Of a stretch of 64,000 bases of DNA, positions 1 through 64,000 are shown one piece after another. The position numbers were made by a program, and so were the translations under genes. A model generated the notes under the pieces. That model made no database searches and was not told where the DNA came from. It saw only the letters and a program-made list of their open reading frames with translations. Within the stretch, counting starts at the first letter, position 1, and every line of letters starts with the position of its first letter. Where the stretch lies: IMG/VR virus record IMGVR_UViG_3300009104_001210, positions 1 through 64,000 of that record. The stretch is one strand, 5' to 3'.

Positions 1-615
1 GGAACAGTTAACGCAAGTGGTGGTACATTTACGGGTAATGTTGATGTAGATGGAACACTTACTGCTGGAACTGCTAAATTTGGTGAGAATGTTGCAAGTA
101 CTAATGATGGTCTTTGGTTAGACGCTGACAATTATTGGTACGATAGTGGAGTTATGAAAGCTACATCAGGTACTGTCGGTGGTTGGACTATGACGGATAC
201 AAAATTACAAAACGCTACAAACCTTTTAACATTGGATTCACAGAATCCCAAGATATACGTTGGAAGTAGTGGTGGTAGTTCTACAAGTTTATTTCTTTCT
301 GGAGATGGTCTTTATAGAATATGGATTGGTGGCACAGCCTCAGGATCTGCCCCATTCAGAGTACATAGGGATGGTACATTAACTGCAACTGGTGTAGATA
401 TCACAGGAAATATTACAGCAACGACTGGTACATTTACAGGAACAGTTAACGCAAGCGGTGGAACATTCACAGGTAGAGTTAGAGCGGGAGATGCATATTT
501 TGGAGTAGGTGCTGATGGAGGATCAAATGACGGCATTTATTTAAACTCTAACAATTATTGGTATGATACTGGAACTATAAAAGCACAAGATGGAACAATT
601 GGTGGATTTACACTT
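1..615 (+). repeat. Internal repeat in tail fibre, ~438 nt (146 aa) period
   Basis: GTVNASGGTFTG at 1-36 recurs at 439-474. Both copies are followed by NDG(L/I)(W/Y)L...NYWYD(S/T)G..KA..GT(V/I)GG(W/F)T. Confidence 0.8.
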
Positions 616-1851
616 GGAAGTTCTAAATTAACTACTACAGGAGGAGCTAACGATCAATCTACAATTGGATTTGGTATATCTACTCCAGAATCTAAACTTC
701 ATGTTATTCAGGATGCTACTGATAGTGATACATTCACAATTGGTTCAACACCATCTTGGGAATGTAAAGATGGAAAAACTGCTTGGGCTGCGAGAATTGG
801 TGTAGATCCATATACAGGCGGAACAGCAAACAATTTTTATCAAGGTGCAATCGGTATGTTAGGTATTAAAGATTCATATCGAATACGAAATTTTGGTCTG
901 TACATGGAAACCATACAGGGTCAAAATAAAGGATGGGCTGGCAGTGATATAGATGTTAGTGGTTCTTATGGTTACGGAGTACAATTTAGTTTTGCTTCAT
1001 CTAAAGTTCAATATGGAGTAAGATCAATTCAAGCGTTTGGACCTGGCCAAGGTACTGCAGGATCTGCTACGGGTGAAATTATGCATATTGGAGCATTGTA
1101 TGATCAGGGAGATGGTTTAGATGTTCAAAGTAACACCCGCACATGGACTACAAGTGGTGGATTAATGCAGAGGGGAGTACAAATCGTCTGTAAGGGAAAC
1201 TATGATGTAGCTATAACATCACACCCAACTAATGCTTCGAATGCAATGAGGGATCTAAGTTATGTATCGGCTTTATCTTTGAATAATTTGCGTACTGGTA
1301 CTAATGGTCAATCAGCTGGACATGGTATTTTTGCTACTGGCTCACAATGGAAACATTTTATTGGTGCATCCACGTTAATTGGAGATCCTTCAGATGGAAA
1401 TAATAAAACACCTTCTTATACGTTAGATGTAAGGGGAGATATACGAGCAACAGGTAACATTACAGCATATTCTGATATTAGAGATAAAGAAAATATAGAA
1501 ACCATTTCTGGGTCTCTTGGTATAATTAATGATATTAGAGGAGTTAAGTTTGATTGGAATGAAGATTATAAATTTGAACACAGAGATAGGAATAAAGGTT
1601 CTGACCGATATATAAAAGCGCTTGCATCAGGATCAGCACCTATGTTAGATCCAAACTTAGAGGGAAGACAAATTGGCGTCATCGCTCAGGAAATAGAGTC
1701 GGTACTACCAGAATTGGTGTTTGAGGATGATAGGGGACGTAAAAATGTATCATATTCAAACTTGACAGCGGTTTTGATAGAGGCTGTTAAGGAACAACAA
1801 GAACAAATCGAAGAATTGAAACAAGAAATAAAGGAGATAAAAGATGCCTGA
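1..1851 (+). CDS. Tail fibre/spike protein with C-terminal peptidase S74 intramolecular chaperone (5' end outside window)
   Basis: Frame 1 is open from base 1 (GTVNASGGTFTG...). G/T/S-rich beta-repeat sequence. C-terminus YSDIRDKENI...GVKFDW...IGVIAQEIE.VLPELV...VSYSNLTAVLIEAVKEQQEQIEELK is the S74 signature plus coiled coil. Confidence 0.88.
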   Translation, partial: GTVNASGGTFTGNVDVDGTLTAGTAKFGENVASTNDGLWLDADNYWYDSGVMKATSGTVGGWTMTDTKLQNATNLLTLDSQNPKIYVGSSGGSSTSLFLSGDGLYRIWIGGTASGSAPFRVHRDGTLTATGVDITGNITATTGTFTGTVNASGGTFTGRVRAGDAYFGVGADGGSNDGIYLNSNNYWYDTGTIKAQDGTIGGFTLGSSKLTTTGGANDQSTIGFGISTPESKLHVIQDATDSDTFTIGSTPSWECKDGKTAWAARIGVDPYTGGTANNFYQGAIGMLGIKDSYRIRNFGLYMETIQGQNKGWAGSDIDVSGSYGYGVQFSFASSKVQYGVRSIQAFGPGQGTAGSATGEIMHIGALYDQGDGLDVQSNTRTWTTSGGLMQRGVQIVCKGNYDVAITSHPTNASNAMRDLSYVSALSLNNLRTGTNGQSAGHGIFATGSQWKHFIGASTLIGDPSDGNNKTPSYTLDVRGDIRATGNITAYSDIRDKENIETISGSLGIINDIRGVKFDWNEDYKFEHRDRNKGSDRYIKALASGSAPMLDPNLEGRQIGVIAQEIESVLPELVFEDDRGRKNVSYSNLTAVLIEAVKEQQEQIEELKQEIKEIKDA

Positions 1852-2014
1852 AGAAACACCCGTCGTTAAATGTGATTGCCCAGAATGTTCGGATACTTGT
1901 AAAAGAGATTATCCATGCCAAAGTAATGGTTGTGATTGTGATTGTTGTTGTCATGCTTCTGAATCTGGTTATTACACCATAACAGATAAAATGAAAGAAA
2001 AGGCTAATGGCTAG
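1844..2014 (+). CDS. Small Cys-rich protein (56 aa, 10 Cys), metallothionein-like or RiPP-precursor-like; not in the ORF track
   Basis: AAGGAG at 1831-1836 and ATG at 1844. Translation MPEETPVVKCDCPECSDTCKRDYPCQSNGCDCDCCCHASESGYYTITDKMKEKANG*. Overlaps both neighbours by 8 nt and fills the gap between them. Confidence 0.8.
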   Translation: MPEETPVVKCDCPECSDTCKRDYPCQSNGCDCDCCCHASESGYYTITDKMKEKANG

Positions 2015-2975
2015 AAGTAATGGAGATACTTTAGGATTAGGAGAAATGGGGTATGCAACCGGCGATAGCGCCAATACTACCACAACGGTAAGTATGCAGG
2101 ATACTTCAGGAGGAACATCTACAGTTTCATTTGATGATTTTGGAATTGATGCTTGTACTAATCCAACAGCCAATGATAGTAATGCTTTACATCCAGAAGA
2201 TACTGCTGAAACTTATACTGCAAATTTTACATCTGCAGGTTCACTTTTTTTATCTAAAATAGGAAATCAAACTCGTAATTTTACTTGGTCTATTTCCCCA
2301 GATGTCGGAGCATTTACATCAGCTGATGTAGGTGCGATATATACAGCACCATTAGTATCTTCAGATACAGCTGCAACTATATCATATAAATTTCATGATT
2401 CGTTTAATGATCACGCAACAGATTATAATACAAATAAATCAATAAGTATAACTATTACAGATACATATGGAGCAGGATGCTTTTCTTTAGATACTAAAAT
2501 TTTGTTATCTGATGGAACGGAAAAAGAAATACAAGATTTAGATATGTCTGATAAGTTAATGGGGATGAAAATGCCAGGTATGCCAACAAAAGGAAAATCA
2601 GCTGATGATTGGCATACCTATGCAAGTTGGACTACAAGCTCTATTGATTTATTTGAAACTTGTGAAGTTGAAATAGAAAGTTTGTGGTTTGATTATTTTG
2701 AAAGTTATTATAAGATTACTACAGAAGAAGATAAAGTTTTAACTGTAACATATGAACACCCTCTTTTTATATTGAGAGAAGGAATTTATCAATGGACACA
2801 TGCTCAAACTTTACAAGAAACAGATAAACTTGTAAATTATAAAAAAGAAGTAGTATCAATAACCAATATAGAGTTTAGAGATGAAGAACTTGAAACTTGT
2901 AATGTTGATGTTGAACCCGAAGACGTTTATTTTGCAGAACATTTTTTAGTGCATAATACTTTTCATGATAAATAG
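2007..2975 (+). CDS. Virion-associated-type protein with C-terminal Hint (intein-like) domain ending HN-T
   Basis: C158 (GAG-CFSLDTKILLSDG), block B VTYEHP, block F/G CNVDVEPEDVYFAEHFLVHN317, then TFHDK*. N-terminal part is S/T/D/G-rich and paralogous to 4029..5144. Confidence 0.85.
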   Translation: MARSNGDTLGLGEMGYATGDSANTTTTVSMQDTSGGTSTVSFDDFGIDACTNPTANDSNALHPEDTAETYTANFTSAGSLFLSKIGNQTRNFTWSISPDVGAFTSADVGAIYTAPLVSSDTAATISYKFHDSFNDHATDYNTNKSISITITDTYGAGCFSLDTKILLSDGTEKEIQDLDMSDKLMGMKMPGMPTKGKSADDWHTYASWTTSSIDLFETCEVEIESLWFDYFESYYKITTEEDKVLTVTYEHPLFILREGIYQWTHAQTLQETDKLVNYKKEVVSITNIEFRDEELETCNVDVEPEDVYFAEHFLVHNTFHDK

Positions 2976-2987
2976 GGATAGTATCAT

Positions 2988-3992
2988 ATGAGTTATGATG
3001 TTTATTATAGTACAGGTGGTGGTTCACTTATTATGGGGGGATCTGATGTATGGGTTAATTATTGGTTACAAAATATAGCACCAAAATTAAAACGACCATC
3101 TAAGTTATTAATTCATAGAGCACCAAATTCAATTGTAGAATTTGATTCACCAATTGAAGTTGTTTGGCAAAATGAACCTGAAGTATTTAAAAAAGTATTA
3201 GGAGAAGCTGAAAGAATTCATATTTTACATGGTTATTATCATCCTAAAAAAGAAATAATGGATAATTTGGATAAAATTTATTCTAATATCTTACACGTAA
3301 CAGTAGAAAAATCTTTACGAGCAGGTGTTTATTTAGGATTAAAAAAGTTGAAACATTTTGCTGCAAATATATCTTATGAAAAAGAAATATTAAAAGCATC
3401 TAAAAATAATATATGGATTGGAGTAGATGATACAACATATCATAAAGATAATGATATAATTGATATTCCAAATTTTTATGAATTTAAGAGAAAAAAAGAT
3501 GTGGTTATGAATGATAGAGTTGGATTTTTAGCTAGAATGGAAACAAGAAAAGCACCACACTTTATAAACGATATAGATTCTTGCATGCTTACAGATATAA
3601 GTGATGTTCAATGGTGGAGAGATAATTTAGAATTTCAATGGAATAAAACAAAAGTATTTCAATTTCAATATAAAAATTTACAAAAGTTTTTAGAAAGGGA
3701 TGATTGGGGAATATCACATTCAGCTCACGTATATGAACCATTTGGCTATTCTATATTTGAAGCAATTGATTATGGTAAGTTACCAATATTAGCAGCTGAT
3801 TGGTTATTTGGTAAGTTAGAGTATCCTTTTAGAGCAGCAAATAAACAAGAATTTGAAAATACACATTCTCAAATTTGTAAACTGAGTGAAAAAGAAAGAC
3901 AGTATTGGTTATTAAAGTTAAGAGCTTATTTATCAAGATATGATAATAAAGATGAATGGATCAACAAATATTTGGAAATATACAATTCTTGA
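2988..3992 (+). CDS. GT-B glycosyltransferase, GT4-like
   Basis: N-terminal GGSDVW loop. C-terminal EPFGYSIFEA (E-x7-E) followed by GKLPIL. Confidence 0.7.
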   Translation: MSYDVYYSTGGGSLIMGGSDVWVNYWLQNIAPKLKRPSKLLIHRAPNSIVEFDSPIEVVWQNEPEVFKKVLGEAERIHILHGYYHPKKEIMDNLDKIYSNILHVTVEKSLRAGVYLGLKKLKHFAANISYEKEILKASKNNIWIGVDDTTYHKDNDIIDIPNFYEFKRKKDVVMNDRVGFLARMETRKAPHFINDIDSCMLTDISDVQWWRDNLEFQWNKTKVFQFQYKNLQKFLERDDWGISHSAHVYEPFGYSIFEAIDYGKLPILAADWLFGKLEYPFRAANKQEFENTHSQICKLSEKERQYWLLKLRAYLSRYDNKDEWINKYLEIYNS

Positions 3993-4000
3993 TATTTATA
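3993..4000 (+). promoter_or_regulatory. TATTTATA intergenic motif (putative phage promoter)
   Basis: Exact motif in the 36-nt gap upstream of 4029. Recurs in every gap of 30 nt or more. Confidence 0.55.
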
Positions 4001-4028
4001 ATTGATAAACTATATATAGGAATGTTTA

Positions 4029-5144
4029 ATGGCAACAGATGCAAATCAAGATTTATCGTTAGGAAAACTGAGAAGAGCGGTAGATGGAAATGACTCATAT
4101 ACAGCAGAATCTAAATTAGGAGAAGATGCTGGCGGCACTACTTCTGCAGATTCAGATGTAGGAATGTCCAATTTTTCTATTTCAGCAGTTAGTTCAACTC
4201 TTTCTGGAAGTAAACACCAAGATGAAGGTACAGCTGAAACCGTAACAATGGAATTTTCAGATGCAGGTTCAAGGTTTATTTCACGAATAGCTGGTCGTTC
4301 TGAGAACTTTACTTGGGCAAAAAACAACGCCGTTGGTTCAGGAACTTATACAATAGAATCTGGAGATTATACGGCGACGGGAACAGCAGGTGCTATTTCT
4401 AGTGTAGATACAGCAAATACAGTAGGTGATGGTGTTAGGGGAACATTTCATGCTGCACATACAGGAGATTGGCGAGTAGGAATTAGTGCTTCATTTCATG
4501 AAGATGGACAATCAGATGGATATAATGATCACGCAACAAGATATAATACTGCTATAAAGAAAAAAACTCAAGTAGAAGACGTATATAATAGTGTTGCTAT
4601 AACTTGTTTTACACCTGATACTGAAATGCTTATGGCAGATGGAACATCTAAACAGATACAAGATGTACTTATTGGTGATGAGATTGTTGCTATGACATTA
4701 CCAAACGATGTAGAAGATTTTAAAGATTATAGTGTTGATAGTATAGATGGATTAGAACAAACTACAGCAAAAGTTGTTAATATGTTCTTTGATTTTGCTG
4801 ATGAGTATTATATTATTAATGGTGATATTAAAGTAACAGGAGAACATCCTATTTTTATTCAGGTTCCTGAAGGATTTTATGTAGATGTTGAAGATTCTTC
4901 TGAATTTTATTGTTGGGAATATGTTGTTAACTTGAAAGTTGGTCAAATTATGTATAATAAGAATTTGAATGAAGTTCCAATTGATGTTATTGAGAAAGTA
5001 GAAAAAGAAATAGAAATTGTAAATGTAGATGTTGATGGTCCAAATACATATTTTGCAGGTGGAGTATTGGTTCATAATAAAGGAGCAGCATCAGTATCAG
5101 ATACAGGTGATGGAATAGGACACTCATTTACTGAAGACGGATAG
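4029..5144 (+). CDS. Virion-associated-type protein with C-terminal Hint (BIL-A-like) domain ending HN-K
   Basis: C193 (AIT-CFTPDTEMLMADG), VTGEHP, VNVDVDGPNTYFAGGVLVHN350 plus a 21-aa tail. Shares AGS.F(L/I)S(K/R)I......NFTW and NDHAT.YNT with 2007..2975. Confidence 0.85.
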   Translation: MATDANQDLSLGKLRRAVDGNDSYTAESKLGEDAGGTTSADSDVGMSNFSISAVSSTLSGSKHQDEGTAETVTMEFSDAGSRFISRIAGRSENFTWAKNNAVGSGTYTIESGDYTATGTAGAISSVDTANTVGDGVRGTFHAAHTGDWRVGISASFHEDGQSDGYNDHATRYNTAIKKKTQVEDVYNSVAITCFTPDTEMLMADGTSKQIQDVLIGDEIVAMTLPNDVEDFKDYSVDSIDGLEQTTAKVVNMFFDFADEYYIINGDIKVTGEHPIFIQVPEGFYVDVEDSSEFYCWEYVVNLKVGQIMYNKNLNEVPIDVIEKVEKEIEIVNVDVDGPNTYFAGGVLVHNKGAASVSDTGDGIGHSFTEDG

Positions 5145-5180
5145 GAGCAATAAATCCTTTAATTTGAGAAGAGTTTTTTA

Positions 5181-5188
5181 TATTTATA
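5181..5188 (+). promoter_or_regulatory. TATTTATA intergenic motif (putative promoter of the first island operon)
   Basis: Exact motif 21 nt upstream of ATG 5210. Confidence 0.55.
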
Positions 5189-5209
5189 ACTGAGTAATAG
5201 CAGGTTTTA

Positions 5210-6793
5210 ATGGATAATAGGTTAGCAATAATTGTTCCTTATCGAGATAGAAGAAAACAGTTAGATGTTTTCATTCCGCATATGGATTCCTTTTTTCAAA
5301 ATAAAGGAATTGATTATCAGATAATAGTAGCAGAACAAAGAGATGATAGGCCTTTTAACAGAGGTAAATTATGTAACGCCGTGTTTGATTTAATTAAAGA
5401 CGACTTTGATTATTTTTGCTTTCACGACGTAGACTTGTTGCCATTAACAGATGATTGTGATTATTCTTATGTAGATAAACCAACTCATGTAGCAGCTATC
5501 ATTGACGATGTATATCTACCATATGAAGAGTTTATTGGTGGAGTATTCTTAATCAATAAAGAGCATTTCGAACAAATTAATGGATTTTCTGATGAATATT
5601 GGGGATGGGGATATGAAGATAATGATTTGTTAGAAAGAATGAGAAAAAATGATATTCCATTAAATACAGTTATAGATATTTCTTCTGTTTCAAAAAATCC
5701 AAGATATTCTTTTGATCAAGTACATTTACACAATAATTTTAAAACTAAGATATTAAATACTATTAAACTACATGGTGATATTTGTATAGAAGTACCAACA
5801 TCGGATTCTATAGATAATTTAACTAATGGTAGTTTTTCTTTTTCTATTTGGGCAAAACCAACAATAGAAGATTATGAACAATTTATATTATCAAGACCAC
5901 CAATTGGGTTAGGAATGTTATATACAGTAGAAGGTGAATTTAAATTTTTATTGTGGGATGAGAATGATGAAGCTCATGTTATAAAAGATTATAGAATACC
6001 AAATGAATGGTATCATTTATGTATGACATATGATACTAAAACTAAAATGTTTAGTGCATATATTAATGGTTCTTTAATAAAAACGATTAAAGTTGAATCA
6101 TTAAAAAACTTTAGTGGAGAGTGGTTTTATATTGGAGCAGATTCTTCTAATGAAAATAATTTTAGAGGAAGTGTTAGTGAAGCAACATTATGGAATGTTT
6201 GTTTAGATGAAAACGAAACTAAAAAATTATATTTTGAACAAGTAACTAATTTGATACATAGTCCAATAATGTGGCATAAGTTTGATAAGTGTTACGGAAG
6301 TTATATATTAGGTACAGAAGTTAATAGTGGAAATTTTCAAAAAATAAAAGTATATATTATGCTAGATGAATCTACTTATGAAAATAACGGAACAGTTAAA
6401 AGTTTTTCTAAGGAAATAAAACCTCTTCAATCGAAAGCTACAATAAATCCTATATTAGAAAAGATAATATTGGGTACTACTATAAAGATACCTAATAGAA
6501 GATATGGAATTTATAAAACTTTAGTTAATGATAAAACATGGAAAAGAGGAAGACAGGTTACAGATAAAGATTATGTTCATAGTAGAGTAAGACATTATAA
6601 GTCTACTGATGGAAAGGATATTGTAACTAAATTAAAATCATATGATCCAGATATTTTAGAAAATTCAGATATATTTTTTGATGAAGTTAGAGAAGGATCA
6701 GTGATTAATGTTGGTTTAAATAAATTAGATTATAAAGTTAGAAACAGACAAGAATTTGAAGATATTCATGAATGGATAGAAATAATAACATAG
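5210..6793 (+). CDS. GT7 (beta-1,4-galactosyltransferase-like) glycosyltransferase with inserted LamG domain
   Basis: LAIIVPYRDR, FNRGKLCN, FHDVD, GWGYEDND. LamG (FSFSIWAKP...WYHLCMTYD...YINGSL...YIGA...FRGSVSEATLWN). GT7 C-terminus resumes at IPNRRYG and ends GLNKLDY. Confidence 0.85.
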   Translation: MDNRLAIIVPYRDRRKQLDVFIPHMDSFFQNKGIDYQIIVAEQRDDRPFNRGKLCNAVFDLIKDDFDYFCFHDVDLLPLTDDCDYSYVDKPTHVAAIIDDVYLPYEEFIGGVFLINKEHFEQINGFSDEYWGWGYEDNDLLERMRKNDIPLNTVIDISSVSKNPRYSFDQVHLHNNFKTKILNTIKLHGDICIEVPTSDSIDNLTNGSFSFSIWAKPTIEDYEQFILSRPPIGLGMLYTVEGEFKFLLWDENDEAHVIKDYRIPNEWYHLCMTYDTKTKMFSAYINGSLIKTIKVESLKNFSGEWFYIGADSSNENNFRGSVSEATLWNVCLDENETKKLYFEQVTNLIHSPIMWHKFDKCYGSYILGTEVNSGNFQKIKVYIMLDESTYENNGTVKSFSKEIKPLQSKATINPILEKIILGTTIKIPNRRYGIYKTLVNDKTWKRGRQVTDKDYVHSRVRHYKSTDGKDIVTKLKSYDPDILENSDIFFDEVREGSVINVGLNKLDYKVRNRQEFEDIHEWIEIIT

Positions 6794-6801
6794 GAGTTGA
6801 T

Positions 6802-6981
6802 ATGATAAGTATTTTTAACGATGAAAAGAAAGTAATTGAGTTAGAAAGAATAGCGGATTGGTTACATTCTGCAACTTCAACTATGAAATTTAATAAAAGT
6901 ATGTCTCAATTTGTTATTTGGACAAATTTATTAAAATTAATGTTTACTAATGAAGTAGATAAGGAGAATACAAATGGCTAA
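6802..6981 (+). CDS. Hypothetical protein (59 aa)
   Basis: AGGAG RBS before ATG 6802 (track start 6772). Coupled to neighbours. Confidence 0.55.
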   Translation: MISIFNDEKKVIELERIADWLHSATSTMKFNKSMSQFVIWTNLLKLMFTNEVDKENTNG

Positions 6982-7186
6982 AACATTAGAAGAAAGAGGA
7001 GTAGATGCTTTAGAAAAGATATCTGAATCCTTACAAACTATAGAAGATGCCGTATTGGAGTTTGATGTTCCAGCATGGAGCGAAAGATTAGAATGGTATA
7101 TGAATGAATACTATGCTATTTTAAAAGCTAAAGTTGTTGGAAATCCAAATAGACCATCTCGTGATAGAGATGTAAATGAGTCATAA
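6974..7186 (+). CDS. Hypothetical protein (70 aa)
   Basis: AAGGAG RBS. Overlaps both neighbours. Confidence 0.65.
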   Translation: MAKTLEERGVDALEKISESLQTIEDAVLEFDVPAWSERLEWYMNEYYAILKAKVVGNPNRPSRDRDVNES

Positions 7187-8654
7187 TATAGGTCCACTCG
7201 GATTAAGATCACTTAATCCTAAGTTAGCAATAATAGTACCTTATAGAGATAGAAAGAAGCAGCTTGATAAATTTATAAAGCACATGACGAACTTCTTTCT
7301 AGATACGGATGTAAAGTATCATATATTTGTAATAGAACAAGAAGATGATAAACCATTTAATCAAGGAAAGTTATTAAATGTTGGGTTTTCTTTAGCAGAA
7401 CACGATTTTAATTATTTTTGTTTCCATGATGTAGATTTACTTCCCGAAAAGGATTGTGATTATTCGTATCCTGATGATAAACCATTACACTTAGGTGGGT
7501 TTACAAGTGAATATGATTACGAATTACAGTTTCAAGACTATTTTGGTGGAGTAACTTTGTTTAGAAAAGAAGATTATGAAGCAGCAAATGGTAGGTCAAA
7601 TAACTATTGGGGGTGGGGATTTGAAGATGATGATTTATTGTTTAGATGTAAACAAGCAGGACTTCCAATTGACACAAAGTTTTTTGGTGTAGCTAAAACA
7701 AACTGTTATTCTTATCTTGAGTTTGATGGATATGATGATTTTGTTGAAATAAAAGTTACAGATGAACTAAAAGAATTAACAAAAGATAGTTTCTCAGTAA
7801 CAGTTTCTATACATCCAGAATTACAACACCAAGTAGAAGATATTCCATACGATGAACATTTTGCTTTTTCTATACCTGGCTATCATTGTGGTTTATCTTA
7901 TACAAGTCATAGAAGATATAAAGCAGATATATTTGATTCTAATATAAAATCACAAGCAGTTCTTACAGATATAGAAACAGAATATTTTAATCATTTAACT
8001 ATGGTTTATAATAAGGAAATAGATAGATTTTTATTTTATCAAAATGGAAAATTAGTAGATTCTACAAGAATTGAAAAATTATATGATTATACTAAAGAAG
8101 AGTATTTATATTTAGGATGTGCTAATCCAGCAAATAAAGAATATTCATATAACTTTAAAGGTAAGATAGTAGAAGTTGCTATTTGGAATAACGCATTGGA
8201 TGAGGGAGATGTGAGTTCTTTATATAAAAATAATTTTGTAAGAAGTTTGACTACAAACTTTTTTGATTATAGAAGTTCGGAAAGCTTAGTTTTATATTAT
8301 GATTTTAAACATATAGTTGGAAATCAAGTTTTTGATAATAGTGGATGGTATAATAATGGTGTTATACATGGAGCAACTAACGGTAGTAAAATAGGCAAGA
8401 GAGGAAGATGGTTAACTGTACCTCATAGAAGATATGGTAGATATACTTCACAACAACATTCAAAATCAGCATGGGCAGCAGAAGGTTTACATTGGTTATA
8501 TTCAGAAACAAGAGATAATCAAACAAGATTTTTTAATAAAGTTAAAACAGGTTATGAAGATTGGCATATTGATGGATTAAATACTTTAAAATATTCATTA
8601 AATTCAAGAGAAGAGTTATCAGATAAAGCAACTATATTTAAAGTGGAATTATAA
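7176..8654 (+). CDS. GT7 glycosyltransferase with inserted LamG domain
   Basis: IIVPYRDR, FNQGKLLNVG, FHDVD, YFGGV, GWGFEDDD. LamG insert. Resumes TVPHRRYGRY...DGLNTLKY. Confidence 0.88.
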   Translation: MSHNIGPLGLRSLNPKLAIIVPYRDRKKQLDKFIKHMTNFFLDTDVKYHIFVIEQEDDKPFNQGKLLNVGFSLAEHDFNYFCFHDVDLLPEKDCDYSYPDDKPLHLGGFTSEYDYELQFQDYFGGVTLFRKEDYEAANGRSNNYWGWGFEDDDLLFRCKQAGLPIDTKFFGVAKTNCYSYLEFDGYDDFVEIKVTDELKELTKDSFSVTVSIHPELQHQVEDIPYDEHFAFSIPGYHCGLSYTSHRRYKADIFDSNIKSQAVLTDIETEYFNHLTMVYNKEIDRFLFYQNGKLVDSTRIEKLYDYTKEEYLYLGCANPANKEYSYNFKGKIVEVAIWNNALDEGDVSSLYKNNFVRSLTTNFFDYRSSESLVLYYDFKHIVGNQVFDNSGWYNNGVIHGATNGSKIGKRGRWLTVPHRRYGRYTSQQHSKSAWAAEGLHWLYSETRDNQTRFFNKVKTGYEDWHIDGLNTLKYSLNSREELSDKATIFKVEL

Positions 8655-9592
8655 TGGAAAAAATAAATAATATGAATGTTTTAATAACAGGAGGAGCGGG
8701 GTTTATAGGATCTACTTTTATTAAAAAATTACATAAATATCCTACTTTTGAAAAAGCTGGTAATTTTATATCTTTGGATAACTATTCTACAGGTACAAAA
8801 GATAATCATCTTAGAGATGATAAAAATAAAAAAATGACGGGTATAGAAGAAAAATATGTATCAGGAGATATTGGAAATCCACACCGTGATCCTGATGAAT
8901 ATAGGGAACTTGCTGGTGGTTGGGTACATTCTAGGAGAACAGGGGCAATATTTGATAATTTAATTGATTGTAATTTAACACAAGGAGATGAAAAGGAATA
9001 TGGAACACACCAAAGACTTGGTAATCCAGATTTAATAGTACATTTTGCTGATGTTCCAAGAATAACAGATACTACAAAACCATTTACAGAATATCAAAAT
9101 AAAGATTATCCATCAGATTTATTTGATACTAATGTTGTTGGAACTAAAAATATACTTGAATTTGCAAGACATGGACAGCAACCTGAAGATCGTGAAAAGA
9201 GAAAATCTTGGGGTTGGAAAAATATAGATTATTCACAAGTGTTTTATATTGGTTCTACTCCAGACAAAACTTTTTATCAGAATGATCACACATTTACTAA
9301 ATGGCAAGGAGAAGAATTGTGCAAATTTTATTATAAAACATTTGGTATGAATATTGGAATTTTTAAATTTGGAAAAGTTTTTGGTGATGAACATAAAATT
9401 CAAAAAGATAATAATTTTTATATAGGTGGTAAAGCAAGTGTTTATGATGTGGGATCAGGAGTTTATAATGATAAAGATAGAATACACGTTGATGATGTTT
9501 GTATGCAATTATTATCAATGATAGGTAAAGATCTTGGTGGAAAAACTTATCATTTAAGTGCTAATTTGGATTGGATGGATGAGTACTTATAA
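8654..9592 (+). CDS. NAD-dependent epimerase/dehydratase (extended SDR), atypical
   Basis: ITGGAGFIGS Rossmann motif. LDNYSTG; TNVVGT.NILE. The YxxxK position reads HTFTK. Confidence 0.75.
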   Translation: MEKINNMNVLITGGAGFIGSTFIKKLHKYPTFEKAGNFISLDNYSTGTKDNHLRDDKNKKMTGIEEKYVSGDIGNPHRDPDEYRELAGGWVHSRRTGAIFDNLIDCNLTQGDEKEYGTHQRLGNPDLIVHFADVPRITDTTKPFTEYQNKDYPSDLFDTNVVGTKNILEFARHGQQPEDREKRKSWGWKNIDYSQVFYIGSTPDKTFYQNDHTFTKWQGEELCKFYYKTFGMNIGIFKFGKVFGDEHKIQKDNNFYIGGKASVYDVGSGVYNDKDRIHVDDVCMQLLSMIGKDLGGKTYHLSANLDWMDEYL

Positions 9593-10607
9593 TAAATCAG
9601 ATATATTAAATTTTAAAAAACACTTTGATATAAAAACACAATCTCTTTTAACAAAAAATTTTAATGTAATACCTTATCATGAAAAAGTATTAACACCACT
9701 TATACAATCTTCAAAAAAGAACACAATTTTAAATTTAGGAGAATTTTTTGAAAATCAAATTTTTGATACAGCAAATTTGGTTAATCTTCATAAATTTTTA
9801 GAAAAAATAGGTTCATTAAATAATATTATATTGCTTAGTGAAGATTGTAATTTTGAAAAATTATATGAAGAGTGGTGTGAAAAAAGGAAAATTAAAAATA
9901 GAGTTAATGTTATTGGGTATCCATTTCTTTTTTATGAAAGAGCTAGAGAGTATCTTATATATTTTAAAGAGAATTACAAAATATTGAGATATGAAGATAG
10001 AGATGAGTTACCAACTAAAAAGTTTATGTGTTTAATGGGCAGAACAATGGAAGATAGAAATTCTCTTTATTATTTTTTTAAAAAAAGAGATTTATTTGAT
10101 AATAATTATATCAGTTATCTTGGTAGACGGATGATATTACCTGATAGTGGTAATATTAATTTAATAGGTATAGGAAATTCTACAGCAGAAACAGATAATT
10201 TAGGATTCTATTTTAAGGATTCTTATTTTTCAGTAATCCCAGAAACAGAACTTTGGTATGCTAGTCCACATTCATTATTTTTTACAGAAAAAACAACTAA
10301 AGTATTATATCATGGTCATCCGTTTATTATTTTGAGTTCTGTGGGAGCATTAAAACAATTAAGAGAGTGGGGATTCGAAACTTTTCCTGAATTATTTGAT
10401 GAAAGTTATGATGAGATAGAGAAACCATTTGATAGAATAGAGTTTATTAAAAAAGAAATTATGAAATTAATAACTATGGATGAAAAAAAATTATTAAAAT
10501 TATGTAAAAGTGTTGAAGATAAATGTATTCATAATAAAGAAGTTTTATTTAGTTTAAAAGTAATAGAAGAAAAAGTGTATAAAAAATTATCGAGTATGTG
10601 TATATGA
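9579..10607 (+). CDS. GT10-like (alpha-1,3-fucosyltransferase-motif) GT-B protein, paralogue 1
   Basis: KKFMCLMGR; YFSVIPET...FFTEKTTK..HGHPFI...GFETFPELFDESYD, resembling the GT10 Y.F....EN....Y.TEK motif. Start moved to ATG 9579. Confidence 0.55.
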   Translation: MSTYNKSDILNFKKHFDIKTQSLLTKNFNVIPYHEKVLTPLIQSSKKNTILNLGEFFENQIFDTANLVNLHKFLEKIGSLNNIILLSEDCNFEKLYEEWCEKRKIKNRVNVIGYPFLFYERAREYLIYFKENYKILRYEDRDELPTKKFMCLMGRTMEDRNSLYYFFKKRDLFDNNYISYLGRRMILPDSGNINLIGIGNSTAETDNLGFYFKDSYFSVIPETELWYASPHSLFFTEKTTKVLYHGHPFIILSSVGALKQLREWGFETFPELFDESYDEIEKPFDRIEFIKKEIMKLITMDEKKLLKLCKSVEDKCIHNKEVLFSLKVIEEKVYKKLSSMCI

Positions 10608-12070
10608 AAAGGAAAGGAGCAACAAAAAAATGGAAGGAAAAGAAAAAACTTCATGGAGAAATGTATGTAGATGCATTTGATACTGGAATTGAATATTATA
10701 GTTCTAATATAGGAAAAGAATTGAAATATTTAAAAGATGAATGGAATATGTCATATTTGGGAGTGATATGGGGATATGCAAAATCATTTAAAAAAGAAAC
10801 TTGGGATTGGTTAATAGAAAATACTTTTATATTTCCAGATGTAGCAAGATTAAAGAAAGATATATCAGATAGTTTACATCCAGAACTTTTTAATTTTTCA
10901 TATGAAGTGATAAAAAAATTAAATAAACATTTTATTACGATTATTGAAGATACTGAAGGTCATTGTATACAACTTAAAGTACCTGAAAAAGTACATAAAG
11001 TTTGTGAAAAAACAGAAATTCCTGTAGAAAAAATATTAATAATTACTAATGATATTAATGCTAAATCTGATTATGATAATTGGTTTGAAAAAATAAAAAA
11101 ATATGAAACAAAACTTAATATTGTAAGTTATCCTTGTTTTGTAAATAGAATGGTAGGGGATTTTTATGAAAAAATAGCAAAAAGTTTATATAAAGAACAT
11201 TCAAGTACTAGATTTGGTCGTACTACACTTGAATCGGGTATAACTATTCCTATTATTGATATTAAAGAACACATTTATAAACCGAAACGCAGATTAAAAC
11301 CAAATAAGAAATTTATATGTCTTATGGGAAGAGGTACAGATGATAGAAGTTTTTTTTGGGAATATTTTCAAAATGGTGTTAATGTTGATATTTTAAATAC
11401 AATGATTAAACGAATTAAATCCAGAAAATTATCTACAAAATGGGGGAAAGTTGTTGATCCAAAAACAAATTATATTTCTTTTGATGCTTTTAACTATGCA
11501 GTTTTTAAAACAAAACATAAGAAAGAGAACAAAGAAATAGCAAATTTATTACAAGAAAGTGGTCATATATCTTATGTTGCAGAAGATGTAATTTTAGAAA
11601 ATAGTTATGAAGATATAGATACTGGAAATTCCTTAACGCCCAGAGAAAATATTTTGTATGGTAGGTCAGGACCATTAACAGATAAGTTAGAATACTATTA
11701 TGAAGATTCTTATTTTTCTATAGTACCAGAATGTGTAAGTGGAACAATGTTATCAGAAAAGTGGGTAAAACCTATATATCATGGACACCCATTTATGATT
11801 TTATCGCCACTTGGGTGTGGAATATTAAAGAAGATGAGAGAGTGGGGATTTGAAACTTTTCCAGAAATATTTGATGAATCATATGATGAAATGGATAATA
11901 GATTAGATAGAGTGTCTCATATAGAAAATGAAATTTTAAGATTGTGTAAAATGGATATGAAAGAATTACAAAAGTTGCGTGATTCTGTATATGAAAAACT
12001 TGTCCATAATCAGAAAACTTTATTTGATATGAAATTAACACAAAAACCCTTTACGGATATATTAAAATGA
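10604..12070 (+). CDS. GT10-like GT-B protein, paralogue 2
   Basis: KKFICLMGR; YFSIVPEC...LSEKWVKP..HGHPFM...GFETFPEIFDESYD. ATGA overlap at 10604-10607. Confidence 0.55.
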   Translation: MKRKGATKKWKEKKKLHGEMYVDAFDTGIEYYSSNIGKELKYLKDEWNMSYLGVIWGYAKSFKKETWDWLIENTFIFPDVARLKKDISDSLHPELFNFSYEVIKKLNKHFITIIEDTEGHCIQLKVPEKVHKVCEKTEIPVEKILIITNDINAKSDYDNWFEKIKKYETKLNIVSYPCFVNRMVGDFYEKIAKSLYKEHSSTRFGRTTLESGITIPIIDIKEHIYKPKRRLKPNKKFICLMGRGTDDRSFFWEYFQNGVNVDILNTMIKRIKSRKLSTKWGKVVDPKTNYISFDAFNYAVFKTKHKKENKEIANLLQESGHISYVAEDVILENSYEDIDTGNSLTPRENILYGRSGPLTDKLEYYYEDSYFSIVPECVSGTMLSEKWVKPIYHGHPFMILSPLGCGILKKMREWGFETFPEIFDESYDEMDNRLDRVSHIENEILRLCKMDMKELQKLRDSVYEKLVHNQKTLFDMKLTQKPFTDILK

Positions 12071-13479
12071 AAGAACATTACTTAGGAGTATGTATTCCTT
12101 ATAGAGATAACGGAGATGGTGTAAGAAAAAAACATTTAGATACATTAGTTCCTTATCTTACTAAGTTTCTCGATGAAAGGAATATAAAACATAAAATGTT
12201 TATTGGTCATCAAGTAGATGATAAGTTATTTAATCGTAGTGGTACAAAGAATGCCGCATTTTTAGCAGCTAAAGAAGAGGGTTGTGATTATGTAGCATTT
12301 CATGATGTAGATATGTTGCCCGAAGACGGAGCAGATTACAGCTATCCCGAAGACAACCCAATCCACATAGCAACCTATCTATCTCAATGGGATTACAATC
12401 TCAGAGATGTAGAATACTTTGGTGGAGTTGTGTTGTTTACTATAGAGCAGTTTGAAGCAGTCAATGGATATCATACCAATTATTGGGGTTGGGGTATGGA
12501 AGATGATGACTTGTTTTGGAGATGTCATTTAAAGGGAATGACAAACGATAGATATGTTGAAGGACCAGGTGAAACAAATATTTGTACACTAAATGGTGAA
12601 TCAGATTTTATACAAATACCTTCTTCTAGAACGCTTCATAGTATTGGTAGTAGAAGTCATGAAATTGAGTTATTAGTAAGACCACATCAGTTTGCTGAAA
12701 AACAATATTTGATAGGAGATGAAAATAAAAAATATATTGAATATCCTATTTTTATTAGATATGGTTGGGATTATAGTATAAGTTATAATAATTCAAAAGC
12801 TATATCAAGTATGATTTGGACTTGGAAAAATGATTTATTATATAATTGGGCTAAAAGATATCCGAATGAATGGACATTAGTTAATGTAAAAGTTGATGAT
12901 GTTAAAAGAGAAATTAGATTGTTAATTAATGGAGAAGAAACAGATGCACGACATGGAACAGGAACAGAATCACCATTAGTATATAATATGCCACTTAAAA
13001 GATATGGTGGGTCTCCGATTTATCTTGGTAAAGCAAATAGTAATAATGCAAAACAACAAAATTTTATGGGAGATATAGCACATATTAAAATAAAAAATAA
13101 TAGAGATAAAGTAGTTTTACATTATGACTTTGATGAAGTTATAGATAATATAGTTATTGATAAGAGTGGTAATGATAATAATGGAATTATGAATGGTTGT
13201 GAGATAAAAAAGGAAGTTGTTGATAAAATACCATTTACAGTTGTACCACATAGAAGGTTTAGTAAATTTGAATGTTTATTTCATGAAGATGAAGGTATTG
13301 TTAAAGGAAATTTTGTGAGTGATACTACACCTAGAAATGAAAGAATATATAAGTTAAAGATGCAACAGAAAAAAATAGATATAGATACAGATGAGTATGG
13401 AGTAAAAAATATGGAATATGAATTAGTTAGTATAGAAGATTGTTATAATTATCATAAAATGGTTAATGTAAAGTTCTAA
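12067..13479 (+). CDS. GT7 glycosyltransferase with inserted LamG domain
   Basis: VCIPYRD, FNRSGTKN, FHDVD, YFGGV, GWGMEDDD. LamG insert. Resumes VVPHRRFSKF...GVKNMEY. Confidence 0.88.
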   Translation: MKEHYLGVCIPYRDNGDGVRKKHLDTLVPYLTKFLDERNIKHKMFIGHQVDDKLFNRSGTKNAAFLAAKEEGCDYVAFHDVDMLPEDGADYSYPEDNPIHIATYLSQWDYNLRDVEYFGGVVLFTIEQFEAVNGYHTNYWGWGMEDDDLFWRCHLKGMTNDRYVEGPGETNICTLNGESDFIQIPSSRTLHSIGSRSHEIELLVRPHQFAEKQYLIGDENKKYIEYPIFIRYGWDYSISYNNSKAISSMIWTWKNDLLYNWAKRYPNEWTLVNVKVDDVKREIRLLINGEETDARHGTGTESPLVYNMPLKRYGGSPIYLGKANSNNAKQQNFMGDIAHIKIKNNRDKVVLHYDFDEVIDNIVIDKSGNDNNGIMNGCEIKKEVVDKIPFTVVPHRRFSKFECLFHEDEGIVKGNFVSDTTPRNERIYKLKMQQKKIDIDTDEYGVKNMEYELVSIEDCYNYHKMVNVKF

Positions 13480-15008
13480 TGAGTAATTACGAACATGAAA
13501 GAATAAAGAAAGTTTTACCTCAAATAGAGGCAAAGACTTCACCAACATTTTGTCTTGCTAAATGGCACCATGTTACTATCTATCTACATTTAGGTGAAAC
13601 TCATAGTTGTTATCACCCACAACCACACGCAATTTCTTTAGAAGAGTTAAAAAACAATCCTTCAGCATTACATAATACCGTACAAAAGAAGTTTGAAAGA
13701 AAGCAGATGTTAGAGGGTAAGAAACCTGAAGGATGTACTTATTGTTGGAATGTAGAAGCATTAGGTGAAGATTATATAAGTGATAGGAAACAAAGAACTC
13801 TTTCTATATATGAGGGAGATAAGAGTAGATTAGATGATATTATAAATAATCCCTGGGATATGAATGTTAATCCTGAATATATCGAACTTTCTTTTGGTAA
13901 TCAATGTAATTTTAAATGTGGTTATTGTCATCCAAGATATAGTTCAAGATTTTATGATGAAATTAAAGAATATGGTTCTTATTACAAAAATTATACAGGC
14001 AAATATGATGTTGAGTGGTTTGAAGATAGGTTATATAAAAATGATGAAGATAATCCATATGTAAAGGCTTGGTGGAAATGGTGGCCAGAAGTTTCTAAGA
14101 CATTAAATATATTGAGAATTACAGGTGGTGAACCAACAATTCATGGTAGTACTTATAGATTATTAGATGAGATTAATAAAAACCCTATGCCAAATCTTGA
14201 ATTGAATATAAATTCTAATCTTGGTGCAAATCCAAAACTTTTTGATAAATTTGTAGAGAAGTTAAAACCAATTATAGAAGAAAAGAAAGTTAGAGAGTTC
14301 AAGTTATTTACTTCTATAGATAGCTGGGATAAACCTAAAGCTGAATATATGAGATATGGTTTAGATTTAGATTTATTTGAAAGAAATTTTAATAAGTATT
14401 TAACTGAAATTGATAATTCAAAATTATCTTTAATGATAACATTTAATAACTTATGTGTTTCTAACTTTGATTCTTTATTAGAACAAATATTAGTGTGGAG
14501 AGAAAAATATAATACTAAAGCAGCTAGAGAAAAAGGAAATGTTAATCAACCTATACCTTTACAGAGAATTCAAATAGATACACCATATTTAAAAGAACCG
14601 CCACATTATGATATGAATATTTTACCTAAAGAAGAGTTTACACATTATATGGATGATCATTTAAAGTTTATGATTGACAATCAAGATGATGAGGATAATA
14701 CAAAATTTAGAACTATAGAAGTTGAAAAATTTAGAAGGGTTGTAGATTATTTTAAAAGTTCAGAGATAGAACATAGACCATATCCAACCGTTGAGGAATA
14801 TATTAAGAAAGGAAGAAGTGATTTTTATAATTTTTTTAAGGAACACGATAATAGAAGGGGAACAAATTTTTTAAAATCTTTTCCCGAATACACAGAGTTT
14901 TTTAATTCTTGTAAGAGTGAAATAATTAATACTGCTAGAAGTTCTAGGTTAGCTGAAAAAAGAATGAGATTATTAGAGAGAAGGAGAAAAAATGATAAAA
15001 CTAATTAA
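13479..15008 (+). CDS. Radical SAM protein with N-terminal twitch-like Fe-S domain
   Basis: FCLAKW...HSCYHP...GCTYCW precedes NQCNFKCGYC (CxxxCxxC). ITGGEP, NSNL. Confidence 0.88.
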   Translation: MSNYEHERIKKVLPQIEAKTSPTFCLAKWHHVTIYLHLGETHSCYHPQPHAISLEELKNNPSALHNTVQKKFERKQMLEGKKPEGCTYCWNVEALGEDYISDRKQRTLSIYEGDKSRLDDIINNPWDMNVNPEYIELSFGNQCNFKCGYCHPRYSSRFYDEIKEYGSYYKNYTGKYDVEWFEDRLYKNDEDNPYVKAWWKWWPEVSKTLNILRITGGEPTIHGSTYRLLDEINKNPMPNLELNINSNLGANPKLFDKFVEKLKPIIEEKKVREFKLFTSIDSWDKPKAEYMRYGLDLDLFERNFNKYLTEIDNSKLSLMITFNNLCVSNFDSLLEQILVWREKYNTKAAREKGNVNQPIPLQRIQIDTPYLKEPPHYDMNILPKEEFTHYMDDHLKFMIDNQDDEDNTKFRTIEVEKFRRVVDYFKSSEIEHRPYPTVEEYIKKGRSDFYNFFKEHDNRRGTNFLKSFPEYTEFFNSCKSEIINTARSSRLAEKRMRLLERRRKNDKTN

Positions 15009-15096
15009 ACGATTGATTACTAAAATAAAATTAGAAATAAGATATCGTAAAAAAATTAAAGAACTTAAAAAAAGAGATCCTTTTATATACAAATAA
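14992..15096 (+). CDS. Small basic peptide (34 aa) ending RDPFIYK; not in the ORF track
   Basis: AAGGAG at 14981-14986, ATG 14992. MIKLIKRLITKIKLEIRYRKKIKELKKRDPFIYK*. Stop TAA directly abuts ATG 15097. Confidence 0.75.
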   Translation: MIKLIKRLITKIKLEIRYRKKIKELKKRDPFIYK

Positions 15097-16332
15097 ATGA
15101 GTATTAGAGAAAAATATAAAAAGTTAAAAGGATCTAAGGTTTTTTGTATGATGCCCTGGATACATACACACGTGTGGCCAAGTGGTAAAGCATTTCCTTG
15201 TTGTATGTCGGATAGTACAGTTGAATATGGTAATTTAAATGATAATAGTTTAGCAGAGATTTGGAATGATGAAAAGTATAAACAACTTCGTTTAAATATG
15301 TTAAATGAAAAAGAAAGTTTAGAATGTAATAGATGTTATGAAATGGAGAAATCCAATGTGTGGACTTTACGAAAAATGGTAAATCAGACATATGATAAGC
15401 ATTGGGATAGAGTAGAGACAACACAAGATGATGGTACGGTAGAAGAAGTAAATATGGGATATATGGATATTAGAGTTTCTAATATATGTAATTTCAGATG
15501 TAGAACTTGTGGTCCAGAGTTGAGTAGTGCTTGGCATGAAGATCATATTAAACTTTATGGAGAAAAACCACAATGGCCTAAGATAATGAATATAGCAAAT
15601 AATGAAAGGTTTTGGAAAGATTTACAACCATTATTATTTACGGTAGAGGAAGCGTGTTGGGCAGGTGGAGAACCAATTATTACAGAAGAACATTATAAGA
15701 TATTAGATTTTTGGGTTGAAAATAACATGAAAGATGTTAGATTAAGATATACAACAAATTTTAGTAATCTTTATTTTAAGAAAAAAAGTATATTAGAGTA
15801 TTGGAATTCTTTTAATGATGTTAGAATAGCTGCAAGTCTTGATGCTATGGGTAAAAGAGGTGAGTTGATTAGGGCAGGAATGGAATGGAATGTTATAGAA
15901 GACAATCGTAGACAAATGATAAAAGAATGTCCTGATGTATATTTTGAAATAACACCTACAGTTAGTATTATGAATGTGTATCATCTACCAGACTTTCATA
16001 AGGATTGGGTAGATAAAGAACTTTTAGAACCAAATAATATAAGAGTAAATATATTAACACATCCAGAAGATTATAGAATACAAATTATACCAAAAGAAGA
16101 AAGAAAGAAATTTATAGACAAGTATAATGAACATATAAAATGGATTGATGATAATTTTGGTGAAGGTGTTGCTAAAAATGGATTTATGTCTATATTAGAT
16201 TTTTTAGAACAAGGTAATTATGAAGATAGTATATCTAATTTTATTAATAGAAATAAAGCATTAGATAAAACAAGAGAAGAATCTTTATTTGATGTTTGTA
16301 CTGAATTAAAGTTTTTAAAAGATTATGAATAG
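15097..16332 (+). CDS. Radical SAM protein with N-terminal twitch domain
   Basis: FCMMPW...GKAFPCC...ECNRCY; NICNFRCRTC; AGGEP; YTTN; SLDA. Confidence 0.9.
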   Translation: MSIREKYKKLKGSKVFCMMPWIHTHVWPSGKAFPCCMSDSTVEYGNLNDNSLAEIWNDEKYKQLRLNMLNEKESLECNRCYEMEKSNVWTLRKMVNQTYDKHWDRVETTQDDGTVEEVNMGYMDIRVSNICNFRCRTCGPELSSAWHEDHIKLYGEKPQWPKIMNIANNERFWKDLQPLLFTVEEACWAGGEPIITEEHYKILDFWVENNMKDVRLRYTTNFSNLYFKKKSILEYWNSFNDVRIAASLDAMGKRGELIRAGMEWNVIEDNRRQMIKECPDVYFEITPTVSIMNVYHLPDFHKDWVDKELLEPNNIRVNILTHPEDYRIQIIPKEERKKFIDKYNEHIKWIDDNFGEGVAKNGFMSILDFLEQGNYEDSISNFINRNKALDKTREESLFDVCTELKFLKDYE

Positions 16333-17047
16333 AGAATTTATATTTTATAAGAATAAACACAAGGATAAAACTGCTATTTTATTTGCAAGTGGTCCAACCT
16401 TAGAATTATATAACTTTGATTCTTCTAAGGATTGGGTTAGAGTAGGGGTTAATTCTGTAATTTATAAAGAAGATTTAAAATTAGATTATTTTTTTGGTGG
16501 ACAAAATGTAAAGAGAGAAAGTTGGAATCATCCACACCATGATTTAGAAATTAAATCACCAATATTTAATCAGTTGGATAAAAGAAAAGATGAAATGGAA
16601 ATTTTTCTATTAAATAAAATAGTGTATGATATACAAAATAAACCAACGTGGGTAGATAAAGCTAATGATGAACTTTTTACAAATGAAGAAATTCAAATGT
16701 TAGATGCAATTTCTTTCGAATGTCATACGGAAAGAGGAGTATCAGCATTTCAAATTGATATAAATACTAATCCATTATATGATAGAAGAATTGTTTTTCC
16801 TGCATTACAATTTTTACTTTATACAGGAGTTAAAGAAATATATTTGGTTGGATGTGATTGTGGATATGGTGCTTCTTATTTAGAACCAAATAAACGATGG
16901 GATCATGATATAAAAAATAAAACAGAAGGAACTATTTCATTTTGGAAAGAATTTAAAGAGTTTGTTGATATAAATTTTAAAGATGTAAAAATAATATCTA
17001 TTAATCCAAAGGGATTAAAAGGAATGTTTCAGGATGTTTATGAATAA
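16325..17047 (+). CDS. DUF115/Maf (MptE-like) domain protein, putative sugar transferase
   Basis: KTAILFASGPTL, VGVNS, PALQFLLYTGVKEIYLVGCDC. Confidence 0.65.
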   Translation: MNREFIFYKNKHKDKTAILFASGPTLELYNFDSSKDWVRVGVNSVIYKEDLKLDYFFGGQNVKRESWNHPHHDLEIKSPIFNQLDKRKDEMEIFLLNKIVYDIQNKPTWVDKANDELFTNEEIQMLDAISFECHTERGVSAFQIDINTNPLYDRRIVFPALQFLLYTGVKEIYLVGCDCGYGASYLEPNKRWDHDIKNKTEGTISFWKEFKEFVDINFKDVKIISINPKGLKGMFQDVYE

Positions 17048-17666
17048 GTTAGTTACATTTGGAGATAGTTTTGTGGAACAATCTGTTCATACAGAACCAT
17101 TGACCTGGTTAGATTATGTTTGTCAAGAAAATGATTTAATACTTGATTCACGTGGTGTAGGTGGTATTGGTCCTTGGAGCACAATAATGAATTTTTTAGA
17201 TTATGATAAAGATTTTGATATTTGTTTCTTTGCTTGGTCCACCTTACACAGAGAAATGGATATAAAAAAAGATTCGAATGATTATATTTTTTTAAAAGGA
17301 ATTGCTTTATTACAATGGTTTGATAGATTTTTACAAAAAAATTATTCAGATAAAAAAATTATTCATTTATATTCTTTTAAAGAATCAGATTATATTTCAG
17401 ATGACGGATCGGGCCATGAAGTGAATATTTTAAACAAGAACAATATACATTTTGATTTTTATCCTCATATATTTGAACAAGGAATAAATATAAAACCAGA
17501 ACTTTTAGAATTTTCGAAGTTATTAGATTTTAATTTTACAAAAGATATTAGATCATTACATATGGCACCTCAAGTTCATGAATCATTTGCTAAACAACTT
17601 AATAAAGTATTAAAAGACGAATCATTAAATAATGGTGATATGGTGGAGTTCAATCTTGAATATTAA
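17034..17666 (+). CDS. SGNH/GDSL-fold protein
   Basis: VTFGDSF block I, RGVGG oxyanion-type Gly, C-terminal ..LHM.PQVH. Confidence 0.55.
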   Translation: MFMNKLVTFGDSFVEQSVHTEPLTWLDYVCQENDLILDSRGVGGIGPWSTIMNFLDYDKDFDICFFAWSTLHREMDIKKDSNDYIFLKGIALLQWFDRFLQKNYSDKKIIHLYSFKESDYISDDGSGHEVNILNKNNIHFDFYPHIFEQGINIKPELLEFSKLLDFNFTKDIRSLHMAPQVHESFAKQLNKVLKDESLNNGDMVEFNLEY

Positions 17667-19083
17667 ATCTAAAACATTTTGTCCTTTTCCTTTTATGAAC
17701 CTCAATAATAATACTGATGGTTCTATGAAGATATGTTGTGCTCAAAATGAAAACTTACATTTAAAGAAAGATGATGGTTCTACATTCAATGTAGCAACTG
17801 ATGATATAGATGAAGTTTGGAATTCAAAGCACATGAGAGATATCAGAAAGAAACTTTTGAATGGAGAGCAAATACAAGAATGTAACGTGTGTTGGAATGT
17901 AGAAAATTTAGAAAAAACATATGGTGGTCATGAAGCACCAACAAGTACAAGATTAGATAGTATTAAAAGTTATATGGAAGAAGATGGTATTTATTCGCAT
18001 ATGAAAGAGGTGATAGAAAATAATATTAAGATGATGGATGATGATGGATTTATTAAAGATACACTTAATAGTTTAGAACTTAGATTAGGAAATCATTGTA
18101 ATTTAAAGTGTACAATGTGTTGGGGATATAGTAGTAGTAGAATTAACGCTGAACGATTAGACATAGTAAAAAAGTATGGATCAAAAATGCCAGTATGGTT
18201 ATATGATATGTGGTATCCAGCCGAGTATAATATATCCAAAATCAATATGATGTGGCATGAAAATCCGCAGTTTTTAGACAACTTTAAAAAAGTAGCACCT
18301 ACATTAAAAAGATTATATGTAACGGGTGGTGAACCAAGTATAATAAAAGCTAATGATGATATGATAAATCATTTGATTGAGATAGGTAATAAAGAATGTC
18401 ATGTATCATTTACTACTAATCTTACAACTTGGAATATGAACTTGTATGATAAACTATCTTTCTTTGATAAGAGTGAAGTTCAGGTTAGTATTGATGGTTA
18501 TAAAGAATCACAAGAGTATATAAGATATGGTTCAGCTTGGGAAGATATAGAAACAAATTTTAAAAGGTTGATAGAATTACCAGATAAAGTAAGAATTCAG
18601 ATATATAATGTATTTCAGATTTATAATATGTTTGAAACATATAAATTAATGAAATGGTTAGACTCTTTGAGTTTAAAAAGGCATGTATCTTTTTGGCCTA
18701 TATTAATAGATCAACCATTACATTTAAGATCAAATATAATTCCCTGGTCTTTAAGAGATAAAGCTATGGAATTATATAGAGAATTTTATGATTATTCAAC
18801 ATATGATAATAAATACTTAGACTTACATGGTGCAGCTAATAGAATTATTTCTTATTTAGAAAGTGATTGGGAAGCGCACGGTAGTTATGGAAAATATTGT
18901 CAAGGTGTAGAACAAACAGAAGTAAATCAAAGATATATGTTTTATCAATATACAAATTTTATGGATAGGTGTAGAGATACAGATTTTTTTAAAACTTTTA
19001 TTCAATTTGAAGAATTGAGAGAAGAATATGAAAACAGTCTTGATAAAAAAATAGTAACACCTAATTGGTGGATAGATGACTGA
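17656..19083 (+). CDS. Radical SAM protein with N-terminal twitch domain
   Basis: FCPFPF...GSMKICC...ECNVCW; NHCNLKCTMC; TGGEP; FTTN; SIDG. Probable TTG start at 17656 after GGAG (track start 17632). Confidence 0.9.
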   Translation: MNIKSKTFCPFPFMNLNNNTDGSMKICCAQNENLHLKKDDGSTFNVATDDIDEVWNSKHMRDIRKKLLNGEQIQECNVCWNVENLEKTYGGHEAPTSTRLDSIKSYMEEDGIYSHMKEVIENNIKMMDDDGFIKDTLNSLELRLGNHCNLKCTMCWGYSSSRINAERLDIVKKYGSKMPVWLYDMWYPAEYNISKINMMWHENPQFLDNFKKVAPTLKRLYVTGGEPSIIKANDDMINHLIEIGNKECHVSFTTNLTTWNMNLYDKLSFFDKSEVQVSIDGYKESQEYIRYGSAWEDIETNFKRLIELPDKVRIQIYNVFQIYNMFETYKLMKWLDSLSLKRHVSFWPILIDQPLHLRSNIIPWSLRDKAMELYREFYDYSTYDNKYLDLHGAANRIISYLESDWEAHGSYGKYCQGVEQTEVNQRYMFYQYTNFMDRCRDTDFFKTFIQFEELREEYENSLDKKIVTPNWWIDD

Positions 19084-20110
19084 GTTATTAAAAATATTAC
19101 CAGGTGAAAATAAGTATATAAATGTAACTTGGCAAGTAAATGATTGGTGTAATTTTAGATGTTCTTATTGTAATGAGGGTAATTGGGGTGGTAACAATTT
19201 AAATAAAGATACAGATAAGTACATAGAGTTTTTAGATTCTTTGATATCAAAATATCAATCATTTGGTTATGAGTCTTTTAAATTCTTTTTTTCGGGAGGA
19301 GAACCAACATATTGGAAATCATTAATACCAATAGCAAAATTTTTACATAAAAAATGTGATAAACCATTATTAGCTATAAATACAAATTTAAGCAATCCTT
19401 TGAGTTGGTGGTTAGATAATTATTATTACTTTCAAGATGTTGTAGCTAGTTATCATATTGAATATATTAAATACAATAAGTATATTAAGAATGCTAAGTT
19501 TTTACAAGATAGAGTAAATTATTTAGCATTGAGAATTATGATGGAAGAAAGTAGGTTTCAAGAGTGTATTGATATTGGTAGAAAGATGTATAGCGACATG
19601 GATAATTGTGTTGTAGAATGGGTCCCACTACTTAAAGATTTATCAGTAGATGCAGAAATGTGGGATTATGACGAAGAATGGAAAAATGATTTTTTCAAAA
19701 AGACGGATGGTTATATGAGAAAATGGGGAAAAGTAAATGAAAGACGAAAGTTTAAACCTGCTTATAGTTTAGAGGTTTGGAGTGATGGTAAAATTAGACC
19801 TGTAAACTCTAATAGATTATCAGCAGAGAAGTTAACTAATTTTCAAGGATGGACTTGTTTTTTAAATGATGCTATTTTTATAAATACAAGGGGTGATGTT
19901 AGCGCTGGTAGTTGTGGTGTTAGTGATATATTTACTAATATAAACACATGGAAACAAGAAGATTTAGAAAATTTAGGAAATCCTGTTATTTGTCCAAAGA
20001 ATCATTGTACTTGTGGTACGGATGTAATAATACCAAAAATAAATCCAAAAGTTTATAAAGATGTAGGAGATTATAAGATTATTAAAAAGGAAAATATAAA
20101 TGCAACCTAA
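19076..20110 (+). CDS. Radical SAM protein with C-terminal twitch-like Cys cluster
   Basis: DWCNFRCSYC; SGGEPT; NTN; ASYH; C-terminal WTCF...SCG...ICPKNHCTCGTD. Confidence 0.88.
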   Translation: MTELLKILPGENKYINVTWQVNDWCNFRCSYCNEGNWGGNNLNKDTDKYIEFLDSLISKYQSFGYESFKFFFSGGEPTYWKSLIPIAKFLHKKCDKPLLAINTNLSNPLSWWLDNYYYFQDVVASYHIEYIKYNKYIKNAKFLQDRVNYLALRIMMEESRFQECIDIGRKMYSDMDNCVVEWVPLLKDLSVDAEMWDYDEEWKNDFFKKTDGYMRKWGKVNERRKFKPAYSLEVWSDGKIRPVNSNRLSAEKLTNFQGWTCFLNDAIFINTRGDVSAGSCGVSDIFTNINTWKQEDLENLGNPVICPKNHCTCGTDVIIPKINPKVYKDVGDYKIIKKENINAT

Positions 20111-22331
20111 GATAGCAGTTTGTATGTTGCCAGCTTGGTCTTTAGAGACACCACCATTGAGTCTTGGACTGTTAGCAGGTGCTTTAAAAACAAGAGATAG
20201 AGTTGCGAAACAATTTCATATTAACTTACTATCTGCTGAATATGTAGATGAAGAAGCTAGAGAAGAATTATGGGCACCTACGGGTCACTTCTTTTGGACT
20301 AATGATCATTCATTCAATGATAAAATTCTTCCTACTTATAAAGAATATTGGGATAGTTTGATAGATGAACTTAAAGATTATGATATAGTTACTTTTACAA
20401 CATATTTTTCTAATATAGTTGTTACTGATTATTTTGCTGAAAGATTATATAAGGCTAATCCAAAACTTCATATTTTTTATGGTGGACCATATTGTTGGAA
20501 TGCACCTAAAGGTGGACTTTGTATATCATCACCCGATGGTGAACCCGATAGGTATTGGATAAAATTATCATGTGATAATGAAGGAGAAATTGTTATTAAT
20601 GATTTGGTAGATTGTTATGAGAAAGGTATTAGTTATGAAACTGTAAAAGGAATATGGACATTTGGTTCAACTTCTAAAGATAGACATAAATTTACAGGTA
20701 TGAGAATACCAGAAAAAGAGTTAGATACAATACCAACGCCTATTTGGGATGGTGTAGATTTGGAAATTTACGCTAAACATCACTATTCAGGACATGCACA
20801 TTTACCATTACAAGGTTCACGTGGTTGTACTTATAAATGTACATTTTGTTCAGAGACAAGAATTTTTAGATTTAAGAAAGGTAGAAAGATTAAAGAAGAA
20901 ATTTTAGAACAAACAAGAAAATATGGAATTACTCATTTCTCATTTGTGGATTCTCTTGTTAATGGTTCTATGCCACAATTTAAAATATTAGTAAATGAAT
21001 TAGCAGAAGAGGTTGAAAAAGATCCAAAATTGAAAGATTTAAGTCTTGGTGGATATGCAAGAACCCATAAAGAAATGGATAGTAAATTGATGAGAAAGGC
21101 TGCTAAAGCAGGATTTAAATGGTTATCTATTGGAGTGGAAAGTGGAACGCCTAAAATACTTGAGGTTATAGAGAAAAGACAAACAGTTGAGGGAATCGAA
21201 CAATTGTGGAAAGCTTGTTGGAGACACGGAATACGTATGGATGCTAATTGGATATCAGGCTATCCAAGAGAAAATCATATTGATTGGATAATGAGTTTAC
21301 ATTTTTTATATAAGAATAAACATTATATACCCGTAGTAGCAGCAAATCAGTTTCCTGCAGGAGTAACTCCAGGTACAGCACTTGATCAATATAGAGATGT
21401 ATTTAATATTTCACCATTAGGAAATATATTTTATGATTGGATTAGTAATGATGTAAAAAATACTTATGTTAATAGATTTTTAAGAGTGAAGTTATGTCAT
21501 ATGTTTTTAGAAATATGGAAAATTTACTATTCGGGATTTTGGACTGTAAGAGAGAATATTAAACACATAAAATTTAAAGATCCTAAATCAATGTTTAATA
21601 AAGAACAGTATCAAGAATGGGATCAAAGAGCAAATGGAACATTTTGGCAACAGAGACATAATTGGCATGGAAATAGAGAACAATTTAAGATTAGAAACTT
21701 AAATTATAATGTACCATATTTAGAATTTGCTAATAAAGCTGATACAGGAGAATACGATGCTTCAGTTAGTATTGAAGATACTATAAAAATACAAACAAGA
21801 AACGAAATAAGAGTTTGGTGTTGGCTAATGTATCAGATAGCCGGACCATTTGATATTGAAGTGGAGTTTGATGAAGATTATAGTGAACGAAATATAGATG
21901 GTGCTAGAATGATTAGTAAATTTAAATTTCAATCAGAAATGGATGGTAGTTATAGATTATCAATAGATAATAAATTGACAATAGATAAAAGAGCAAAAAG
22001 AACTATTCATATACAATTACCTATAGAATTAAAACATAGTGATAAAGAAATGTGGAAAAAAAGAAAAAAACAAATAGCGAGAAGATTTCATGAAGATGAA
22101 GAACCTTTACATATAGGTGATCATTTAAAAATTAATAAGGATGGTACTATGGTAACTTTTTATGATATTAGTTTTCATGATAAGTATCACGATGTTGGAA
22201 ATATGAATGATGAGTATGAAGACGAAGATTATTTTCGGAAAAAATATGGAGTACCAAATTATCTTGATGCATTAGATATAGAAAAATATAAACTTAATTT
22301 AAAAAGAACTTTTATGACAGGAAAACATTAA
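20100..22331 (+). CDS. B12-binding radical SAM protein with long C-terminal extension
   Basis: PPLSLGLLAG, YGGP, SRGCTYKCTFC, SIGVESG, WISGYPRE. Confidence 0.85.
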   Translation: MQPKIAVCMLPAWSLETPPLSLGLLAGALKTRDRVAKQFHINLLSAEYVDEEAREELWAPTGHFFWTNDHSFNDKILPTYKEYWDSLIDELKDYDIVTFTTYFSNIVVTDYFAERLYKANPKLHIFYGGPYCWNAPKGGLCISSPDGEPDRYWIKLSCDNEGEIVINDLVDCYEKGISYETVKGIWTFGSTSKDRHKFTGMRIPEKELDTIPTPIWDGVDLEIYAKHHYSGHAHLPLQGSRGCTYKCTFCSETRIFRFKKGRKIKEEILEQTRKYGITHFSFVDSLVNGSMPQFKILVNELAEEVEKDPKLKDLSLGGYARTHKEMDSKLMRKAAKAGFKWLSIGVESGTPKILEVIEKRQTVEGIEQLWKACWRHGIRMDANWISGYPRENHIDWIMSLHFLYKNKHYIPVVAANQFPAGVTPGTALDQYRDVFNISPLGNIFYDWISNDVKNTYVNRFLRVKLCHMFLEIWKIYYSGFWTVRENIKHIKFKDPKSMFNKEQYQEWDQRANGTFWQQRHNWHGNREQFKIRNLNYNVPYLEFANKADTGEYDASVSIEDTIKIQTRNEIRVWCWLMYQIAGPFDIEVEFDEDYSERNIDGARMISKFKFQSEMDGSYRLSIDNKLTIDKRAKRTIHIQLPIELKHSDKEMWKKRKKQIARRFHEDEEPLHIGDHLKINKDGTMVTFYDISFHDKYHDVGNMNDEYEDEDYFRKKYGVPNYLDALDIEKYKLNLKRTFMTGKH

Positions 22332-23599
22332 TGGAAGATTTAAAATATTTTTGTTCACATCTTTTCACTTCTTTAAGTTTTGATCAAAGAGGTCGAGTTA
22401 GGGTATGTTGTAATAATTATGAAATACCAAAAGATGAGAATGGGAAACCAATATTAGTTACAGACGAAGATTTTAGTATGAAAAAAGCTTTTGCGAGTGA
22501 TGTTCATATGAGAATTAGAAAAAATATATTAGCAAATAAACAAGATCCTGGTTGTATTAGATGTTGGCAAACAGAAGATAATGGAGCAGAGAGTTATAGA
22601 ACTATTTGGAATAATACTTTAGCAAGTGGGTTTTATAAAGATATAATGCTAGAGTCTGTAAATTCAGATGGTTACATTGATAATCCATATGTTACTTTTT
22701 TAGATTTTACTCTTGGTAATAAGTGTAATTTAATATGTAGAATGTGTAATGTAGATAATTCACATATATGGGAAAAAGAATCTAAATTACTTTATCCAAA
22801 TCAAGAATTAAATATACCTGAATCTACCGTATCTGTAAATGAAGATTTTTTAAGTGATGAATTTTTTGCAACTAATTTAACGCATTTAAAGCAAGTTAAT
22901 TTTCTTGGTGGTGAACCATTAATTATACAAGAACATATTGATTTTTTGAAACAATGTATTAAATTTGATATAAGTCAAAATATAGTATTATTTTATACAA
23001 CAAATTTAACAACAGTAAAAGATGAGTTATTTGATTTGTGGGAAGAATTTAGACACATTTATCTTGGTGTGAGTATAGATGGTTATAAAGAAGTAGATGA
23101 TTATATTAGATACCCATCTAAGTGGGCAAAGTTAGAAAAGAATATAAAGAAAGTTTCTAAATGGAAAAAAGATCTTAGTATGGACTTACAGATTCACGCA
23201 ACATTTCAAGTATTAAATGTTTTAAACTATGATAAGTTGTTAGAGTGGGTATATTCATTGGGTGATTTAGGTTTTTGGAGAATACCATTTGCTAATTGGG
23301 TAACATATCCTTCTTGGTATGATTGTAGAATATTACCTGATGATTTAAAAGATATTGCTGTAGAGAGAGTAAATAAATTTCTTGATAGTAAAAAAGATGT
23401 TAAGTGGGATGTAGGTGAAGAACAATGGTTAGGTATTTTGAAAAGTAATTTAGTAACTTTAAAAGATGAGTTACCTGAAACAGAACAATATGATGCTATT
23501 GCTAGATTTAAAATTTATACAAAAAAATTGGATATGAATAGAAAACAACATATAAGTAATTATATTCCTGAATTAGAGTATTTTGTTTATGAGTCTTAA
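22331..23599 (+). CDS. Radical SAM protein with N-terminal twitch domain
   Basis: FCSHLF...RVRVCC...GCIRCW; NKCNLICRMC; LGGEP; YTTN; SIDG. Confidence 0.9.
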   Translation: MEDLKYFCSHLFTSLSFDQRGRVRVCCNNYEIPKDENGKPILVTDEDFSMKKAFASDVHMRIRKNILANKQDPGCIRCWQTEDNGAESYRTIWNNTLASGFYKDIMLESVNSDGYIDNPYVTFLDFTLGNKCNLICRMCNVDNSHIWEKESKLLYPNQELNIPESTVSVNEDFLSDEFFATNLTHLKQVNFLGGEPLIIQEHIDFLKQCIKFDISQNIVLFYTTNLTTVKDELFDLWEEFRHIYLGVSIDGYKEVDDYIRYPSKWAKLEKNIKKVSKWKKDLSMDLQIHATFQVLNVLNYDKLLEWVYSLGDLGFWRIPFANWVTYPSWYDCRILPDDLKDIAVERVNKFLDSKKDVKWDVGEEQWLGILKSNLVTLKDELPETEQYDAIARFKIYTKKLDMNRKQHISNYIPELEYFVYES

Positions 23600-25154
23600 T
23601 ATATATTTTGGTTGGGATTATTATAACTATTCTCAAAAATCTGAAGTTAAAAATATAATTGAAAAAAAGTTTACAGATTGTAGACCAAAAAATGTTTGGC
23701 CAAATGATGCAGATACGTTGCCATTATTTGATGACAGTTATGATATTCCAAATGGTTGGCATAACTTATATTCTGTAATACGATATTTTTATAATCAAAA
23801 TTATGAAATTCATGACAGAGATACAAGTGATTTAATAAAAGAAGATATACCTTTTATTTATGTAATTGGAACAAAATCTGGACCATTTACTTGGTCAGAA
23901 GATAGAGCTAAATTATTTCTTAATATAAAACAGCACACTAAAGATTATATTAAAAAAGGTAAAGTATTATTGGTTGTTGATATGTCCGATGAAGGATTTC
24001 CAATGAAATCTACAGAAGAAATGACAGTTTCAGAAGCAGGTTATTATGAACATATAGGAGAGGAAGTTTATAAAAAAGCATTACAAGAAGATTTTCCATT
24101 AGAAAATATAGTTTATTTAACTTCAAATTATAAAATTGCTAAAAAGTATAAATCAATTAAACAAATGGTATTACCCTGGACAGAACTTATTATGAAAAAT
24201 AGTTCCCCAAATCCAATTCCAAAATTAAATCAATATCATTTAAGTACTATAGATACATGGAATGGTTATGGAACTGATATTGCAGATTTGGGAGACATAA
24301 CTTTAGATGATTGGGCAGAAAAAAGATTTGAAAAGGTTTTCAATTATAAAAAAGATAATTTATCTGATATGAAAAGTTTTTTATGTCTTTGTAAATTAGT
24401 AAAAGATTGGAGATTATTTCATTCATTAGGATTAAACTATTATGGATTGCATGAAAAAGGTTTAACTTCATTAATATTGTCAAGAGAAAAATTGATTTTA
24501 TCACCTTATATGTTAGGAAAAGTTGAAAATAAAAAAGAAATGTTAGATTATGAGTTTAATACTAGTTTAATAGAAGATGATTTATTAGATGAATATATAG
24601 AAACTGTAATATTACAATGTAGTTTATTTGGAAAGAAAACTTCATTAAAAAAGGTTAAAACTAAAAATAACATTAAGAATTTATTTGAGAAGTTACCTTT
24701 ATATATTGATAGAAAATCTTTTGATGATGTGAATGGATTTACTGCTTGGGATGAAAGTTTTTATAATGACACTTTCTTTTCTTATACATATAACACTTTT
24801 GCTACAAGTAATAAGACTATATATTTAACAGAAAAAATTTGGAAGGATATAATGTGTTTTCATCCAACAATTTTAGTTTCAAATCCAGGATCACTTAAAC
24901 AGTTAAGAAAGTTAGGATATAAAACACACTCACCTTTTATAGATGAACGATATGATAATTTAGCAGATTTTGATTTGAGGTCAGAAGCACTGTTTTTAGA
25001 AATGAATAAATTGTGTAAGATGAGTAAGAAAGAACTTTTAACTTGGTATGAAAAACAATCAGATATATTATTGTTTAATTTTAAGCATTTTGTTAAATCA
25101 AATCCTTCAAAAAAGACAGTTGATGATATAGTAACGTTATATAAAATATTATGA
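23589..25154 (+). CDS. GT10-like GT-B protein, paralogue 3
   Basis: KSFLCLCK; FFSYTYNT...YLTEKIWK..FHPTI...GYKTHSPFIDERYD. N-terminus near-identical to 25151. Confidence 0.5.
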   Translation: MSLNIYFGWDYYNYSQKSEVKNIIEKKFTDCRPKNVWPNDADTLPLFDDSYDIPNGWHNLYSVIRYFYNQNYEIHDRDTSDLIKEDIPFIYVIGTKSGPFTWSEDRAKLFLNIKQHTKDYIKKGKVLLVVDMSDEGFPMKSTEEMTVSEAGYYEHIGEEVYKKALQEDFPLENIVYLTSNYKIAKKYKSIKQMVLPWTELIMKNSSPNPIPKLNQYHLSTIDTWNGYGTDIADLGDITLDDWAEKRFEKVFNYKKDNLSDMKSFLCLCKLVKDWRLFHSLGLNYYGLHEKGLTSLILSREKLILSPYMLGKVENKKEMLDYEFNTSLIEDDLLDEYIETVILQCSLFGKKTSLKKVKTKNNIKNLFEKLPLYIDRKSFDDVNGFTAWDESFYNDTFFSYTYNTFATSNKTIYLTEKIWKDIMCFHPTILVSNPGSLKQLRKLGYKTHSPFIDERYDNLADFDLRSEALFLEMNKLCKMSKKELLTWYEKQSDILLFNFKHFVKSNPSKKTVDDIVTLYKIL

Positions 25155-26701
25155 AGAAAATTAAACTTGGTTGGGATTATTATAATTATTCTCAACAACC
25201 AGAGATAAAAGAGATTATAAGTAAGAATTTTCAAGGATTTAGTCCTGATGGAACTTACCCAAATGATTCAGATACACTTCCACTATTTGATTCAAATTAT
25301 CAACCGACAAATGCTTGGCACAATCTTGTCAATATTTTATGGAGACATTTACCTGAAAGAAATGAATTAATACATAAAGATACTGTAGATTTTATAAAAG
25401 ACGATGAATCTTTTATTTATTTAATAGCCACTAATGGGGGACCAAAAGATTGGTGTGGTGGTGATACAGAAAGAAATACTTTATTTCATAATATAAAAGA
25501 ACATACAAAAGAACATATTAGAAAAGGTAAAGTACTTGTTACTATTGATTTATCATTTGAGGGATTTCCAATGGATGGAACTGATAGATTGAGTACAATA
25601 GATATGGGAGACCACCCACATATAGCAGAACAACTACATAGTAGAGCAGAAATAGAAAAGTTTCCAATTGAAAATATTGTTTTTTTAAGTGCTAATCATA
25701 AAGATCCTGAAAATTATAAAAAGTGGTGTGAAAAAAATAATAAAACACCTGTTAATTGGATTTTACTTGATTGGTGTGAGAGAGCCATTTCTTCCGACTA
25801 TGAACATTTAGAAGATACATTTGAAGACAATTTCAATTATAAAAAAGATAATATAGATAAATTAAAACACTATCTTTGTTTAATGAGAAGATGGAAGATG
25901 CCAAGAGTGTTTCATCATATGGCATTAAATTATTTTGATTTATTAGATAAAGGGTCTGTTTCAGGTATATTGTCAAGATGGGATTTGTGGAGTATCTTTC
26001 CAGATGTAGATAGAACAAAACTTGAAATGGCACACGAAGGTGAGGTAACTTTTAGTGATTGTGCAACTTCAGATGATTATGATTTTAATAAAAATTTAAG
26101 ACATAGTTCATTGTTAAACGTTGCTACAGATGAGTTTAAAACAAGATTAAGATCTGATCTTACATCATTGGGTAATAATAAATATTTGTGGCAAGTTCGT
26201 AGTTCTGAAAACATTAAAAGTTTTTTAAAGAAACTTCCATTGGTAGTAGATAGAAAAACTTTTGATACTTTAGATTCATTTCATCATTGGGATAGTAAAA
26301 TATATAAAGATACTGTTTTTTCTTATATATATGAAACTTGGTGTTTATCTACAAATATGGTTTTTTATTCAGAAAAGATTTATAAAGCTATTTTAAATTT
26401 TCATCCAATATTGGCTTGGGCTAATCCACAAACAATGGAGTTTTTAAGAAAAAATGGATATAAGACATTTTCTCCCTGGATAAATGAAGATTATGACAAT
26501 CAAGTTGATCCTGATGTTAGAAGTGTATTTTTATTAAAAGAAATGCAAAGGTTATGTGATATGCCAATTAATAAATTATTAGATTGGTATGGAGAACAAT
26601 CAGATATATTGATTCATAATTATAATCATTTTATGAATAACACACATCTTGAGAATAGTGGTGCAGAATTTTTAAAGGTTTATGATAAAGTAGTTAAATG
26701 A
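25151..26701 (+). CDS. GT10-like GT-B protein, paralogue 4
   Basis: KHYLCLMRR; VFSYIYET...FYSEKIYK..FHPI...GYKTFSPWINEDYD. Confidence 0.5.
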   Translation: MKKIKLGWDYYNYSQQPEIKEIISKNFQGFSPDGTYPNDSDTLPLFDSNYQPTNAWHNLVNILWRHLPERNELIHKDTVDFIKDDESFIYLIATNGGPKDWCGGDTERNTLFHNIKEHTKEHIRKGKVLVTIDLSFEGFPMDGTDRLSTIDMGDHPHIAEQLHSRAEIEKFPIENIVFLSANHKDPENYKKWCEKNNKTPVNWILLDWCERAISSDYEHLEDTFEDNFNYKKDNIDKLKHYLCLMRRWKMPRVFHHMALNYFDLLDKGSVSGILSRWDLWSIFPDVDRTKLEMAHEGEVTFSDCATSDDYDFNKNLRHSSLLNVATDEFKTRLRSDLTSLGNNKYLWQVRSSENIKSFLKKLPLVVDRKTFDTLDSFHHWDSKIYKDTVFSYIYETWCLSTNMVFYSEKIYKAILNFHPILAWANPQTMEFLRKNGYKTFSPWINEDYDNQVDPDVRSVFLLKEMQRLCDMPINKLLDWYGEQSDILIHNYNHFMNNTHLENSGAEFLKVYDKVVK

Positions 26702-27978
26702 AACAATTAAGATTATATTACGATTGCTTAACAGAAGATATAATTTGGAATGACAACCAAGAAGAAATAAATTTAATTCCAAATTGTATGCCAAATGATA
26801 AAGGATTCACATTTAGCCATTTTGGTTTTTTGATAACAAGAGCTACGGGTGAAGAAAATTGGAAAGAATATAAGAATAAATTTGAAATAACATTAACTAA
26901 TGATAGAAGTCAGAAATATGTTTATGTAGTAGAACCACAAGGTATAAGTACTTTGTTATTTGAATCTTTACCAACACTTATTGATAAAAATGTATTTAAA
27001 GATATTCAAAATGGTAGAGCTACATTGTGTATGTGTTATATACAAGAGGGAGATCATTATAAAGAGTTTTATGATGATGTTGATAAGTTTTGTAGTGATA
27101 ATTCTATATCTTCAGAGAATTTTATGTTTGTAACTAACAATCCAAATATAAAACAAACAGATAATATTTTTAGTATAGATTATTATTATAACCACGTATC
27201 TACGGTTTATCAAAATGATTATAGATATGCAAAAGATGATTGTAGAATTAATAAATTAGAAAATCTTGATTATGATAAAATAAGAGATAACTATTTTTTA
27301 TGTTTTAATAGATCACCAAAGTTGCATAGAACTATACTAATATCATTTTTATTGAAAGAAAACTTGTTAGATAAAGGATTGATTAGTTTAGGACCTATGG
27401 ATAAGATAAATACAGAAGAGGGGAGCAATTGGCAAGAAAGTTCAAGAAATTGGAGAACGCCAATATATTCTGAATTAAAAAAAGAAATTATGCCATATTG
27501 GGAAAAAGTAAAAGAAATGTCGCCAATGACAGTTGATCTTTCAAGTGAAGTGATGATTGATGGTTATATATCTTCTTGGATAGGAATAGATCCTACAATA
27601 TATAATCAATCTTATTTTTCTTTAGTTACCTCTACAAGTTTTGATACTCCCTGGTTTCATCCCGATGAAAAGTTTTGGAAACCACTTGGTCAGTTTCATC
27701 CGTTTATTTGGATTGGTCCACCAAATTCATTAGATAATTTAAGAAAATTAGGGTTTAAATCATTTTCTCCCTGGATTGATGAGTCATATGATAAGGAAGA
27801 AGATTGTGAAAAACGAATGTTGATGATAGTGAATGAGATAAAAAGATTATGTGATATGAATTATAATGAGATTCATAGGTGGTATTTAAGTATGAAACTC
27901 GTATTACTTCATAATTGGGAGCGAATATTGTATTATAATCCAAATCCTTTTTTAAAAATGTACACTAAGTTATTATGA
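26698..27978 (+). CDS. GT10-like GT-B protein, paralogue 5
   Basis: YFLCFNRSPKLHR; YFSLVTST...PDEKFWKP..FHPFI...GFKSFSPWIDESYD. Confidence 0.5.
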   Translation: MKQLRLYYDCLTEDIIWNDNQEEINLIPNCMPNDKGFTFSHFGFLITRATGEENWKEYKNKFEITLTNDRSQKYVYVVEPQGISTLLFESLPTLIDKNVFKDIQNGRATLCMCYIQEGDHYKEFYDDVDKFCSDNSISSENFMFVTNNPNIKQTDNIFSIDYYYNHVSTVYQNDYRYAKDDCRINKLENLDYDKIRDNYFLCFNRSPKLHRTILISFLLKENLLDKGLISLGPMDKINTEEGSNWQESSRNWRTPIYSELKKEIMPYWEKVKEMSPMTVDLSSEVMIDGYISSWIGIDPTIYNQSYFSLVTSTSFDTPWFHPDEKFWKPLGQFHPFIWIGPPNSLDNLRKLGFKSFSPWIDESYDKEEDCEKRMLMIVNEIKRLCDMNYNEIHRWYLSMKLVLLHNWERILYYNPNPFLKMYTKLL

Positions 27979-27998
27979 TGTTTTATTAATGAGTATGA

Positions 27999-28006
27999 TA
28001 TTTATA
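27999..28006 (+). promoter_or_regulatory. TATTTATA motif (putative promoter of the second island operon)
   Basis: Exact motif followed by TATGAG, at the head of a ~120-nt structured leader. Confidence 0.6.
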
Positions 28007-28007
28007 T

Positions 28008-28127
28008 ATGAGTCGGGTAGAGCTAACGCGAGTAAAGAACTTGAAAGTCCAAACCCTCTACAATATAAGACTATAAAACATGGGTGGCATCAAATGTTGA
28101 TGCCTTCATTAATTGGAGGCTTTTTTT
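28008..28127 (+). promoter_or_regulatory. Structured 5' leader of rmlC: candidate riboswitch/attenuator, also carrying a 22-codon uORF (28008-28076)
   Basis: AGTC/GACT (28011-14/28069-72) and GTAGAG/CTCTAC (28017-22/28056-61) stems. Perfect 8-bp hairpin GGCATCAA/TTGATGCC (28086-28104) overlaps a second hairpin that occludes the SD. Confidence 0.55.
28102..28127 (+). terminator. Intrinsic terminator-like and SD-sequestering hairpin
   Basis: GCCTTCA-TTAAT-TGGAGGC (7 bp incl. one G-U) followed by T7 and then the ATG at 28128. GGAGG is the SD. Confidence 0.6.
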
Positions 28128-28631
28128 ATGTTTAAAACTAATGTTACAAAATCGGAAGTATTTCCTGAAGTTAAAATCTTTCAGCCAGATTCCTGGTTTG
28201 ATTATCGTGGAGAAATGTGGACTTTTTGGGAATCAACATACGATACACCAAAAGAAAAAATTTCTAAATTTACTCGTTCAAGAAAAAATGTTCTTCGTGG
28301 ATTACATGGTGATAATGTAACTTGGAAGCATATTACTTGTGTTTGGGGAGAAATTTACTTAGTAGTAGTTGATAACAGACCAGAATCTAAAAATTATTTA
28401 AAATGGGATAGTTTTATTATATCAGAGAGAAATCATACAAGTGTTTTAGTACCACCTAATTTTTTAAACGGTCATTTGTGTTTAAGTGATGAATGTTTAT
28501 TTCATTACACACAATCTTATCCAAAAGATTATGTTGATTGGATGGATCAAGATGCTTTAAAATGGAATGATGAAAGAATTGGAATAAATTGGCCAATAGA
28601 TAATCCAATATTAAATTGGAGAGATAAATGA
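28128..28631 (+). CDS. rmlC: dTDP-4-dehydrorhamnose 3,5-epimerase
   Basis: DYRGEM, SRKNVLRGLHG, CVWGEIYLVVVDNR, VLVPPNFLNGH, IGINWPI. ATG 28128 follows GGAGG. Confidence 0.9.
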   Translation: MFKTNVTKSEVFPEVKIFQPDSWFDYRGEMWTFWESTYDTPKEKISKFTRSRKNVLRGLHGDNVTWKHITCVWGEIYLVVVDNRPESKNYLKWDSFIISERNHTSVLVPPNFLNGHLCLSDECLFHYTQSYPKDYVDWMDQDALKWNDERIGINWPIDNPILNWRDK

Positions 28632-29569
28632 AACATATAGTAACAGGTGGCTGCAGTTTTTCAGAAACTAAAAATTGTGTTGACTATACAGTTAAGGGTG
28701 TATCTTATGATAATCTTGAGTATGATACATATAAACCTTGGCCATTACATTTAGAAGATGTAGTTTCAAATTCTAAAGTACATAATATGGCAGTTCCTGG
28801 TGCTGGTAATGGTTATATTATAAGATCTGTTATATGGAAAGTTGATAAGTTGTTAAGAGAAGGAATAAAGCCACAGGTTTTTGTACAATTAACTTCAATG
28901 GATAGAAAAGAATTATTATTAGATGTAGATGACGCTAGCAGTGAAACAGATAAAAATTTATTGATTCATTACATAACCACATTAGATGCTCGGTTTAAAA
29001 GAAAAGATGGTGGTATACAATGGGAAAATGTTAAAAAACATAATCTTAATAAATTGTGGATAAAACATTCATATAGTGAAGATTCTATTATGAAATATTG
29101 GTACAAATATTATAATAGTAAAGAAAGTTCATTTGTAGAAACAATTGAACAAATATTAAGATTACAATGGTATTTAAAATTACATAAGATTAATTATAAA
29201 ATATTTTCAGGATGGAATATCTTTATAGGTCAAACTTCAGCAGTAACCGAAGATTTTGATATGAATCAAAGAGAAACAAATGTAGCAAGTAAACATTTAG
29301 GTAGTTATTTAAAATCAAATTTTAAAGAATTATATACTTTATGGGAAATGGTTGATTGGGATAATTTTTGGTTTCAATCAACTACTCAGCATCCATATAT
29401 ATCTGGATATGGTGGAATAACTGAATGGTCAGATAATAATTTACCATTTAAAGATAGATATATTACAGGAGATAGAACTTATGAAGATGGTTCACCATTG
29501 GATTCTCACCCTTCAGATAAAGCACACAAAGAATTTGCAAAACAGGTAGTAAAAAAATGGGTAAAATAG
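28628..29569 (+). CDS. SGNH/GDSL-fold protein
   Basis: TGGCSFS; NMAVPGAGN; C-terminal DSHPSDKAH. Confidence 0.6.
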   Translation: MKHIVTGGCSFSETKNCVDYTVKGVSYDNLEYDTYKPWPLHLEDVVSNSKVHNMAVPGAGNGYIIRSVIWKVDKLLREGIKPQVFVQLTSMDRKELLLDVDDASSETDKNLLIHYITTLDARFKRKDGGIQWENVKKHNLNKLWIKHSYSEDSIMKYWYKYYNSKESSFVETIEQILRLQWYLKLHKINYKIFSGWNIFIGQTSAVTEDFDMNQRETNVASKHLGSYLKSNFKELYTLWEMVDWDNFWFQSTTQHPYISGYGGITEWSDNNLPFKDRYITGDRTYEDGSPLDSHPSDKAHKEFAKQVVKKWVK

Positions 29570-30150
29570 ATAAACAATATTTAATAGACTTTGAAACAGA
29601 AGTAAAAGAACGATATGAAGCAGGAGAAATTAAAGCACCTGTACATTTAAGTTCTAATAATGAAGAACAACTTATAGAAATCTTTGAACAAGTTAATAAA
29701 GATGATTGGGTATTTTGTAGTTGGAGAAATCATTATCATGCATTACTGCATGGTATTCCAAGAGATACACTTATGGATATGATTGTTCGTGGTAAGAGTA
29801 TGAGTGTATATTCAGATAAACCAAAATTCTATTCATCATCTATTGTTGGTGGAATATTACCGATAGCTCTTGGAACTGCTATGTCAATTAAAATGAAAGG
29901 TGAGGAGAATAAGGTTTGGTGTTTTGTGGGTGATATGACTTTTGAAACAGGATTGTTTTATGAGACATATAAATATGCTAGAAACTTTAACTTACCTTTA
30001 GAGTTTGTAATTGAAGATAATAATCTTTCCACTAATACTCCAGTTGATGAAACTTGGGGTGGAAAGCAAACAGTACCAGCAGATGTATATCACTATGAAT
30101 ATAAAAGTGATTACCCACATCATGGAACAGGAAATTGGGTGTTATTCTAA
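29557..30150 (+). CDS. TPP-dependent E1 alpha-like subunit (pyruvate dehydrogenase/transketolase N-terminal type)
   Basis: PVHLS..NEE, SWRNHYHALL, TPP motif GDMTFETG...EDN, YPHHGTG. Confidence 0.88.
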   Translation: MGKIDKQYLIDFETEVKERYEAGEIKAPVHLSSNNEEQLIEIFEQVNKDDWVFCSWRNHYHALLHGIPRDTLMDMIVRGKSMSVYSDKPKFYSSSIVGGILPIALGTAMSIKMKGEENKVWCFVGDMTFETGLFYETYKYARNFNLPLEFVIEDNNLSTNTPVDETWGGKQTVPADVYHYEYKSDYPHHGTGNWVLF

Positions 30151-30680
30151 TGAAGTATAAAGATGAACTAATAAGAAGTATGGAGTGGTTGGCTGAAAAA
30201 GAAGATACAACTTTCATCGGACAATCAGTTGCTTATAGTGGTAATGCAATATACAATACTTTAAAAACAATAGATATTGATAAAAGGATTGAAGTGCCAG
30301 TATTTGAAGAAGTTCAAATGGGTATGTGTACAGGAATGGCAATGAATGGTATAGTTCCTATTTGTTGTTTTCCACGATTTGATTTTATATTAAGATGTAT
30401 GGATGCTTTAGTAAACCATTTAGATAAAATGCAACATATGACAGAGGGAACATTTAAACCTAAAGTTATAATGAGAACTTCTATAGGTTCTACAGATCCA
30501 TTAAATGGTGGTGTACAACATACACAAGATTATACAGACCCAATAAAAAGAATGTTACATGAAGTTAATGTGGTGTTGTTAAATGAACCAGAACAAATAT
30601 TTCCTGAATTTGAGGAAGCATATAATACAGATTGTTCTACATTGTTAATTGAATGGGGTGATTACTACAATGAAAAATAA
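30150..30680 (+). CDS. TPP-dependent E1 beta-like subunit (pyrimidine-binding domain)
   Basis: FIGQSV, EVPVFEEVQMG, FPRFDFIL..DALVNHLDK, GVQHTQD. TAATG overlap at 30148-30152. Confidence 0.88.
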   Translation: MKYKDELIRSMEWLAEKEDTTFIGQSVAYSGNAIYNTLKTIDIDKRIEVPVFEEVQMGMCTGMAMNGIVPICCFPRFDFILRCMDALVNHLDKMQHMTEGTFKPKVIMRTSIGSTDPLNGGVQHTQDYTDPIKRMLHEVNVVLLNEPEQIFPEFEEAYNTDCSTLLIEWGDYYNEK

Positions 30681-31587
30681 GAGTGCACTTATTATTGGTG
30701 GAATGGGAATGGTAGGTAGACAACTTACTAAATTATGTTCTAAAGAATATGGTGAGGTTTGTGTTGTAGATTTAGATTATAGGACACCACAAGATTTATT
30801 ACAAGGAGTTAAGTATCAACAAGCAGATTTAACATTTAAATCAAATGCAAGTATTATAGGAGAGTTTGATCACGTTTATCATTTAGCAGGAATTAAAGGA
30901 TCACCACTTAGAGCAAAAGAGAAGCCTGCAGATTATTTACCAATGTTACAGTTTGATTCAAATGTTATTGAAGCAGTTGGTTATTATCAACCAGATTGGT
31001 TTTTATATACAAGCACTATTGGTGTATATCCACCTATGGAAGAATATAGAGAAAATTTAGTTTGGCATAAAGTTCCAAGTGAAAATGATAGAGTTCCAGC
31101 TTATATAAAACGAATGGGTGAGTTGAGTTGTTATGCGATTAGAGCAACATATGGATATGAAAATATTTCTATTGTAAGACCTGCAAATATTTATGGGCCT
31201 TATGATAATTTTGGAGATGAATCTACAGTTATAGCTTCACTAATCAAAAAAGGATATAATGATGATGTAATAAATGTTTGGGGTGATGGAGAACCAATAA
31301 GAGATTTTATTTATTCTAAAGATGTTGCACAAGGAATGTTACATATGGTACAGAATAAAATAAATGTACCAGTAAATCTTGGTAGTGGAGTAGAAGTAAA
31401 AATTTCAGATATAGCAAATACAATTGGAGAATATTTTGATAAAGAAGTTAAGTATGATAAATTAAAACCAAATGGTGATATGAGACGACAAATGGATACA
31501 CGTAGAGCAGAGTCGGTTGGATTTAAACCAAAGTATACTTTAGAAGATGGAATTAAAGAAACTATAGATTGGTATACAAATGTTTGA
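30670..31587 (+). CDS. NAD-dependent epimerase/reductase, GDP-L-fucose-synthase-like
   Basis: GGMGMVG, HLAGIKG, RPANIYGPYDNF, WGDGEPIRDFIY, NLGSG. The catalytic YxxxK position reads PAYIK. Confidence 0.82.
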   Translation: MKNKSALIIGGMGMVGRQLTKLCSKEYGEVCVVDLDYRTPQDLLQGVKYQQADLTFKSNASIIGEFDHVYHLAGIKGSPLRAKEKPADYLPMLQFDSNVIEAVGYYQPDWFLYTSTIGVYPPMEEYRENLVWHKVPSENDRVPAYIKRMGELSCYAIRATYGYENISIVRPANIYGPYDNFGDESTVIASLIKKGYNDDVINVWGDGEPIRDFIYSKDVAQGMLHMVQNKINVPVNLGSGVEVKISDIANTIGEYFDKEVKYDKLKPNGDMRRQMDTRRAESVGFKPKYTLEDGIKETIDWYTNV

Positions 31588-32680
31588 CGAATCATTACAA
31601 AAACAAAACATACAAGATTTAAAAGACGTAGGTGTACTTCCATTAGAGATTTGTGAATATCTTGAACAAAATACGATATGTACTGATGATGGATCTTGGG
31701 GTACTTGGATAAATGAAATTGAAAATGAAAATGAGATAGAATGGGTACAACGTCGAATTGTACTTTTTACGAGTAAAGGTAAACCTCTCATTGTAACTAT
31801 TGATGCAGGAGAAGCAAATTGGTATGAAAATGAAGTTCATATAAGAATACACAATTTGTGTGAAAAATATAGTATTTCAGCAGATAAATTTATTTTTATT
31901 ACTAATGATGCTGAAATTGAGAATAGATATAACGAGTGGTTTAAAACAAGTAATTATAAAAAGAAAATTAATGTACTTAGTTATCCAATGCTTTTTCAAA
32001 GATATATTTCATTATATTATAAAGAAGGTTATACTGGTTACGATTTATTTGACATAAAAAAATATAAAAATCCAACAAAAAAGTTTTTATGTTTGATAGG
32101 AAAAGAAACTACAGAAAGAAGTTTACTTTGGAATTGGTTTAATATGTGGAAAGAAATAAAAGATTGTGGATATGTTTCTAATATTGCAAAAAATATAGTT
32201 TTACCAAATAGTTATAAAACATCTAAAAAAGATGTTTTAGAAGGTCGTTCATATGCAGGAATTGATAGTTTAGAACAATATTATGAAGATACTTATTTTT
32301 CTATAGTTCCTGAAAATACTGTAGATCATGGAGAGAAATGGGTAACAGAGAAAATAACTAAAGTATTATATCATGGTCATCCATTTATTGTAGTAGGAAC
32401 ACACGGAATTCTTAAATTGTTAAAATCTTGGGGATTTGAAACTTTTCCTGAATTATTTGACGAAAGTTATGATGATATAGAAGATTGGAGAGAAAGAATA
32501 GAGTATATTAAAAAAGAAATTATAAAATTTTGTTTATTAAAAGATGATAAAGAATTAAGTAAATTATATGATAGTGTTTATGAAAAATGTGTTCATAATC
32601 AAAAAACTTTACTTAATCTTAAAATACCAGGCGAAGAATTATTAAGTAAGTTAAAAAATATTGTGGAAACAAATGGGTAA
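31580..32680 (+). CDS. GT10-like GT-B protein, paralogue 6
   Basis: KKFLCLIGK; YFSIVPEN...WVTEKITK..HGHPFI...GFETFPELFDESYD. Confidence 0.55.
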   Translation: MFDESLQKQNIQDLKDVGVLPLEICEYLEQNTICTDDGSWGTWINEIENENEIEWVQRRIVLFTSKGKPLIVTIDAGEANWYENEVHIRIHNLCEKYSISADKFIFITNDAEIENRYNEWFKTSNYKKKINVLSYPMLFQRYISLYYKEGYTGYDLFDIKKYKNPTKKFLCLIGKETTERSLLWNWFNMWKEIKDCGYVSNIAKNIVLPNSYKTSKKDVLEGRSYAGIDSLEQYYEDTYFSIVPENTVDHGEKWVTEKITKVLYHGHPFIVVGTHGILKLLKSWGFETFPELFDESYDDIEDWRERIEYIKKEIIKFCLLKDDKELSKLYDSVYEKCVHNQKTLLNLKIPGEELLSKLKNIVETNG

Positions 32681-33257
32681 AATAGAAATAACATTATATT
32701 ACCGTAAAGAAAAAGATGGTACTAAAGGGCTTGATTATGAAGCAATAGCAGAAGATTTTGAGGATAAGTTAAGTAATATAGTTGATGTACCTGTAATGTG
32801 TTCTGTAACTGAAGATGTCAAATATGAAGATAGAGTCGCAAATGAAGGTGGTCCAGGCATTGAATATGATATACCAACTGATGGTTTATTTCAAGTACAT
32901 TGGCCAAACGGAAAACTTAGATATGAATGGTATTATAAAGACGGAAAAAGGGCAGATGGAGTATCGAGAGGTTGGTGGCCAAATGGTAATTTAAAACAAG
33001 CAATAAGTTTCAAGAATGGGAAATGGGATGGATTATACGATGAACGGTATCAGAGTGGACAGCATTGGAGAGAAAGAACGTTCAGTAAAGGCAGACTTGC
33101 TGGAACTTGTACAGAATGGTATGAGAATGGACAGATGAAATCTAAAGGATCATGGAAAGTGGTAAGTGTAAAAGATGGTAAATGGACTGAGTGGTATGAG
33201 AATGGACAGATAAAAAGTAAAGAAGAATATGATGCAAAACAAGAGACGATTATATGA
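32673..33257 (+). CDS. Small N-terminal domain fused to MORN-variant (YwqK-like) repeats
   Basis: Repeated (W/Y)xNG(K/N/Q)...(Y/F)K.GK.DG units. ATG 32673. Confidence 0.75.
   Translation: MGKIEITLYYRKEKDGTKGLDYEAIAEDFEDKLSNIVDVPVMCSVTEDVKYEDRVANEGGPGIEYDIPTDGLFQVHWPNGKLRYEWYYKDGKRADGVSRGWWPNGNLKQAISFKNGKWDGLYDERYQSGQHWRERTFSKGRLAGTCTEWYENGQMKSKGSWKVVSVKDGKWTEWYENGQIKSKEEYDAKQETII
33117..33211 (+). repeat. 20-nt exact direct repeat within the MORN repeats
   Basis: TGGTATGAGAATGGACAGAT at 33117-33136 and 33192-33211 (75 nt period). Confidence 0.85.
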
Positions 33258-34087
33258 AAATAGGAATAATAGGATTAGGATATGTAGGAACTGCTATTAA
33301 AAGTGGTTTCGAGAAACATTATAAATTAGAGACATATGATAAGTATGATGAGTCTAAGAGTACTTGTGAATTATTTGATATGGTTGCAGAGTGTGAAGTA
33401 ATATTTGTATGTGTTCCAACACCAATGAATAAAGATGGTAGTTGCCACACAGATATAGTTGAGAGTGTTGTAAAAGAAATAGATAAATGGACAGATAGTT
33501 ATTGGAAAGACATTAAACCAACTATTGTAATTAAATCTACAGTTCCACCTGGCACAACAAATAGACTACATAAGAAATATAAAAACGTTGATGTTATATT
33601 TAATCCAGAATTTCTTACAGAAGCTAATTTTCTTGAAGATTTTAAGAATCAGAATAGAATTATATTAGGTGGTATTCGTAGAGGAACTACTAAATTAAGA
33701 CAAGTCTATAGTAAAGTATTTCCACACGCAACGATTGTGAAGACAAATGCAAAGTATGCAGAAACTGTAAAGTATTTCATCAACTGTTTCTTAGGAACTA
33801 AGGTATCATTTGCTAATGAGATGAAGATGTTGTGTGATGAGATAGATATTGATTATGATAAGGTTGTAGAGTATGCCACATATGATGAACGATTAGGTAA
33901 ATCACATTGGGCTGTTCCAGGTCCCGATGGAGATTATGGATTCGGTGGACATTGTTTACCAAAAGACATTTCAGCAATAGTAAAAGGATATAGTGATATG
34001 AAATTATTAAAAGCTGTATTAGAAGTTAATAAAAAAGTGAGAAAGAACAAAGATTGGGAAGATATGAAAGGGAGGGCAGTAATATGA
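33254..34087 (+). CDS. UDP-glucose/GDP-mannose dehydrogenase family, short form lacking the C-terminal domain
   Basis: GLGYVG, FVCVPTP, IKSTVPPGT, NPEFLTE, GFGGHCLPKD. Only 277 aa. Confidence 0.88.
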   Translation: MKIGIIGLGYVGTAIKSGFEKHYKLETYDKYDESKSTCELFDMVAECEVIFVCVPTPMNKDGSCHTDIVESVVKEIDKWTDSYWKDIKPTIVIKSTVPPGTTNRLHKKYKNVDVIFNPEFLTEANFLEDFKNQNRIILGGIRRGTTKLRQVYSKVFPHATIVKTNAKYAETVKYFINCFLGTKVSFANEMKMLCDEIDIDYDKVVEYATYDERLGKSHWAVPGPDGDYGFGGHCLPKDISAIVKGYSDMKLLKAVLEVNKKVRKNKDWEDMKGRAVI

Positions 34088-35331
34088 AAATAGGATTTGT
34101 AGGATTAGGGAAATTAGGATTACCTGTAGCTTTAGCAGTTGAAATGAAGGGGCATGATGTTATAGGATATGATCCTTCATCTGAAGTTCAAAAAATAATT
34201 GCAGAGAAAAAATTACCATATAAAGAAGTTTTTGCTCAAGATTATTTAGATAAAAGTAAAATAGAAATAAAGGAAATAGAAGAAGTAGTTAAACATTCTG
34301 ATATTATTTTTGTTCCAATACAAACACCACACGATCCAAAGTTTGAGGGAGCTACAAGAATACCCGATGAAAGAAAAGATTTTGATTATTCTTATTTAAA
34401 GAAAGGACTTATAGATTTAGATGCTGAATTGCAAAGACAGGATAAAAAAGTAGTTGTAGTAGTAATTTCTACAGTTTTACCAGGAACAATTCGTAGAGAG
34501 ATTTTACCAATTTTAAGTAAGCATACTAAATTATGTTATAATCCATTTTTTATTGCTATGGGAACTGTAATAGAAGATTTTCTTAGACCAGAGATTATTT
34601 TATTTGGTGTAGATGATGAAGAAGCTGCAAAGAAGGCAAAGAAGTTTTATAGAACCATTAATCACGCACCATTTTATGAAACAACGATTGAGAATGCAGA
34701 ATTAATTAAGGTTGCGTATAATACTTTTATAGGAACTAAGATAGCATATGTAAATACACTTATGGAGATGTGTCATCTTTTACCAAATACAAATGTAGAT
34801 GAGGTTATGAACGGATTGAAGATGTGTAATAAACGTATTATATCAGACAAGTATTTAAGTGGTGGTATGGGAGATGGTGGTGGTTGTCATCCAAGAGATA
34901 ATATAGCATTGAGTTGGTTAAGTGATGAACTTGGATTGAGATTTAATTGGTTTGATAATATAATGAAACAGAGAGAAGTTCAAACAGAGTGGTTAGCAGA
35001 CTTAATTGAATATCATCACTTACCTGGAGAAGTTATAATATTGGGAAAATCTTTTAAATCGGAAACTAATATAGAAACAGGAAGCCCTGCACATTTGTTA
35101 GTTAATATATTGAAGGAAAGAAATATAGAAACTATACATTGGGATCCATATGTAGATGATTATCAGTTAGATATTGATAGACCAAGAACATTTTTTATAG
35201 CAACAAAACATCAAGAGTTCGCAACGTTTAACTTTCCTATAGAATCAATAATTATTGATCCATGGCGGTATATATCTGAGGTGGATAGATGTACAATAAT
35301 TAAATTAGGTGATAATATAAGTGAAAAATAA
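34084..35331 (+). CDS. UDP-glucose/GDP-mannose dehydrogenase family, full length
   Basis: GLGKLG, FVPIQTP, ISTVLPGT, NAELIKVAYN, GDGGGCHPRD, LGKSFK. GGGAGG RBS before ATG 34084. Confidence 0.9.
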   Translation: MKIGFVGLGKLGLPVALAVEMKGHDVIGYDPSSEVQKIIAEKKLPYKEVFAQDYLDKSKIEIKEIEEVVKHSDIIFVPIQTPHDPKFEGATRIPDERKDFDYSYLKKGLIDLDAELQRQDKKVVVVVISTVLPGTIRREILPILSKHTKLCYNPFFIAMGTVIEDFLRPEIILFGVDDEEAAKKAKKFYRTINHAPFYETTIENAELIKVAYNTFIGTKIAYVNTLMEMCHLLPNTNVDEVMNGLKMCNKRIISDKYLSGGMGDGGGCHPRDNIALSWLSDELGLRFNWFDNIMKQREVQTEWLADLIEYHHLPGEVIILGKSFKSETNIETGSPAHLLVNILKERNIETIHWDPYVDDYQLDIDRPRTFFIATKHQEFATFNFPIESIIIDPWRYISEVDRCTIIKLGDNISEK

Positions 35332-37294
35332 ATTATATTTAGTTGAACCATCATTTTTATTCGAAGACATTCAAGTAAGATTGCCTTATTCTACAGGTTT
35401 GCTTTGGTCTCATTGTAGATTAAACAAAACTATTAAAGAAAATTATGAATTGGCAGATTATTTATTTATTAGAACTGATGTAGATGATTTTATTAATGAA
35501 ATAGAAAATCCATCAATAATTGGTTTCTCTTGCTTTGTTTGGAATTGGGCATTCAATAATGAAGTAGCTAAAATAGTAAAAGAAAGGTATCCTGATTGTG
35601 TTATTGTATATGGTGGACAACATCAACCTTCTGTAGATAGGTTAAAACATGAAAAAGACTTTTTTGAAAGACACCCATATGTAGATATGTTAGTTCATGG
35701 TGAAGGTGAGTTAACTTTTGAACAAATTCTTTTAGAAAATTTAGAGGAAAAGGATTGGTCTAAAGTAACAGGTATAACTTATCAAACAAATGATTATAAA
35801 TTTGTTACAACTTTAACAACACCAAGAATTACAGATATAGATTCTATGCCAAGTCCATATTTAGATGGAACTTTTGATAAAATTCTTAAAAAATATAAAA
35901 ATAAAGATTTTAATTTCACTTGTACAGTAGAAGGTACAAGAGGGTGTCCATATAGATGTACTTATTGTGAAATAGGTAGTTTATATTTTCAAAAATTACA
36001 AAAACAGAGTTTTAAAAAGTTAAAAAGAGAGTTTGAGTGGATTTCAAAGAATAATATTGATTATGTTGATAATGGAGATTCGAATTTTGGACTTTTTGCG
36101 GATAGGGATTTAAAAACAGCAAAACTTTTAGTTGAATTGAAAAATAAAAATGGATTTCCAATTCGTTTTAGAAATGATTGGGCAAAAGATAGAGGTGAAC
36201 AATGTATACCTATTGCAAAGGTTTTGAAAGAAGGAGATTTAAATAAAGGATTGACTTTAGCACTACAATCATTACACGAACCAACTTTAAAAGCAATAAT
36301 GAGAAAGAATGTGAGTGGAAAAGATATAGAGGGGTTTTTAAAAAGATGTAAAGAAGAAAATCTTCCTGTATATTGTGAACTTATTGTTGGTTTACCCGAA
36401 GAAACATTAGAATCATTTAAAAAGGGTATATTCACTTTAATAAATCATAATCAACATAACTATATTGGTGTTTATCCATTAAGTATTTTACCAAATACAC
36501 CATTTGGTGATCCTGAGTATACTAAAAAATATGGAATAAAATATAAAACTACTAAAGCTCTTTATTATCATATTACAAAAACAGAGATGAGTGAACAAGA
36601 AGATGAACAAATTGTTTATGAATCAAATACTATGACACACGAAGAAGTATTAGAGGCTTATAATTTTAGATGGTTTATGATGGTTTGTCATTTTTTTGGA
36701 ACTACTCAATTTATAGCAAGATTTTTCAAAAATTATTTAGATGTTTCTTATGAAAGTTTTTATGATAAATTGTATGAGTATTTTACAAAAAAAGAAGATA
36801 CTGTTTTAGGAGAAGAAATTAAAAAGTTTAAAGTAGCAATAGATGAAGTTTTTAATGAGTTAAGATATTGGGGATGGTATTTGGAAGATGGTAGAACATG
36901 GGAATTTGATGAAGGCAGTATGTTTAGAATTTTTAAACAAAAAGATAAATTTTATAAAGAAATTAAAAAGTTTATTGTTGAAGAAATATATACCGATAGT
37001 TTAGAAATCGTAGATTCAGTAATGGAATATCAAGAGAACGCATTGATTGTTCCCGATAAACAATATCCATATAAATTAAATTTAGATTATAATATTCATG
37101 ATGTAGTAAGAAATAATAAAAATTTGACGAATAGTGGTCATGTATATGATATTGATGGAATGCCGAAGTCAAAAAATTATAAAGGAAATATGATAAAATG
37201 GTGTCGTGAGTTGTATTGGTGGGGAAGAAAAGAAGGTAGATATAAGTCAATAATAAGGAGTTATAATGATTTACAAAAAAAGAGAGTGGGATAA
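35321..37294 (+). CDS. B12-binding radical SAM protein
   Basis: LPYSTG, GFSCFVWN, YGGQH, GEGE, TRGCPYRCTYC, LIVGLPEET. Confidence 0.88.
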   Translation: MKNKLYLVEPSFLFEDIQVRLPYSTGLLWSHCRLNKTIKENYELADYLFIRTDVDDFINEIENPSIIGFSCFVWNWAFNNEVAKIVKERYPDCVIVYGGQHQPSVDRLKHEKDFFERHPYVDMLVHGEGELTFEQILLENLEEKDWSKVTGITYQTNDYKFVTTLTTPRITDIDSMPSPYLDGTFDKILKKYKNKDFNFTCTVEGTRGCPYRCTYCEIGSLYFQKLQKQSFKKLKREFEWISKNNIDYVDNGDSNFGLFADRDLKTAKLLVELKNKNGFPIRFRNDWAKDRGEQCIPIAKVLKEGDLNKGLTLALQSLHEPTLKAIMRKNVSGKDIEGFLKRCKEENLPVYCELIVGLPEETLESFKKGIFTLINHNQHNYIGVYPLSILPNTPFGDPEYTKKYGIKYKTTKALYYHITKTEMSEQEDEQIVYESNTMTHEEVLEAYNFRWFMMVCHFFGTTQFIARFFKNYLDVSYESFYDKLYEYFTKKEDTVLGEEIKKFKVAIDEVFNELRYWGWYLEDGRTWEFDEGSMFRIFKQKDKFYKEIKKFIVEEIYTDSLEIVDSVMEYQENALIVPDKQYPYKLNLDYNIHDVVRNNKNLTNSGHVYDIDGMPKSKNYKGNMIKWCRELYWWGRKEGRYKSIIRSYNDLQKKRVG

Positions 37295-37958
37295 TTCACC
37301 CGTTCCGTTTATATATGTAGATAATTTTTTAGATGAAAAAACTTGTTTAGAGTTACATAATGAATGTTTACAAGCACCTAAAGGTGGGTGGACATTATTC
37401 AGTAGAGCAGGTTCTGCTATGGAAGAATATAATGATTTATTTTATACAAAAACAGCACATAAAATAACTTATGATTTATTACATAGTGGAGAATTTCTTT
37501 ATGAGTTAGAACAACTCACAGGTATTGTAGGATTAATGCCTGATCCACATTTAGTTGGTGCTGGTTTTAGTAGATTTAGAAAAGGTAAAGATTTGAAAAT
37601 CCATCATGATTTTAATTGGAACGATAGACTAAGATTACATAGAAAATTAACTTGTTTTTTATTCTTGAATCCAGATTGGAAAGAAACTTGGGGTGGTCAT
37701 CAACAATATTGGGAATCAAGAGATGGTGAGATGATTGATGAAGTAGCACCAATGTTTAATAGGTTTATTATGTTTGAAAATAAAAAAGAATCACCATACC
37801 ATTCAGTAAGAAAATTAACTTGTCCTAAAAATGAAATAAGAACTGCATTGAGGGTTTTTTATTATGTTAGTTCAAGTGAATATGATGAAAATGATCCACC
37901 ACATAGAAGTATTTATGATTCTGATGAATATACACATACGAGGTTATATGATGAATAA
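37266..37958 (+). CDS. 2OG-Fe(II) oxygenase
   Basis: IHHDFN (HxD), WGG.Q.W, YHSV, R.ALRVFYY. Confidence 0.85.
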   Translation: MIYKKREWDNSPVPFIYVDNFLDEKTCLELHNECLQAPKGGWTLFSRAGSAMEEYNDLFYTKTAHKITYDLLHSGEFLYELEQLTGIVGLMPDPHLVGAGFSRFRKGKDLKIHHDFNWNDRLRLHRKLTCFLFLNPDWKETWGGHQQYWESRDGEMIDEVAPMFNRFIMFENKKESPYHSVRKLTCPKNEIRTALRVFYYVSSSEYDENDPPHRSIYDSDEYTHTRLYDE

Positions 37959-38469
37959 ATGGAAAATAGGTAATATAGAACCATTTTGGGATGAACAATA
38001 TAAAGATTTAAATTATTATAAAGTTGTTCATAATAACCCTCAAGATATGGAAAGATGGAGAAAACAAGGATATACACATCCTGATGAACTTTTTACAGGT
38101 GCTATGTGTCCTCATGGTGAGAAACATCCAACTTGGAGTCATAAAATAGTAGAGTGGTTAGAAAAAGATTTTGATTGGAAAGATATAGGATTAAATTATT
38201 ATAGAATGGAAACAGGAGTTATATTACCATCACATGCGGATTTGTATCAAGAATATACAAAAAAATTTAATTTAACTCAACGTCAAGCAGAACGAGTTCT
38301 TCTTTTGTTAGAAGATTGGAAACCTGGTCATTATCTTGAAGTAGATGGTGAAGCAGTAGTAAATTGGGAAGCAGGTGATTGGGTGTGGTGGCCAGGTGAT
38401 ATGGAACACGCTGCGTCAAATATAGGACCTGAGTATAGATATTCATTACAATTGACAGGACACAAATAA
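37948..38469 (+). CDS. Fe(II)-dependent oxygenase/cupin-fold protein
   Basis: LPSHADLY (HxD), MEHAASNIG, RYSLQLTG. GAGG RBS before ATG 37948. Confidence 0.72.
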   Translation: MMNKWKIGNIEPFWDEQYKDLNYYKVVHNNPQDMERWRKQGYTHPDELFTGAMCPHGEKHPTWSHKIVEWLEKDFDWKDIGLNYYRMETGVILPSHADLYQEYTKKFNLTQRQAERVLLLLEDWKPGHYLEVDGEAVVNWEAGDWVWWPGDMEHAASNIGPEYRYSLQLTGHK

Positions 38470-39845
38470 TGGAAGATTTTAAATTTTTATCAGTAGACAA
38501 TCTTTTTGAAGAGGTTAGAGATGAAGTTGTTCATATAAAGATGAAACATTTAGTAATTAGAACAGGAGAGTGGATTGATAAGGATGGAAACTATAAACCA
38601 GGTAATCATCCAAGTAAAAAAAGAGTTTCTGCGGTTGATGCTGAAATGTTTATTCATAATTGGTATAGTGCGGAAGATTTTGAGAAACAAGAAAATTGGG
38701 AATATGAACTTATGGAAGAAAGTATTCTTAAACATGGTTTGAAAGAACCTATTATGATTAGACCTAGATTTGATACAGGAGATTATGAAATGTGGGATGG
38801 GTCTCATCGTATGGTAACTATAAAACATATTTTATTAACAAGACATCCTGAAGTTGATATTAATGAAGTAGAAATACCTTGTATAGAGAGAGAAACTTTT
38901 GAAGATCAACTTGACGAATATTATAAAGTAAAAGATAGAGCTAAAGAATTTGAAAAGACTATAGATTTTGGGATGGAACGATATAAAGGAGCTACAGCAT
39001 TTCCAGATGTGGAAGTTAATGAATTTTGGAAAACTATTAATAAAGAAATAGATATTAGTTATATTTTTTCATTGACAAGTTTATCACAAGCATTTTGTAA
39101 CGTATTTCATAAGTACATTAAAGCATCTAAATTAAATAAATTAAAAGGGTTGGATGATTATAAATATAAATCTTATACTAATGGAACAAGTCAAGCATTT
39201 GATTCATTTTGGATGAGACATAAAGATAAAAGATTTAAATGTTTTAAAGGGGAGTTCTTTTATCATAAAGCAAATTGGAGAAAATATTATAGGTGGGATT
39301 ATATAGAAGATACGGGTGTTAGTTCTAATGATGCAGTAGTTATTAGTTTCCCATTTAGTGATTATTGTAAAATACACCCTAAAATGATAGAAGTGTTAGA
39401 TAAGTGTGAAGAGTTAAAAGTTCCTGTTTTGATTGATTGTGCTTGGTATTTAATTGCAAAAAATATAAAATTTGATTTTTCAAAATATACTTGTATTGAA
39501 GATATAACTTTTAGTTTGAGTAAGGGATTTTATGGCGCACCTAAATTGAGAGCAGGTATTAGATATTCAAGAAATTATTACGATGATAATATTAATATTA
39601 TGAATGAATGGAAACAATATAATTATCTATCAGCATATATTGGTATTAAATTATTAGAAGAGTTTGAACCAGATTTTGCTTGGACAAAACGGGGTGAAGA
39701 ATATAAAAGATATTGTAAATCTAATAATTTTGAAGAAACTGATTGTGTTGGATTTGTTTTTGGTGGAGATGAATATAAAGAATTAAATAGAGGTACGGAA
39801 GTAAATAGATTGTGCATTGTTAACGACATTGGAGATAATTTTTGA
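38469..39845 (+). CDS. Fusion of a ParB/Srx-like N-terminal domain and a fold-type-I PLP-dependent enzyme
   Basis: ESILKHGLKEPIMI...YEMWDGSHR (ParB/Srx). TNGTSQAF, VLIDCAW, FSLSKGF (PLP Lys), RAGIR. Confidence 0.72.
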   Translation: MEDFKFLSVDNLFEEVRDEVVHIKMKHLVIRTGEWIDKDGNYKPGNHPSKKRVSAVDAEMFIHNWYSAEDFEKQENWEYELMEESILKHGLKEPIMIRPRFDTGDYEMWDGSHRMVTIKHILLTRHPEVDINEVEIPCIERETFEDQLDEYYKVKDRAKEFEKTIDFGMERYKGATAFPDVEVNEFWKTINKEIDISYIFSLTSLSQAFCNVFHKYIKASKLNKLKGLDDYKYKSYTNGTSQAFDSFWMRHKDKRFKCFKGEFFYHKANWRKYYRWDYIEDTGVSSNDAVVISFPFSDYCKIHPKMIEVLDKCEELKVPVLIDCAWYLIAKNIKFDFSKYTCIEDITFSLSKGFYGAPKLRAGIRYSRNYYDDNINIMNEWKQYNYLSAYIGIKLLEEFEPDFAWTKRGEEYKRYCKSNNFEETDCVGFVFGGDEYKELNRGTEVNRLCIVNDIGDNF

Positions 39846-40807
39846 ATATATTAGTTACAGGTGGTGCAGGATATCTTGGTTCAGTAATTGTTCCTTTGTT
39901 ATTAGATAAAGGTTATGATGTAACCGTATATGATAATTTGATGTATAATCAGTTAACATTGAGTGATTTATGTTATAAATCTAATTTTAAATTTGTATAT
40001 GGAGATGTTAGAGATTATAAAAAATTAAATGAGTATGTACAGAAAGCAGATGTGATAATACCATTGGCTGCGATAGTTGGTTTTCCTGCTTGTGAAAAAG
40101 ATAAACAATTAGCAGAAGAGGTAAATTATAATCAGATATATGATTTAATAACTAATACATCTAAAGAACAAACTATTATTTTTCCAAATACAAATAGTGG
40201 TTATGGAACTCGTTCAAGTGGTATATGTACGGAAGATCAAAAATTACAACCAATTAGTCATTATGGAATAACCAAATGTAATGCAGAAGATATATTATTA
40301 CAAAATGGTAATGCAATTATCTTTAGATTTGCTACGGTGTTTGGTGTATCACCAAGAATGAGATTAGATTTATTAGTTAATGAATTTGTTTATAAAGCAT
40401 TGACGGATAAATATATTACTATCTTTGAAAGAAAAGCAGTTCGTAACTATATTCATATCAGAGATGTAGCTTCAGTATTTGAATGGATGGTTGTTCTTCG
40501 TGATATACATAGAGGTGAGATATTCAATGTAGGATTATCAAACGCTAATATCAATAAACAACAATTAGCTGAAATGATTAAAAAATATATTTCAGATTTT
40601 GCTATTACTTATTCTGATTATTATGAGGATCCTGACAAAAGAGATTACATTGTAAGTAATGAAAAAGTAGAAAGCACAGGTTGGCTACCTAAATATACTT
40701 TACACGATGGTATAAAAGAATTAATAATGGCTTATCAAATAATAATAAATAATGATACAAGTCATTTTAGAAATGGATTTCCTTTAACATATGGGGCAGC
40801 ATTATGA
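39842..40807 (+). CDS. NAD-dependent epimerase/dehydratase (extended SDR)
   Basis: TGGAGYLGS, PLAAIVGFPAC, canonical YGITK, RFATVFG, RNYIHIRD. TTG start. Confidence 0.88.
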   Translation: MNILVTGGAGYLGSVIVPLLLDKGYDVTVYDNLMYNQLTLSDLCYKSNFKFVYGDVRDYKKLNEYVQKADVIIPLAAIVGFPACEKDKQLAEEVNYNQIYDLITNTSKEQTIIFPNTNSGYGTRSSGICTEDQKLQPISHYGITKCNAEDILLQNGNAIIFRFATVFGVSPRMRLDLLVNEFVYKALTDKYITIFERKAVRNYIHIRDVASVFEWMVVLRDIHRGEIFNVGLSNANINKQQLAEMIKKYISDFAITYSDYYEDPDKRDYIVSNEKVESTGWLPKYTLHDGIKELIMAYQIIINNDTSHFRNGFPLTYGAAL

Positions 40808-41712
40808 GAATATTAATAACAGGAGTAACAGGTTTAATAGGTTCTAATCTTTATAGACTATTAAAAGAAAATAATTATGAAGTAGATGGAATATCATCTA
40901 AAGATGGAGATTTAACATCACTTGATGTTTGTAAAGATTTGATACAAGGTTATGATACAATTGTTCATTGTGCAGCAAATACATCAAACGCTTTTGATAC
41001 AGAGAAATCACCATTGGTTCACGTTACACCAAATGTTGCTATGAATGCTAATGTGATGGATGCAGCTTATCATAGTGGAGTTAAAAAATTTATTTTTATT
41101 AGTAGTTCCACAATATATCCACCATCAGATGAAAGACCAGTAAAAGAAACTGATCATATTTTTGATGAACCATATCCTGCATATTTTCCTGTTGGGTGGA
41201 TGAAAAGATATGCAGAAGTATTATGTGATATGTATTCTAATCGTTTAGATAAAACTATGCAGTGTATAGTTGTTAGACCTGCGAATGTATTTGGACCAGG
41301 AGACAAATGGGATTTTGATAAATGTCATGTAACACCTGCTACAATTAGAAAAGTAGTTGATAAACACAATCCAATTAAAGTTTGGGGAGATGGTTCTGAA
41401 ATAAGAGATTTGATTTATGTAAATGATGTTGCAGAAGCACTTAAACTTATCATAGATAAAGTAGATAAGTATTCTATTTGGAATGTAGGTAGTAATACTG
41501 CTTATTCTGTAAATGATGTTTTAGATATGTGTATGGAAATAGAAAATTATGAAGCACCAATAGAATATGTTGGTGGTATGAAACCAATGATTCCTATAAG
41601 AAAAATAAATTCTAATAAGATGGGTGATGATCTTAAATGGGAATGTAAGTATACGTTGAAAGAGGGATTAGAAAAAACAATTAAATGGTATAAAGAAAAT
41701 TATGTTAAGTGA
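40804..41712 (+). CDS. NAD-dependent epimerase/reductase, GDP-L-fucose-synthase-like
   Basis: GVTGLIG, HCAA, FISSS, RPANVFGPGD, WGDGSEIRD. The YxxxK position reads VGWMK. Confidence 0.82.
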   Translation: MRILITGVTGLIGSNLYRLLKENNYEVDGISSKDGDLTSLDVCKDLIQGYDTIVHCAANTSNAFDTEKSPLVHVTPNVAMNANVMDAAYHSGVKKFIFISSSTIYPPSDERPVKETDHIFDEPYPAYFPVGWMKRYAEVLCDMYSNRLDKTMQCIVVRPANVFGPGDKWDFDKCHVTPATIRKVVDKHNPIKVWGDGSEIRDLIYVNDVAEALKLIIDKVDKYSIWNVGSNTAYSVNDVLDMCMEIENYEAPIEYVGGMKPMIPIRKINSNKMGDDLKWECKYTLKEGLEKTIKWYKENYVK

Positions 41713-42343
41713 GTACGAAAAAAATAGTTATATAATAATAGATAATCTTTTAGAACAATCTTTATATAATCAACTTCTTGAGTTGTGTGTATCTTCTAAA
41801 TATGAAGAGGTGAACCAAATTAGAGAGGGTAGATATAAAACTTGGGAAACTAAAGGAGACGAAAACTTTCCATCAGAAGATGAAGATTATTTAGCTCATA
41901 TGTGGGCAAGTAATTCTATACTTGAAACAGATTTATTTAAAAATGTTTTTGAGAATTATATTAAACCACATATGCTTACTTTAACTGATAATAAAGTATC
42001 AAGGTTTATGCACCAAGCAAACAAATATAATAATGATGGAAAAGATTTTATTAGATTACATTATGATGATTATATGGGTATGTGTGGTTATATATTTTAT
42101 GTGAATGAAATTCAATGGAAATATGATTGGGGTGGTTTATTACAATTTACAAAAGATGATAAAATAAGCACGGTATTACCTAATCCAAATAGATTGGTAT
42201 TGACAAACCATTCTGCAAGAATAGGACATTGGGTCACACCAACAAATGTATGGGCTAAAGCAAATAGATATGTCTTAACAGGATTTTCATTAGAAGAAGA
42301 TAGAGAATTACCTGAGACTTGGAAAAAGAGGATAGATGAATAA
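41702..42343 (+). CDS. 2OG-Fe(II) oxygenase
   Basis: IRLHYDD (HxD), DWGGLL.F, PNPNRLV, GHWVTP, RYVLTGF. Confidence 0.82.
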   Translation: MLSEYEKNSYIIIDNLLEQSLYNQLLELCVSSKYEEVNQIREGRYKTWETKGDENFPSEDEDYLAHMWASNSILETDLFKNVFENYIKPHMLTLTDNKVSRFMHQANKYNNDGKDFIRLHYDDYMGMCGYIFYVNEIQWKYDWGGLLQFTKDDKISTVLPNPNRLVLTNHSARIGHWVTPTNVWAKANRYVLTGFSLEEDRELPETWKKRIDE

Positions 42344-43487
42344 TTTAAGATGGAGAGAACCCTGGGGTGGTTCTATGAGTCCTGAAGATACGGGATTGTG
42401 CAATAGACTTTTCCATTGGGAAATAGCATATGGTTTATGTAAAGCTAATGATTTTAAATTTAATATATTATTAGAAGAAAATTATTGGCCAGAATTACAA
42501 TATATAGAACTTCCATATACAAGAGGAGTACATCACGATGAGTTAAGAGATGAAAAATATAATTATGTTAGTTCTAAATTTTATAAAGGTACTACACCGA
42601 TTACTTATAAAAAATTAAAACAAATGTCGGATAAAAAGAATTATAAATTAAATATAAGTAAAGATTATTATTCTAATTTTGGATTTCATTTTATTGATGA
42701 GTTTAGTGATTTTGATGAAGATACAGGTGCATTATTATCTAGACCATCTCAGTTAATAACACTTCAAGATCAGTTTCTTGAAATGTTTATCAAAAAATAT
42801 ACAGAAAAAACTGTAGGATTACATATACGAAGGTGGCCAACGGGAGTTTTTAGAGATGAAGATGATGTTAAAGGATTTAGAGATGGAGAACCTGTAGATT
42901 GGGAAGTTGACGAATCAGATTTGTTAAATTTAGAAAATGTAGGAATTGCAGGAAAGCCACCAGATAATCTTTACTTTCTTAAAGATGACTCTGAAGTGGT
43001 AAAGGAGAGATTAAGACAATTAAAAAGCCCTATGAAAGATGGAAAGTTACTTTTACAGTACTCAGGAGATCCTGTGGGATATACTGCTGTGAATAATAGT
43101 GTATATATGTATATAATGGATGAGATGTTAAAAATAAATCCCAATCAAAAATTTTACCTTAGTAGTGATGTTAATAAAAAGAATTTGAAAATATTTTATG
43201 ATAATTATGACATTATTGATTTTGATACAATTATGAACGAATCGCCATTGATGAGAAGACATTTTAGACGTACTAAAACTTTACATCCACCTGAAGGATT
43301 CCACCAATATGTTTTAAAAAATGTAGTGGATTTGTTTTCATTAGCTAATTCTTATTTTTTAATTGCATTTGGAGATTCAACTTTTAGTACATTTGCACAA
43401 GATTATAAAATTATACCTGGAATTTTTCCACAAGATAAATTTAATGAAGAAGATAAACAAGCTTATATAAAGGTTATTGAATCATGA
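42336..43487 (+). CDS. GT11/GT23 (NodZ)-like fucosyltransferase-fold glycosyltransferase
   Basis: GLCNRLF, VGLHIRR, FYLSSD, VDLFSLA....STFS. Confidence 0.68.
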   Translation: MNNLRWREPWGGSMSPEDTGLCNRLFHWEIAYGLCKANDFKFNILLEENYWPELQYIELPYTRGVHHDELRDEKYNYVSSKFYKGTTPITYKKLKQMSDKKNYKLNISKDYYSNFGFHFIDEFSDFDEDTGALLSRPSQLITLQDQFLEMFIKKYTEKTVGLHIRRWPTGVFRDEDDVKGFRDGEPVDWEVDESDLLNLENVGIAGKPPDNLYFLKDDSEVVKERLRQLKSPMKDGKLLLQYSGDPVGYTAVNNSVYMYIMDEMLKINPNQKFYLSSDVNKKNLKIFYDNYDIIDFDTIMNESPLMRRHFRRTKTLHPPEGFHQYVLKNVVDLFSLANSYFLIAFGDSTFSTFAQDYKIIPGIFPQDKFNEEDKQAYIKVIES

Positions 43488-44272
43488 ATGTAGTAGTTAT
43501 AGGAGATAGTTGTAATGATATTTTTATTTATGGAGACATAGAAAGAATAAGTCCAGAAGCACCTATACCAGTTTTTAAACCAACACATAAAGAATCAAAT
43601 GGTGGTATGGCAAAAAATGTTGTAAACAATGTAGAATCATTAGAAATGACTATCTATACAGTTACAAATGAAAATACAATTGTGAAAAAACGATATGTAG
43701 ATAATCGTTCAGGACAAATGGTATTAAGAGTTGATGAACATGATTATTGTGATAGAGTAGAAATAAAAAAATTACAAGGTATAAAAAATAATAAATTTAA
43801 ATCTTATGGGTTGGGTGGTAATATAGATAAAATTGATGCAATTATTATTTCAGATTATTGTAAAGGATTTTTAGAAGAAAGTGATATAGAACATATTTGT
43901 AAATACAATAAAAATGTATTCGTGGATACTAAAAAGAAACTCGGTAAGTGGATTAAAGACGCAGATTATATTAAAATAAATGAGTTAGAATATAAAAAGA
44001 ATTACGAGTTATTATCAGATAAAGGATTTAGAGATAAACTTATTGTTACATTAGGTAGTAAAGGTTGTAGATATAAAGGATTAGAATATCCAGTAAAAGA
44101 AGTTCCTGTAAGGGATGTAAGTGGAGCAGGGGATACATTTATTGCAGGATTAGTTCGTGGTTATTTAGATACCAATAACATATATGAAGCAATTAAGTTT
44201 GCACAGAAATGTACTACAGTAGTTGTACAGAAACATGGAGTTGCAACAGTTACATTAGAGGAGATTTTATGA
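43484..44272 (+). CDS. PfkB sugar kinase, HldE/RfaE domain I-like (heptose-7-phosphate kinase)
   Basis: RISPEAPIPV, GGMAKNV, IISDYCKG, VDTK, VTLGSKG, DVSGAGDTF. Confidence 0.88.
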   Translation: MNVVVIGDSCNDIFIYGDIERISPEAPIPVFKPTHKESNGGMAKNVVNNVESLEMTIYTVTNENTIVKKRYVDNRSGQMVLRVDEHDYCDRVEIKKLQGIKNNKFKSYGLGGNIDKIDAIIISDYCKGFLEESDIEHICKYNKNVFVDTKKKLGKWIKDADYIKINELEYKKNYELLSDKGFRDKLIVTLGSKGCRYKGLEYPVKEVPVRDVSGAGDTFIAGLVRGYLDTNNIYEAIKFAQKCTTVVVQKHGVATVTLEEIL

Positions 44273-44988
44273 AAGTTAAGTATTTAGCTTGGCCTTATGG
44301 AAAATTAGGAAGTAAAGAACGTCCAGAACTTACTGAATTAAAAGATGCTGGATATGAATTTTCAGATCCATTTGATGTTATAGATATTTTTGAGAAAAAA
44401 GTAGCAAAATTTGCAGGAAGTAAATATGCTTGTGCTGTAAATAGTTCAAGTAGTGGATTGTTTCTTTGTTTAAAATATTATTGGGATCAGTTTTATGGGA
44501 TGAGAAATTTTCCTCAAACAGTAAAAATTCCTGGTAGAACTTATGTTTCAGTTCCAATGACAATTATCAATGCAGGATATAAAGTAGAGTTTGAGGATTT
44601 AAAATGGAAAGGTATTTATCAATTAAAACCATATACTATATGGGATGGTGCTTGTAGATGGACAAAGGATATGTATGTTGGTGATAATGCTTTACAAATA
44701 GTATCTTTTAATATTAAAAAGAGAATACCAATAGGTGCAGGTGGAATGGTATTAACTGACGATAAAAAAGCATATGAATGGATAAAACTTGCAAGTCATG
44801 ATGGTCGTAATGTTAATGTTCATTATGGAGATGATGATTTTGCTATGATAGGATGGCATATGTATATGTTACCCGAAGATGCTGCTAGAGGAATATTATT
44901 AATGGATTCAGTACCAGAAGTAAACGAAGATGTTTATAGTTGGGAAAACTATTATGACGTATCAGATAAAGAGGTTTTTAATAAATAA
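44269..44988 (+). CDS. DegT/DnrJ/StrS aminotransferase, short form (~239 aa)
   Basis: FEKKVAKFAGSKYACAVNS, P..TYVSVP, WDGA, SFNIKKRIPIGAGGM. GAGGAG RBS before ATG 44269. Confidence 0.82.
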   Translation: MKVKYLAWPYGKLGSKERPELTELKDAGYEFSDPFDVIDIFEKKVAKFAGSKYACAVNSSSSGLFLCLKYYWDQFYGMRNFPQTVKIPGRTYVSVPMTIINAGYKVEFEDLKWKGIYQLKPYTIWDGACRWTKDMYVGDNALQIVSFNIKKRIPIGAGGMVLTDDKKAYEWIKLASHDGRNVNVHYGDDDFAMIGWHMYMLPEDAARGILLMDSVPEVNEDVYSWENYYDVSDKEVFNK

Positions 44989-45860
44989 TGGGACGAGGTA
45001 ATTTAACATTATATAATACTGAACACAAATCTTTTGAGTGGAATCAATTTCCTTTATTAATTGATACTAATAAAGTGGGTATTAGGGATCTTAAATGGCA
45101 CAGTACTGATAAAGAAGAATTCTTTAAAATGAATTTAGAAGAACTTGGTTCAGATTGGGAATATGCAGATAGTGAAAAAACATTGCGATATGATTTTAAT
45201 AGTTGGGGTTATAGAGCAAAAGAATTAGATTATTTAGATAAAGATAATATATTAGTAATGGGTTGTAGTATTACAGAAGGAGTTGGATTACATAAAAATG
45301 ATATATGGTGTCATCAACTTAGTCAAGCATTAGATATAGATATTTTAAATTTGGGTAAAGGGGGAGTTGGACCAGATACTCTTTATATTAATACTGTTTT
45401 ATTTATTAAAAACATATATCCAAAACTCAGAAAGAAAAAACCAAATTTAATAATTTATCAATGGCCTCAAAGTTTTAGAAGAAGTTTTGCTTATGTTAAT
45501 GTTAATTATGATAAAAAAACTACAGATTTAGAGTTTACACATTATAATATAAATACGGTAGCTAGTGATAGAGATTATACTTGGTTTAGAACAAGATATT
45601 TGAGAGAAAATGGTGAAATGTATAGAGATCATTATATTAATTTTTGTGCAATAAATAATATGTGGAAAGCATTAGATATACCTGTTTTACATTGGTCTTA
45701 TTTACAAGATTTTGAATTACAGTTAGATATTAAAAGTGTACAAAAGGTAGAAATAACAAGTCAGAATAAGGATAAAGCTAGAGATTTAAAACATGATGGT
45801 AAGTTAGCACACAGCCAAGTAGTAGACGAATTAATACCTAATGTAAAGAAAATGTTATGA
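44988..45860 (+). CDS. SGNH/GDSL-fold protein
   Basis: FNSWGYR, MGCSITEG, NLGKGG, ARDLKHDG..AH. Confidence 0.6.
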   Translation: MGRGNLTLYNTEHKSFEWNQFPLLIDTNKVGIRDLKWHSTDKEEFFKMNLEELGSDWEYADSEKTLRYDFNSWGYRAKELDYLDKDNILVMGCSITEGVGLHKNDIWCHQLSQALDIDILNLGKGGVGPDTLYINTVLFIKNIYPKLRKKKPNLIIYQWPQSFRRSFAYVNVNYDKKTTDLEFTHYNINTVASDRDYTWFRTRYLRENGEMYRDHYINFCAINNMWKALDIPVLHWSYLQDFELQLDIKSVQKVEITSQNKDKARDLKHDGKLAHSQVVDELIPNVKKML

Positions 45861-47002
45861 GTGAAGGATTAGTTAATAAAGCGCAATATCATTTTGAAAG
45901 ATTAAATGATACTATTAATGGTAGTAGAATGCCTGTTCCTTTGAGTCTTGAGTTACAAATAACTAATACTTGCCATCAAGCCTGCTATTATTGTAATTCA
46001 GAAATATTTAGAGAACATAATCCTGATAAAGCAACTACTGAAGATTGGATAAATTTTATAGATAATTTACCTGAAGGAATTAAAGATGTTACCTTTTCGG
46101 GAGGTGGAGAACCATTAGATCATTTAGATGCAGATAAAATTATAAATTATGTTTTACATAAGGGATATAAGGTAGGATTGATAACTAATGGAGCAAGATT
46201 TAGACATTTAAATTTTACAAAAGAATATAGACCAAATTGGGTAGGTATTGATTTTGATACTGCAGATTCTAAAAAATATTTTCAAATAAGAAAAGGTAAT
46301 TTAGAAAAAGTAAAGAAAAGTATTTCTGAAAAAATGAGTGAGTTTCAAAGTTATGGTACTTTTTTTACTTATAAAGTTTTAATTAATGATTATAATTCAG
46401 AAATAGAAGATTTAAAAGCTAGCGTTGATTTAGCAGTAGAAATGGGATTTGATGAATATTTTCAGAGAATAGTTTATTTTGGTTATAGAACAGAAGATAT
46501 GGAAGGAGCAGGTAATAGAACATTAAAACCACCTAAAGGATATACGTGGGAAGAAGTTGAAAATGAAGTTAGAGATTATTGTGAAAAGAAAGGAATTTCA
46601 TATAAAGGTACATTTGGAAAACAAAGGCATTCTAAATTAATTAGAAATGCTGATTCCAATATAGAAAATTATGAATGGAATGAATCAACTCAAACTCATA
46701 TGGTAAAACAATGTTTTGCACCTTTATTTTATGTGGTTGTTAATTCAAACGGTGATATTTTGTGGTGCTGTGAACATTTAGGAAATAAAGATTATGTGGT
46801 AGATAATTGGATAGATAATGGATTATCATTTTTAGAAGAAAAGGGATTACTTGATAAAATGAAAAATTTTATTGATTGGAGAAAATGTGATAGTCAATGT
46901 AGATATTATGATTATAATAAGTTTTCAGCTAGAGTTAGTGATGGTTATTACAAGTATTCAGAAAATGAAATAAGAACAGGTCATGAAAAAGGATTTTTTT
47001 AA
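45857..47002 (+). CDS. Radical SAM protein with C-terminal SPASM/twitch domain
   Basis: NTCHQACYYC; SGGGEPL; ITNG; CFAP...NGDILWCC...CDSQCR. Confidence 0.88.
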   Translation: MSEGLVNKAQYHFERLNDTINGSRMPVPLSLELQITNTCHQACYYCNSEIFREHNPDKATTEDWINFIDNLPEGIKDVTFSGGGEPLDHLDADKIINYVLHKGYKVGLITNGARFRHLNFTKEYRPNWVGIDFDTADSKKYFQIRKGNLEKVKKSISEKMSEFQSYGTFFTYKVLINDYNSEIEDLKASVDLAVEMGFDEYFQRIVYFGYRTEDMEGAGNRTLKPPKGYTWEEVENEVRDYCEKKGISYKGTFGKQRHSKLIRNADSNIENYEWNESTQTHMVKQCFAPLFYVVVNSNGDILWCCEHLGNKDYVVDNWIDNGLSFLEEKGLLDKMKNFIDWRKCDSQCRYYDYNKFSARVSDGYYKYSENEIRTGHEKGFF

Positions 47003-48021
47003 TGGTAAGAGTTAATAACGAATGGGATAGGTTAAGAGAAGTATTCGTTGGTACAGTAGAAAATGCAAATAATCCAATTAAGGGTAAAGATTTACATGCG
47101 ATTAATTATGCAGATAAAAATAATATAGATGATGTAAAAGAGGGTTATTATCCTGAACAAGTTATAGAAGAAACAAAAGAAGATTTAGATATTCTTGTAC
47201 AATCTTTAAAATCTTTTTTTGATATTAAAGTTCGTAGAATGAAACCGAATCAAAATAATAAAATATTTCAAACAATTGATTGGGTTTCAGATGGATATTA
47301 TACATTTTGTCCGAGAGATAGTGTTACAGTAATTGGAGATACGATTATAGAATCACCAATGACGTTACGTTCACGATATTTTGAGACATTTGGATTTAGA
47401 GATCAGTTTATTGAGTATATGGAAGATGGTGCAAGGTGGGTATCAGCACCAAAACCAAGATTAACCGATGATAATTATCAAAGAAGAGATTTAACTAAAT
47501 TAACACTTACAAATGTAGAACCCGTTTTTGATGCGGCTAACATTTTACGGTGTAATAAAGATATATTATATTTATTATCGAACACAGGTAATAAACTTGG
47601 TGCAAAATGGTTACAAAACTTTTTAGGTGATGAATATAAGGTTCATGTTCTTGAAAATATGTATTCTTATGTTCATATTGATTCAACTATAGCACTTTTA
47701 AGGGAAGGATTGTGTTTATTGAACCCAGAAAGAGTGAATGATGACAATATGCCTGAAATTTTAAAGTCGTGGGATAAGATTTGGTGTCCACCTTGTGTAG
47801 ATATTGGATATTATGGTAATTTTAACCACGCATCTACTTGGATTGGGTTAAATTTGTTATCAATTGATGAAAATACTGTTATTGTAGATGAAAGTCAAGT
47901 AGAGTTACATAAATTATTGAAAAAGCATAATGTTGATAGTTTACCATTACGAATAAGACATTCGAGAACACTTGGTGGCTCATTTCATTGTGTAACTACG
48001 GATATACATAGGCAAAGTTAA
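47002..48021 (+). CDS. Amidinotransferase (glycine or inosamine-phosphate amidinotransferase family)
   Basis: NEWDRLREVFVG, CPRD, HIDSTI, RTLGGSFHCVT (Asp/His/Cys catalytic set). Confidence 0.92.
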   Translation: MVRVNNEWDRLREVFVGTVENANNPIKGKDLHAINYADKNNIDDVKEGYYPEQVIEETKEDLDILVQSLKSFFDIKVRRMKPNQNNKIFQTIDWVSDGYYTFCPRDSVTVIGDTIIESPMTLRSRYFETFGFRDQFIEYMEDGARWVSAPKPRLTDDNYQRRDLTKLTLTNVEPVFDAANILRCNKDILYLLSNTGNKLGAKWLQNFLGDEYKVHVLENMYSYVHIDSTIALLREGLCLLNPERVNDDNMPEILKSWDKIWCPPCVDIGYYGNFNHASTWIGLNLLSIDENTVIVDESQVELHKLLKKHNVDSLPLRIRHSRTLGGSFHCVTTDIHRQS

Positions 48022-48022
48022 T

Positions 48023-49309
48023 ATGGAAAAAGTAATCATAGTAAATCCCGACGCTAAAATGGATGCAAAGCAATTTGCATATGCACCTTTGGGTCCATTA
48101 TACATTGCGGCTGTCTTAGAAAGAGATGGTTTCGAATGTGAGTTGTGGGATTTAAGAGAAGATTACAATTCTTATGATAATCCACCAAAAGGTGATATCT
48201 ACTGTATCACTGCCGTTACACCACAAATAGATGATATGAAAGAAGTGGCTCGTAACATTAAAAAGAAGTATGGTGATAAAGCATATACAATTTTAGGTGG
48301 CCCACACGCAACTTGGTTACCAGATGATTGTGTTGACCATTTTGATTGTGTAGTTCAAGATGAAGCTGAAGGAATTATAACCAAAATATGTACAGAGAAA
48401 CCAACAGGTGTTCAAAGAGGTGATAGGATTGTTGATTTAGATACAATACCACATCCAGCAAGGCACTTACTTCCCGACCATAGAGCAGCAAGTACAGATT
48501 TGTGGGGTGGATATAACTACGAAAGTAATGTGATTGGTGCGACACTTATGTCAAGTAGAGGTTGTCCTTTCGCCTGTGCCTTTTGTGCCAACCTACAACA
48601 AAAAACAAGATTTAGAAGTGCAGAAAATGTTATAGAAGAAATAGAACTAATGATTGAAAAGTATGGTGTAAAACATTTTAGATTCTTAGATGACAATATA
48701 ATCATAGATAAGAAAAGGTTTGAAAGATTAGCACCAATGTTACACGAATTAGATATTAGGTTTAGATGTTCGATTAGTTCAGTATTATTAAATGATGAGT
48801 ATTGTGAATTATTATATCACGCAGGATGTAGAGAGGTTGGTATAGGTTTTGAATCGGCAGATGACGACATACTAAAACTTATTAATAAAGCTGGTAAAGC
48901 AACCAACAATATGCACAAAGATGCAGTTCAAGTTATACAGAAGTGGGGAATGAAAGCTAAGGTTTATATTATTACAGGTTTACCTGGTGAAACAAAAGAA
49001 TCAATAGAAGCAACAAAGAAGTTTGTATTAGATTTAAAACCCGATAAGTGGATTTGTTTATTATTCACACCATATCCTGGTACACCTATTTATATGAATC
49101 CTGATTTCTATGGTGTAGAGATAATACATAAAAGGTTTAGAGAATATGTTCAGTCTTACCCATCAAAGAGTCATGTAAATCTTAAAAAGATAGGTAATGG
49201 TGAGATATTGGCAACAAATAAAGATTTAGAAGAAAGGTTTGAAGATTTGTATCATTGGTTAAACAAATTAAATCCAGAATCTATGGAGTATAGTTCTTTT
49301 AATGGATAA
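48023..49309 (+). CDS. B12-binding radical SAM protein (class B methyltransferase-like)
   Basis: APLGPLYIAA, GGPHAT, SRGCPFACAFC, IGFESAD, ITGLPGET. Confidence 0.9.
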   Translation: MEKVIIVNPDAKMDAKQFAYAPLGPLYIAAVLERDGFECELWDLREDYNSYDNPPKGDIYCITAVTPQIDDMKEVARNIKKKYGDKAYTILGGPHATWLPDDCVDHFDCVVQDEAEGIITKICTEKPTGVQRGDRIVDLDTIPHPARHLLPDHRAASTDLWGGYNYESNVIGATLMSSRGCPFACAFCANLQQKTRFRSAENVIEEIELMIEKYGVKHFRFLDDNIIIDKKRFERLAPMLHELDIRFRCSISSVLLNDEYCELLYHAGCREVGIGFESADDDILKLINKAGKATNNMHKDAVQVIQKWGMKAKVYIITGLPGETKESIEATKKFVLDLKPDKWICLLFTPYPGTPIYMNPDFYGVEIIHKRFREYVQSYPSKSHVNLKKIGNGEILATNKDLEERFEDLYHWLNKLNPESMEYSSFNG

Positions 49310-49312
49310 TTT

Positions 49313-49738
49313 ATGATAATGGCAATTTTATATAATAAAAGTTATAAAGATATTGCAGTTAGTACAAGAGAAGAAATAATTAATTATTTTTCTCATATGC
49401 CTGGAAAGAAGAATACACCACATCGGTTGGTATCAGATCATAAAAATTTCGTAGATAATTTTCAAATGGAATCACGTAATACATTTGATGTTTTTGAAGT
49501 TTATATAAAAGGGCCTCAAGATAAAAATGCAGAATATAATGAAATTTGGCCAAAAAACTATGTTACAACTGTTTTTAGTAAAAGAGAACTTAATAGATTG
49601 CCAAAAGAAAATGAAATAATAGAAACTTTAGATACGATATCTGATTTTGAAAAAGGTCTTTATATAAGAAGAAGAGTTATAGTTGAAGGCGCAGATATAA
49701 GGGATCCAAGTGATCCAGGAGTAGAACATTTGGTATGA
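49313..49738 (+). CDS. Hypothetical protein
   Basis: 141-aa ORF coupled to the next gene (ATGA overlap). No recognised motif. Confidence 0.65.
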   Translation: MIMAILYNKSYKDIAVSTREEIINYFSHMPGKKNTPHRLVSDHKNFVDNFQMESRNTFDVFEVYIKGPQDKNAEYNEIWPKNYVTTVFSKRELNRLPKENEIIETLDTISDFEKGLYIRRRVIVEGADIRDPSDPGVEHLV

Positions 49739-51207
49739 GAATATTTGGTTTTAATGCATTGAATCATGATGCAGCTTTAAGTGTTATAGAAGATGGTGAA
49801 ATACTTTTCGCAGGTCATTCAGAAAGATATAGTGGTAAAAAGTTTGATGCTGAATTAAATGAAGAAATGGTACACGAAGCGCTTTCATATGGAATGCCTG
49901 ATAAGGTAGCATGGTTTGAAAAACCATATCTTAAAAAGACAAGACAACTTTGGGCAGGTCAATACGGAGAAGTATTTAATACATCTAATATTCCATCTCA
50001 ATATCTAAAACAATTCGGTATATATAATAAAGTTCAGTATGTTCCACATCATTTATCTCATGCTTCAGCAGGATATTACACTTCACCTTATGATGAAGCG
50101 GCAATTGTAGTTATAGATGCTATTGGTGAATGGGATGTAATGTCTATATGGTATGGGTGTGGAAATAAATTAGAAAAACGTTGGTCAAAGAAGTATCCAC
50201 ATTCACTTGGGTTATTTTATTCAGCTATGACACAAAGACTTGGATTGAAACCACAAGAAGATGAATATATTCTAATGGGAATGGATGCTTGGGGTCAGAG
50301 AGATAAAAAAATAAAAAATAGAATATATGATGATTTAATTAGAACTCGTATGAATCTTCATCGAGGATGTTCGGCTTGGGATTTAGATTTTTATCCTGAC
50401 GATGATAGTGATAAGTGGAAATTTGATGTAGCAGCAAATGTACAATGGATATGTGAAGAAGAAATCCAAAAAATATTTAAATTAACACAACGGTTAGTAC
50501 CCGAAACTAAAAATTGTGTTTATATGGGTGGAGTAGCATTGAATTGTGTAGCTAATTCAATTATAGCAAAAGATTATTATCCTAATTTATGGATATTTCC
50601 AAATCCAGGAGATGCAGGTTCATCACTTGGTTGTGCGGCATATGTATATGGTGAACATATTAATTGGAAAACACCATTTACAGGATATAATATAAAAGGT
50701 GAGTACCCTGTTACTCAAGTGAGTAAAGAACTACTCAAGGGAAATATAGTTGGTGTGGCAAATGGTAAAGCAGAATTTGGACCAAGAGCATTAGGGAATA
50801 GAAGTTTACTTGCTGACCCAAGAGGTGATGATATAAAAGATAAAGTAAACAAAATTAAACATAGACAAGAATTTAGACCTTTTGCACCATCTGTATTAGA
50901 GGAATATGCACATGAAATCTTTGATATGCCTGTTCGGAAATCTCAGTTTATGCAGTTTGTAGCAGATTGTAAGTATCCTGAAAAATATCCTGCTATTTGT
51001 CATGTGGATGGAACTTCAAGAGTTCAGACGGTAAGTAAAGATGATAATCCTGCTTATTATGAGTTAATAAAACAATTTTTTGAAGAAACAAGGTGTCCTA
51101 TGGTATTAAACACAAGTTTAAACATAAAAGGACAGCCAATTGTTAATGATGAGACAGATGCTTTAGATTTTCAAAAGCGTTATGGAGTAAAGGTTTTTAC
51201 TAAATAA
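49735..51207 (+). CDS. O-carbamoyltransferase (NodU/CmcH/TobZ family)
   Basis: NHDAA, HHLSHAS, GGVALNCVAN, GDAG, EFGPRALGNRS, FRPFAP, HVDGTSRVQTV, LNTSLN. Confidence 0.93.
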   Translation: MRIFGFNALNHDAALSVIEDGEILFAGHSERYSGKKFDAELNEEMVHEALSYGMPDKVAWFEKPYLKKTRQLWAGQYGEVFNTSNIPSQYLKQFGIYNKVQYVPHHLSHASAGYYTSPYDEAAIVVIDAIGEWDVMSIWYGCGNKLEKRWSKKYPHSLGLFYSAMTQRLGLKPQEDEYILMGMDAWGQRDKKIKNRIYDDLIRTRMNLHRGCSAWDLDFYPDDDSDKWKFDVAANVQWICEEEIQKIFKLTQRLVPETKNCVYMGGVALNCVANSIIAKDYYPNLWIFPNPGDAGSSLGCAAYVYGEHINWKTPFTGYNIKGEYPVTQVSKELLKGNIVGVANGKAEFGPRALGNRSLLADPRGDDIKDKVNKIKHRQEFRPFAPSVLEEYAHEIFDMPVRKSQFMQFVADCKYPEKYPAICHVDGTSRVQTVSKDDNPAYYELIKQFFEETRCPMVLNTSLNIKGQPIVNDETDALDFQKRYGVKVFTK

Positions 51208-51209
51208 GA

Positions 51210-51217
51210 TATTTATT
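51210..51217 (+). promoter_or_regulatory. TATTTATT variant of the intergenic motif
   Basis: GATATTTATT in the 32-nt gap before ATG 51240. Confidence 0.45.
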
Positions 51218-51239
51218 AGTAATATAATGGGGCTTTTTT

Positions 51240-51989
51240 ATGATCAAATTAATGGATTTATTAACCGAAGGTATAAACGATCCAGGAATATTCAAGGCAG
51301 TTTTTCTTGCAGGTGGACCTGGTAGTGGTAAATCATATGTCGCTAGTCAATTGTTTGGTATTCCAAATAACGTGAATATTTCTGCCTATGGTCTTAAAAT
51401 GGTTAATCAAGATACAGAGTTGGAAACGTTTTTGAAAAAGTATTTTGGAAGTGTTGATATAGATATGATGCCTGATGAGTTATTTAAACAATTAACTGAT
51501 CCAAAATCTGATGATTATAGTGGAATGAGAACACATACTAAGACATTAAGTAAACAAAGATTGAAACTTTATACTAATGGTAGATTAGGAGTTGTTATTG
51601 ATGGAACAGGTCACAAATATGGTGATGTAAAGGCAGAACGACAAAAATTGATTAATATGGGTTATGATACTTTTATGGTTTTTGTGAATACAAGTTTAGA
51701 TGTAGCTCAAAAAAGAAATATGGAAAGAGCGAGAAAACTTCCATCAGAGATTGTAGAAAAGTATTGGCAAGATGTACAAAAAAATATGGCATATTTTCAA
51801 GGTTTATTTGGAAATGCTAATTTTTTATTAGTTGATAATAATGCTACATTAAATTCAAAACAAGCGTTAAGAAAATTTAATATGTTAGTGGGGAAAGGTA
51901 TTGCTAAATTTATTAAGAAACCTATTAAGAATGCTATTGCAAAAAAATGGGTTAAAAAACAACAAATCCTTAAAAAACAAGGAAAATAA
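51240..51989 (+). CDS. P-loop kinase (AAA_33/zeta-toxin-like)
   Basis: KAVFLAGGPGSGKS, VVIDGTG, MVFVNTSL.VAQKRN..RAR. N-terminal MIKLMDLLTE. Confidence 0.8.
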   Translation: MIKLMDLLTEGINDPGIFKAVFLAGGPGSGKSYVASQLFGIPNNVNISAYGLKMVNQDTELETFLKKYFGSVDIDMMPDELFKQLTDPKSDDYSGMRTHTKTLSKQRLKLYTNGRLGVVIDGTGHKYGDVKAERQKLINMGYDTFMVFVNTSLDVAQKRNMERARKLPSEIVEKYWQDVQKNMAYFQGLFGNANFLLVDNNATLNSKQALRKFNMLVGKGIAKFIKKPIKNAIAKKWVKKQQILKKQGK

Positions 51990-51990
51990 T

Positions 51991-52473
51991 ATGTTAACAA
52001 CATTCGATGAGATTATTGAGTTAACTCTAGAACACGAGGGTGGATATGTCCATGATCCGAAAGATTTGGGTGGTGAGACTAATTTTGGTATTGCTAAAAG
52101 GTTTTATCCTGACGTAGATATCAAAAATCTTACCGTAGAGGGTGCTAAAGAAATCTATAAAAAAGATTATTGGGATAAAAATAAAGTAGATGCTTTACCC
52201 GATAATTTAAAACATATCTTTTTTGATATGTGTGTAAATCAAGGTAGAGGAGCCGCTGTAAAGATTTTACAACGAGCAATTAATGGTAAAGGTGGAAAAA
52301 TATCAGTTGATGGTGGATTTGGGCCAGGTACTAAAGCCGCATTAGCAAAACATACACCTGAATTAGAAAGAGTTCGTTGTTACAGATTAAAACACTATTA
52401 TGATATAGTGAATAAGAAACCTGAACAAGAAAGATTTTTGTTTGGATGGTATCGTAGGGCATTGTCAGTATAA
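51991..52473 (+). CDS. GH108 lysozyme with peptidoglycan-binding region (endolysin-like)
   Basis: EGGYVHDPKDLGGETNFGI, FDMCVNQG, LQRA, VDGGFGPGT, FLFGW.RR. ATG 51991. Confidence 0.92.
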   Translation: MLTTFDEIIELTLEHEGGYVHDPKDLGGETNFGIAKRFYPDVDIKNLTVEGAKEIYKKDYWDKNKVDALPDNLKHIFFDMCVNQGRGAAVKILQRAINGKGGKISVDGGFGPGTKAALAKHTPELERVRCYRLKHYYDIVNKKPEQERFLFGWYRRALSV

Positions 52474-52802
52474 TGCCAAAAGGAGATTGCTATAAGGCGA
52501 ATGGTAGAATTGTGATGAAAAAGATGTCCGCTTCTGATGCAAAGAATTGGATACTTTGTCATGGTGTAGGAATTTTACAAACAGATGGTAAACCATTTGG
52601 ACACGCTTGGGTAGAGAATGGTAGTAGGTGTATTGATAAAAGTAATGATCAAGATATTAATTTACCTAAGAAATTATATTATCAGTTAGGTAATTTTCCA
52701 GTTAAAGGATATAAGATTTATAAATATACACCAGAACAAACAGGATTGGCTATGGTAAGAAATAAACATTGGGGTCCTTGGGATTTAAAACCACCGAGAT
52801 AA
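52473..52802 (+). CDS. Hypothetical protein with transglutaminase/papain-like Cys-His motifs
   Basis: GDCY near the N-terminus and GHAWVE...ID. Confidence 0.5.
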   Translation: MPKGDCYKANGRIVMKKMSASDAKNWILCHGVGILQTDGKPFGHAWVENGSRCIDKSNDQDINLPKKLYYQLGNFPVKGYKIYKYTPEQTGLAMVRNKHWGPWDLKPPR

Positions 52803-52805
52803 ATT

Positions 52806-52970
52806 ATGAGAAAATTTCATATAGATGAACCGAGAGAAATCGGAAAAAAGAGATTAAGAGTAACACCAAAAGAGTTAAATATGGTTAAAAATGATTTAAC
52901 TGAATTGGCAGTTAAGAAAAAATTAAAAGAGTTAGTTAAAAAGGAAATAGCAGAACGACAAATAAGGTAA
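52806..52970 (+). CDS. Hypothetical protein (54 aa); not in the ORF track
   Basis: MRKFHIDEPREIGKKRLRVTPKELNMVKNDLTELAVKKKLKELVKKEIAERQIR* fills the 52803-52976 gap. Confidence 0.6.
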   Translation: MRKFHIDEPREIGKKRLRVTPKELNMVKNDLTELAVKKKLKELVKKEIAERQIR

Positions 52971-52976
52971 TTATGA

Positions 52977-55900
52977 ATGAATAAGTTAACTCAATGGCTA
53001 ATTGATCCTTATGTGAAAGAGGAATTTGGTGCACCTGCAGGTGTACTACCTTCACCTAGTAAAAAATACGTAAAGAAAGCTAAGAAAAAAGTAGATCAAT
53101 TAAATAAACAGATAAAGTATACAGATACTTTTAGTACACAACATCTTGATGAGGCACAAGATTGGGATAAGATTATTGCTATATATCCAGGTAGATTTCA
53201 ACCATTTGGACCACATCATTTAAAAGTATATAAATCACTTCAAAAACAATTTGATGATGTTTATATTGTAACTTCTAATATTCAGAAACCACCTCGACAC
53301 CCTTTAAATTTTAAAGAGAAAAAAGCACATATGGTTAAAATGGGAATTCCTTCAAAAAATATATTGATGGATAATCCATATAAACCTGCTAGTTTATATA
53401 GAAAATTTAACCCAAAGAAAACTGTAGCCGTATTTGTAGTTGGAAAGAAGGATAAGGGTAGATTATCAGGTGGTAAATATTTTCAAGATTATAAAAAGAA
53501 TAAAAAAGATTTAAAAGGATTTAGTACACACGGATATGTTCTACAAGCACCACATATATCAGTAAATGTTGCTGGTAAAGAAATTAGTGGAACTACTATG
53601 AGAACTATTTTGGGAAATCCTGAAATAAAACCAAAACAACGACAATTATTGTTTAAAAAACTTTTTGGATATTGGAATGCTTCTGTTTATAAAATGATGA
53701 CAGATAGGTTTGGTAAATTATATGAATATGTTGATAATAATTTAGATAAAGTACGGAATGAATTTCATATGTTGGTTGAGAGTAGTATTATGGCAGGTGC
53801 TCCCGTTGATGATGGACCACCTATATTTTATAATAGTTTTTCAGATTATAAAATAAATACTGAGAAGTGGATAAGAAAAACATTTGAAGATATTGGTTGG
53901 CAAATAATAGATTATATGATTAGTAAAAATGCGGAAGATCCTGGATGGGATTTAACATTAAAAACTAGCATTGTTCCTGCAGTATCATATGGTAAAACAG
54001 GTGGAAGTGAAAAAGAAGCTATTTCTAAATATAAACAACACGTTCAAGATAGAATTTTACAAAATTTGGGTTGGCAAATAGTACAATGGATGGGAATTAA
54101 AAATGATAATACTACTACGGGTGTTGATATAGGAATATCAAAAGTTTTACCTGGTACACATAATGCAGATAAGAATACAGATTTAAAAGAAAGTGTTAAT
54201 TTAGATAAAGAAGTAGAATTTCTTCTTGAAGTAGATGGAATGTTGTTAGAAGAAGGAGTTAAGTTTAATAACTTTTTAAAAGATTGGGCTAAAAAAGGAA
54301 AACAACCATTAGATAAAGTTAGACAAACAATGATGAATAAAAATGCTTTTTCTGTTGCTAAATTAAATGATTTTAGTGTAGATAAAGTATTAGATGGTGC
54401 AAAAAAAGGTTTTAAGCAGTATCAAAAAATTATAAATTATGTTCCTGATAAAATAGCCGATAAATTACACCAAACTAAATTTGGGAAATCTAAAGAAAAA
54501 CATTTGGCAAAACTTGATGATTATTTGAAAAATCATCCAAAACTAAAAAAAGTAATGGGTGTAGCAGCTGCAGCAGGTATAACTTATGCTTGGACTAAGA
54601 TGACATTCATCGGAGATCCTGAGTATGATTTAGATTTATCATCAGCTGCATCAGCAGCCGCTATGGGTGAATATAGTATGCAAGATTTGTTTTCGGGAAA
54701 AATGGGAACTAAATTTTTAGTATTAACCGCAGTAGGTGCTACTACAGGTTTGACAGCACCTTATACAAAGATTTTAGGTAGTGCTGGAACTATGGCAGCA
54801 GGTGTTAGTTTTGGTGCATATAGAGCATATAAAGCACGTAAACAAAAGAAAGCAGGTGCTGAAAAGAAAGCAAAAACATCAGCACCCGATACAGTAAAGA
54901 ATCCTAATCCAAAAGGAAGGAAGAAAACAGTTAATCGCCAAAGTGCAGTTAGGTGGGTAGCAAAGAATAAAGGAAATAAAGCAGCAAAAAAATATGCAAG
55001 TGGGTTATCCGAAATTAATTTAGATGATGAAGTTAATTTATTAATTGAAGGTGGAGCAGCAGGTCATATGAGTCATCCATTTGATGACAATCATTTAACT
55101 TTTGGTGATTTTAAAAATATTATAGATTTGAGTTTGAGTGGACAGTTGAATAGAGAAGATAACGTTACAGAGAAACTTGATGGACAAAACTTAATGGTGA
55201 GTTGGATAGGTGGTAAGTTAAGAGCAGCTAGAAATAAAGGAAATTTACAGAATTTTGGTGCTAGTTCTCTTGATATAAATGGTATGGCTTCTAAATTTGC
55301 AGGTAGGGGTAATATAAAAGATGCTTTTGTATTTGCTATGAAAGATTTAGAAAAGGCAATAGGTTCATTGAGTGATAAACAGAAAGAAAAAGTATTTGGT
55401 AATGGTAATAAATGGATGAATTTAGAAGTGATTTATCCTAAAGCACCAAGAATTATAGATTATGATGTTTCTGAACTATTTTTTCATGGAAGTATTGAGA
55501 TAGATGAAAGTGGTAGAACTATATCTCAAGTAAAAGGTAGTGCAAGAATGTTAGAAGGTATGATTAGACAGGTAAACCAGCACGTACAAAGAAAATTTAA
55601 AATATCAAAACCAATTGCATTAAGTTTACCAAAAGTGCAAAATTATTCAAAAAGAAAAAAATATTTTTTATCTAAGTTGAGAAAGTTACAGACTATTTAT
55701 AAACTAAAGGATAATGATACTTTAGGTATGTATCATGAGATGTATTGGAGAGAGTATATCTTTAATGGTGCAAAACAACATAAATATAAGATATCAAGAC
55801 CAGTTTTAGAGTCATTAGTAAGAAGGTGGGCTTATTTAGATAAGTCATTCAGATTGGATAATAAAAATATAGAAAATGATAAGTTTTTAAGTTGGGCAAA

Positions 55901-56270
55901 AGGAGTTGACAAGTTTAATTTGAAAAAGTTACAAGAAGACCATATAAAACCATTTGAATTGTTGTTTTTAGAGTTAGGTGCTGAGATTTTAAAGAATTTG
56001 GAAGGATTTTTGGCAGTAAATCCGAAAAGCGCCGCTAAAAAATTGAAAAATGAGTTAGGAAAAGCAGTTTCTGTATTAAAATCATCAAAAGATATAAAAA
56101 AATTAAATGTATTAAAGAAAAATTTAGAAAAAATCAATTCTTTAGGTGGATCGTCTGCAATAGTTCCATCAGAGGGTTTAGTTTTTAAATATAAAGGTAA
56201 AATGTATAAATTTACGGGCTTATTTGCACCTGTAAATCAAATATTGGGCGCAATGAAGTTTGTGAGGTAA
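52977..56270 (+). CDS. Multidomain protein: cytidylyltransferase-like N-domain, two unknown domains, C-terminal ATP-dependent ligase-like domain
   Basis: IYPGRFQPFGPHH...ISGTTMR (HxGH-type). C-terminal VTEKLDGQN (KxDG), NLEVI, SEGLVF, YKFTG (covalent nucleotidyltransferase motifs I, III, IV, V). Confidence 0.75.
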   Translation: MNKLTQWLIDPYVKEEFGAPAGVLPSPSKKYVKKAKKKVDQLNKQIKYTDTFSTQHLDEAQDWDKIIAIYPGRFQPFGPHHLKVYKSLQKQFDDVYIVTSNIQKPPRHPLNFKEKKAHMVKMGIPSKNILMDNPYKPASLYRKFNPKKTVAVFVVGKKDKGRLSGGKYFQDYKKNKKDLKGFSTHGYVLQAPHISVNVAGKEISGTTMRTILGNPEIKPKQRQLLFKKLFGYWNASVYKMMTDRFGKLYEYVDNNLDKVRNEFHMLVESSIMAGAPVDDGPPIFYNSFSDYKINTEKWIRKTFEDIGWQIIDYMISKNAEDPGWDLTLKTSIVPAVSYGKTGGSEKEAISKYKQHVQDRILQNLGWQIVQWMGIKNDNTTTGVDIGISKVLPGTHNADKNTDLKESVNLDKEVEFLLEVDGMLLEEGVKFNNFLKDWAKKGKQPLDKVRQTMMNKNAFSVAKLNDFSVDKVLDGAKKGFKQYQKIINYVPDKIADKLHQTKFGKSKEKHLAKLDDYLKNHPKLKKVMGVAAAAGITYAWTKMTFIGDPEYDLDLSSAASAAAMGEYSMQDLFSGKMGTKFLVLTAVGATTGLTAPYTKILGSAGTMAAGVSFGAYRAYKARKQKKAGAEKKAKTSAPDTVKNPNPKGRKKTVNRQSAVRWVAKNKGNKAAKKYASGLSEINLDDEVNLLIEGGAAGHMSHPFDDNHLTFGDFKNIIDLSLSGQLNREDNVTEKLDGQNLMVSWIGGKLRAARNKGNLQNFGASSLDINGMASKFAGRGNIKDAFVFAMKDLEKAIGSLSDKQKEKVFGNGNKWMNLEVIYPKAPRIIDYDVSELFFHGSIEIDESGRTISQVKGSARMLEGMIRQVNQHVQRKFKISKPIALSLPKVQNYSKRKKYFLSKLRKLQTIYKLKDNDTLGMYHEMYWREYIFNGAKQHKYKISRPVLESLVRRWAYLDKSFRLDNKNIENDKFLSWAKGVDKFNLKKLQEDHIKPFELLFLELGAEILKNLEGFLAVNPKSAAKKLKNELGKAVSVLKSSKDIKKLNVLKKNLEKINSLGGSSAIVPSEGLVFKYKGKMYKFTGLFAPVNQILGAMKFVR
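54198..55049 (+). repeat. Duplicated 33-nt linker flanking an internal domain
   Basis: NLDKEVEFLLE (54198-54230) and NLDDEVNLLIE (55017-55049). DNA aatttagataaagaagtagaatttcttcttgaa vs aatttagatgatgaagttaatttattaattgaa. Confidence 0.7.
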
Positions 56271-56271
56271 T

Positions 56272-56802
56272 ATGGCTAATAGAGAATCAGAAAGACAAGA
56301 TAAGGCTATGAAAGCTGTTTTACGAGGAGAAACTCCTGAAAAAAGAGTGATGGTTGGGTATGAACCCGAAAAAAAATCATCAAGTAACGGAAAAACGGTA
56401 GAAAGTCATCTAACAGAGATAATGAAAGATGTTAGAATGCCCTGGTTTTGTCCAGAGTGTGATAAGACAATGAAGATAAAACTTGATAATAAGTTTTGGA
56501 GATTATTTGGACATTGTTTTGATTGTCAAGTAAAAATTGAAACTCAACTTCGTATTGAGGGAAAATATGAAGAATGGGCAGAAAATAAGATTAAAGAAAA
56601 CCAAAAGTCATATTATAGGGATATGTTACAATCATTGGCAGAATGGAAGGAAAATGCTTCCAAAGTAGAATTTTTAGAAGAAGTTGGTGCACTTGAACTT
56701 GAAATGGAGAGTGAAAGATGGAAAACACCACAAGAAAACATAGATAAAATAGCTGATGAGGCTGAAGAGTTCATCAGAAAACAACTAAAAGAATTAGAAT
56801 AA
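56272..56802 (+). CDS. Hypothetical protein with CxxC...CxxC zinc ribbon
   Basis: FCPECDK and HCFDCQ. Confidence 0.75.
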   Translation: MANRESERQDKAMKAVLRGETPEKRVMVGYEPEKKSSSNGKTVESHLTEIMKDVRMPWFCPECDKTMKIKLDNKFWRLFGHCFDCQVKIETQLRIEGKYEEWAENKIKENQKSYYRDMLQSLAEWKENASKVEFLEEVGALELEMESERWKTPQENIDKIADEAEEFIRKQLKELE

Positions 56803-56803
56803 C

Positions 56804-56811
56804 TATTTATA
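56804..56811 (+). promoter_or_regulatory. TATTTATA motif upstream of the terminase/portal operon
   Basis: Exact motif followed by TATATGAC. Confidence 0.6.
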
Positions 56812-56849
56812 TATATGACAGAAAATAAACTCTTAAATAGGAGATTAAA

Positions 56850-57149
56850 ATGGCTATAAATGACCATCCAAGTGATTATACTCAATTTCAAAAATTTGGA
56901 CATCCTGGAAAATATCGTTCATTAAAGATAGTAAATAATGCAACGGGAAGTTTCACAGGTTCAGATTATGGAGCAGGTGGACTTATTGTAGGAGAAGCAT
57001 CAACAACTGGACACGCTGATTTATCAGGTGGTGGAAGAGTAAATCTTGCACACTTGACAGTTGGAACACAGTATGATTTTTCACTAAAAGAAGTGGCTTG
57101 TAACGCAAAAGCAGTATATGTACTTATACGTAATCCAAAGCTTGCATAA
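56850..57149 (+). CDS. Hypothetical protein (99 aa)
   Basis: AGGAG RBS. TAATG overlap with the terminase gene. Confidence 0.75.
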   Translation: MAINDHPSDYTQFQKFGHPGKYRSLKIVNNATGSFTGSDYGAGGLIVGEASTTGHADLSGGGRVNLAHLTVGTQYDFSLKEVACNAKAVYVLIRNPKLA

Positions 57150-58726
57150 TGGATAAAAACTATAAAGATATTATAAAGAAGGAATATATAAAATGTGCAC
57201 AAGATCCCGTGTATTTTTTAAAGAAGTATTCTTATATTCAACACCCAATACGAGGTAAGATACCATTTCATCTTTATGATTTTCAAGAGAAGTCAGTAGA
57301 AGAGTTTAAAGAAAATAGATTTCAAATAATTCTTAAAGCCCGACAACTTGGTATATCTACTATTACTGCTGGCTACTCTTTATGGATGATGACTTTCCAT
57401 TCAGACAAGAATATATTGGTTATTGCTACTAAACAAGATACTGCTAAAAATCTTGTAACAAAAATTAGAGTAATGCACGCAAATCTTCCAAGTTGGTTAA
57501 AACAACCATGTGTTGAAGATAATAAACTTTCATTACGATATAAGAATGGATCACAAGTAAAAGCAATTTCAAGTAGTGATGAAAGTGGTCGTTCAGAGGC
57601 ATTGTCATTATTGATACTTGATGAGGCAGCGTTTATTGAAAAGATTGATAGTATATGGGCAGCTGCATCACAGACGTTATCTACAGGTGGACAATGTATA
57701 GCATTATCTACACCAAACGGTGTTGGTAATTGGTTTCACAGAACTTGGGTTGATGCAGAAGACGGATTGAATGATTTTAATTTTAGTAGATTACATTGGA
57801 CATTACATCCTGAAAGAAATCAAGACTGGAGAGATGAACAAGATAAGTTATTAGGTCCTTCTCTTGCAGCTCAAGAATGTGATTGTGATTTTATCACTTC
57901 AGGGCAAAATGTTATTGATGGTTTAATTTTGGAAGAAATTAAAGAAAATATGATTGTAGATCCAATTGAAAAAAGAGGAGTAGATAGTAATGTTTGGGTA
58001 TGGGAGCCGCCAAATTATACAAAAAATTATTTAGTATGTGCAGACGTTAGTAGAGGAGACTCTACAGACTACTCTGCTTTTCACGTTATTGAATTGGAAG
58101 AAGTAAAACAGGTAGCAGAATATAAAGGTAGAATATCTACAAGAGATTTTGGTAATATGTTAGTTAATATTTCTAATGAATATAATGAAGCATTACTTGT
58201 TGTGGAAAACAATAATATTGGTTGGGCAGCAATTCAACAAGTAATAGATAGGGAATATCCTAATTTATTTTATTCAAGTAAAGATTTAAAGTGGGTAGAT
58301 GTTGAAAGACAGATTACTAATAAGCATTATAGAGAGGAAAAGAAAATGACTCCTGGTTTTACAATGTCTATGAAGACAAGACCATTAGTTATTGCTAAAT
58401 TAGAAGAATTTTTTAGAGAAAAAGCTGTAAGTATTTATTCTCAACGGTTATTAGATGAATTATTTGTATTTATATACAATGGAAGTAAAGCAGAAGCAAT
58501 GAGAGGATATAACGACGATTTGGTTATATCTTTTGGTATTGGTTTGTGGGTAAGAGAAACTGCTTTAAGATTAAAGGCACAGGGAATTGAATTACAGAGA
58601 AAAACTTTAGATAGCTTTCAATTAAATGAAGGCATATACACTCCAGAAGAAAATAGACCTGATTCTTGGGATTGGCACGTTGGCCCAGAGAAAGAAAAAG
58701 AGTCATTGGAGTGGTTAATTAACTAA
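57149..58726 (+). CDS. terL: Terminase large subunit (T4 gp17-like)
   Basis: LKARQLGIST (Walker A), LLILDEAAF (Walker B), STPNG, ADVSRGD..DYS, NDDLV nuclease acidic residues. Confidence 0.96.
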   Translation: MDKNYKDIIKKEYIKCAQDPVYFLKKYSYIQHPIRGKIPFHLYDFQEKSVEEFKENRFQIILKARQLGISTITAGYSLWMMTFHSDKNILVIATKQDTAKNLVTKIRVMHANLPSWLKQPCVEDNKLSLRYKNGSQVKAISSSDESGRSEALSLLILDEAAFIEKIDSIWAAASQTLSTGGQCIALSTPNGVGNWFHRTWVDAEDGLNDFNFSRLHWTLHPERNQDWRDEQDKLLGPSLAAQECDCDFITSGQNVIDGLILEEIKENMIVDPIEKRGVDSNVWVWEPPNYTKNYLVCADVSRGDSTDYSAFHVIELEEVKQVAEYKGRISTRDFGNMLVNISNEYNEALLVVENNNIGWAAIQQVIDREYPNLFYSSKDLKWVDVERQITNKHYREEKKMTPGFTMSMKTRPLVIAKLEEFFREKAVSIYSQRLLDELFVFIYNGSKAEAMRGYNDDLVISFGIGLWVRETALRLKAQGIELQRKTLDSFQLNEGIYTPEENRPDSWDWHVGPEKEKESLEWLIN

Positions 58727-58737
58727 GTGAGGTAAAA

Positions 58738-60561
58738 ATGGCTGATAAATCATTATTTGGTAGACTACAAAGATTATTTTCTACAAACGTTATTGTTAGA
58801 AACGTTGGTGGTAGAAAATTAAAAGTTGCAGATACAGATAAAACTCAAATGATGGCAAGAAAAAACTTAATTGACAGATATACAAGATTGTATTCTGGTT
58901 ATGGAGTTTCTGCTGTATCGGATGCCGTAGCAAAAAAAGCACAAAGAATAGGATTATTTAAAGATTATGAAACAATGGATAGTGATGGCATAATCTCATC
59001 AGCACTTGATATCTATGCAGATGAATCAACAATGAAATCTGAATATGGTAATGTTATAGAAATTAATAGTGATAATTCTAATATTAAAGAAATATTACAT
59101 AATCTTTTTTATGATATATTGAATGTTGAATTTAATTTGTGGCCTTGGGTTCGTAATATGTGTAAATATGGAGATTTCTTTTTACAATTAGAAATTAATG
59201 AAAAATATGGTATTACAAATGTAAATCCAATGTCTGCATATGATGTTGTAAGAGTAGAAGGTATAGATGCAGAGAATCCACAACTTGTTAAATTCCACCT
59301 TGAACAGTCAGAAAATATACACGCTATGCAAAGTAGGATGCAGTTTGGTAAAGATAAACCATATGAACTTGAAAATTATGAAGTAGCACATTTCAGATTA
59401 CTTTCAGATTCTAATTATCTTCCATATGGTAAGTCTATGATTGAACAAGGAAGAAAAGTATGGAAGCAGTTACAGTTGATGGAAGATGCTATGTTAATAC
59501 ACCGTATTATGAGAGCACCAGAAAAGAGAGTGTTTAGAGTAGATATAGGAAACATACCACCCGCTGAAGTTGATAACTATATGCAAAAAATCATCAATAA
59601 GATGAAGAAAGCGCCTATAATTGATAATACTACAGGTGATTATAATTTGAAATATAATGTTCAAAATGTTACGGAAGATTTTTTCTTGCCTGTACGTGGT
59701 GGAGATAGTGGAACACAAATTGATTCTTTGCCAGGATTGACTTATGAAGCAATAGAAGATATTGAATATCTTAAAAATAAAATGCTAGCAGCACTTCGTG
59801 TTCCAAAAGCATTTCTTGGATATGAAGAAGGACTTGGTAGTAAAGCTACACTTGCAGCAGAAGATGTAAGGTTTGCAAGAACGATTGAAAGAATCCAAAG
59901 AATTACTGTATCTGAATTGACGAAAATTGCAATAGTTCATTTATATGCACAAGGATTTACAGATGAAGAACTTGTAAACTTTGAATTAAATCTTACAAAT
60001 CCATCTACAATTTATGAAACTGAAAAAGTTGAGTTGTGGAATAGTAAAACTACATTAGCTTCGTCTATGATACAAGATGGTTTAGTTTCTACAGAGTGGA
60101 TTTATAAGAATATATTTAATTTTACGGATAAAGAAATTAAAGAAATGGATAATGAAATTGTATTTGATTACAAACAGAAATTCAGACGATCACAGATAGA
60201 AAATGAGGGTAATGATCCTGCAAAGAGTGGTGAAGCACAAGGAACACCCTCAGATGCACAAGCGGGTAGGACAGGACACGAGTTGGATGATATAGGTGGT
60301 TCACCTCCAGGTGGTTGGAACGGTGCAGGAAGACCAAAAGAGGGTGGAAAATATGGAAAAGATAGTGGCGCAAGAGGTAGAGATCCAATAGGTAAGCATG
60401 ATAGAAAAAAGAGTTATAGTCCGCATTTAGCACTTGCACATTTTGATGGATTAAAGAAAAATATGAAGAAATTCACCAAAAAGGATTATAAGTTAATAAA
60501 TGAGGCTGAAATGATAGAAAACGAATATAAAGAAGAACTTGAGGAGTCTAAATTAAAGTAA
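58738..60561 (+). CDS. Portal protein (T4 gp20-like)
   Basis: MEDAMLIHRIMRAPEKRVFRVDIGNIPP, EDFFLPVRGG, L.VPKAFL, EDVRFARTIERIQ. Confidence 0.95.
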   Translation: MADKSLFGRLQRLFSTNVIVRNVGGRKLKVADTDKTQMMARKNLIDRYTRLYSGYGVSAVSDAVAKKAQRIGLFKDYETMDSDGIISSALDIYADESTMKSEYGNVIEINSDNSNIKEILHNLFYDILNVEFNLWPWVRNMCKYGDFFLQLEINEKYGITNVNPMSAYDVVRVEGIDAENPQLVKFHLEQSENIHAMQSRMQFGKDKPYELENYEVAHFRLLSDSNYLPYGKSMIEQGRKVWKQLQLMEDAMLIHRIMRAPEKRVFRVDIGNIPPAEVDNYMQKIINKMKKAPIIDNTTGDYNLKYNVQNVTEDFFLPVRGGDSGTQIDSLPGLTYEAIEDIEYLKNKMLAALRVPKAFLGYEEGLGSKATLAAEDVRFARTIERIQRITVSELTKIAIVHLYAQGFTDEELVNFELNLTNPSTIYETEKVELWNSKTTLASSMIQDGLVSTEWIYKNIFNFTDKEIKEMDNEIVFDYKQKFRRSQIENEGNDPAKSGEAQGTPSDAQAGRTGHELDDIGGSPPGGWNGAGRPKEGGKYGKDSGARGRDPIGKHDRKKSYSPHLALAHFDGLKKNMKKFTKKDYKLINEAEMIENEYKEELEESKLK

Positions 60562-60576
60562 TTTTTCATATTTTTA

Positions 60577-60584
60577 TATTTATA
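60577..60584 (+). promoter_or_regulatory. TATTTATA motif upstream of the prohead genes
   Basis: Exact motif followed by TATGAC. Confidence 0.6.
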
Positions 60585-60616
60585 TATGACACACTTTTTA
60601 ATGATTGGAGCAATCT

Positions 60617-61474
60617 ATGTTAAATAGAAAACTAGGGCATTCGAAGATAAAAAATGCTGGAATACTTTTTGAACTGTTAACAAGACAAATTACAGTAGAT
60701 TTAATGGAGTCGGATAAATCTAAGGCAGTTGATATTTTAAAAAAATATTTTCATAATAAAACAGAATTGGGAAAAGAATATCAATTATATAAAGTTTTAG
60801 TTGAAAATAAATACAGTTCTGAATCGAGAGCAGAATCTTTGATTGATGCGGTTTTAGAGAGCAGAAAAAAATTAAATAATTCTACTATTAAAAAGGAAAA
60901 ATATAATGCTATTAAAGAAATTAAAGAATGTTATGATATAGGAGACTTTTTTAATGCACGAATTCCTAATTATAAAGTTTTAGCATCAATATATAATGTG
61001 TTTCAAACTCAAGATAGTGTCCAGCCTGAATTGTATGTTAAATCAAAATATACTATTGTTGAAAATTTAACTATTAATTCAAAACCAGCTAAAAAGAATA
61101 AAACTTTTGAATACCTTAAAAAACAAGAAAAAGATTTAAGATTACTAGCATATTCAACTTTAGTAGATAAGTTCAATAAAAAATATAAAAATTTAAATAA
61201 TGAACAAAAAACATTAATAAAAGAATATATCAATAATATTTCTAATACTAATAAATTAAGAGAGTATGTAAATACTGAAGTAGATAAAGTTAAAAAGTCA
61301 TTAAAAAAACAAGTTCAAACTGTAGATGATAAAGTTACACAAATTAAATTAACAGAAGTTGTTAATCAAATTGATGGTTTGAAAAAAGGTAAAATTGTTT
61401 CTGATAAGCAGGTTGTTTCAATGATGAGGTATTACCAACTTATAGAGGAAATAGATCATGTCGCAAACAATTAA
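60617..61474 (+). CDS. Hypothetical head-module protein
   Basis: GGAG RBS before ATG 60617. HSKIKNAGILFELLTRQIT N-terminus, helical/coiled-coil composition, lies between portal and protease. Confidence 0.75.
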   Translation: MLNRKLGHSKIKNAGILFELLTRQITVDLMESDKSKAVDILKKYFHNKTELGKEYQLYKVLVENKYSSESRAESLIDAVLESRKKLNNSTIKKEKYNAIKEIKECYDIGDFFNARIPNYKVLASIYNVFQTQDSVQPELYVKSKYTIVENLTINSKPAKKNKTFEYLKKQEKDLRLLAYSTLVDKFNKKYKNLNNEQKTLIKEYINNISNTNKLREYVNTEVDKVKKSLKKQVQTVDDKVTQIKLTEVVNQIDGLKKGKIVSDKQVVSMMRYYQLIEEIDHVANN

Positions 61475-62084
61475 ATTATCAAAACTTAAAGAAATTATTA
61501 GAGATCTTTTAACAAAAGAGTTAGAAGAGGCTTCTACAACTGTAACTGCTGGTGGTTCTTATATGACACCTGCCGCATTTACTGCTAAAGGAAAAGATAG
61601 ACGAAAGAAAAATGCTAAACAAAGTGGATATGCTTTAGCAGAGGCTAAGTTTGCAGTCAAGTTTCAGTTAGGCAGTGAAATGGGTGATACGGCTACTATT
61701 ATTGTTAATGCAGGTTCAGCAGGTGCTGCAAAAATGGTAGTTGCTAAACAACTTAAAGGTGGAGCTAAAAAAGTTGTTAGTGTCAAGAGAGTTGAAGCTG
61801 GTAAAGCAAAACAGATTGATAAAAAACTTGAAAATGTAAATGAAGGTAAATATCACGAATATAGAAATGATAAAACAAGAACATCAAAACAAAAGATTGG
61901 TCGTTCTATGATGGAAGTTCGTGATAAGTTGAATGAGCTTGATAAATTAGTTAAAATGAATATTAAGTTAAAGAACGAGTTAGGTGTTGATTCTACATCT
62001 TATTGGAAACGAACTCATTCTGCTATGAAAAAAATTAGTGAAAGGTTAGTAAAATTAGCTAATAAAGTCGGCCAATTACACTAA
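61458..62084 (+). CDS. Hypothetical prohead-core-like protein
   Basis: Head-module position. (L/V)xE-A/G motifs (ELEE-A, ALAE-A, VNE-G). C-terminal coiled coil. Confidence 0.6.
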   Translation: MSQTIKLSKLKEIIRDLLTKELEEASTTVTAGGSYMTPAAFTAKGKDRRKKNAKQSGYALAEAKFAVKFQLGSEMGDTATIIVNAGSAGAAKMVVAKQLKGGAKKVVSVKRVEAGKAKQIDKKLENVNEGKYHEYRNDKTRTSKQKIGRSMMEVRDKLNELDKLVKMNIKLKNELGVDSTSYWKRTHSAMKKISERLVKLANKVGQLH

Positions 62085-62090
62085 CTTTTT

Positions 62091-62306
62091 ATGAAGTTGA
62101 AAGAAAAGCCAAAATGGGAACATTTTAGGTTTCAACTTATTTACAAACTTTTGGATATTATAACTATAACAAAAAAGTTTTGTGAAGAATCGCTGAAACA
62201 GGGAAAACGAAATAGTTTTAGTAAGGTGGAAGCGTTAGAAAAAGTTGACAAGCTAATAGAAGAGCTTGAAGAGGTTAGAACTGAAATTATTAAAGTTAAA
62301 AGCTAA
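62091..62306 (+). CDS. Hypothetical protein (71 aa)
   Basis: Fills the gap on the + strand; helical composition. Confidence 0.6.
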   Translation: MKLKEKPKWEHFRFQLIYKLLDIITITKKFCEESLKQGKRNSFSKVEALEKVDKLIEELEEVRTEIIKVKS

Positions 62307-62321
62307 TAAGGTGAGATAAAT

Positions 62322-62975
62322 ATGAGACAACTTATAGTAGACTACTTACCATTTGAAGTAAGGCCAGAGACAATAACTGAATCCATGAAATCCAATAATG
62401 GGAAATTAATGGTTAAGGGTGTATTGCAGAGAGCAAATGCTGAAAATCAAAATGGTAGAATCTACCCTAAAGAAATTCTAGTAAGGGAAGCAAAAAAATA
62501 TGGTCAATCATTTATAAAAGAACGTAGAGCAATGGGTGAATTAGACCATCCCGAAAGCTCGGTAGTCAACTTATCAAATGTTTCTCATAATATAAGAGAA
62601 ATGTGGTGGGAAAATGATGATTTAGTAGGAAAGGTAGAAGTTCTACCTACGCCCGCAGGAAACATTTTAAAAGAATTATTCAGATCAGGTATTAAATTAG
62701 GTATCTCTTCAAGAGGTATGGGTTCAGTAGAAACTATAGATGAAAAAGATGATGAAGACCCAAGTAAACAAACTGTAGCAGTACAACCTGATTTTGAACT
62801 TATAGCATTTGATTTTGTATCTAATCCATCTACACAAGGCGCTTTCTTACACCCAACAAACGAGGGTAGACTTAATGAAAGTGTAGATTATAGAGTAGAT
62901 GAAAGAAATCCGAATGAATGTGGACAATGGTGTAAAGTAGAAACTATTGCTAACGATATTATTAGAGAGATGTAA
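62322..62975 (+). CDS. Prohead maturation protease (T4 gp21-like)
   Basis: NQNGRIYP, GELDHP, GISSRGMGS, FDFVSNPST.GA. Confidence 0.95.
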   Translation: MRQLIVDYLPFEVRPETITESMKSNNGKLMVKGVLQRANAENQNGRIYPKEILVREAKKYGQSFIKERRAMGELDHPESSVVNLSNVSHNIREMWWENDDLVGKVEVLPTPAGNILKELFRSGIKLGISSRGMGSVETIDEKDDEDPSKQTVAVQPDFELIAFDFVSNPSTQGAFLHPTNEGRLNESVDYRVDERNPNECGQWCKVETIANDIIREM

Positions 62976-62977
62976 TT

Positions 62978-63220
62978 ATGCCGAAAACAAAAATAGATAA
63001 AATGTGGGAAACGTGGAAAGATTTTAGATTAGATGATATACCACCTATGTATGAAGGAGCAAAATCTTCAGCTTTAAAAGATGTATCAAGTCTTGAGAAA
63101 AACTTGAAAATGATGATTAAAGATATACATGAAAGTGGTGATAAGAAAAAAGCTGTACGTTTAATGGGGTTATATAAGGAATATGTTCTTGAATTGAAAC
63201 TTGCTTTATCGGAAATGTAA
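62978..63220 (+). CDS. Hypothetical protein (80 aa)
   Basis: Coupled ORF in the head module. Confidence 0.65.
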   Translation: MPKTKIDKMWETWKDFRLDDIPPMYEGAKSSALKDVSSLEKNLKMMIKDIHESGDKKKAVRLMGLYKEYVLELKLALSEM

Positions 63221-63597
63221 TGTCTGTATTACACCGAATAGTCAAGGAATCTATAGCAAATGGCTGGTTTGATGAAGTAACTGAAGATATTCTTAATGAC
63301 GAACAAGAATTCAACACAATGGTTGATGTTTTTGTTAGTGAAATAATGAATAACTTACAAGAATTCAGAAAAAAGAGAGTTATTCGTAATAAAAAACTCA
63401 AACTCAGAGTTATTTGTCCAAAAAATAAAAGATATGTCGCATCAAAAAAGCAATGCGTAAGAGTTTCGGGTGCACAAAGAGTTAAAAAAAGAAGGGCTAT
63501 GAAAAGAGCAGCTATTAAGAAAAGAGGAAAGTCTGCTATGATTAGAAGAAAGAGAATGAAGTCTATGAGAAAAAGACGGGCTATGGGATTACGATAA
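63220..63597 (+). CDS. Prohead core protein-like (T4 gp68-like): acidic N-half, K/R-rich C-half
   Basis: RVKKRRAMKRAAIKKRGKSAMIRRKRMKSMRKRRAMG tail. Confidence 0.6.
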   Translation: MSVLHRIVKESIANGWFDEVTEDILNDEQEFNTMVDVFVSEIMNNLQEFRKKRVIRNKKLKLRVICPKNKRYVASKKQCVRVSGAQRVKKRRAMKRAAIKKRGKSAMIRRKRMKSMRKRRAMGLR

Positions 63598-64000
63598 TGA
63601 GTGAACGTAACTATAAAGCAGAATACAAGAAATTTCAATCATCTACTAAAGCAAAGAAATATAGAGCTGAGTTAAATCAGTATAATAGAAAAAAAGGTAC
63701 TTATGGTAATGGTGATGGTAAAGATGCTTCACATAAAGGTGGTAGAATAGCAGGATTTGAAGCAGAATCTAAAAATCGTGGTAGAGCAGAAAAAAGTAGA
63801 TTAAAAAAAGAAGCTATAACTATGTTAGAAGCTAAGTTTACTGATGATACTTTAGTTAGTAGAATTAAACATTGGAGTAAACAACATAAAGGTACAGGAA
63901 TCGGATATGGTCATGTACTTGGTCAATTAGCAGTTCATATGAAAGAAATGGGTTGGAATAAAAGTTATAAAGAGGTTGCAAGAATTGCAGTGGAATTAGG
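63597..64000 (+). CDS. Protein with N-terminal degenerate HNH-like domain (3' end outside window); not in the ORF track
   Basis: TAATG overlap at 63595-63599. MSERNYKAEYKKFQSS...RAELNQYNRKKG..GNGDGKDASH...SKNRGR; open to the window end. Confidence 0.65.
   Translation, partial: MSERNYKAEYKKFQSSTKAKKYRAELNQYNRKKGTYGNGDGKDASHKGGRIAGFEAESKNRGRAEKSRLKKEAITMLEAKFTDDTLVSRIKHWSKQHKGTGIGYGHVLGQLAVHMKEMGWNKSYKEVARIAVEL

What the first reader, a model, noticed from the sequence alone, without database searches (positions are those of the whole stretch)
1844..2014. Hidden 56-aa ORF with 10 cysteines between the tail fibre and the first Hint protein
Seen: strong RBS, overlaps with both neighbours, and core CDCPECSDTC-x5-C-x4-CDCDCCCH. 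Established: CxC/CC clusters with a terminal His typify metallothioneins (SmtA-like), and Cys-rich short peptides are substrates of SPASM/twitch rSAMs (ranthipeptides, sactipeptides). Inference: either a phage metallothionein or Fe-S/Zn buffer serving nine Fe-S enzymes, a metal-bound tail accessory, or a RiPP precursor.
Basis: partly seen in the sequence, partly recalled or inferred. Interest (0 to 1): 0.65.

Follow-up and report, generated by a model that had tools for sequence, protein, structure and literature searches.

The report
Orphan cysteine-rich mini-gene behind tail fibre
A real-looking 56-codon gene packed with cysteines sits between the giant tail-fibre gene and a Hint-domain gene of a 216-kb marine T4-like phage, but it exists only in this one phage lineage, matches no known family, and its function (most likely a small metal-binding protein) remains unproven.

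Summary
It is not hidden, because public gene calls list it on more than 50 marine contigs.

It has no relatives. Pfam, PHROGs, NCBIfam, PDB sequences, a word search of 5.8 billion proteins and a full HMMER scan of 1.84 billion representatives returned only itself and its own alleles (84-100% identity).

Seven alleles keep nine Cys and His37. The tenth Cys (C34) varies: C/S/F/Y. Substitutions are otherwise as often amino-acid-changing as neutral drift predicts. The frame stays open through three different 3' junctions with the Hint gene.

Phages whose Hint protein is 31-40% identical carry unrelated 142-392-aa genes in this slot. Sixty-six other fibres with a related end have no such ORF behind them.

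Membership of the SmtA-type metallothioneins or of the SCIFF/ranthipeptide precursors was tested by sequence and not met. The nearest radical-SAM gene is 11.5 kb away.

Best reading: a young orphan gene for a metal-thiolate mini-protein, made by translational coupling within the fibre-Hint operon. This is inferred. There is no evidence of expression or a fold.

The parts
1..1851 (+). 3' part of the giant tail-fibre gene. The frame is open at the window start. The product is 3,689-3,764 aa on longer contigs.
   Evidence: PF13884 Peptidase_S74 at aa 440-522 of the 565-aa reading. PHROG tail-fibre families align to its very end. Full-length calls on L004 and L006. S74 match at 1471-1719.
1831..1836 (+). 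Shine-Dalgarno AAGGAG, 7 nt before the ATG
   Evidence: Sequence. The hexamer at this spacing precedes 0.34% of all ATGs in the genome.
1844..2014 (+). The 56-aa cysteine-rich ORF (stop included)
   Evidence: Listed as a called gene on public contigs. Frame kept open in seven alleles.
1844..1851 (+). ATGCCTGA: the ORF's start overlaps the fibre gene's stop
1871..1954 (+). Cys core, residues 10-37. Nine invariant Cys plus His37, with variable C34 (codon 1943-1945).
   Evidence: Allele alignment A1. Codon 34 reads TGT, AGT, TTT or TAT in different alleles.
1930..1945 (+). Short tandem repeat TTGTGA x2.7, which overlaps the codons of C30, D31, C32, D33 and C34
2007..2014 (+). ATGGCTAG: the start of the Hint gene overlaps the ORF's stop
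   Evidence: In other alleles the junction is a 14-nt or a 1-nt overlap.
2007..2975 (+). First Hint-domain protein (322 aa)
   Evidence: Sub-threshold Hint/intein Pfam hits. PHROG virion structural protein. The same N-terminus is found in relatives of 31-40% identity, so 2007 is its true start.

Best explanation
This is a genuine but very young orphan gene, restricted to one lineage of a marine T4-like phage.

**Shown**
- It lies inside the late fibre-Hint operon.
- It has no promoter or terminator of its own.
- It has a strong ribosome-binding site.
- It overlaps the stop of the fibre gene and the start of the Hint gene.

**Inferred**
- Ribosomes pass from the fibre gene through it into the Hint gene, so the peptide is made late, together with the fibre and Hint proteins.
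- The product is acidic (pI 4.5), 6.2 kDa, and has no hydrophobic core. It most likely folds only by binding metal, Zn(II)-type thiolate sites, through nine conserved Cys and His37.
- It most likely acts as a small accessory of this particular fibre/Hint module, not as a general metabolic gene.
For: - **Gene signals.** ORF, AAGGAG and both overlaps are present. There is no promoter-like site on the coding strand, no terminator-like site and no Rfam match in 1500-2400. Codon usage is best in this frame.
- **Frame kept open.** It is open in seven alleles with three different 3' junctions.
- **Scaffold kept.** Nine Cys and His37 are invariant. The probability that 18 random substitutions spare them and create no stop is 0.027.
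- **Composition.** No Leu, Phe or Trp, and pI 4.5.
- **A variable slot.** Relatives carry unrelated 142/143-, 337- and 392-aa genes there, also abutting the Hint start. This fits a module-specific accessory.
- **Fast-evolving neighbours.** The fibre end (pN/pS 0.49-0.77) and the Hint gene (0.15-1.48, depending on the pair) change amino acids quickly, as the peptide does.
- **Transcription nearby.** Contigs from RNA libraries lie on the two flanking genes.
Against: - No evidence of expression or translation covers the ORF itself.
- Substitutions across alleles are 14 non-synonymous to 4 synonymous. This equals the neutral expectation of 4.35 synonymous, so there is no overall purifying selection.
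- One of the ten Cys is replaced three different ways.
- There is no homologue anywhere, so no deep conservation can be shown.
- The codon score lies below the 5th percentile of real genes.
- The AlphaFold2 model is unusable, pLDDT 53.
- The complex test with the fibre tip gave no answer.
- 66 other fibres with a related S74-type end have no comparable ORF behind them. The genome's second S74 fibre has none either.
- Metal binding itself is untested.
Confidence: 0.4

Rival explanations
1. Relay ORF. The frame is kept open only to carry ribosomes from the fibre gene to the weakly initiated Hint gene, by termination-reinitiation. The peptide is a by-product with little or no function of its own.
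For: - Both ends overlap the neighbouring genes.
- The Hint gene has only AAGG in front of its ATG.
- Relatives keep an abutting upstream ORF of unrelated sequence at the Hint start.
- The overall ratio of non-synonymous to synonymous changes is neutral.
- The stop moves but always stays at the Hint ATG.
Against: - It does not explain 18% Cys against 0.97% in the genome's long genes, or the top rank among coding-strand ORFs.
- It does not explain the invariance of nine Cys and His37 (P about 0.06 for that alone).
Confidence: 0.2
2. Metallothionein-like metal buffer. It would be an auxiliary gene that stores or delivers Zn, Fe or Cu during infection, for example for the nine radical-SAM enzymes.
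For: - It has CxC and CC motifs, nine Cys plus one His in 28 residues, small size and an acidic charge.
- Nine Radical_SAM matches lie in the same 64 kb.
- Metallothioneins have been listed as candidate viral auxiliary genes (PMC13317609; PMC12917443).
Against: - No metallothionein model or chain matches.
- It holds three Tyr. From my own knowledge, aromatic residues are rare in metallothioneins.
- It sits in the structural operon, not in the radical-SAM island, which starts 11.5 kb away.
- Relatives with radical-SAM genes next to the Hint gene lack it, and no homologue exists elsewhere.
Confidence: 0.1
3. Disulfide-knotted or metal-knotted variable knob. A Cys scaffold would carry fast-changing loops, exposed on the virion and under diversifying selection for host recognition.
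For: - Against the most distant allele, 10 non-synonymous and 1 synonymous change give pN/pS 2.2, all outside the nine Cys.
- It is located behind the fibre gene.
Against: - The counts are too small for significance.
- The cluster of changes ends near codon 39, where the downstream DNA becomes 99.5% identical. A recombination breakpoint therefore explains the clustering.
- The Cys count switches between 10 and 9 among alleles, which a fixed disulfide framework would not tolerate.
- There is no signal peptide or hydrophobic segment.
Confidence: 0.1
4. RiPP precursor, modified by one of the SPASM/twitch radical-SAM enzymes (thioether cross-links).
For: - It is a Cys-rich short peptide.
- Four N-terminal-twitch radical-SAM genes (NF033640) and one B12 radical-SAM gene lie in the window.
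- These show weak sub-threshold similarity to ranthipeptide and sactipeptide maturases.
Against: - No precursor family matches.
- The nearest radical-SAM gene is 11.5 kb and eight genes away, set among glycosyltransferases and sugar-nucleotide enzymes.
- Maturase-model scores lie far below their cut-offs.
- The peptide is coupled to structural genes.
- No homologue accompanies related radical-SAM sets.
Confidence: 0.05
5. Chance ORF in a 155-nt spacer. It is not translated, or is translated without consequence.
For: - It is an orphan.
- Substitutions follow the neutral pattern.
- The codon score is low.
- Part of the Cys run coincides with a short hexamer repeat.
Against: - A perfect AAGGAG sits at ideal spacing (0.34% of ATGs).
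- The frame fills the whole gap in a genome where 84 of 168 neighbouring long genes overlap.
- The frame is kept through indels at the 3' end.
- The Cys and His residues are spared.
Confidence: 0.1

Closest known systems
Bacterial metallothioneins of the SmtA/BmtA type (Pfam PF02069; structure 1JJD, recalled from memory)
   Same: Similar length, about 56 aa. Nine Cys plus His as likely ligands. CxC motifs. No hydrophobic core.
   Different: No sequence match to any Pfam metallothionein model or PDB chain at E up to 10. Three Tyr. Different Cys spacing. It is encoded in a phage structural operon and found in one lineage only.
SCIFF / ranthipeptide and sactipeptide precursors with SPASM radical-SAM maturases
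   Same: A short Cys-rich peptide. SPASM/twitch radical-SAM genes occur in the same genome.
   Different: No NCBIfam precursor match. No adjacent maturase. The radical-SAM genes belong to NF033640 and sit in a glycosylation-type island 11.5 kb away.
Genes that follow tail-fibre genes in T4-like phages (gp38-type chaperones or adhesins; from my own knowledge)
   Same: Its position is directly behind the distal fibre gene, it is co-transcribed, and it is variable between related phages.
   Different: It is far smaller and not homologous. This fibre already carries its own S74 intramolecular chaperone. No binding is shown.
C2H2 zinc-finger knuckle (TFIIIA fingers, 1TF3/1TF6)
   Same: Local resemblance of residues 17-32 (Y-P-C-x4-C after a basic linker) to the finger linker and knuckle.
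   Different: E 0.36-0.48, which is not significant. There is no His-x3-His partner. This is a lead only.

Membership tests
Bacterial metallothionein (SmtA/BmtA, PF02069) and other Pfam metallothionein families | Sequence match to the family profile | tested here: not met
   hmmscan of the peptide and of all seven alleles against Pfam-A at E up to 1 and up to 10 found 0 families.
Bacterial metallothionein (SmtA/BmtA, PF02069) and other Pfam metallothionein families | Similarity to a solved metallothionein chain | tested here: not met
   phmmer and a profile search of all PDB chains at E up to 10 returned only TFIIIA, at E 0.36-0.48.
Metallothionein in the broad, functional sense | Small size, high Cys content, few aromatic residues | tested here: inconclusive
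   6.2 kDa and 18% Cys fit. Three Tyr do not fit well.
Metallothionein in the broad, functional sense | Metal-thiolate cluster with defined stoichiometry | not testable with these tools
   Needs ICP-MS or native MS on the peptide. The AlphaFold2 model has pLDDT 53.
Ranthipeptide/SCIFF or sactipeptide precursor | Match to a precursor family model | tested here: not met
   NCBIfam at E up to 10 found 0 families for the two alleles scanned.
Ranthipeptide/SCIFF or sactipeptide precursor | Maturase radical-SAM gene adjacent, or in the same small cluster | tested here: not met
   The neighbours are the fibre and Hint genes. The nearest radical-SAM gene starts at 13479. The radical-SAM genes score far below the peptide-maturase cut-offs.
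Ranthipeptide/SCIFF or sactipeptide precursor | Thioether cross-links in the mature product | not testable with these tools
   Needs mass spectrometry after co-expression.
Tail-fibre accessory (chaperone or adhesin) | Gene directly behind the fibre gene, in the same operon | tested here: met
   8-nt overlap with the fibre stop, and no promoter or terminator.
Tail-fibre accessory (chaperone or adhesin) | Co-occurrence with related fibre ends in other phages | tested here: not met
   66 viral loci whose fibre end is 31-45% identical have no small ORF of 6 or more Cys behind it. The second S74 fibre of this genome has none either.
Tail-fibre accessory (chaperone or adhesin) | Physical binding to the fibre | tested here: inconclusive
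   Complex prediction with three copies of the fibre tip plus the peptide scored 0.00, verdict 'no answer'.

The most novel reading that the evidence does not exclude
A newly born gene. A 155-nt spacer behind a giant tail-fibre gene would have become a translated Cys9-His metal-knot mini-protein whose loops change quickly. It would decorate or cap this one fibre/Hint assembly and take part in host recognition. That would be a case of de novo gene birth in a phage host-range module, caught at the population level.
Probability: 0.1. Interest if true: 0.6.

Novelty: new variant of a known kind. Interest (0 to 1): 0.3.

Why it matters
If the peptide is made and binds metal, it would be a phage-specific metal-knot mini-protein with no relatives, tied to a giant tail fibre and to self-processing Hint proteins. 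It would also be an example of how orphan genes arise and are kept in host-range modules. As it stands it is one of many small orphan ORFs in T4-like genomes. The main value of this check is negative. The peptide is not an SmtA-type metallothionein by sequence. It is not placed like a RiPP precursor. It is not a conserved partner of the radical-SAM island.

Tried and rejected
**Searches for relatives that found nothing**
- megablast of 1-6000, and tblastn of the peptide, against 50,697 phage records: no match.
- Pfam, PHROGs and NCBIfam for the peptide: nothing.
- ESM Atlas by features: best score 0.84, below the level at which shuffled proteins also score.
- Word search and full HMMER scan: only itself and its alleles.
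- Scans of viral contigs and metagenome contigs with the allele alignment: nothing in viral contigs, and one further copy at 94% identity in metagenome contigs.
- blastn and tblastx of the ORF against its own genome and 91 distant loci: no source or paralogue.
- tblastn and a Cys-window scan of the syntenic loci L016-L026: nothing.

**Structure and binding**
- AlphaFold2 on the 7-row alignment gave pLDDT 53, so no fold search was run.
- Complex prediction with the fibre tip (3 copies) plus the peptide: 'no answer', score 0.00. This is not evidence either way.

**Other checks**
- Reading the ORF as an extension of a neighbour is rejected. The three genes lie in three different frames. The Hint N-terminus is conserved from its own Met in relatives. 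PHROG fibre profiles end at the fibre's stop.
- The slot genes of relatives have no Pfam or PHROG hit.
- Four literature searches found no described phage peptide of this kind.
- All non-synonymous changes fall in codons 7-39. This first looked like selection, but a recombination breakpoint explains it equally well, so I do not use it.

- No alternative genetic code was used.
- Read laying was given 2,001 letters.

Full report
**Observation.** The window is the first 64 kb of a 216,422-bp IMG/VR virus record. It is a T4-like phage: a Gp23 capsid match lies at 69.1 kb and there is no psbA. GC is about 29%, and 136 of 137 ORFs of 200 aa or more are on the + strand. AAGGAG lies at 1831-1836, 7 nt before the ATG. 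This hexamer at that spacing precedes 0.34% of all ATGs in the genome and 5 of 169 long-ORF starts. The ATG overlaps the fibre gene's TGA by 8 nt, and the TAG overlaps the Hint gene's ATG by 8 nt. The region 1500-2400 has no promoter-like site on the coding strand, no terminator-like site and no Rfam match.

The ORF is the most Cys-rich frame of 30 aa or more on the coding strand. Long genes of this genome hold 0.97% Cys. A codon model built from the long genes prefers this frame over the other five, but only by 5.3 log units. Real-gene windows of the same length average 18.8, with a 5th percentile of 7.5. Ten rare Cys codons probably lower the score; I did not test this. The ORF is not hidden, since it is a called gene on many public contigs. 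And part of the CDCDCCC run coincides with a small hexamer repeat.

**Relatives.** The peptide has none outside its own lineage.
- Pfam, PHROGs and NCBIfam give nothing, even at lax thresholds.
- PDB sequences give only a non-significant likeness to TFIIIA finger knuckles, E 0.36-0.48.
- tblastn against 50,697 phage records gives nothing.
- The word search of 5.8 billion proteins finds the peptide itself and one 96% variant.
- Because the claim rests on absence, I also ran the full HMMER scan of 1.84 billion representatives. It found only the query.
- Scans of the viral and metagenome contig collections with the allele alignment added one copy at 94% identity.
- The ORF's DNA has no paralogue or source in its own genome.

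**Alleles.** The two 90% clusters hold seven real sequences of 84-100% identity. They also hold one unrelated 429-aa protein, which is a clustering artefact. Invariant residues are C10, C12, C15, C19, C25, C30, C32, C35, C36 and H37. C34 is Cys, Ser, Phe or Tyr, each one base away from TGT. The conserved scaffold is therefore Cys9-His, not Cys10.

I count 18 base changes among the alleles in codons 1-54: 14 non-synonymous and 4 synonymous. Random placement predicts 4.35 synonymous, so there is no overall purifying selection. The chance that 18 random changes spare the nine Cys and His37 is 0.063. The chance that they also create no stop is 0.027. Against the most distant allele the peptide shows pN/pS 2.2 (10 to 1 changes), the fibre end 0.49 and the Hint gene 0.15. 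The numbers are small, and the run of changes ends where the downstream DNA becomes 99.5% identical, so recombination can explain the clustering.

The frame stays open in all alleles although the 3' end carries indels. The stop sits 8 nt or 14 nt inside the Hint gene, or 1 nt into its ATG. Ten near-identical contigs carry the ORF without a single base change, so they add nothing on selection.

**Synteny.** Relatives of the Hint protein at 31-40% identity keep its N-terminus from the same Met, so 2007 is the true Hint start. In front of it these phages carry unrelated genes of 142/143, 337 or 392 aa, without Cys clusters and without any Pfam or PHROG hit. The slot between fibre and Hint is thus variable, and an ORF abutting the Hint start is the conserved feature. 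Among 66 other viral loci whose fibre ends in a related S74 domain, none has a small ORF with six or more Cys behind it. The second S74 fibre of this genome (81507-86234) is followed by a spacer and a 108-aa coiled-coil-like protein.

**Context.** Downstream of the two Hint genes lies a large island. It holds three GT7-plus-laminin-G glycosyltransferases, an epimerase, a dTDP-sugar epimerase and TPP-enzyme pieces. It also holds nine Radical_SAM matches between 13.5 and 49 kb. Four of these are NF033640 N-terminal-twitch radical-SAM proteins far above cut-off, and one is a B12-type radical-SAM. But the nearest lies 11.5 kb and eight genes from the peptide. Their scores against peptide-maturase models are far below cut-off. 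Relatives with a B12 radical-SAM gene next to the Hint gene have no such peptide.

**Expression and structure.** Thirteen studies of marine or seawater metagenomes hold the locus. Two metatranscriptome libraries from the source study yield contigs on 1577-1834 (fibre) and 2550-2700 (Hint), but none on the ORF. The tool warns that DNA carry-over cannot be excluded. AlphaFold2 on the shallow alignment gives pLDDT 53, so no fold search was made. The complex test with three copies of the fibre tip gave 'no answer'.

**Interpretation.** What is shown is an ORF with strong initiation signals. It is coupled at both ends, kept open through junction rearrangements, and has a Cys9-His pattern spared by the changes that did occur.

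What is inferred is the function. A 6.2-kDa acidic chain with no Leu, Phe or Trp, one Ile and two Val cannot form a hydrophobic core. If it folds, it does so around metal-thiolate sites or disulfides. The switch between 10 and 9 Cys argues against a fixed disulfide framework and for metal ligation.

My estimates are:
- about 0.8 that it is translated;
- about 0.6, given translation, that it binds metal;
- about 0.4 for the whole best reading, a metal-knot accessory of this fibre/Hint module.

The rivals, in order, are a relay ORF whose peptide is incidental (0.2), a metallothionein-like buffer (0.1), a variable surface knob (0.1), a chance ORF (0.1) and a RiPP precursor (0.05).

**Comparison and novelty.** Metallothioneins have been listed as candidate viral auxiliary genes (PMC13317609; PMC12917443), so a phage metallothionein would not be new in kind. 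This peptide fails the sequence tests for those families and for RiPP precursors. It works, at most, like a small metal-thiolate protein. It is an orphan, and I rate it a new variant of a known kind, of modest interest until metal binding or translation is shown.

Noticed in passing
window 1-1851 and the end of G000 (about 215.7-216.4 kb); L004, L006: The record is circularly permuted inside a giant fibre gene. On longer contigs the product is 3,689-3,764 aa, with PKD, intein-like and Peptidase_S74 hits.
   Followed up: partly
window 13479-49309: Nine Radical_SAM matches. Four are NF033640 N-terminal-twitch radical-SAM proteins at 298-384 bits against a cut-off of 170, and one is a B12 radical-SAM at 20100-22331. 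They are interleaved with GT7+LamG glycosyltransferases and sugar-nucleotide enzymes. This looks like a glycan-modification island, not a peptide-maturation cluster.
   Followed up: partly
window 2007-2975 and 4029-5144: Two Hint-domain proteins, scoring below Pfam cut-offs. The Hint module lies at the C-terminus with only a few residues after the HN motif. The N-terminus is conserved in relatives of 31-40% identity, which sit beside sheath and tube genes in L024/L025.
   Followed up: partly
L016/L017 about 2900-3000 (fibre C-terminal region): The fibre of the distant relatives carries a CxxC...CxxC zinc-ribbon-like insert just after the start of the S74-like region, in place of a separate Cys-rich gene.
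   Followed up: no
window 1781-1848: In one seawater run several short, deeper contigs match only the last 55-60 nt of the fibre gene, and one continues at 2406. The conserved 3' end of the S74 region seems to be shared by other fibre genes and may be a recombination joint. L015 also diverges upstream of 1740.
   Followed up: no
protein cluster of P0001: An unrelated 429-aa membrane-protein-like sequence (P0031) is filed in the 90% cluster of the 56-aa peptide. This is a database artefact.
   Followed up: yes
G000 106684-106863, 194637-194756, 199465-199749 and others: Several other small ORFs fill gaps between long genes with overlaps at both ends, so the architecture of the Cys-rich ORF is common in this genome.
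   Followed up: no

What the first reader, a model, noticed from the sequence alone, without database searches (positions are those of the whole stretch)
2007..5144. Two paralogous tail-linked proteins with complete Hint domains but different +1 residues (HN-Thr vs HN-Lys)
Seen: both have Cys1, TxxH block B, block F and terminal HN (C158-N317 and C193-N350). Their N-terminal regions share AGS.F.S.I...NFTW and NDHAT.YNT, and only 5 or 21 residues follow the Hint. Established: Thr+1 permits canonical splicing, while Lys+1 (BIL-A type) favours cleavage or thioester transfer to an outside nucleophile, as in hedgehog cholesterolysis and BIL-ubiquitin-like conjugation. Inference: these may be self-activating tags that leave a C-terminal thioester. 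That could couple the protein to a virion lysine or to an amine/hydroxyl product of the adjacent island, giving a covalent attachment route for the glycan system.
Basis: partly seen in the sequence, partly recalled or inferred. Interest (0 to 1): 0.8.

Follow-up and report, generated by a model that had tools for sequence, protein, structure and literature searches.

The report
Phage tail proteins with self-cutting domains
Two neighbouring genes of an uncultured marine T4-like phage each encode a small antibody-like surface module followed by an intein-like self-cutting (Hint) domain. They belong to a large unstudied family that nearly always keeps a lysine just after the domain and a glycosyltransferase gene next door, which points to an unusual lysine-directed protein ligation that has not been tested.

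Summary
ORF A (2007-2975) and ORF B (4029-5144) are full-length paralogs (32% identity, E 2e-45). Each is an Ig-like N-module plus a complete Hint domain (C158-N317; C193-N350), followed by 5 and 21 residues. By profile and by predicted fold the Hint is closest to BIL domains (Tetrahymena BUBL BIL2, Clostridium thermocellum BIL), not to canonical inteins.

The family picture changes the reading. Lys+1-Gly+2 is the family rule: 30 of 30 cluster representatives. Thr+1 of ORF A is a one-off, since its orthologs have K, E or V. Every tail after HN still holds a Lys.

Relatives carry fn3 or LamG-like domains after the Hint. Hint-less relatives either stop exactly at the -1 site or join the same domains directly, as intein-free alleles do.

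A GT4-like gene (2988-3992) sits directly upstream of 42 of 42 Lys+1 Hint genes. It is absent beside six Hint-less relatives.

Most likely this is a BIL-type self-excising domain whose thioester is resolved by an amine of the Lys-bearing C-flank. Conjugation to another protein or to a glycan is not excluded. I rate it a new variant of a known kind, untested biochemically.

The parts
154..1851 (+). Tail fibre protein (565 aa) with a C-terminal Peptidase_S74 intramolecular chaperone; context that places the cassette in the tail module
   Evidence: Pfam PF13884 E 1.2e-11; many PHROG tail-fibre families. Homologous fibre C-ends lie upstream of the cassette in related loci.
2007..2975 (+). ORF A, 322 aa: Ig-like N-module + BIL-type Hint + 5-residue tail (A-type lineage)
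2007..2477 (+). ORF A N-module (aa 1-157), ending ...TDTYGAG at the -1 site
   Evidence: Alignments A2/A3. Hint-less relatives stop at the equivalent position.
2478..2957 (+). ORF A Hint domain (Cys158 to Asn317), block B TYEH, terminal HN
2958..2972 (+). ORF A C-flank TFHDK: Thr+1 is not conserved; the terminal Lys is
   Evidence: Ortholog tails are KGV, KGA, EVGK, ETGK, EEDGK and VHEK
2988..3992 (+). GT-B fold, GT4-like glycosyltransferase (334 aa, E-x7-E motif at E250-E258): the obligate partner of the Hint genes
   Evidence: Atlas structure TM 0.67-0.78 to GT4/Glycos_transf_1 clusters. Weak PF00534 hit. Directly upstream of 42/42 Lys+1 Hint genes. Directly downstream of A-type or short Hint genes. 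Absent beside Hint-less relatives.
4029..5144 (+). ORF B, 371 aa: Ig-like N-module + BIL-type Hint + 21-residue tail (B-type lineage, Lys+1)
4029..4604 (+). ORF B N-module (aa 1-192): short helical N-segment plus beta-sandwich, ending ...NSVAIT
   Evidence: AF2 model pTM 0.75. Only weak Ig-like or phage-surface fold matches.
4605..5078 (+). ORF B Hint domain (Cys193 to Asn350), block B TGEH, terminal HN
5079..5141 (+). ORF B C-flank (21 aa) starting Lys351-Gly352; a shortened version of the 26-30 residue tail of its closest relatives
1844..2014 (+). 56-aa Cys-rich ORF that bridges the fibre gene and ORF A; coding status uncertain, listed as possible context only
   Evidence: No Pfam hit. Other loci carry unrelated small ORFs at this position.

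Best explanation
ORF A and ORF B are precursors of small Ig-like tail-module (fibre or decoration) proteins. Each carries a BIL-type Hint domain that removes itself after translation. Inferred steps: (1) Cys1 makes an N-to-S acyl shift, which puts the N-module on a thioester. (2) An amine of the protein's own short C-flank resolves the thioester: either the conserved Lys side chain, or the alpha-amine freed by step 3. (3) The terminal Asn cyclises and detaches the Hint. The outcome is the N-module ending at the -1 site, bare or capped by the short Lys peptide. In relatives with fn3 or LamG-like C-exteins the outcome is the N-module joined to that domain. The GT4-like partner most likely glycosylates the product, for example its Ser/Thr-rich junction. 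The fold, the catalytic residues, the family conservation, the domain architectures and the gene linkage are shown. The chemistry, the identity of the nucleophile and the glycosylation are inferred.
For: Hint fold and BIL affinity. Catalytic residues across the family: Cys1 40/40, HN 30/31 and Lys+1 30/30 among 50%-identity cluster representatives; Cys1 207/207, HN 206/207, Lys+1 200/207 and Gly+2 193/207 in the redundant set. Every HN-ended tail contains Lys; where +1 is not Lys the last residue is Lys (TFHDK, EVGK/ETGK/EEDGK, VHEK), although Lys makes up only 3.9% of family residues. Phage NCTB tail-module proteins also end in Hint plus short Lys tails. Hint-less relatives are complete genes that stop at the -1 site (L052, P0192, P0195, P0219). 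Other Hint-less relatives join the N-module directly to the same C-domains that serve as C-exteins elsewhere: P0221 versus P0152, E 7e-16 and 7e-8; P0293 versus P0147, E 1.5e-9. Literature: BIL domains self-cleave at both ends and can ligate without a +1 nucleophile (PMC7765530, PMC7664689); BIL2 forms a Lys isopeptide (PMC8616854). Tail context.
Against: There is no biochemical or proteomic evidence. A cis Lys+1 nucleophile is not an established mechanism. Characterised BIL domains give mostly cleavage products (PMC7664689). For tails of 3-21 residues a ligated product has no obvious use, yet HN and Lys are kept. ORF A itself lacks Lys+1. The strict GT4 co-occurrence is not explained by self-excision alone. 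The C-flank is modelled with very low confidence (pLDDT 26-36), so its geometry could not be assessed. The patchy occurrence of the Hint on the N-module tree would also fit a selfish element.
Confidence: 0.45

Rival explanations
1. The Hint is a self-activating tag. The thioester at the N-module's C-terminus is attacked by an outside nucleophile, either a lysine of another virion protein or an amine or hydroxyl of a glycan made with the GT4 partner or the island. This attaches the N-module covalently, in the manner of hedgehog or BUBL.
For: The nearest solved relative, BIL2, conjugates a ubiquitin-like domain to lysines of other proteins (PMC8616854). The Hint is kept even when the C-extein is 0-5 residues, including the 232-aa variants in L033/L044 that end with the Hint itself (...CHQ...CRQ). 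In those only the N-terminal thioester can matter. If bare release were the only goal, a stop codon at the Cys1 position would do the job. GT4 and Hint co-occur strictly, 42/42 against 0/6.
Against: The invariant HN and Lys+1-Gly+2 are not needed for hedgehog-type transfer. Hint-less 'pre-spliced' architectures point to cis joining. A GT-B enzyme transfers sugars to acceptors and is not expected to deliver a nucleophile to a thioester. No acceptor protein was identified. Many Hint loci lack the large glycan island.
Confidence: 0.2
2. Cleavage only. The Hint is a removable C-terminal maturation domain, acting as a folding or assembly aid or as a timer, much like the S74 chaperone of the neighbouring fibre. 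The thioester is simply hydrolysed and the tail is discarded.
For: Characterised BIL domains give predominantly N- and C-cleaved products (PMC7664689). Standalone Hint-less N-modules show that a free C-terminus at the -1 site is functional. Self-removing C-terminal domains are common in tail fibres.
Against: It does not explain the near-invariant Lys+1-Gly+2 or the Lys kept in every short tail. It does not explain the conserved HN where the tail is only 3-9 residues. It does not explain relatives whose C-exteins are whole fn3 or LamG domains that are fused directly in Hint-less homologs.
Confidence: 0.2
3. A selfish or decaying mini-intein-like insertion with no benefit to the phage. The catalytic residues are kept only because failure to excise would harm the host protein.
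For: The Hint is patchily distributed on the N-module tree: starred branches force at least 7 changes, though some of these are frameshifted fragments. The insertion lies at an inter-domain linker and intein-free alleles exist. One lineage has tandem Hints (P0146, P0234).
Against: There is no homing endonuclease. The Hint is present in all 42 GT4-linked loci across about 30% identity. In short-tail members a single nonsense mutation would remove it at no cost, yet it persists with intact motifs.
Confidence: 0.1
4. The Hint domains are catalytically dead structural modules that stay on the mature protein.
For: Pfam Hint-clan scores are below threshold and no activity data exist.
Against: Cys1, T-x-x-H and the terminal HN are among the very few invariant columns of a family with 40% mean column identity.
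Confidence: 0.05

Closest known systems
A-type bacterial intein-like (BIL) domains (e.g. Clostridium thermocellum BIL, PDB 2lwy; related PT-HINT domains)
   Same: Cys1, block B T-x-x-H, terminal His-Asn, no Cys/Ser/Thr at +1. Located in variable surface or secreted proteins rather than in conserved enzymes, and without a homing endonuclease. Among the best sequence and fold matches.
   Different: Found in the phage tail module. The N-extein is a specific Ig-like module. Lys+1-Gly+2 is nearly invariant. A GT4-like gene is an obligate neighbour. No toxin or adhesin cargo. Pfam PT-HINT is hit only below threshold.
BIL2 of the Tetrahymena thermophila BUBL1 polyubiquitin-like locus (PDB 6y75, 6tmm)
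   Same: Top hit by fold (E 9e-11) and by profile (1.8e-8). A Hint that resolves its thioester on a lysine amine to give an isopeptide (PMC8616854). Flexible Gly-rich -1 flank in several family members.
   Different: The N-extein is not ubiquitin-like. The organism and the biological setting differ. Here the candidate lysine lies at +1 or within a tail of 3-30 residues of the same chain. No activity has been shown.
Canonical class 1 mini-inteins (e.g. gp41-1, DnaB)
   Same: Same fold and blocks A, B, F and G. Intein-free alleles with directly joined flanks exist for long-C-extein relatives. ORF A happens to have Thr+1.
   Different: The +1 nucleophile is absent in 30/30 representatives and is not conserved in the ORF A lineage. 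The insertion lies at a domain linker or at the C-terminus, not in a conserved active site. PDB intein matches are weaker (E 1e-4 or worse by profile).
Hedgehog/Hog C-terminal autoprocessing domain
   Same: The layout of cargo domain plus C-terminal Hint with almost nothing after it. The thioester could be passed to a non-protein nucleophile.
   Different: There is no sterol-recognition region. A terminal HN and a Lys-bearing C-flank are conserved here, which hedgehog lacks. The fold match is weaker (1at0, E 1.2e-6).
Peptidase_S74 intramolecular chaperone of tail fibres and endosialidases
   Same: A self-removing C-terminal domain on phage tail proteins. One is encoded by the gene just upstream.
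   Different: Unrelated fold and chemistry: serine-lysine autoproteolysis with no thioester.

Membership tests
Hint (hedgehog/intein) superfamily | Hint fold | tested here: met
   The AF2 model of ORF B has 54 PDB matches at E<=1e-3; every listed match is a Hint domain (BIL, intein, hedgehog or Vint).
Hint (hedgehog/intein) superfamily | N-terminal nucleophile and block B T-x-x-H | tested here: met
   Cys158 with T248..H251 in ORF A; Cys193 with T270..H273 in ORF B. These columns are invariant in A2/A4. TIGR01445 is above its cutoff for ORF A.
Canonical class 1 intein | Cys/Ser/Thr nucleophile at +1, conserved | tested here: not met
   ORF B has Lys, as do 30/30 family representatives. ORF A has Thr but its orthologs have K, E or V.
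Canonical class 1 intein | Terminal His-Asn for Asn cyclisation | tested here: met
   HN in 206/207 sequences and 30/31 representatives.
Canonical class 1 intein | Inserted in a host protein whose intein-free alleles join the flanks directly | tested here: inconclusive
   True for relatives with long C-exteins (P0221/P0152, P0293/P0147). For ORF A and ORF B the C-extein is only 5 or 21 residues, and Hint-less relatives simply stop at -1.
Canonical class 1 intein | Protein splicing activity | not testable with these tools
   Needs expression and mass spectrometry.
A-type BIL domain | Cys1 plus C-terminal His-Asn with a non-nucleophilic +1 residue | tested here: met
   ORF B and the family as a whole. 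ORF A is an exception at +1 in this one sequence.
A-type BIL domain | Closer in sequence and structure to BIL domains than to inteins | tested here: met
   Profile against PDB: BIL2 1.8e-8 and 2lwy 8e-8, versus 1e-4 or worse for inteins. The top five Foldseek hits are BIL domains.
A-type BIL domain | Sits in variable, non-conserved surface or secreted proteins, without a homing endonuclease | tested here: met
   The C-exteins vary (none, short tails, fn3, LamG-like, other). The Hint is about 155 residues with no endonuclease insert.
A-type BIL domain | N- and C-terminal autocleavage | not testable with these tools
   Inferred only from conserved residues.
BUBL-type BIL (isopeptide-forming) | Ubiquitin-like N-extein ending in Gly-Gly | tested here: not met
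   The N-extein is an Ig-like beta-sandwich. The -1 flank is Gly-rich only in some members.
BUBL-type BIL (isopeptide-forming) | Thioester transferred to a lysine epsilon-amine | not testable with these tools
   A Lys is kept in every C-flank, which fits this feature but does not prove it.
Hedgehog/Hog domain | Sterol-recognition region after the Hint; no C-terminal HN requirement | tested here: not met
   Only 5 or 21 residues follow the Hint, and HN is invariant.
PT-HINT (pre-toxin Hint) | Followed by a polymorphic toxin domain | tested here: not met
   There is no C-terminal toxin domain. The PF07591 hit is below threshold, 21.5 bits against 27.7.
GT4 / GT-B glycosyltransferase (partner gene 2988-3992) | GT-B fold with an E-x7-E motif | tested here: met
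   Atlas structural TM 0.67-0.78 to GT4 clusters. E250-x7-E258 lies among the conserved columns of A5. Sequence profiles alone fail: Pfam gives E 0.037 and the PDB profile search gives no hit.

The most novel reading that the evidence does not exclude
This could be a natural lysine-directed Hint ligase module used in phage virion assembly. The conserved Lys of the C-flank (Lys+1-Gly+2, or a terminal Lys) would take the N-module off the Cys1 thioester as an isopeptide. Asn cyclisation would then free the Hint, giving a branched join of two virion-surface domains or a capped module. The reaction would be functionally coupled to the always-adjacent GT4 glycosyltransferase, for example through glycosylation of the junction or of the product. 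That would be a fourth way of resolving an intein-type thioester, and the first found in a virus particle.
Probability: 0.25. Interest if true: 0.8.

Novelty: new variant of a known kind. Interest (0 to 1): 0.6.

Why it matters
Hint domains are the basis of inteins, hedgehog signalling and protein-ligation tools. A large environmental family keeps Lys, rather than Cys, Ser or Thr, at the C-junction. It comprises 869 close homologs of ORF B and 230 clusters (at 50% identity) that contain the N-module. If this Lys is the nucleophile, the family offers a natural system for nucleophile-independent or isopeptide-forming ligation. For phage biology it defines a conserved three-part cassette (Hint protein, GT4-like enzyme, Hint protein) in the tail module of abundant marine T4-like phages. 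The cassette probably bears on how surface modules are matured, joined or glycosylated. It also makes the question directly testable with two small proteins.

Tried and rejected
Megablast of 1-8000 against cultured phages gave no match. tblastn of ORF B against cultured phages found only Hint-level hits in phage NCTB and an Erwinia jumbo phage, so no cultured phage carries the family.

Pfam Hint-clan models are all below threshold. The PHROG hit (phrog_38766, 'virion structural protein') covers only the Hint part.

The N-module was modelled alone and searched against PDB and BFVD. Only weak generic Ig-like or phage-surface matches came back (E>1e-3), so no function could be assigned. An ESM Atlas search of the N-module gave scores of about 0.7, which is uninformative.

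The profile of the GT partner found nothing in PDB sequences or in Pfam. Only the Atlas structure search and the E-x7-E motif identify it.

The literature searches found no paper on Hint domains in phage tail proteins. Dassa et al. 2004 is not held in the library.

Ideas considered and rejected:
- NFTW as an N-glycosylation sequon. The Thr column varies (V, F, I, T) in relatives.
- The ENPG motif of B-type tails as a 2A-like skipping site. No Pro follows it, and ORF B ends before it.
- A recent tandem duplication of A and B. They fall in separate old clades, each with orthologs in other phages.
- The glycan island as the necessary partner. Many Hint loci lack it.
Full report
**What the window is.** The window is the first 64 kb of a 216-kb uncultured viral contig, IMGVR_UViG_3300009104_001210 (locus L006, 100% identity). 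All ORFs of 150 aa or more lie on the + strand and GC is about 29%. It encodes a T4-type portal and large terminase. The nearest cultured portals are those of Flavobacterium phage immuto (54%) and Microcystis phage Mel-JY01 (52%). The only hit in the prokaryote genome collection is a short contig binned as a Flavobacteriales MAG. That is a weak host clue.

**Checking the observation.** ORF A (2007-2975, 322 aa) and ORF B (4029-5144, 371 aa) are paralogous from end to end: 32% identity, E 2e-45.
- ORF A: Cys158, T248-x-x-H251, the block F/G stretch, HN317, then TFHDK.
- ORF B: Cys193, T270-x-x-H273, HN350, then 21 residues beginning KG.

Pfam Hint-clan hits are below threshold, but the assignment is secure on other grounds. 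TIGR01445 is above its cutoff for ORF A. A family profile hits BIL2 of Tetrahymena BUBL1 (1.8e-8) and the Clostridium thermocellum BIL domain (8e-8) in PDB sequences, while inteins reach only 1e-4 or worse. The AF2 model of ORF B (pLDDT 76) matches the same BIL structures best (9e-11 to 1.4e-9), then mini-inteins and hedgehog. The upstream gene is a tail fibre with an S74 chaperone.

**The family.** ORF B has 869 homologs at E<=1e-3 in the large protein collection, mostly from marine metagenomes. ORF A has 26. A profile of the N-module alone finds 230 clusters at 50% identity. Forty-seven viral contigs carry a relative. Aligning diverse members gives this architecture:
- an N-module of 160-200 residues with the motifs LSLGxLxxA, NF.W and GFNDHATNYN;
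- a Hint of about 155 residues;
- a variable C-flank.

The C-flank can be absent, a tail of 3-30 residues, an fn3-like domain of about 100 residues, a LamG-like domain of about 230 residues, or larger combinations. Modelled alone, the N-module is a short helical segment followed by a beta-sandwich (pTM 0.75). It gives only weak, generic Ig-like and phage-surface matches.

**The junction residues.** Among representatives of 50%-identity clusters, Cys1 is present in 40/40. The domain ends in HN in 30/31. The +1 residue is Lys in 30/30, mostly followed by Gly. In the redundant set the counts are 207/207, 206/207, 200/207 and 193/207.

ORF A is the only sequence with Thr+1. Its orthologs (37-44% identical) have K, E or V at +1 and tails of only 3-5 residues. 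Lys is the rule and the ORF A lineage has relaxed it.

Every tail that follows HN nevertheless contains a Lys. Where +1 is not Lys, the last residue is (TFHDK; EVGK, ETGK, EEDGK; VHEK), although Lys makes up only 3.9% of family residues. By my own rough estimate, taking these as three lineages, a chance terminal Lys in all three has a probability of about 6e-5. Phage NCTB, a cultured jumbo phage, has three tail-module proteins that end in a Hint plus a short Lys-bearing tail (HN-APVDQKH, HN-AVMVAKK, HN-KVD). They are annotated only as 'intein domain' proteins.

**Hint-less relatives.** Many complete genes encode the N-module without a Hint:
- Standalone proteins of about 160 residues stop exactly where Cys1 would be: L052:7995-8480, P0192, P0195.
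- Long fn3-repeat proteins end with the module: P0219, P0228, P0237.
- Some proteins join the module directly to a C-domain. Two of these C-domains are homologous to C-exteins of Hint-bearing members: P0221 versus P0152 (E 7e-16 for the N-module, 7e-8 for the C-domain) and P0293 versus P0147 (fn3, 1.5e-9).

The last pattern is the relation between intein-free and intein-containing alleles. It supports ligation of the flanks as the biologically relevant outcome where the C-extein is a domain. It also shows that a free C-terminus at the -1 site is functional where it is not.

**Gene context.** A 334-aa gene (2988-3992) lies between ORF A and ORF B. The Atlas holds a model of it with a GT-B fold (TM 0.67-0.78 to GT4/Glycos_transf_1 clusters). 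It carries an E-x7-E motif (E250-E258) among its conserved columns. Sequence profiles alone do not name it.

Its homolog lies within 100 bp upstream of the Lys+1 Hint gene in 41 of 41 loci that have at least 1 kb of upstream sequence, and also in the MAG contig. A-type genes (window, L007) and a 232-aa short variant (L033, L044) lie directly upstream of it. The conserved cassette is therefore an optional Hint protein, then GT4, then the Hint protein.

The GT4 gene is not directly upstream of the Hint-less genes in L052, L054, L059, L061, L062 and L064. L062 and L064 lie in the same sheath/tube synteny as Hint-bearing loci such as L016. The large GT7/LamG and radical-SAM island that follows in the window is present in only some Hint loci. 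The link is thus to the GT4 gene and not to the island. L052 and L053 place a Hint-less N-module gene directly next to a lysozyme that is 72% identical to window 51931-52473. This suggests that the roughly 48-kb island of the window is an insertion at that point.

**Evolution.** On a maximum-likelihood tree of N-modules, the A-type and B-type lineages are separate, well-supported clades with orthologs in other phages. The duplication is therefore old. Hint presence is patchy: starred branches force at least 7 changes. Several nested 'Hint-less' rows are frameshifted fragments (P0149, P0155, P0206) and were not removed.

**Mechanism.** The fold, the residues, the architectures and the gene linkage are shown. 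The rest is inferred from established Hint chemistry, as follows. Cys1 forms a thioester with the N-module. The terminal Asn cyclises. BIL domains that lack a +1 nucleophile mainly cleave, but they can ligate (PMC7765530, PMC7664689). BIL2 resolves its thioester on a lysine to form an isopeptide (PMC8616854).

I think the most likely course is self-excision in which an amine of the Lys-bearing C-flank takes the N-module off the thioester. For ORF A and ORF B this would leave the N-module bare or capped by a short peptide. In long-C-extein relatives it would leave two joined domains. The GT4 partner would probably glycosylate the product. My confidence in this whole account is about 0.45. My confidence that the Hint is catalytically active at all is about 0.85.

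**Rivals.**
It is favoured by the persistence of the Hint with vestigial or absent C-exteins and by the GT4 coupling. It is disfavoured by the conserved HN-Lys-Gly and by the pre-spliced alleles.
- Cleavage only, as a maturation domain (0.2).
- A selfish mini-intein-like element (0.1).
- A catalytically dead structural domain (0.05).

**Comparison with known systems and novelty.** The domain meets the tested features of an A-type BIL domain. It fails the canonical-intein test for a conserved +1 nucleophile, the hedgehog test for a sterol-recognition region, the PT-HINT test for toxin cargo and the BUBL test for a ubiquitin-like N-extein. My literature searches found no description of this family or of Hint domains in phage tail modules. 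I classify it as a new variant of a known kind. The unexplained points are the invariant Lys-Gly, the retention of HN with tails of only 3-9 residues, and the obligate GT4 neighbour. These are worth an experiment.

Noticed in passing
window 5210-51207: An island of about 46 kb for glycan and cofactor-type modification. It contains three GT7+LamG glycosyltransferase paralogs (5210-6793, 7176-8654, 12067-13479), an epimerase, several radical SAM/SPASM proteins (13479-20110), a B12-binding radical SAM (48023-49309) and a carbamoyltransferase (49735-51207). In related phages (L052, L053) the Hint-less N-module gene lies directly next to a lysozyme 72% identical to window 51931-52473, so the island looks like an insertion at that point.
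   Followed up: partly
window 1844-2014: A 56-aa ORF with 11 cysteines overlaps the end of the tail-fibre gene and the start of ORF A. It has no family hit. Other loci carry unrelated small ORFs (89 aa, 142 aa) at this position.
   Followed up: partly
L033:2313-3011 and L044:6028-6726: 232-aa variants at the ORF A position. They have only the N-terminal motif and about 80 residues before a Hint that ends the protein (...CRQ, ...CHQ) with no HN and no C-extein, a hedgehog-like layout.
   Followed up: partly
P0146, P0234 (metagenomic proteins): Two Hint domains in tandem. The second Cys1 comes right after HN-K of the first, and the second domain ends in HS-EI.
   Followed up: no
P0165, P0170: A roughly 150-residue insertion inside the N-module, upstream of a normal Hint with HN-KG.
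   Followed up: no
L027:1631-6802: A 1723-aa fibre-like protein upstream of the cassette has a 174-residue stretch 31% identical to ORF A (E 1e-17). I did not determine whether the stretch is the N-module or a Hint.
   Followed up: no
L057 (phage NCTB, LT598654.1 90443-102901): Three consecutive tail-module proteins of a cultured 258-kb phage end in Hint domains with Gly-rich -1 flanks and short Lys-containing tails. They are annotated only as 'intein domain' proteins.
   Followed up: partly
L065 (NZWA01000002.1) and window 58738-60561: The only hit in the prokaryote genome collection is an 8.9-kb contig binned as Flavobacteriales. The nearest cultured portal (54%) is from a Flavobacterium phage. 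Together these are a weak hint that the host is a marine flavobacterium.
   Followed up: partly
window 52977-56270: A 1097-aa protein with a cytidylyltransferase-like domain lies between the lysozyme and the terminase. It is otherwise unassigned.
   Followed up: no

What the first reader, a model, noticed from the sequence alone, without database searches (positions are those of the whole stretch)
5210..13479. Three GT7 enzymes whose catalytic domain is split by an inserted LamG (lectin-fold) domain
Seen: in 5210, 7176 and 12067 the GT7 sequence runs to GWGxEDDD-L..R. About 230-250 aa of LamG follow, then GT7 resumes at (I/V)P(N/H)RR(Y/F) and ends with a (D)GLN.L.Y-type motif. Established: in mammalian B4GALT1 these two pieces are contiguous, just before the mobile loop that forms the acceptor site, and GT7 is mainly a eukaryotic family. 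Inference: the lectin insert may select a protein or glycan acceptor. The three divergent inserts could give three different acceptor specificities.
Basis: partly seen in the sequence, partly recalled or inferred. Interest (0 to 1): 0.7.

Follow-up and report, generated by a model that had tools for sequence, protein, structure and literature searches.

The report
Phage galactosyltransferase-like enzymes with nested lectin-fold domain
A widespread uncultured marine phage lineage carries three sugar-transferring enzymes of a mostly animal type (GT7), each interrupted near its active-site lid by a lectin-like domain, an arrangement I found described in no paper.

Summary
ORFs 5210-6793 (A), 7176-8654 (B) and 12067-13479 (C) each match GT7N, a truncated GT7C and Laminin_G_3. 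An insert of about 233-276 aa sits between the GWGxEDDD helix and the P(H/N)RR...His segment.

AlphaFold models of B and C (pLDDT 90 and 93) superpose both halves on one contiguous B4GALT1 catalytic domain (Z 27.6 and 27.7, 217-218 residues). The insert is a LamG/pentraxin jelly roll (Z 16-23). An un-inserted bacterial homologue bridges the post-insert piece to B4GALT1 by sequence.

The window is the first 64 kb of a 216-kb T4-like marine phage. The trio recurs in fixed order in 61 of the 95 fetched loci that carried any match (80 of them phage loci), as three orthogroups, followed by N-terminal-twitch radical SAM genes and sugar-tailoring genes. B and C keep every catalytic residue. A is degenerate in many phages.

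Best reading: soluble Mn-dependent inverting glycosyltransferases whose nested LamG docks the acceptor, building a phage-specific glycan, probably on a phage protein. The acceptor role is inference. LamG conservation is low and shows no fixed differences between orthogroups. Verdict: new variant of a known kind.

The parts
5210..6793 (+). Paralogue A (527 aa), first gene of the trio. GT7 N part about 5210-5659, LamG insert about 5660-6487, GT7 C part about 6488-6793.
   Evidence: Pfam matches and motifs. Orthogroup A has 65 members, always the first gene, support 0.97. The window's copy keeps the xED Asp (GWGYEDND) but has Asn in place of the C-terminal His. In the orthogroup the Asp is W/Y in 19 of 65 members.
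6974..7186 (+). Conserved 70-aa protein between A and B. Helical N part and a near-invariant C-terminal RP..D.ER motif.
   Evidence: The family occurs between A and B in 61 of 64 loci. No Pfam or PHROG match. It overlaps the start of B. Identical short contigs occur in two RNA libraries over 6797-7074 (weak).
7176..8654 (+). Paralogue B (492 aa). GT7 N part 7176-7667, LamG insert 7668-8417, GT7 C part 8418-8654.
   Evidence: Pfam. B4GALT7 in PDB at E 2e-37 over residues 15-166. AF2 pLDDT 89.6, pTM 0.85. VIA B4GALT1 Z 27.6; LamG matches Z 18-23. All catalytic residues are conserved in the 81-member orthogroup.
8654..9592 (+). SDR-type nucleotide-sugar epimerase/dehydratase-like gene, lying between B and C in this phage only.
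   Evidence: Pfam Epimerase 2.7e-11. PHROG 540 nucleotide-sugar epimerase 1.4e-16. In most other loci B and C are adjacent or overlapping.
9558..12070 (+). Two paralogous genes (9558-10607 and 10598-12070) of a phage-only family with a GT10-like FxTEK...G.P motif. Possible fucosyltransferase-like glycosyltransferases.
   Evidence: Paralogy at E 5e-44. No Pfam match. The nearest Pfam-bearing Atlas clusters are Glyco_transf_10 at 0.80-0.81, a lead only. Three more paralogues lie at 23583-27978.
12067..13479 (+). Paralogue C (470 aa), last gene of the trio. GT7 N part 12067-12543, LamG insert 12544-13242, GT7 C part 13243-13479.
   Evidence: Pfam. AF2 pLDDT 93.3, pTM 0.89. VIA B4GALT1 Z 27.7, 217 aligned, model 1-470; insert 168-388 matches LamG folds at Z 16-19. 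Orthogroup C has 81 members, support 0.995.
13479..15008 (+). N-terminal-twitch radical SAM gene. Its start overlaps the stop of C by one base.
   Evidence: NCBIfam NF033640, 310 bits against a cut-off of 170. The family follows the trio in 78 of 80 loci. Three further copies lie at 15097, 17632 and 22331.
2988..3992 (+). Conserved 334-aa protein upstream of the trio, with a GT-B (GT4-type) EX7E-like motif.
   Evidence: Present in 60 of 80 loci. The motif was read by eye. No Pfam, NCBIfam or PDB match.

Best explanation
A, B and C are soluble cytoplasmic glycosyltransferases of the GT7 (beta-1,4-galactosyltransferase) type, encoded by a 216-kb T4-like marine phage.

Anatomy. Each has a GT-A catalytic domain with the DxD motif, the WGWG-xED motif carrying the catalytic Asp, and the C-terminal metal-binding His. 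A LamG/pentraxin-type beta-sandwich of about 233-276 aa is nested in the loop that follows the xED helix. That is about 12 residues before the His and the flexible lid which, in B4GALT1, closes over the donor and forms the acceptor site. The insertion happened once in a bacterial or phage GT7 ancestor. The gene then triplicated, and the three copies have stayed in fixed order.

Mechanism, by analogy. B and C bind a UDP-sugar with Mn2+, and the xED Asp deprotonates an acceptor hydroxyl for inverting transfer. The rigidly docked LamG acts as an extended acceptor-binding platform beside the lid.

Roles. The three enzymes act at different steps or on different acceptors of a phage-specific glycan. 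Its unusual sugars are made by the adjacent enzymes: radical SAM, SDR, RmlC, TPP-dependent, aminotransferase, C-methyltransferase and carbamoyltransferase. The cluster has no membrane, flippase or polymerase proteins and adjoins virion genes. The acceptor is therefore most likely a phage-made protein in the cytoplasm, either a virion component or the conserved 70-aa protein encoded between A and B. A may be a weakly active or non-catalytic partner in many phages.

Shown: the architecture, the fold, residue conservation, gene order and distribution. Inferred: activity, donor, the role of the LamG and the acceptor.
For: - Architecture by Pfam.
- AF2 models at pLDDT 89.6 and 93.3, pTM 0.85 and 0.89. 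The junctions are high-confidence. The only weak stretch in B (residues 431-440, pLDDT 57) follows the His, where the B4GALT1 lid lies.
- Both halves superpose on contiguous B4GALT1 and B4GALT7 at Z 26-28. The insert matches LamG folds at Z 16-23.
- Sequence bridge: the profile of post-insert pieces matches the last 76 aa of un-inserted bacterial L008 (probability 98%, E 1.6e-13). L008 aligns end to end with B4GALT1 at E 2e-39. The alignment gives a clean insertion point.
- Catalytic residues are fully or almost fully conserved in the 81 B and 81 C orthologues.
- There are three orthogroups in fixed order. 61 of the 95 fetched loci with any match carry exactly three genes.
- The neighbourhood is conserved.
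- The window holds a large sugar-tailoring cluster.
- No ORF of 100 aa or more in the window has a transmembrane segment.
- The genome has no ThyA-like or Tet/JBP gene.
- Virion genes flank the cluster.
Against: - No activity, donor or acceptor has been measured.
- LamG is the least conserved part. Only 17, 20 and 54 of 249 columns are 80% conserved within A, B and C. Three columns are shared by all. None is fixed differently between orthogroups. This fits a rapidly changing binding surface, but equally a loosely constrained structural module.
- I had no model coordinates, so the position of the LamG ligand face relative to the active site is unknown.
- Soluble glycosyltransferases can also act on lipid-linked intermediates using host export machinery, so the lack of membrane proteins does not exclude a cell-surface glycan.
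- The complex prediction for B with C gave no answer.
- Paralogue A in the window lacks the C-terminal His.
Confidence: 0.55

Rival explanations
1. The LamG insert is not an acceptor selector. It is a structural, oligomerisation or regulatory module that holds the three enzymes, the radical SAM enzymes or a scaffold together, or that gates the lid allosterically.
For: LamG conservation is low, with no orthogroup-specific fixed residues. Stand-alone LamG proteins matching the insert profile occur in the same cluster in 45 loci. Paralogue A has lost catalytic residues in many phages yet keeps its LamG, as expected for a scaffold subunit. Lectin domains that regulate rather than target are known, for example in MGAT4A (PMC9296478).
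Against: The B plus C complex prediction gave no support, though it is not evidence against either. The insert sits directly next to the lid and acceptor region rather than on a distal face. LamG and pentraxin domains are typically ligand binders.
Confidence: 0.2
2. The enzymes build or alter a host cell-envelope polysaccharide (LPS, capsule or S-layer glycan) during infection, acting on lipid-linked intermediates. The purpose would be superinfection exclusion or receptor masking, not virion glycosylation.
For: Such clusters resemble O-antigen and capsule loci: RmlC, SDR, UDP-Glc dehydrogenases and a DegT aminotransferase. One database source names a homologue 'predicted glycosyltransferase involved in capsule biosynthesis'. 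Most O-antigen glycosyltransferases are soluble or peripheral.
Against: The 64-kb window holds no initiating phosphoglycosyl transferase, flippase, polymerase or ABC exporter, nor any membrane protein. The cluster is embedded between tail-fibre or virion genes and the terminase and portal genes. The phage is a lytic-type T4 relative by its terminase.
Confidence: 0.15
3. The enzymes glycosylate phage DNA as a hypermodification against restriction.
For: T4-like phages classically glucosylate DNA. Phage GT-A enzymes that glycosylate 5hmC are known (bioRxiv 10.1101/2023.12.21.572611).
Against: The complete 216-kb genome has no thymidylate-synthase-like hydroxymethylase and no Tet/JBP dioxygenase (the Tet/JBP search had no positive control). 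The known DNA GT-A enzymes resemble JGT and TarP, not GT7. No nucleic-acid-binding fold appeared among the structural matches.
Confidence: 0.05

Closest known systems
Beta-1,4-galactosyltransferases 1 and 7 (CAZy GT7; PDB 1tvy, 1o0r, 4irq, 3lw6)
   Same: The same GT-A fold (Z 26-28; 33-36% identity over aligned residues for B, 26-32% for C). The same HDVD/DVD, WGWG-EDDD, C-terminal His and DGLN.L.Y motifs. The C-terminal segment after the His is the least confident part of the model, where the flexible lid lies in B4GALT1.
   Different: The catalytic domain is interrupted by a 233-276 aa LamG domain. There is no transmembrane anchor or stem. The proteins are phage-encoded and cytoplasmic. Donor and acceptor are unknown.
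Un-inserted bacterial GT7 homologues (for example L008 in a Vicinamibacterales MAG, L010 in a Myxococcota MAG, L011 in Vibrio nomapromontoriensis)
   Same: 39-50% identity in the N part. The C part aligns at probability 98%. They are soluble and about 230 aa.
   Different: They have a short direct link where the phage proteins carry the LamG domain. They are single genes in bacterial genomes, and one is fused to a B12 radical SAM enzyme (L007).
Polypeptide GalNAc-transferases (GT27) with a ricin-type lectin domain; MGAT4A (GT54) lectin domain
   Same: A GT-A catalytic domain combined with a carbohydrate-binding domain that steers or regulates acceptor use. GT27 is in the same GT-A clade as GT7 (PMC7185993, PMC4432651, PMC9296478).
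   Different: In those enzymes the lectin is appended at the C-terminus on a linker and has a different fold (beta-trefoil). Here a LamG sandwich is nested inside the catalytic domain and appears rigidly docked.
PGAP4 (GT-A with transmembrane segments inserted in the catalytic domain)
   Same: A precedent that the GT-A fold tolerates a large insertion within the catalytic domain (PMC5785973).
   Different: That insert is a membrane hairpin, not a folded lectin-type domain. It belongs to a different family and sits at a different site.
Virus-encoded virion glycosylation systems (chlorovirus and mimivirus glycan machinery; mycobacteriophage capsid and tail glycosylation)
   Same: Virus-encoded cytoplasmic glycosyltransferases with sugar-nucleotide pathways that decorate virion proteins (PMC9614988; Freeman et al. 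2023 as cited in PMC12619734).
   Different: Those systems use other glycosyltransferase families. No nested LamG or GT7 trio is described there. For this phage, virion glycosylation is only inferred.

Membership tests
CAZy GT7 / Pfam Glyco_transf_7N + Glyco_transf_7C | Significant match to both Pfam models above the gathering score | tested here: met
   All three proteins score 51.7-86.1 bits (7N) and 61.4-70.5 bits (7C), against cut-offs of 27 and 23. B4GALT7 and B4GALT1 are the best PDB hits, E 2e-37 to 3.6e-29.
CAZy GT7 / Pfam Glyco_transf_7N + Glyco_transf_7C | GT-A fold that superposes on B4GALT1 or B4GALT7 over the whole catalytic domain | tested here: met
   B and C models: Z 27.6 and 27.7, 217-218 residues, spanning both halves. 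A was not modelled.
CAZy GT7 / Pfam Glyco_transf_7N + Glyco_transf_7C | DxD metal and donor motif, WGWG-xED motif with the catalytic Asp, and C-terminal metal-binding His | tested here: met
   Fully or almost fully conserved in the B and C orthogroups. Exception: the window's A has GWGYEDND and Asn at the His position, and 19 of 65 A orthologues lack the Asp.
CAZy GT7 / Pfam Glyco_transf_7N + Glyco_transf_7C | Contiguous catalytic domain | tested here: not met
   A 233-276 aa insert lies between the xED helix and the His-bearing strand. This is the feature that makes it a variant.
CAZy GT7 / Pfam Glyco_transf_7N + Glyco_transf_7C | Inverting transfer of Gal or GalNAc from a UDP-sugar in beta-1,4 linkage | not testable with these tools
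   Needs enzyme assays.
CAZy GT7 / Pfam Glyco_transf_7N + Glyco_transf_7C | Type II membrane topology with a stem, as in the eukaryotic Golgi enzymes | tested here: not met
   No hydrophobic segment. The Pfam 7N match starts at profile position 47-48 at the protein's N-terminus.
LamG / concanavalin A-like (Pfam Laminin_G_3) | Pfam match above the gathering score | tested here: met
   A 75.3 bits and B 44.2 bits pass. C at 24.7 bits is below the 27.6 cut-off.
LamG / concanavalin A-like (Pfam Laminin_G_3) | Two-sheet jelly-roll sandwich superposable on LG, LNS and pentraxin domains | tested here: met
   B insert 176-412: PAPP-A LG Z 22.9, 4dqa Z 22.8, PTX3 Z 20.4, CRP Z 18. C insert 168-388: PAPP-A Z 19.1, laminin LG5 Z 16.2, neurexin LNS Z 16.5.
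LamG / concanavalin A-like (Pfam Laminin_G_3) | Ligand or Ca2+ binding site on the sandwich rim | not tested
   No model coordinates were available to map conserved residues. Conservation in the insert is low.
Lectin-bearing GT-A enzymes of the GT27 ppGalNAc-T type | C-terminal ricin-type lectin domain on a flexible linker | tested here: not met
   The extra domain is a nested LamG, not an appended beta-trefoil. The resemblance is functional only.

The most novel reading that the evidence does not exclude
The GT7-LamG trio, the conserved 70-aa protein encoded between A and B, and the N-terminal-twitch radical SAM enzymes together form a new phage-encoded protein or peptide glycosylation system. 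The LamG inserts recognise a phage polypeptide: the small protein with its invariant C-terminal RP..D.ER tail, or the cleaved Ser/Thr-rich N-domains of the Hint-type virion proteins. A heavily tailored glycan is then built on it stepwise in the cytoplasm. That would be a bacterial-virus counterpart of giant-virus glycan machinery, with a carrier or RiPP-like logic.
Probability: 0.12. Interest if true: 0.85.

Novelty: new variant of a known kind. Interest (0 to 1): 0.62.

Why it matters
GT7 enzymes are textbook animal Golgi enzymes, and their acceptor specificity is set by a mobile lid or, in lactose synthase, by a separate partner protein. Here a large, globally recurrent group of uncultured marine phages carries three soluble GT7 enzymes. 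In each, a lectin-fold domain has been built into the catalytic domain right next to that lid.

If the insert steers acceptor choice, it is a natural example of specificity engineering by domain insertion in a GT-A enzyme. It would also be a handle for glyco-engineering.

The surrounding cluster of about 45 kb (at least nine radical SAM enzymes, C-methyltransferases, a carbamoyltransferase and many sugar-nucleotide enzymes) implies that tailed phages can make elaborate glycans of their own. So far this is documented mainly for giant viruses and a few mycobacteriophages. It would bear on phage-host recognition, on phage stability in sea water and on what marine phage particles look like to their hosts and to grazers.

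Tried and rejected
- tblastn of B and megablast of 20 kb against 50,697 deposited phage genomes: no match. The family is absent from cultured and deposited phages, and PHROGs has no family for it.
- The post-insert piece alone, and a profile of 34 such pieces, against PDB sequences: not significant. The B4GALT1 C-terminus was the best sensible hit at E 1.3. The link had to be made through the un-inserted bacterial homologue and through structure.
- Complex prediction of B with C: score 0.00, no answer, not evidence either way.
- T4 late-promoter motif TATAAATA: 17 matches against 21.6 expected, uninformative in this AT-rich DNA.
- P0012 and P0013, which looked like un-inserted close relatives, are misassembled or frameshifted entries.
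- 'Moraphages' (PMC12619734), jumbo aquatic phages with four core glycosyltransferases, were considered as the same lineage. They fall outside the T4 group, whereas this phage's terminase is T4-like (54% to Flavobacterium phage immuto). The identity is not established.
- Intein or mobile-element origin of the insert was rejected: it has a LamG fold, no Hint motifs, and sits at the same site in all 227 genes.
- Full-text searches for Glyco_transf_7C with Laminin_G_3 or with phage, and for related terms, found no description of this architecture.

Full report
**What the window is**

The window is the first 64 kb of a 216,422-bp IMG/VR virus record that CheckV rates complete. GC is 26-32% across most of the window (38% in the first 2 kb), and nearly every gene lies on the + strand.

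The region is flanked by a tail-fibre gene (154-1851) and virion proteins on one side. On the other side lie the large terminase (57149-58726) and the portal (58738-60561). The terminase is T4-like. Its nearest deposited relatives are Flavobacterium phage vB_FspM_immuto and Microcystis phage Mel-JY01, at 53-54% identity.

Near-identical DNA occurs in at least 17 marine or seawater sequencing runs from at least 10 studies, dated 2014-2024. This is a recurrent marine phage.

**Checking the observation**

The three ORFs are intact. All three match Glyco_transf_7N and Glyco_transf_7C well above the Pfam cut-offs. The 7C match stops at profile position 60-65 of 78. A Laminin_G_3 match follows, strong in A and B and sub-threshold in C.

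The best solved relatives are B4GALT7 (E 2e-37) and B4GALT1 (E about 5e-31). They match residues 15-166 of B only. A weak but collinear second stretch pairs residues 438-484 of B with the C-terminal end of B4GALT7.

**Does the post-insert piece complete the enzyme?**

Three independent lines say yes.

1. Structure. AlphaFold2 models were built without templates, from alignments of 40 and 34 family members. They reach pLDDT 89.6 and pTM 0.85 for B, and pLDDT 93.3 and pTM 0.89 for C. VIA-align places model residues 10-492 of B and 1-470 of C on bovine B4GALT1 residues 175/177-398. It aligns 217-218 residues at 2.1-2.8 A, with Z 27.6 and 27.7. B4GALT7 gives Z 26-27. Foldseek aligns about 155 columns of the B model to GT7 structures, roughly the length of the pre-insert part. 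The extra 60 or so residues in the VIA alignment are presumably the post-insert segment.

2. Natural un-inserted homologues. A scan of one genome per prokaryotic species found GT7-like genes without any insert. They occur in Vicinamibacterales, Myxococcota, Elusimicrobia, Desulfuromonadales and Chromatiales MAGs and in Vibrio nomapromontoriensis, at 39-50% identity to the N part of B. In a joint alignment the 229-aa protein of L008 runs straight from ...RCRLSGLE to PYRRLGRYVSLWHE.... B carries about 250 residues between ...RCKQAGLP and VPHRRYGRYTSQQH....

3. Sequence statistics. A profile of 34 post-insert pieces aligns to the last 76 residues of L008 with probability 98% and E 1.6e-13. L008 in turn aligns end to end with the human and bovine B4GALT1 catalytic domain at E 2e-39.

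On its own, the post-insert piece is too short and too diverged to hit PDB significantly.

**What the insert is**

In B, residues 176-412 superpose on the LG domain of PAPP-A (Z 22.9). They also superpose on the Bacteroides carbohydrate-binding protein 4dqa (Z 22.8), PTX3 (Z 20.4), CRP and SAP (Z about 18).

In C, residues 168-388 superpose on PAPP-A (Z 19.1), laminin alpha2 LG5, neurexin LNS and pikachurin LG3 (Z 16-17). So C's insert is a LamG sandwich too, despite the sub-threshold Pfam score.

**Where the insert sits**

The GT-A core motifs described by Taujale et al. (PMC7185993) are DxD, G-loop, xED on helix alpha-F, and the C-terminal His. The insert lies after the xED helix and the short strand that follows it, and about 12 residues before the C-terminal His (H428 in B, H406 in C).

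From my knowledge of bovine B4GALT1 numbering, this corresponds to a point between about Ser331 and Pro335. That is just upstream of Met344 and His347 and of the long flexible loop 345-365. This mapping is not tool-verified residue by residue.

The junctions are modelled with high confidence. The only weak stretch in B (431-440, pLDDT 57) follows the His, where the lid lies. I read this as a rigidly docked LamG next to a still-mobile lid. That is an inference, because I had no coordinates to inspect.

**Distribution and evolution**

- The architecture is common in uncultured phages. Of 1461 database hits, all of the best 120 carry GT7N, LamG and GT7C apart from two misassembled entries. Contigs reach 287 kb.
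- 486 stretches in IMG/VR encode relatives.
- Every ESM Atlas cluster carrying GT7 domains among the nearest hits is labelled Viruses/Uroviricota.
- About 80 of the best 150 representatives at 50% identity are full-length single-stretch matches.
- AlphaFold DB holds one such fold cluster, automatically named 'Galactosyltransferase C-terminal domain-containing protein'.
- The family is absent from 50,697 deposited phage genomes and from PHROGs.
- I found no paper describing it.

Using profiles of the three parts, I found 227 full-architecture genes in the fetched loci. Of the 95 loci with any match (80 of them the phage loci fetched), 61 carry exactly three and 21 carry two.

A tree rooted on un-inserted bacterial proteins gives two clean clades. 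Orthogroup A has 65 members, one per locus, always the first gene, with support 0.97. Orthogroup C has 81 members, almost always the last gene, with support 0.995. The remainder is B, the middle gene.

The insert sits at the same site in all of them. One insertion therefore preceded the triplication, and all three copies have been kept since.

**Catalytic competence**

In the B and C orthogroups the key residues are fully or almost fully conserved. In B numbering these are DxD (H84, D85, D87), W147, E150, D151 (the presumed base), D152, D153, H428 and N448.

Orthogroup A is degenerate. D151 is W or Y in 19 of 65 members, E150 is H or A in 32, W147 is G or Y in 34, and H428 is N in 16. The window's A keeps the Asp but reads GWGYEDND and has Asn at the His position. 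A may therefore be a weak enzyme or a non-catalytic partner in many phages.

**How the parts evolve**

Identity between paralogues is 41-47% in the N part, 25-29% in the C part and 21-24% in LamG. Within orthogroups LamG is also the fastest-evolving part, at 31-47%.

Only 17, 20 and 54 of 249 LamG columns are 80% conserved within A, B and C. Three columns are shared by all. None is fixed differently between orthogroups. This neither proves nor excludes a binding role. It does argue against three simple, universally fixed LamG specificities.

**Genomic context**

The trio belongs to a conserved module.

- Upstream lie a 335-aa protein with a GT-B-type motif (window 2988-3992) and, in most phages, a methyltransferase and a 283-aa protein. 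Both of the latter are absent from this window.
- Between A and B lies a conserved small protein (window 6974-7186). It is present in 61 of 64 loci and has a near-invariant C-terminal RP..D.ER motif.
- Directly downstream come N-terminal-twitch radical SAM enzymes of family NF033640. The window has four copies, all above the family cut-off.
- Further downstream are SDR epimerases, an RmlC-like epimerase, a split TPP-dependent E1 enzyme and a phage-only family with a GT10-like motif.

The window continues to about 52 kb with these genes:
- further B12-dependent radical SAM enzymes, one of them like the KedN5 C-methyltransferase family;
- two UDP-glucose dehydrogenase-like genes;
- 2OG-Fe oxygenases;
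- a PfkB kinase;
- a DegT aminotransferase;
- a carbamoyltransferase.

No ORF of 100 aa or more in the window has a transmembrane segment. I saw no flippase, polymerase or initiating phosphoglycosyl transferase.

The complete genome has no thymidylate-synthase-like gene. A search for Tet/JBP also found nothing, but that search had no positive control.

**Interpretation**

The best-supported reading is a set of soluble, Mn-dependent, inverting GT7-type transferases. Their nested LamG provides an extended acceptor platform beside the lid. They work within a phage-encoded assembly line for an elaborate glycan.

The lack of export machinery, the position next to virion genes and the lack of hydroxymethyl-base genes favour a cytoplasmic phage protein as the acceptor. 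They favour it over a host envelope glycan or phage DNA, but they do not prove it.

The rivals, with my estimates, are:
- a structural or regulatory LamG (about 0.2);
- host envelope modification (about 0.15);
- DNA glycosylation (about 0.05).

The complex prediction for B with C returned no answer. Short contigs identical to parts of gene B and of the small-ORF region occur in three marine RNA libraries. This is only a weak sign of transcription, because DNA carry-over is not excluded.

**Comparison with known systems**

By sequence, fold and motifs these are GT7 members. They fail one family feature, the contiguous domain. They also lack the eukaryotic membrane anchor.

Functionally, the closest analogues are glycosyltransferases with lectin modules: GT27 ppGalNAc-transferases (PMC4432651) and MGAT4A (PMC9296478). 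There the lectin is appended at the C-terminus and has a different fold. PGAP4 shows that a GT-A domain can carry an internal insertion (PMC5785973).

I therefore class the finding as a new variant of a known kind. It is a phage-specific GT7 subfamily with a nested LamG domain, conserved as a trio.

Noticed in passing
window 6974-7186 (+): A conserved 70-aa protein lies between paralogues A and B, in 61 of 64 phage loci and sometimes duplicated. It has a helical N part (EWYL.EF..I.K), a variable spacer and a near-invariant C-terminal RP..D.ER motif. It has no Pfam or PHROG match. It is a candidate acceptor, scaffold or adaptor for the glycosylation system.
   Followed up: partly
window 2007-2975 and 4029-5144 (+): Two paralogous 'virion structural' proteins have a Ser/Thr/Gly-rich N-terminal domain of about 150-190 aa. 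A Hint/bacterial-intein-like module follows, starting with Cys-Phe and ending with His-Asn. This suggests self-cleavage, or transfer of the N-domain.
   Followed up: partly
window 13479-15008, 15097-16332, 17632-19083, 22331-23599 (+): Four paralogous radical SAM enzymes have the auxiliary-cluster (twitch/SPASM) domain at the N-terminus (NCBIfam NF033640, 298-384 bits). The family follows the GT7 trio in 78 of 80 phage loci. Its function is unknown.
   Followed up: partly
window 9558-12070 and 23583-27978 (+): Five paralogues of a phage-only family (349-523 aa) share a C-terminal FxTEK...G.P...WGFETFPE motif reminiscent of GT10 fucosyltransferases. They have no Pfam match. The nearest Pfam-bearing Atlas clusters are Glyco_transf_10 at 0.80-0.81, a lead only.
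   Followed up: partly
window 2988-3992 (+): A 334-aa protein is conserved upstream of the trio in 60 of 80 loci. It carries an EPFG....EA...G.P motif typical of GT-B (GT4) glycosyltransferases, yet no Pfam, NCBIfam or PDB sequence match.
   Followed up: partly
window 19076-22331, 35321-37294, 45857-47002, 48023-49309 (+): Five further radical SAM genes lie in the cluster. Three have a B12-binding domain or B12-family matches, and one of those matches the KedN5 C-methyltransferase family below its cut-off. Together with the four twitch-type enzymes, at least nine radical SAM genes lie within 36 kb.
   Followed up: no
L007:7968-10616: A Desulfomonilaceae chromosome (3.3-Mb contig) encodes an un-inserted GT7 domain fused to a radical SAM enzyme resembling the B12-dependent type (882-aa reading frame). 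It is an independent GT7 and radical SAM association in a bacterium.
   Followed up: no
P0012 (database protein, 506 aa): An 'unnamed protein product' of an ostracod (Cyprideis torosa) assembly is a chain of three GT7 N-halves corresponding to the A, B and C types. It is most likely phage contamination plus misassembly in a eukaryote genome record.
   Followed up: partly
L004:14264-14932 and 16310-17053, and 45 other loci: Stand-alone LamG proteins of about 222-278 aa match the insert profile and sit a few genes downstream of the trio in many phages. There is none in this window.
   Followed up: no
window 51240-52473 (+): A zeta-toxin/AAA_33-like kinase gene (51240-51989) overlaps a GH108 lysozyme with a PG_binding_3 domain (51901-52473), the probable endolysin, at the end of the sugar cluster.
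   Followed up: no
proteins P0121, P0125-P0127 and others: The LamG-insert part of the profile hits giant proteins of 2,000-7,700 aa with up to 27 LamG-like repeats. These are among the closest sequence relatives of the insert outside the GT7 family.
   Followed up: no
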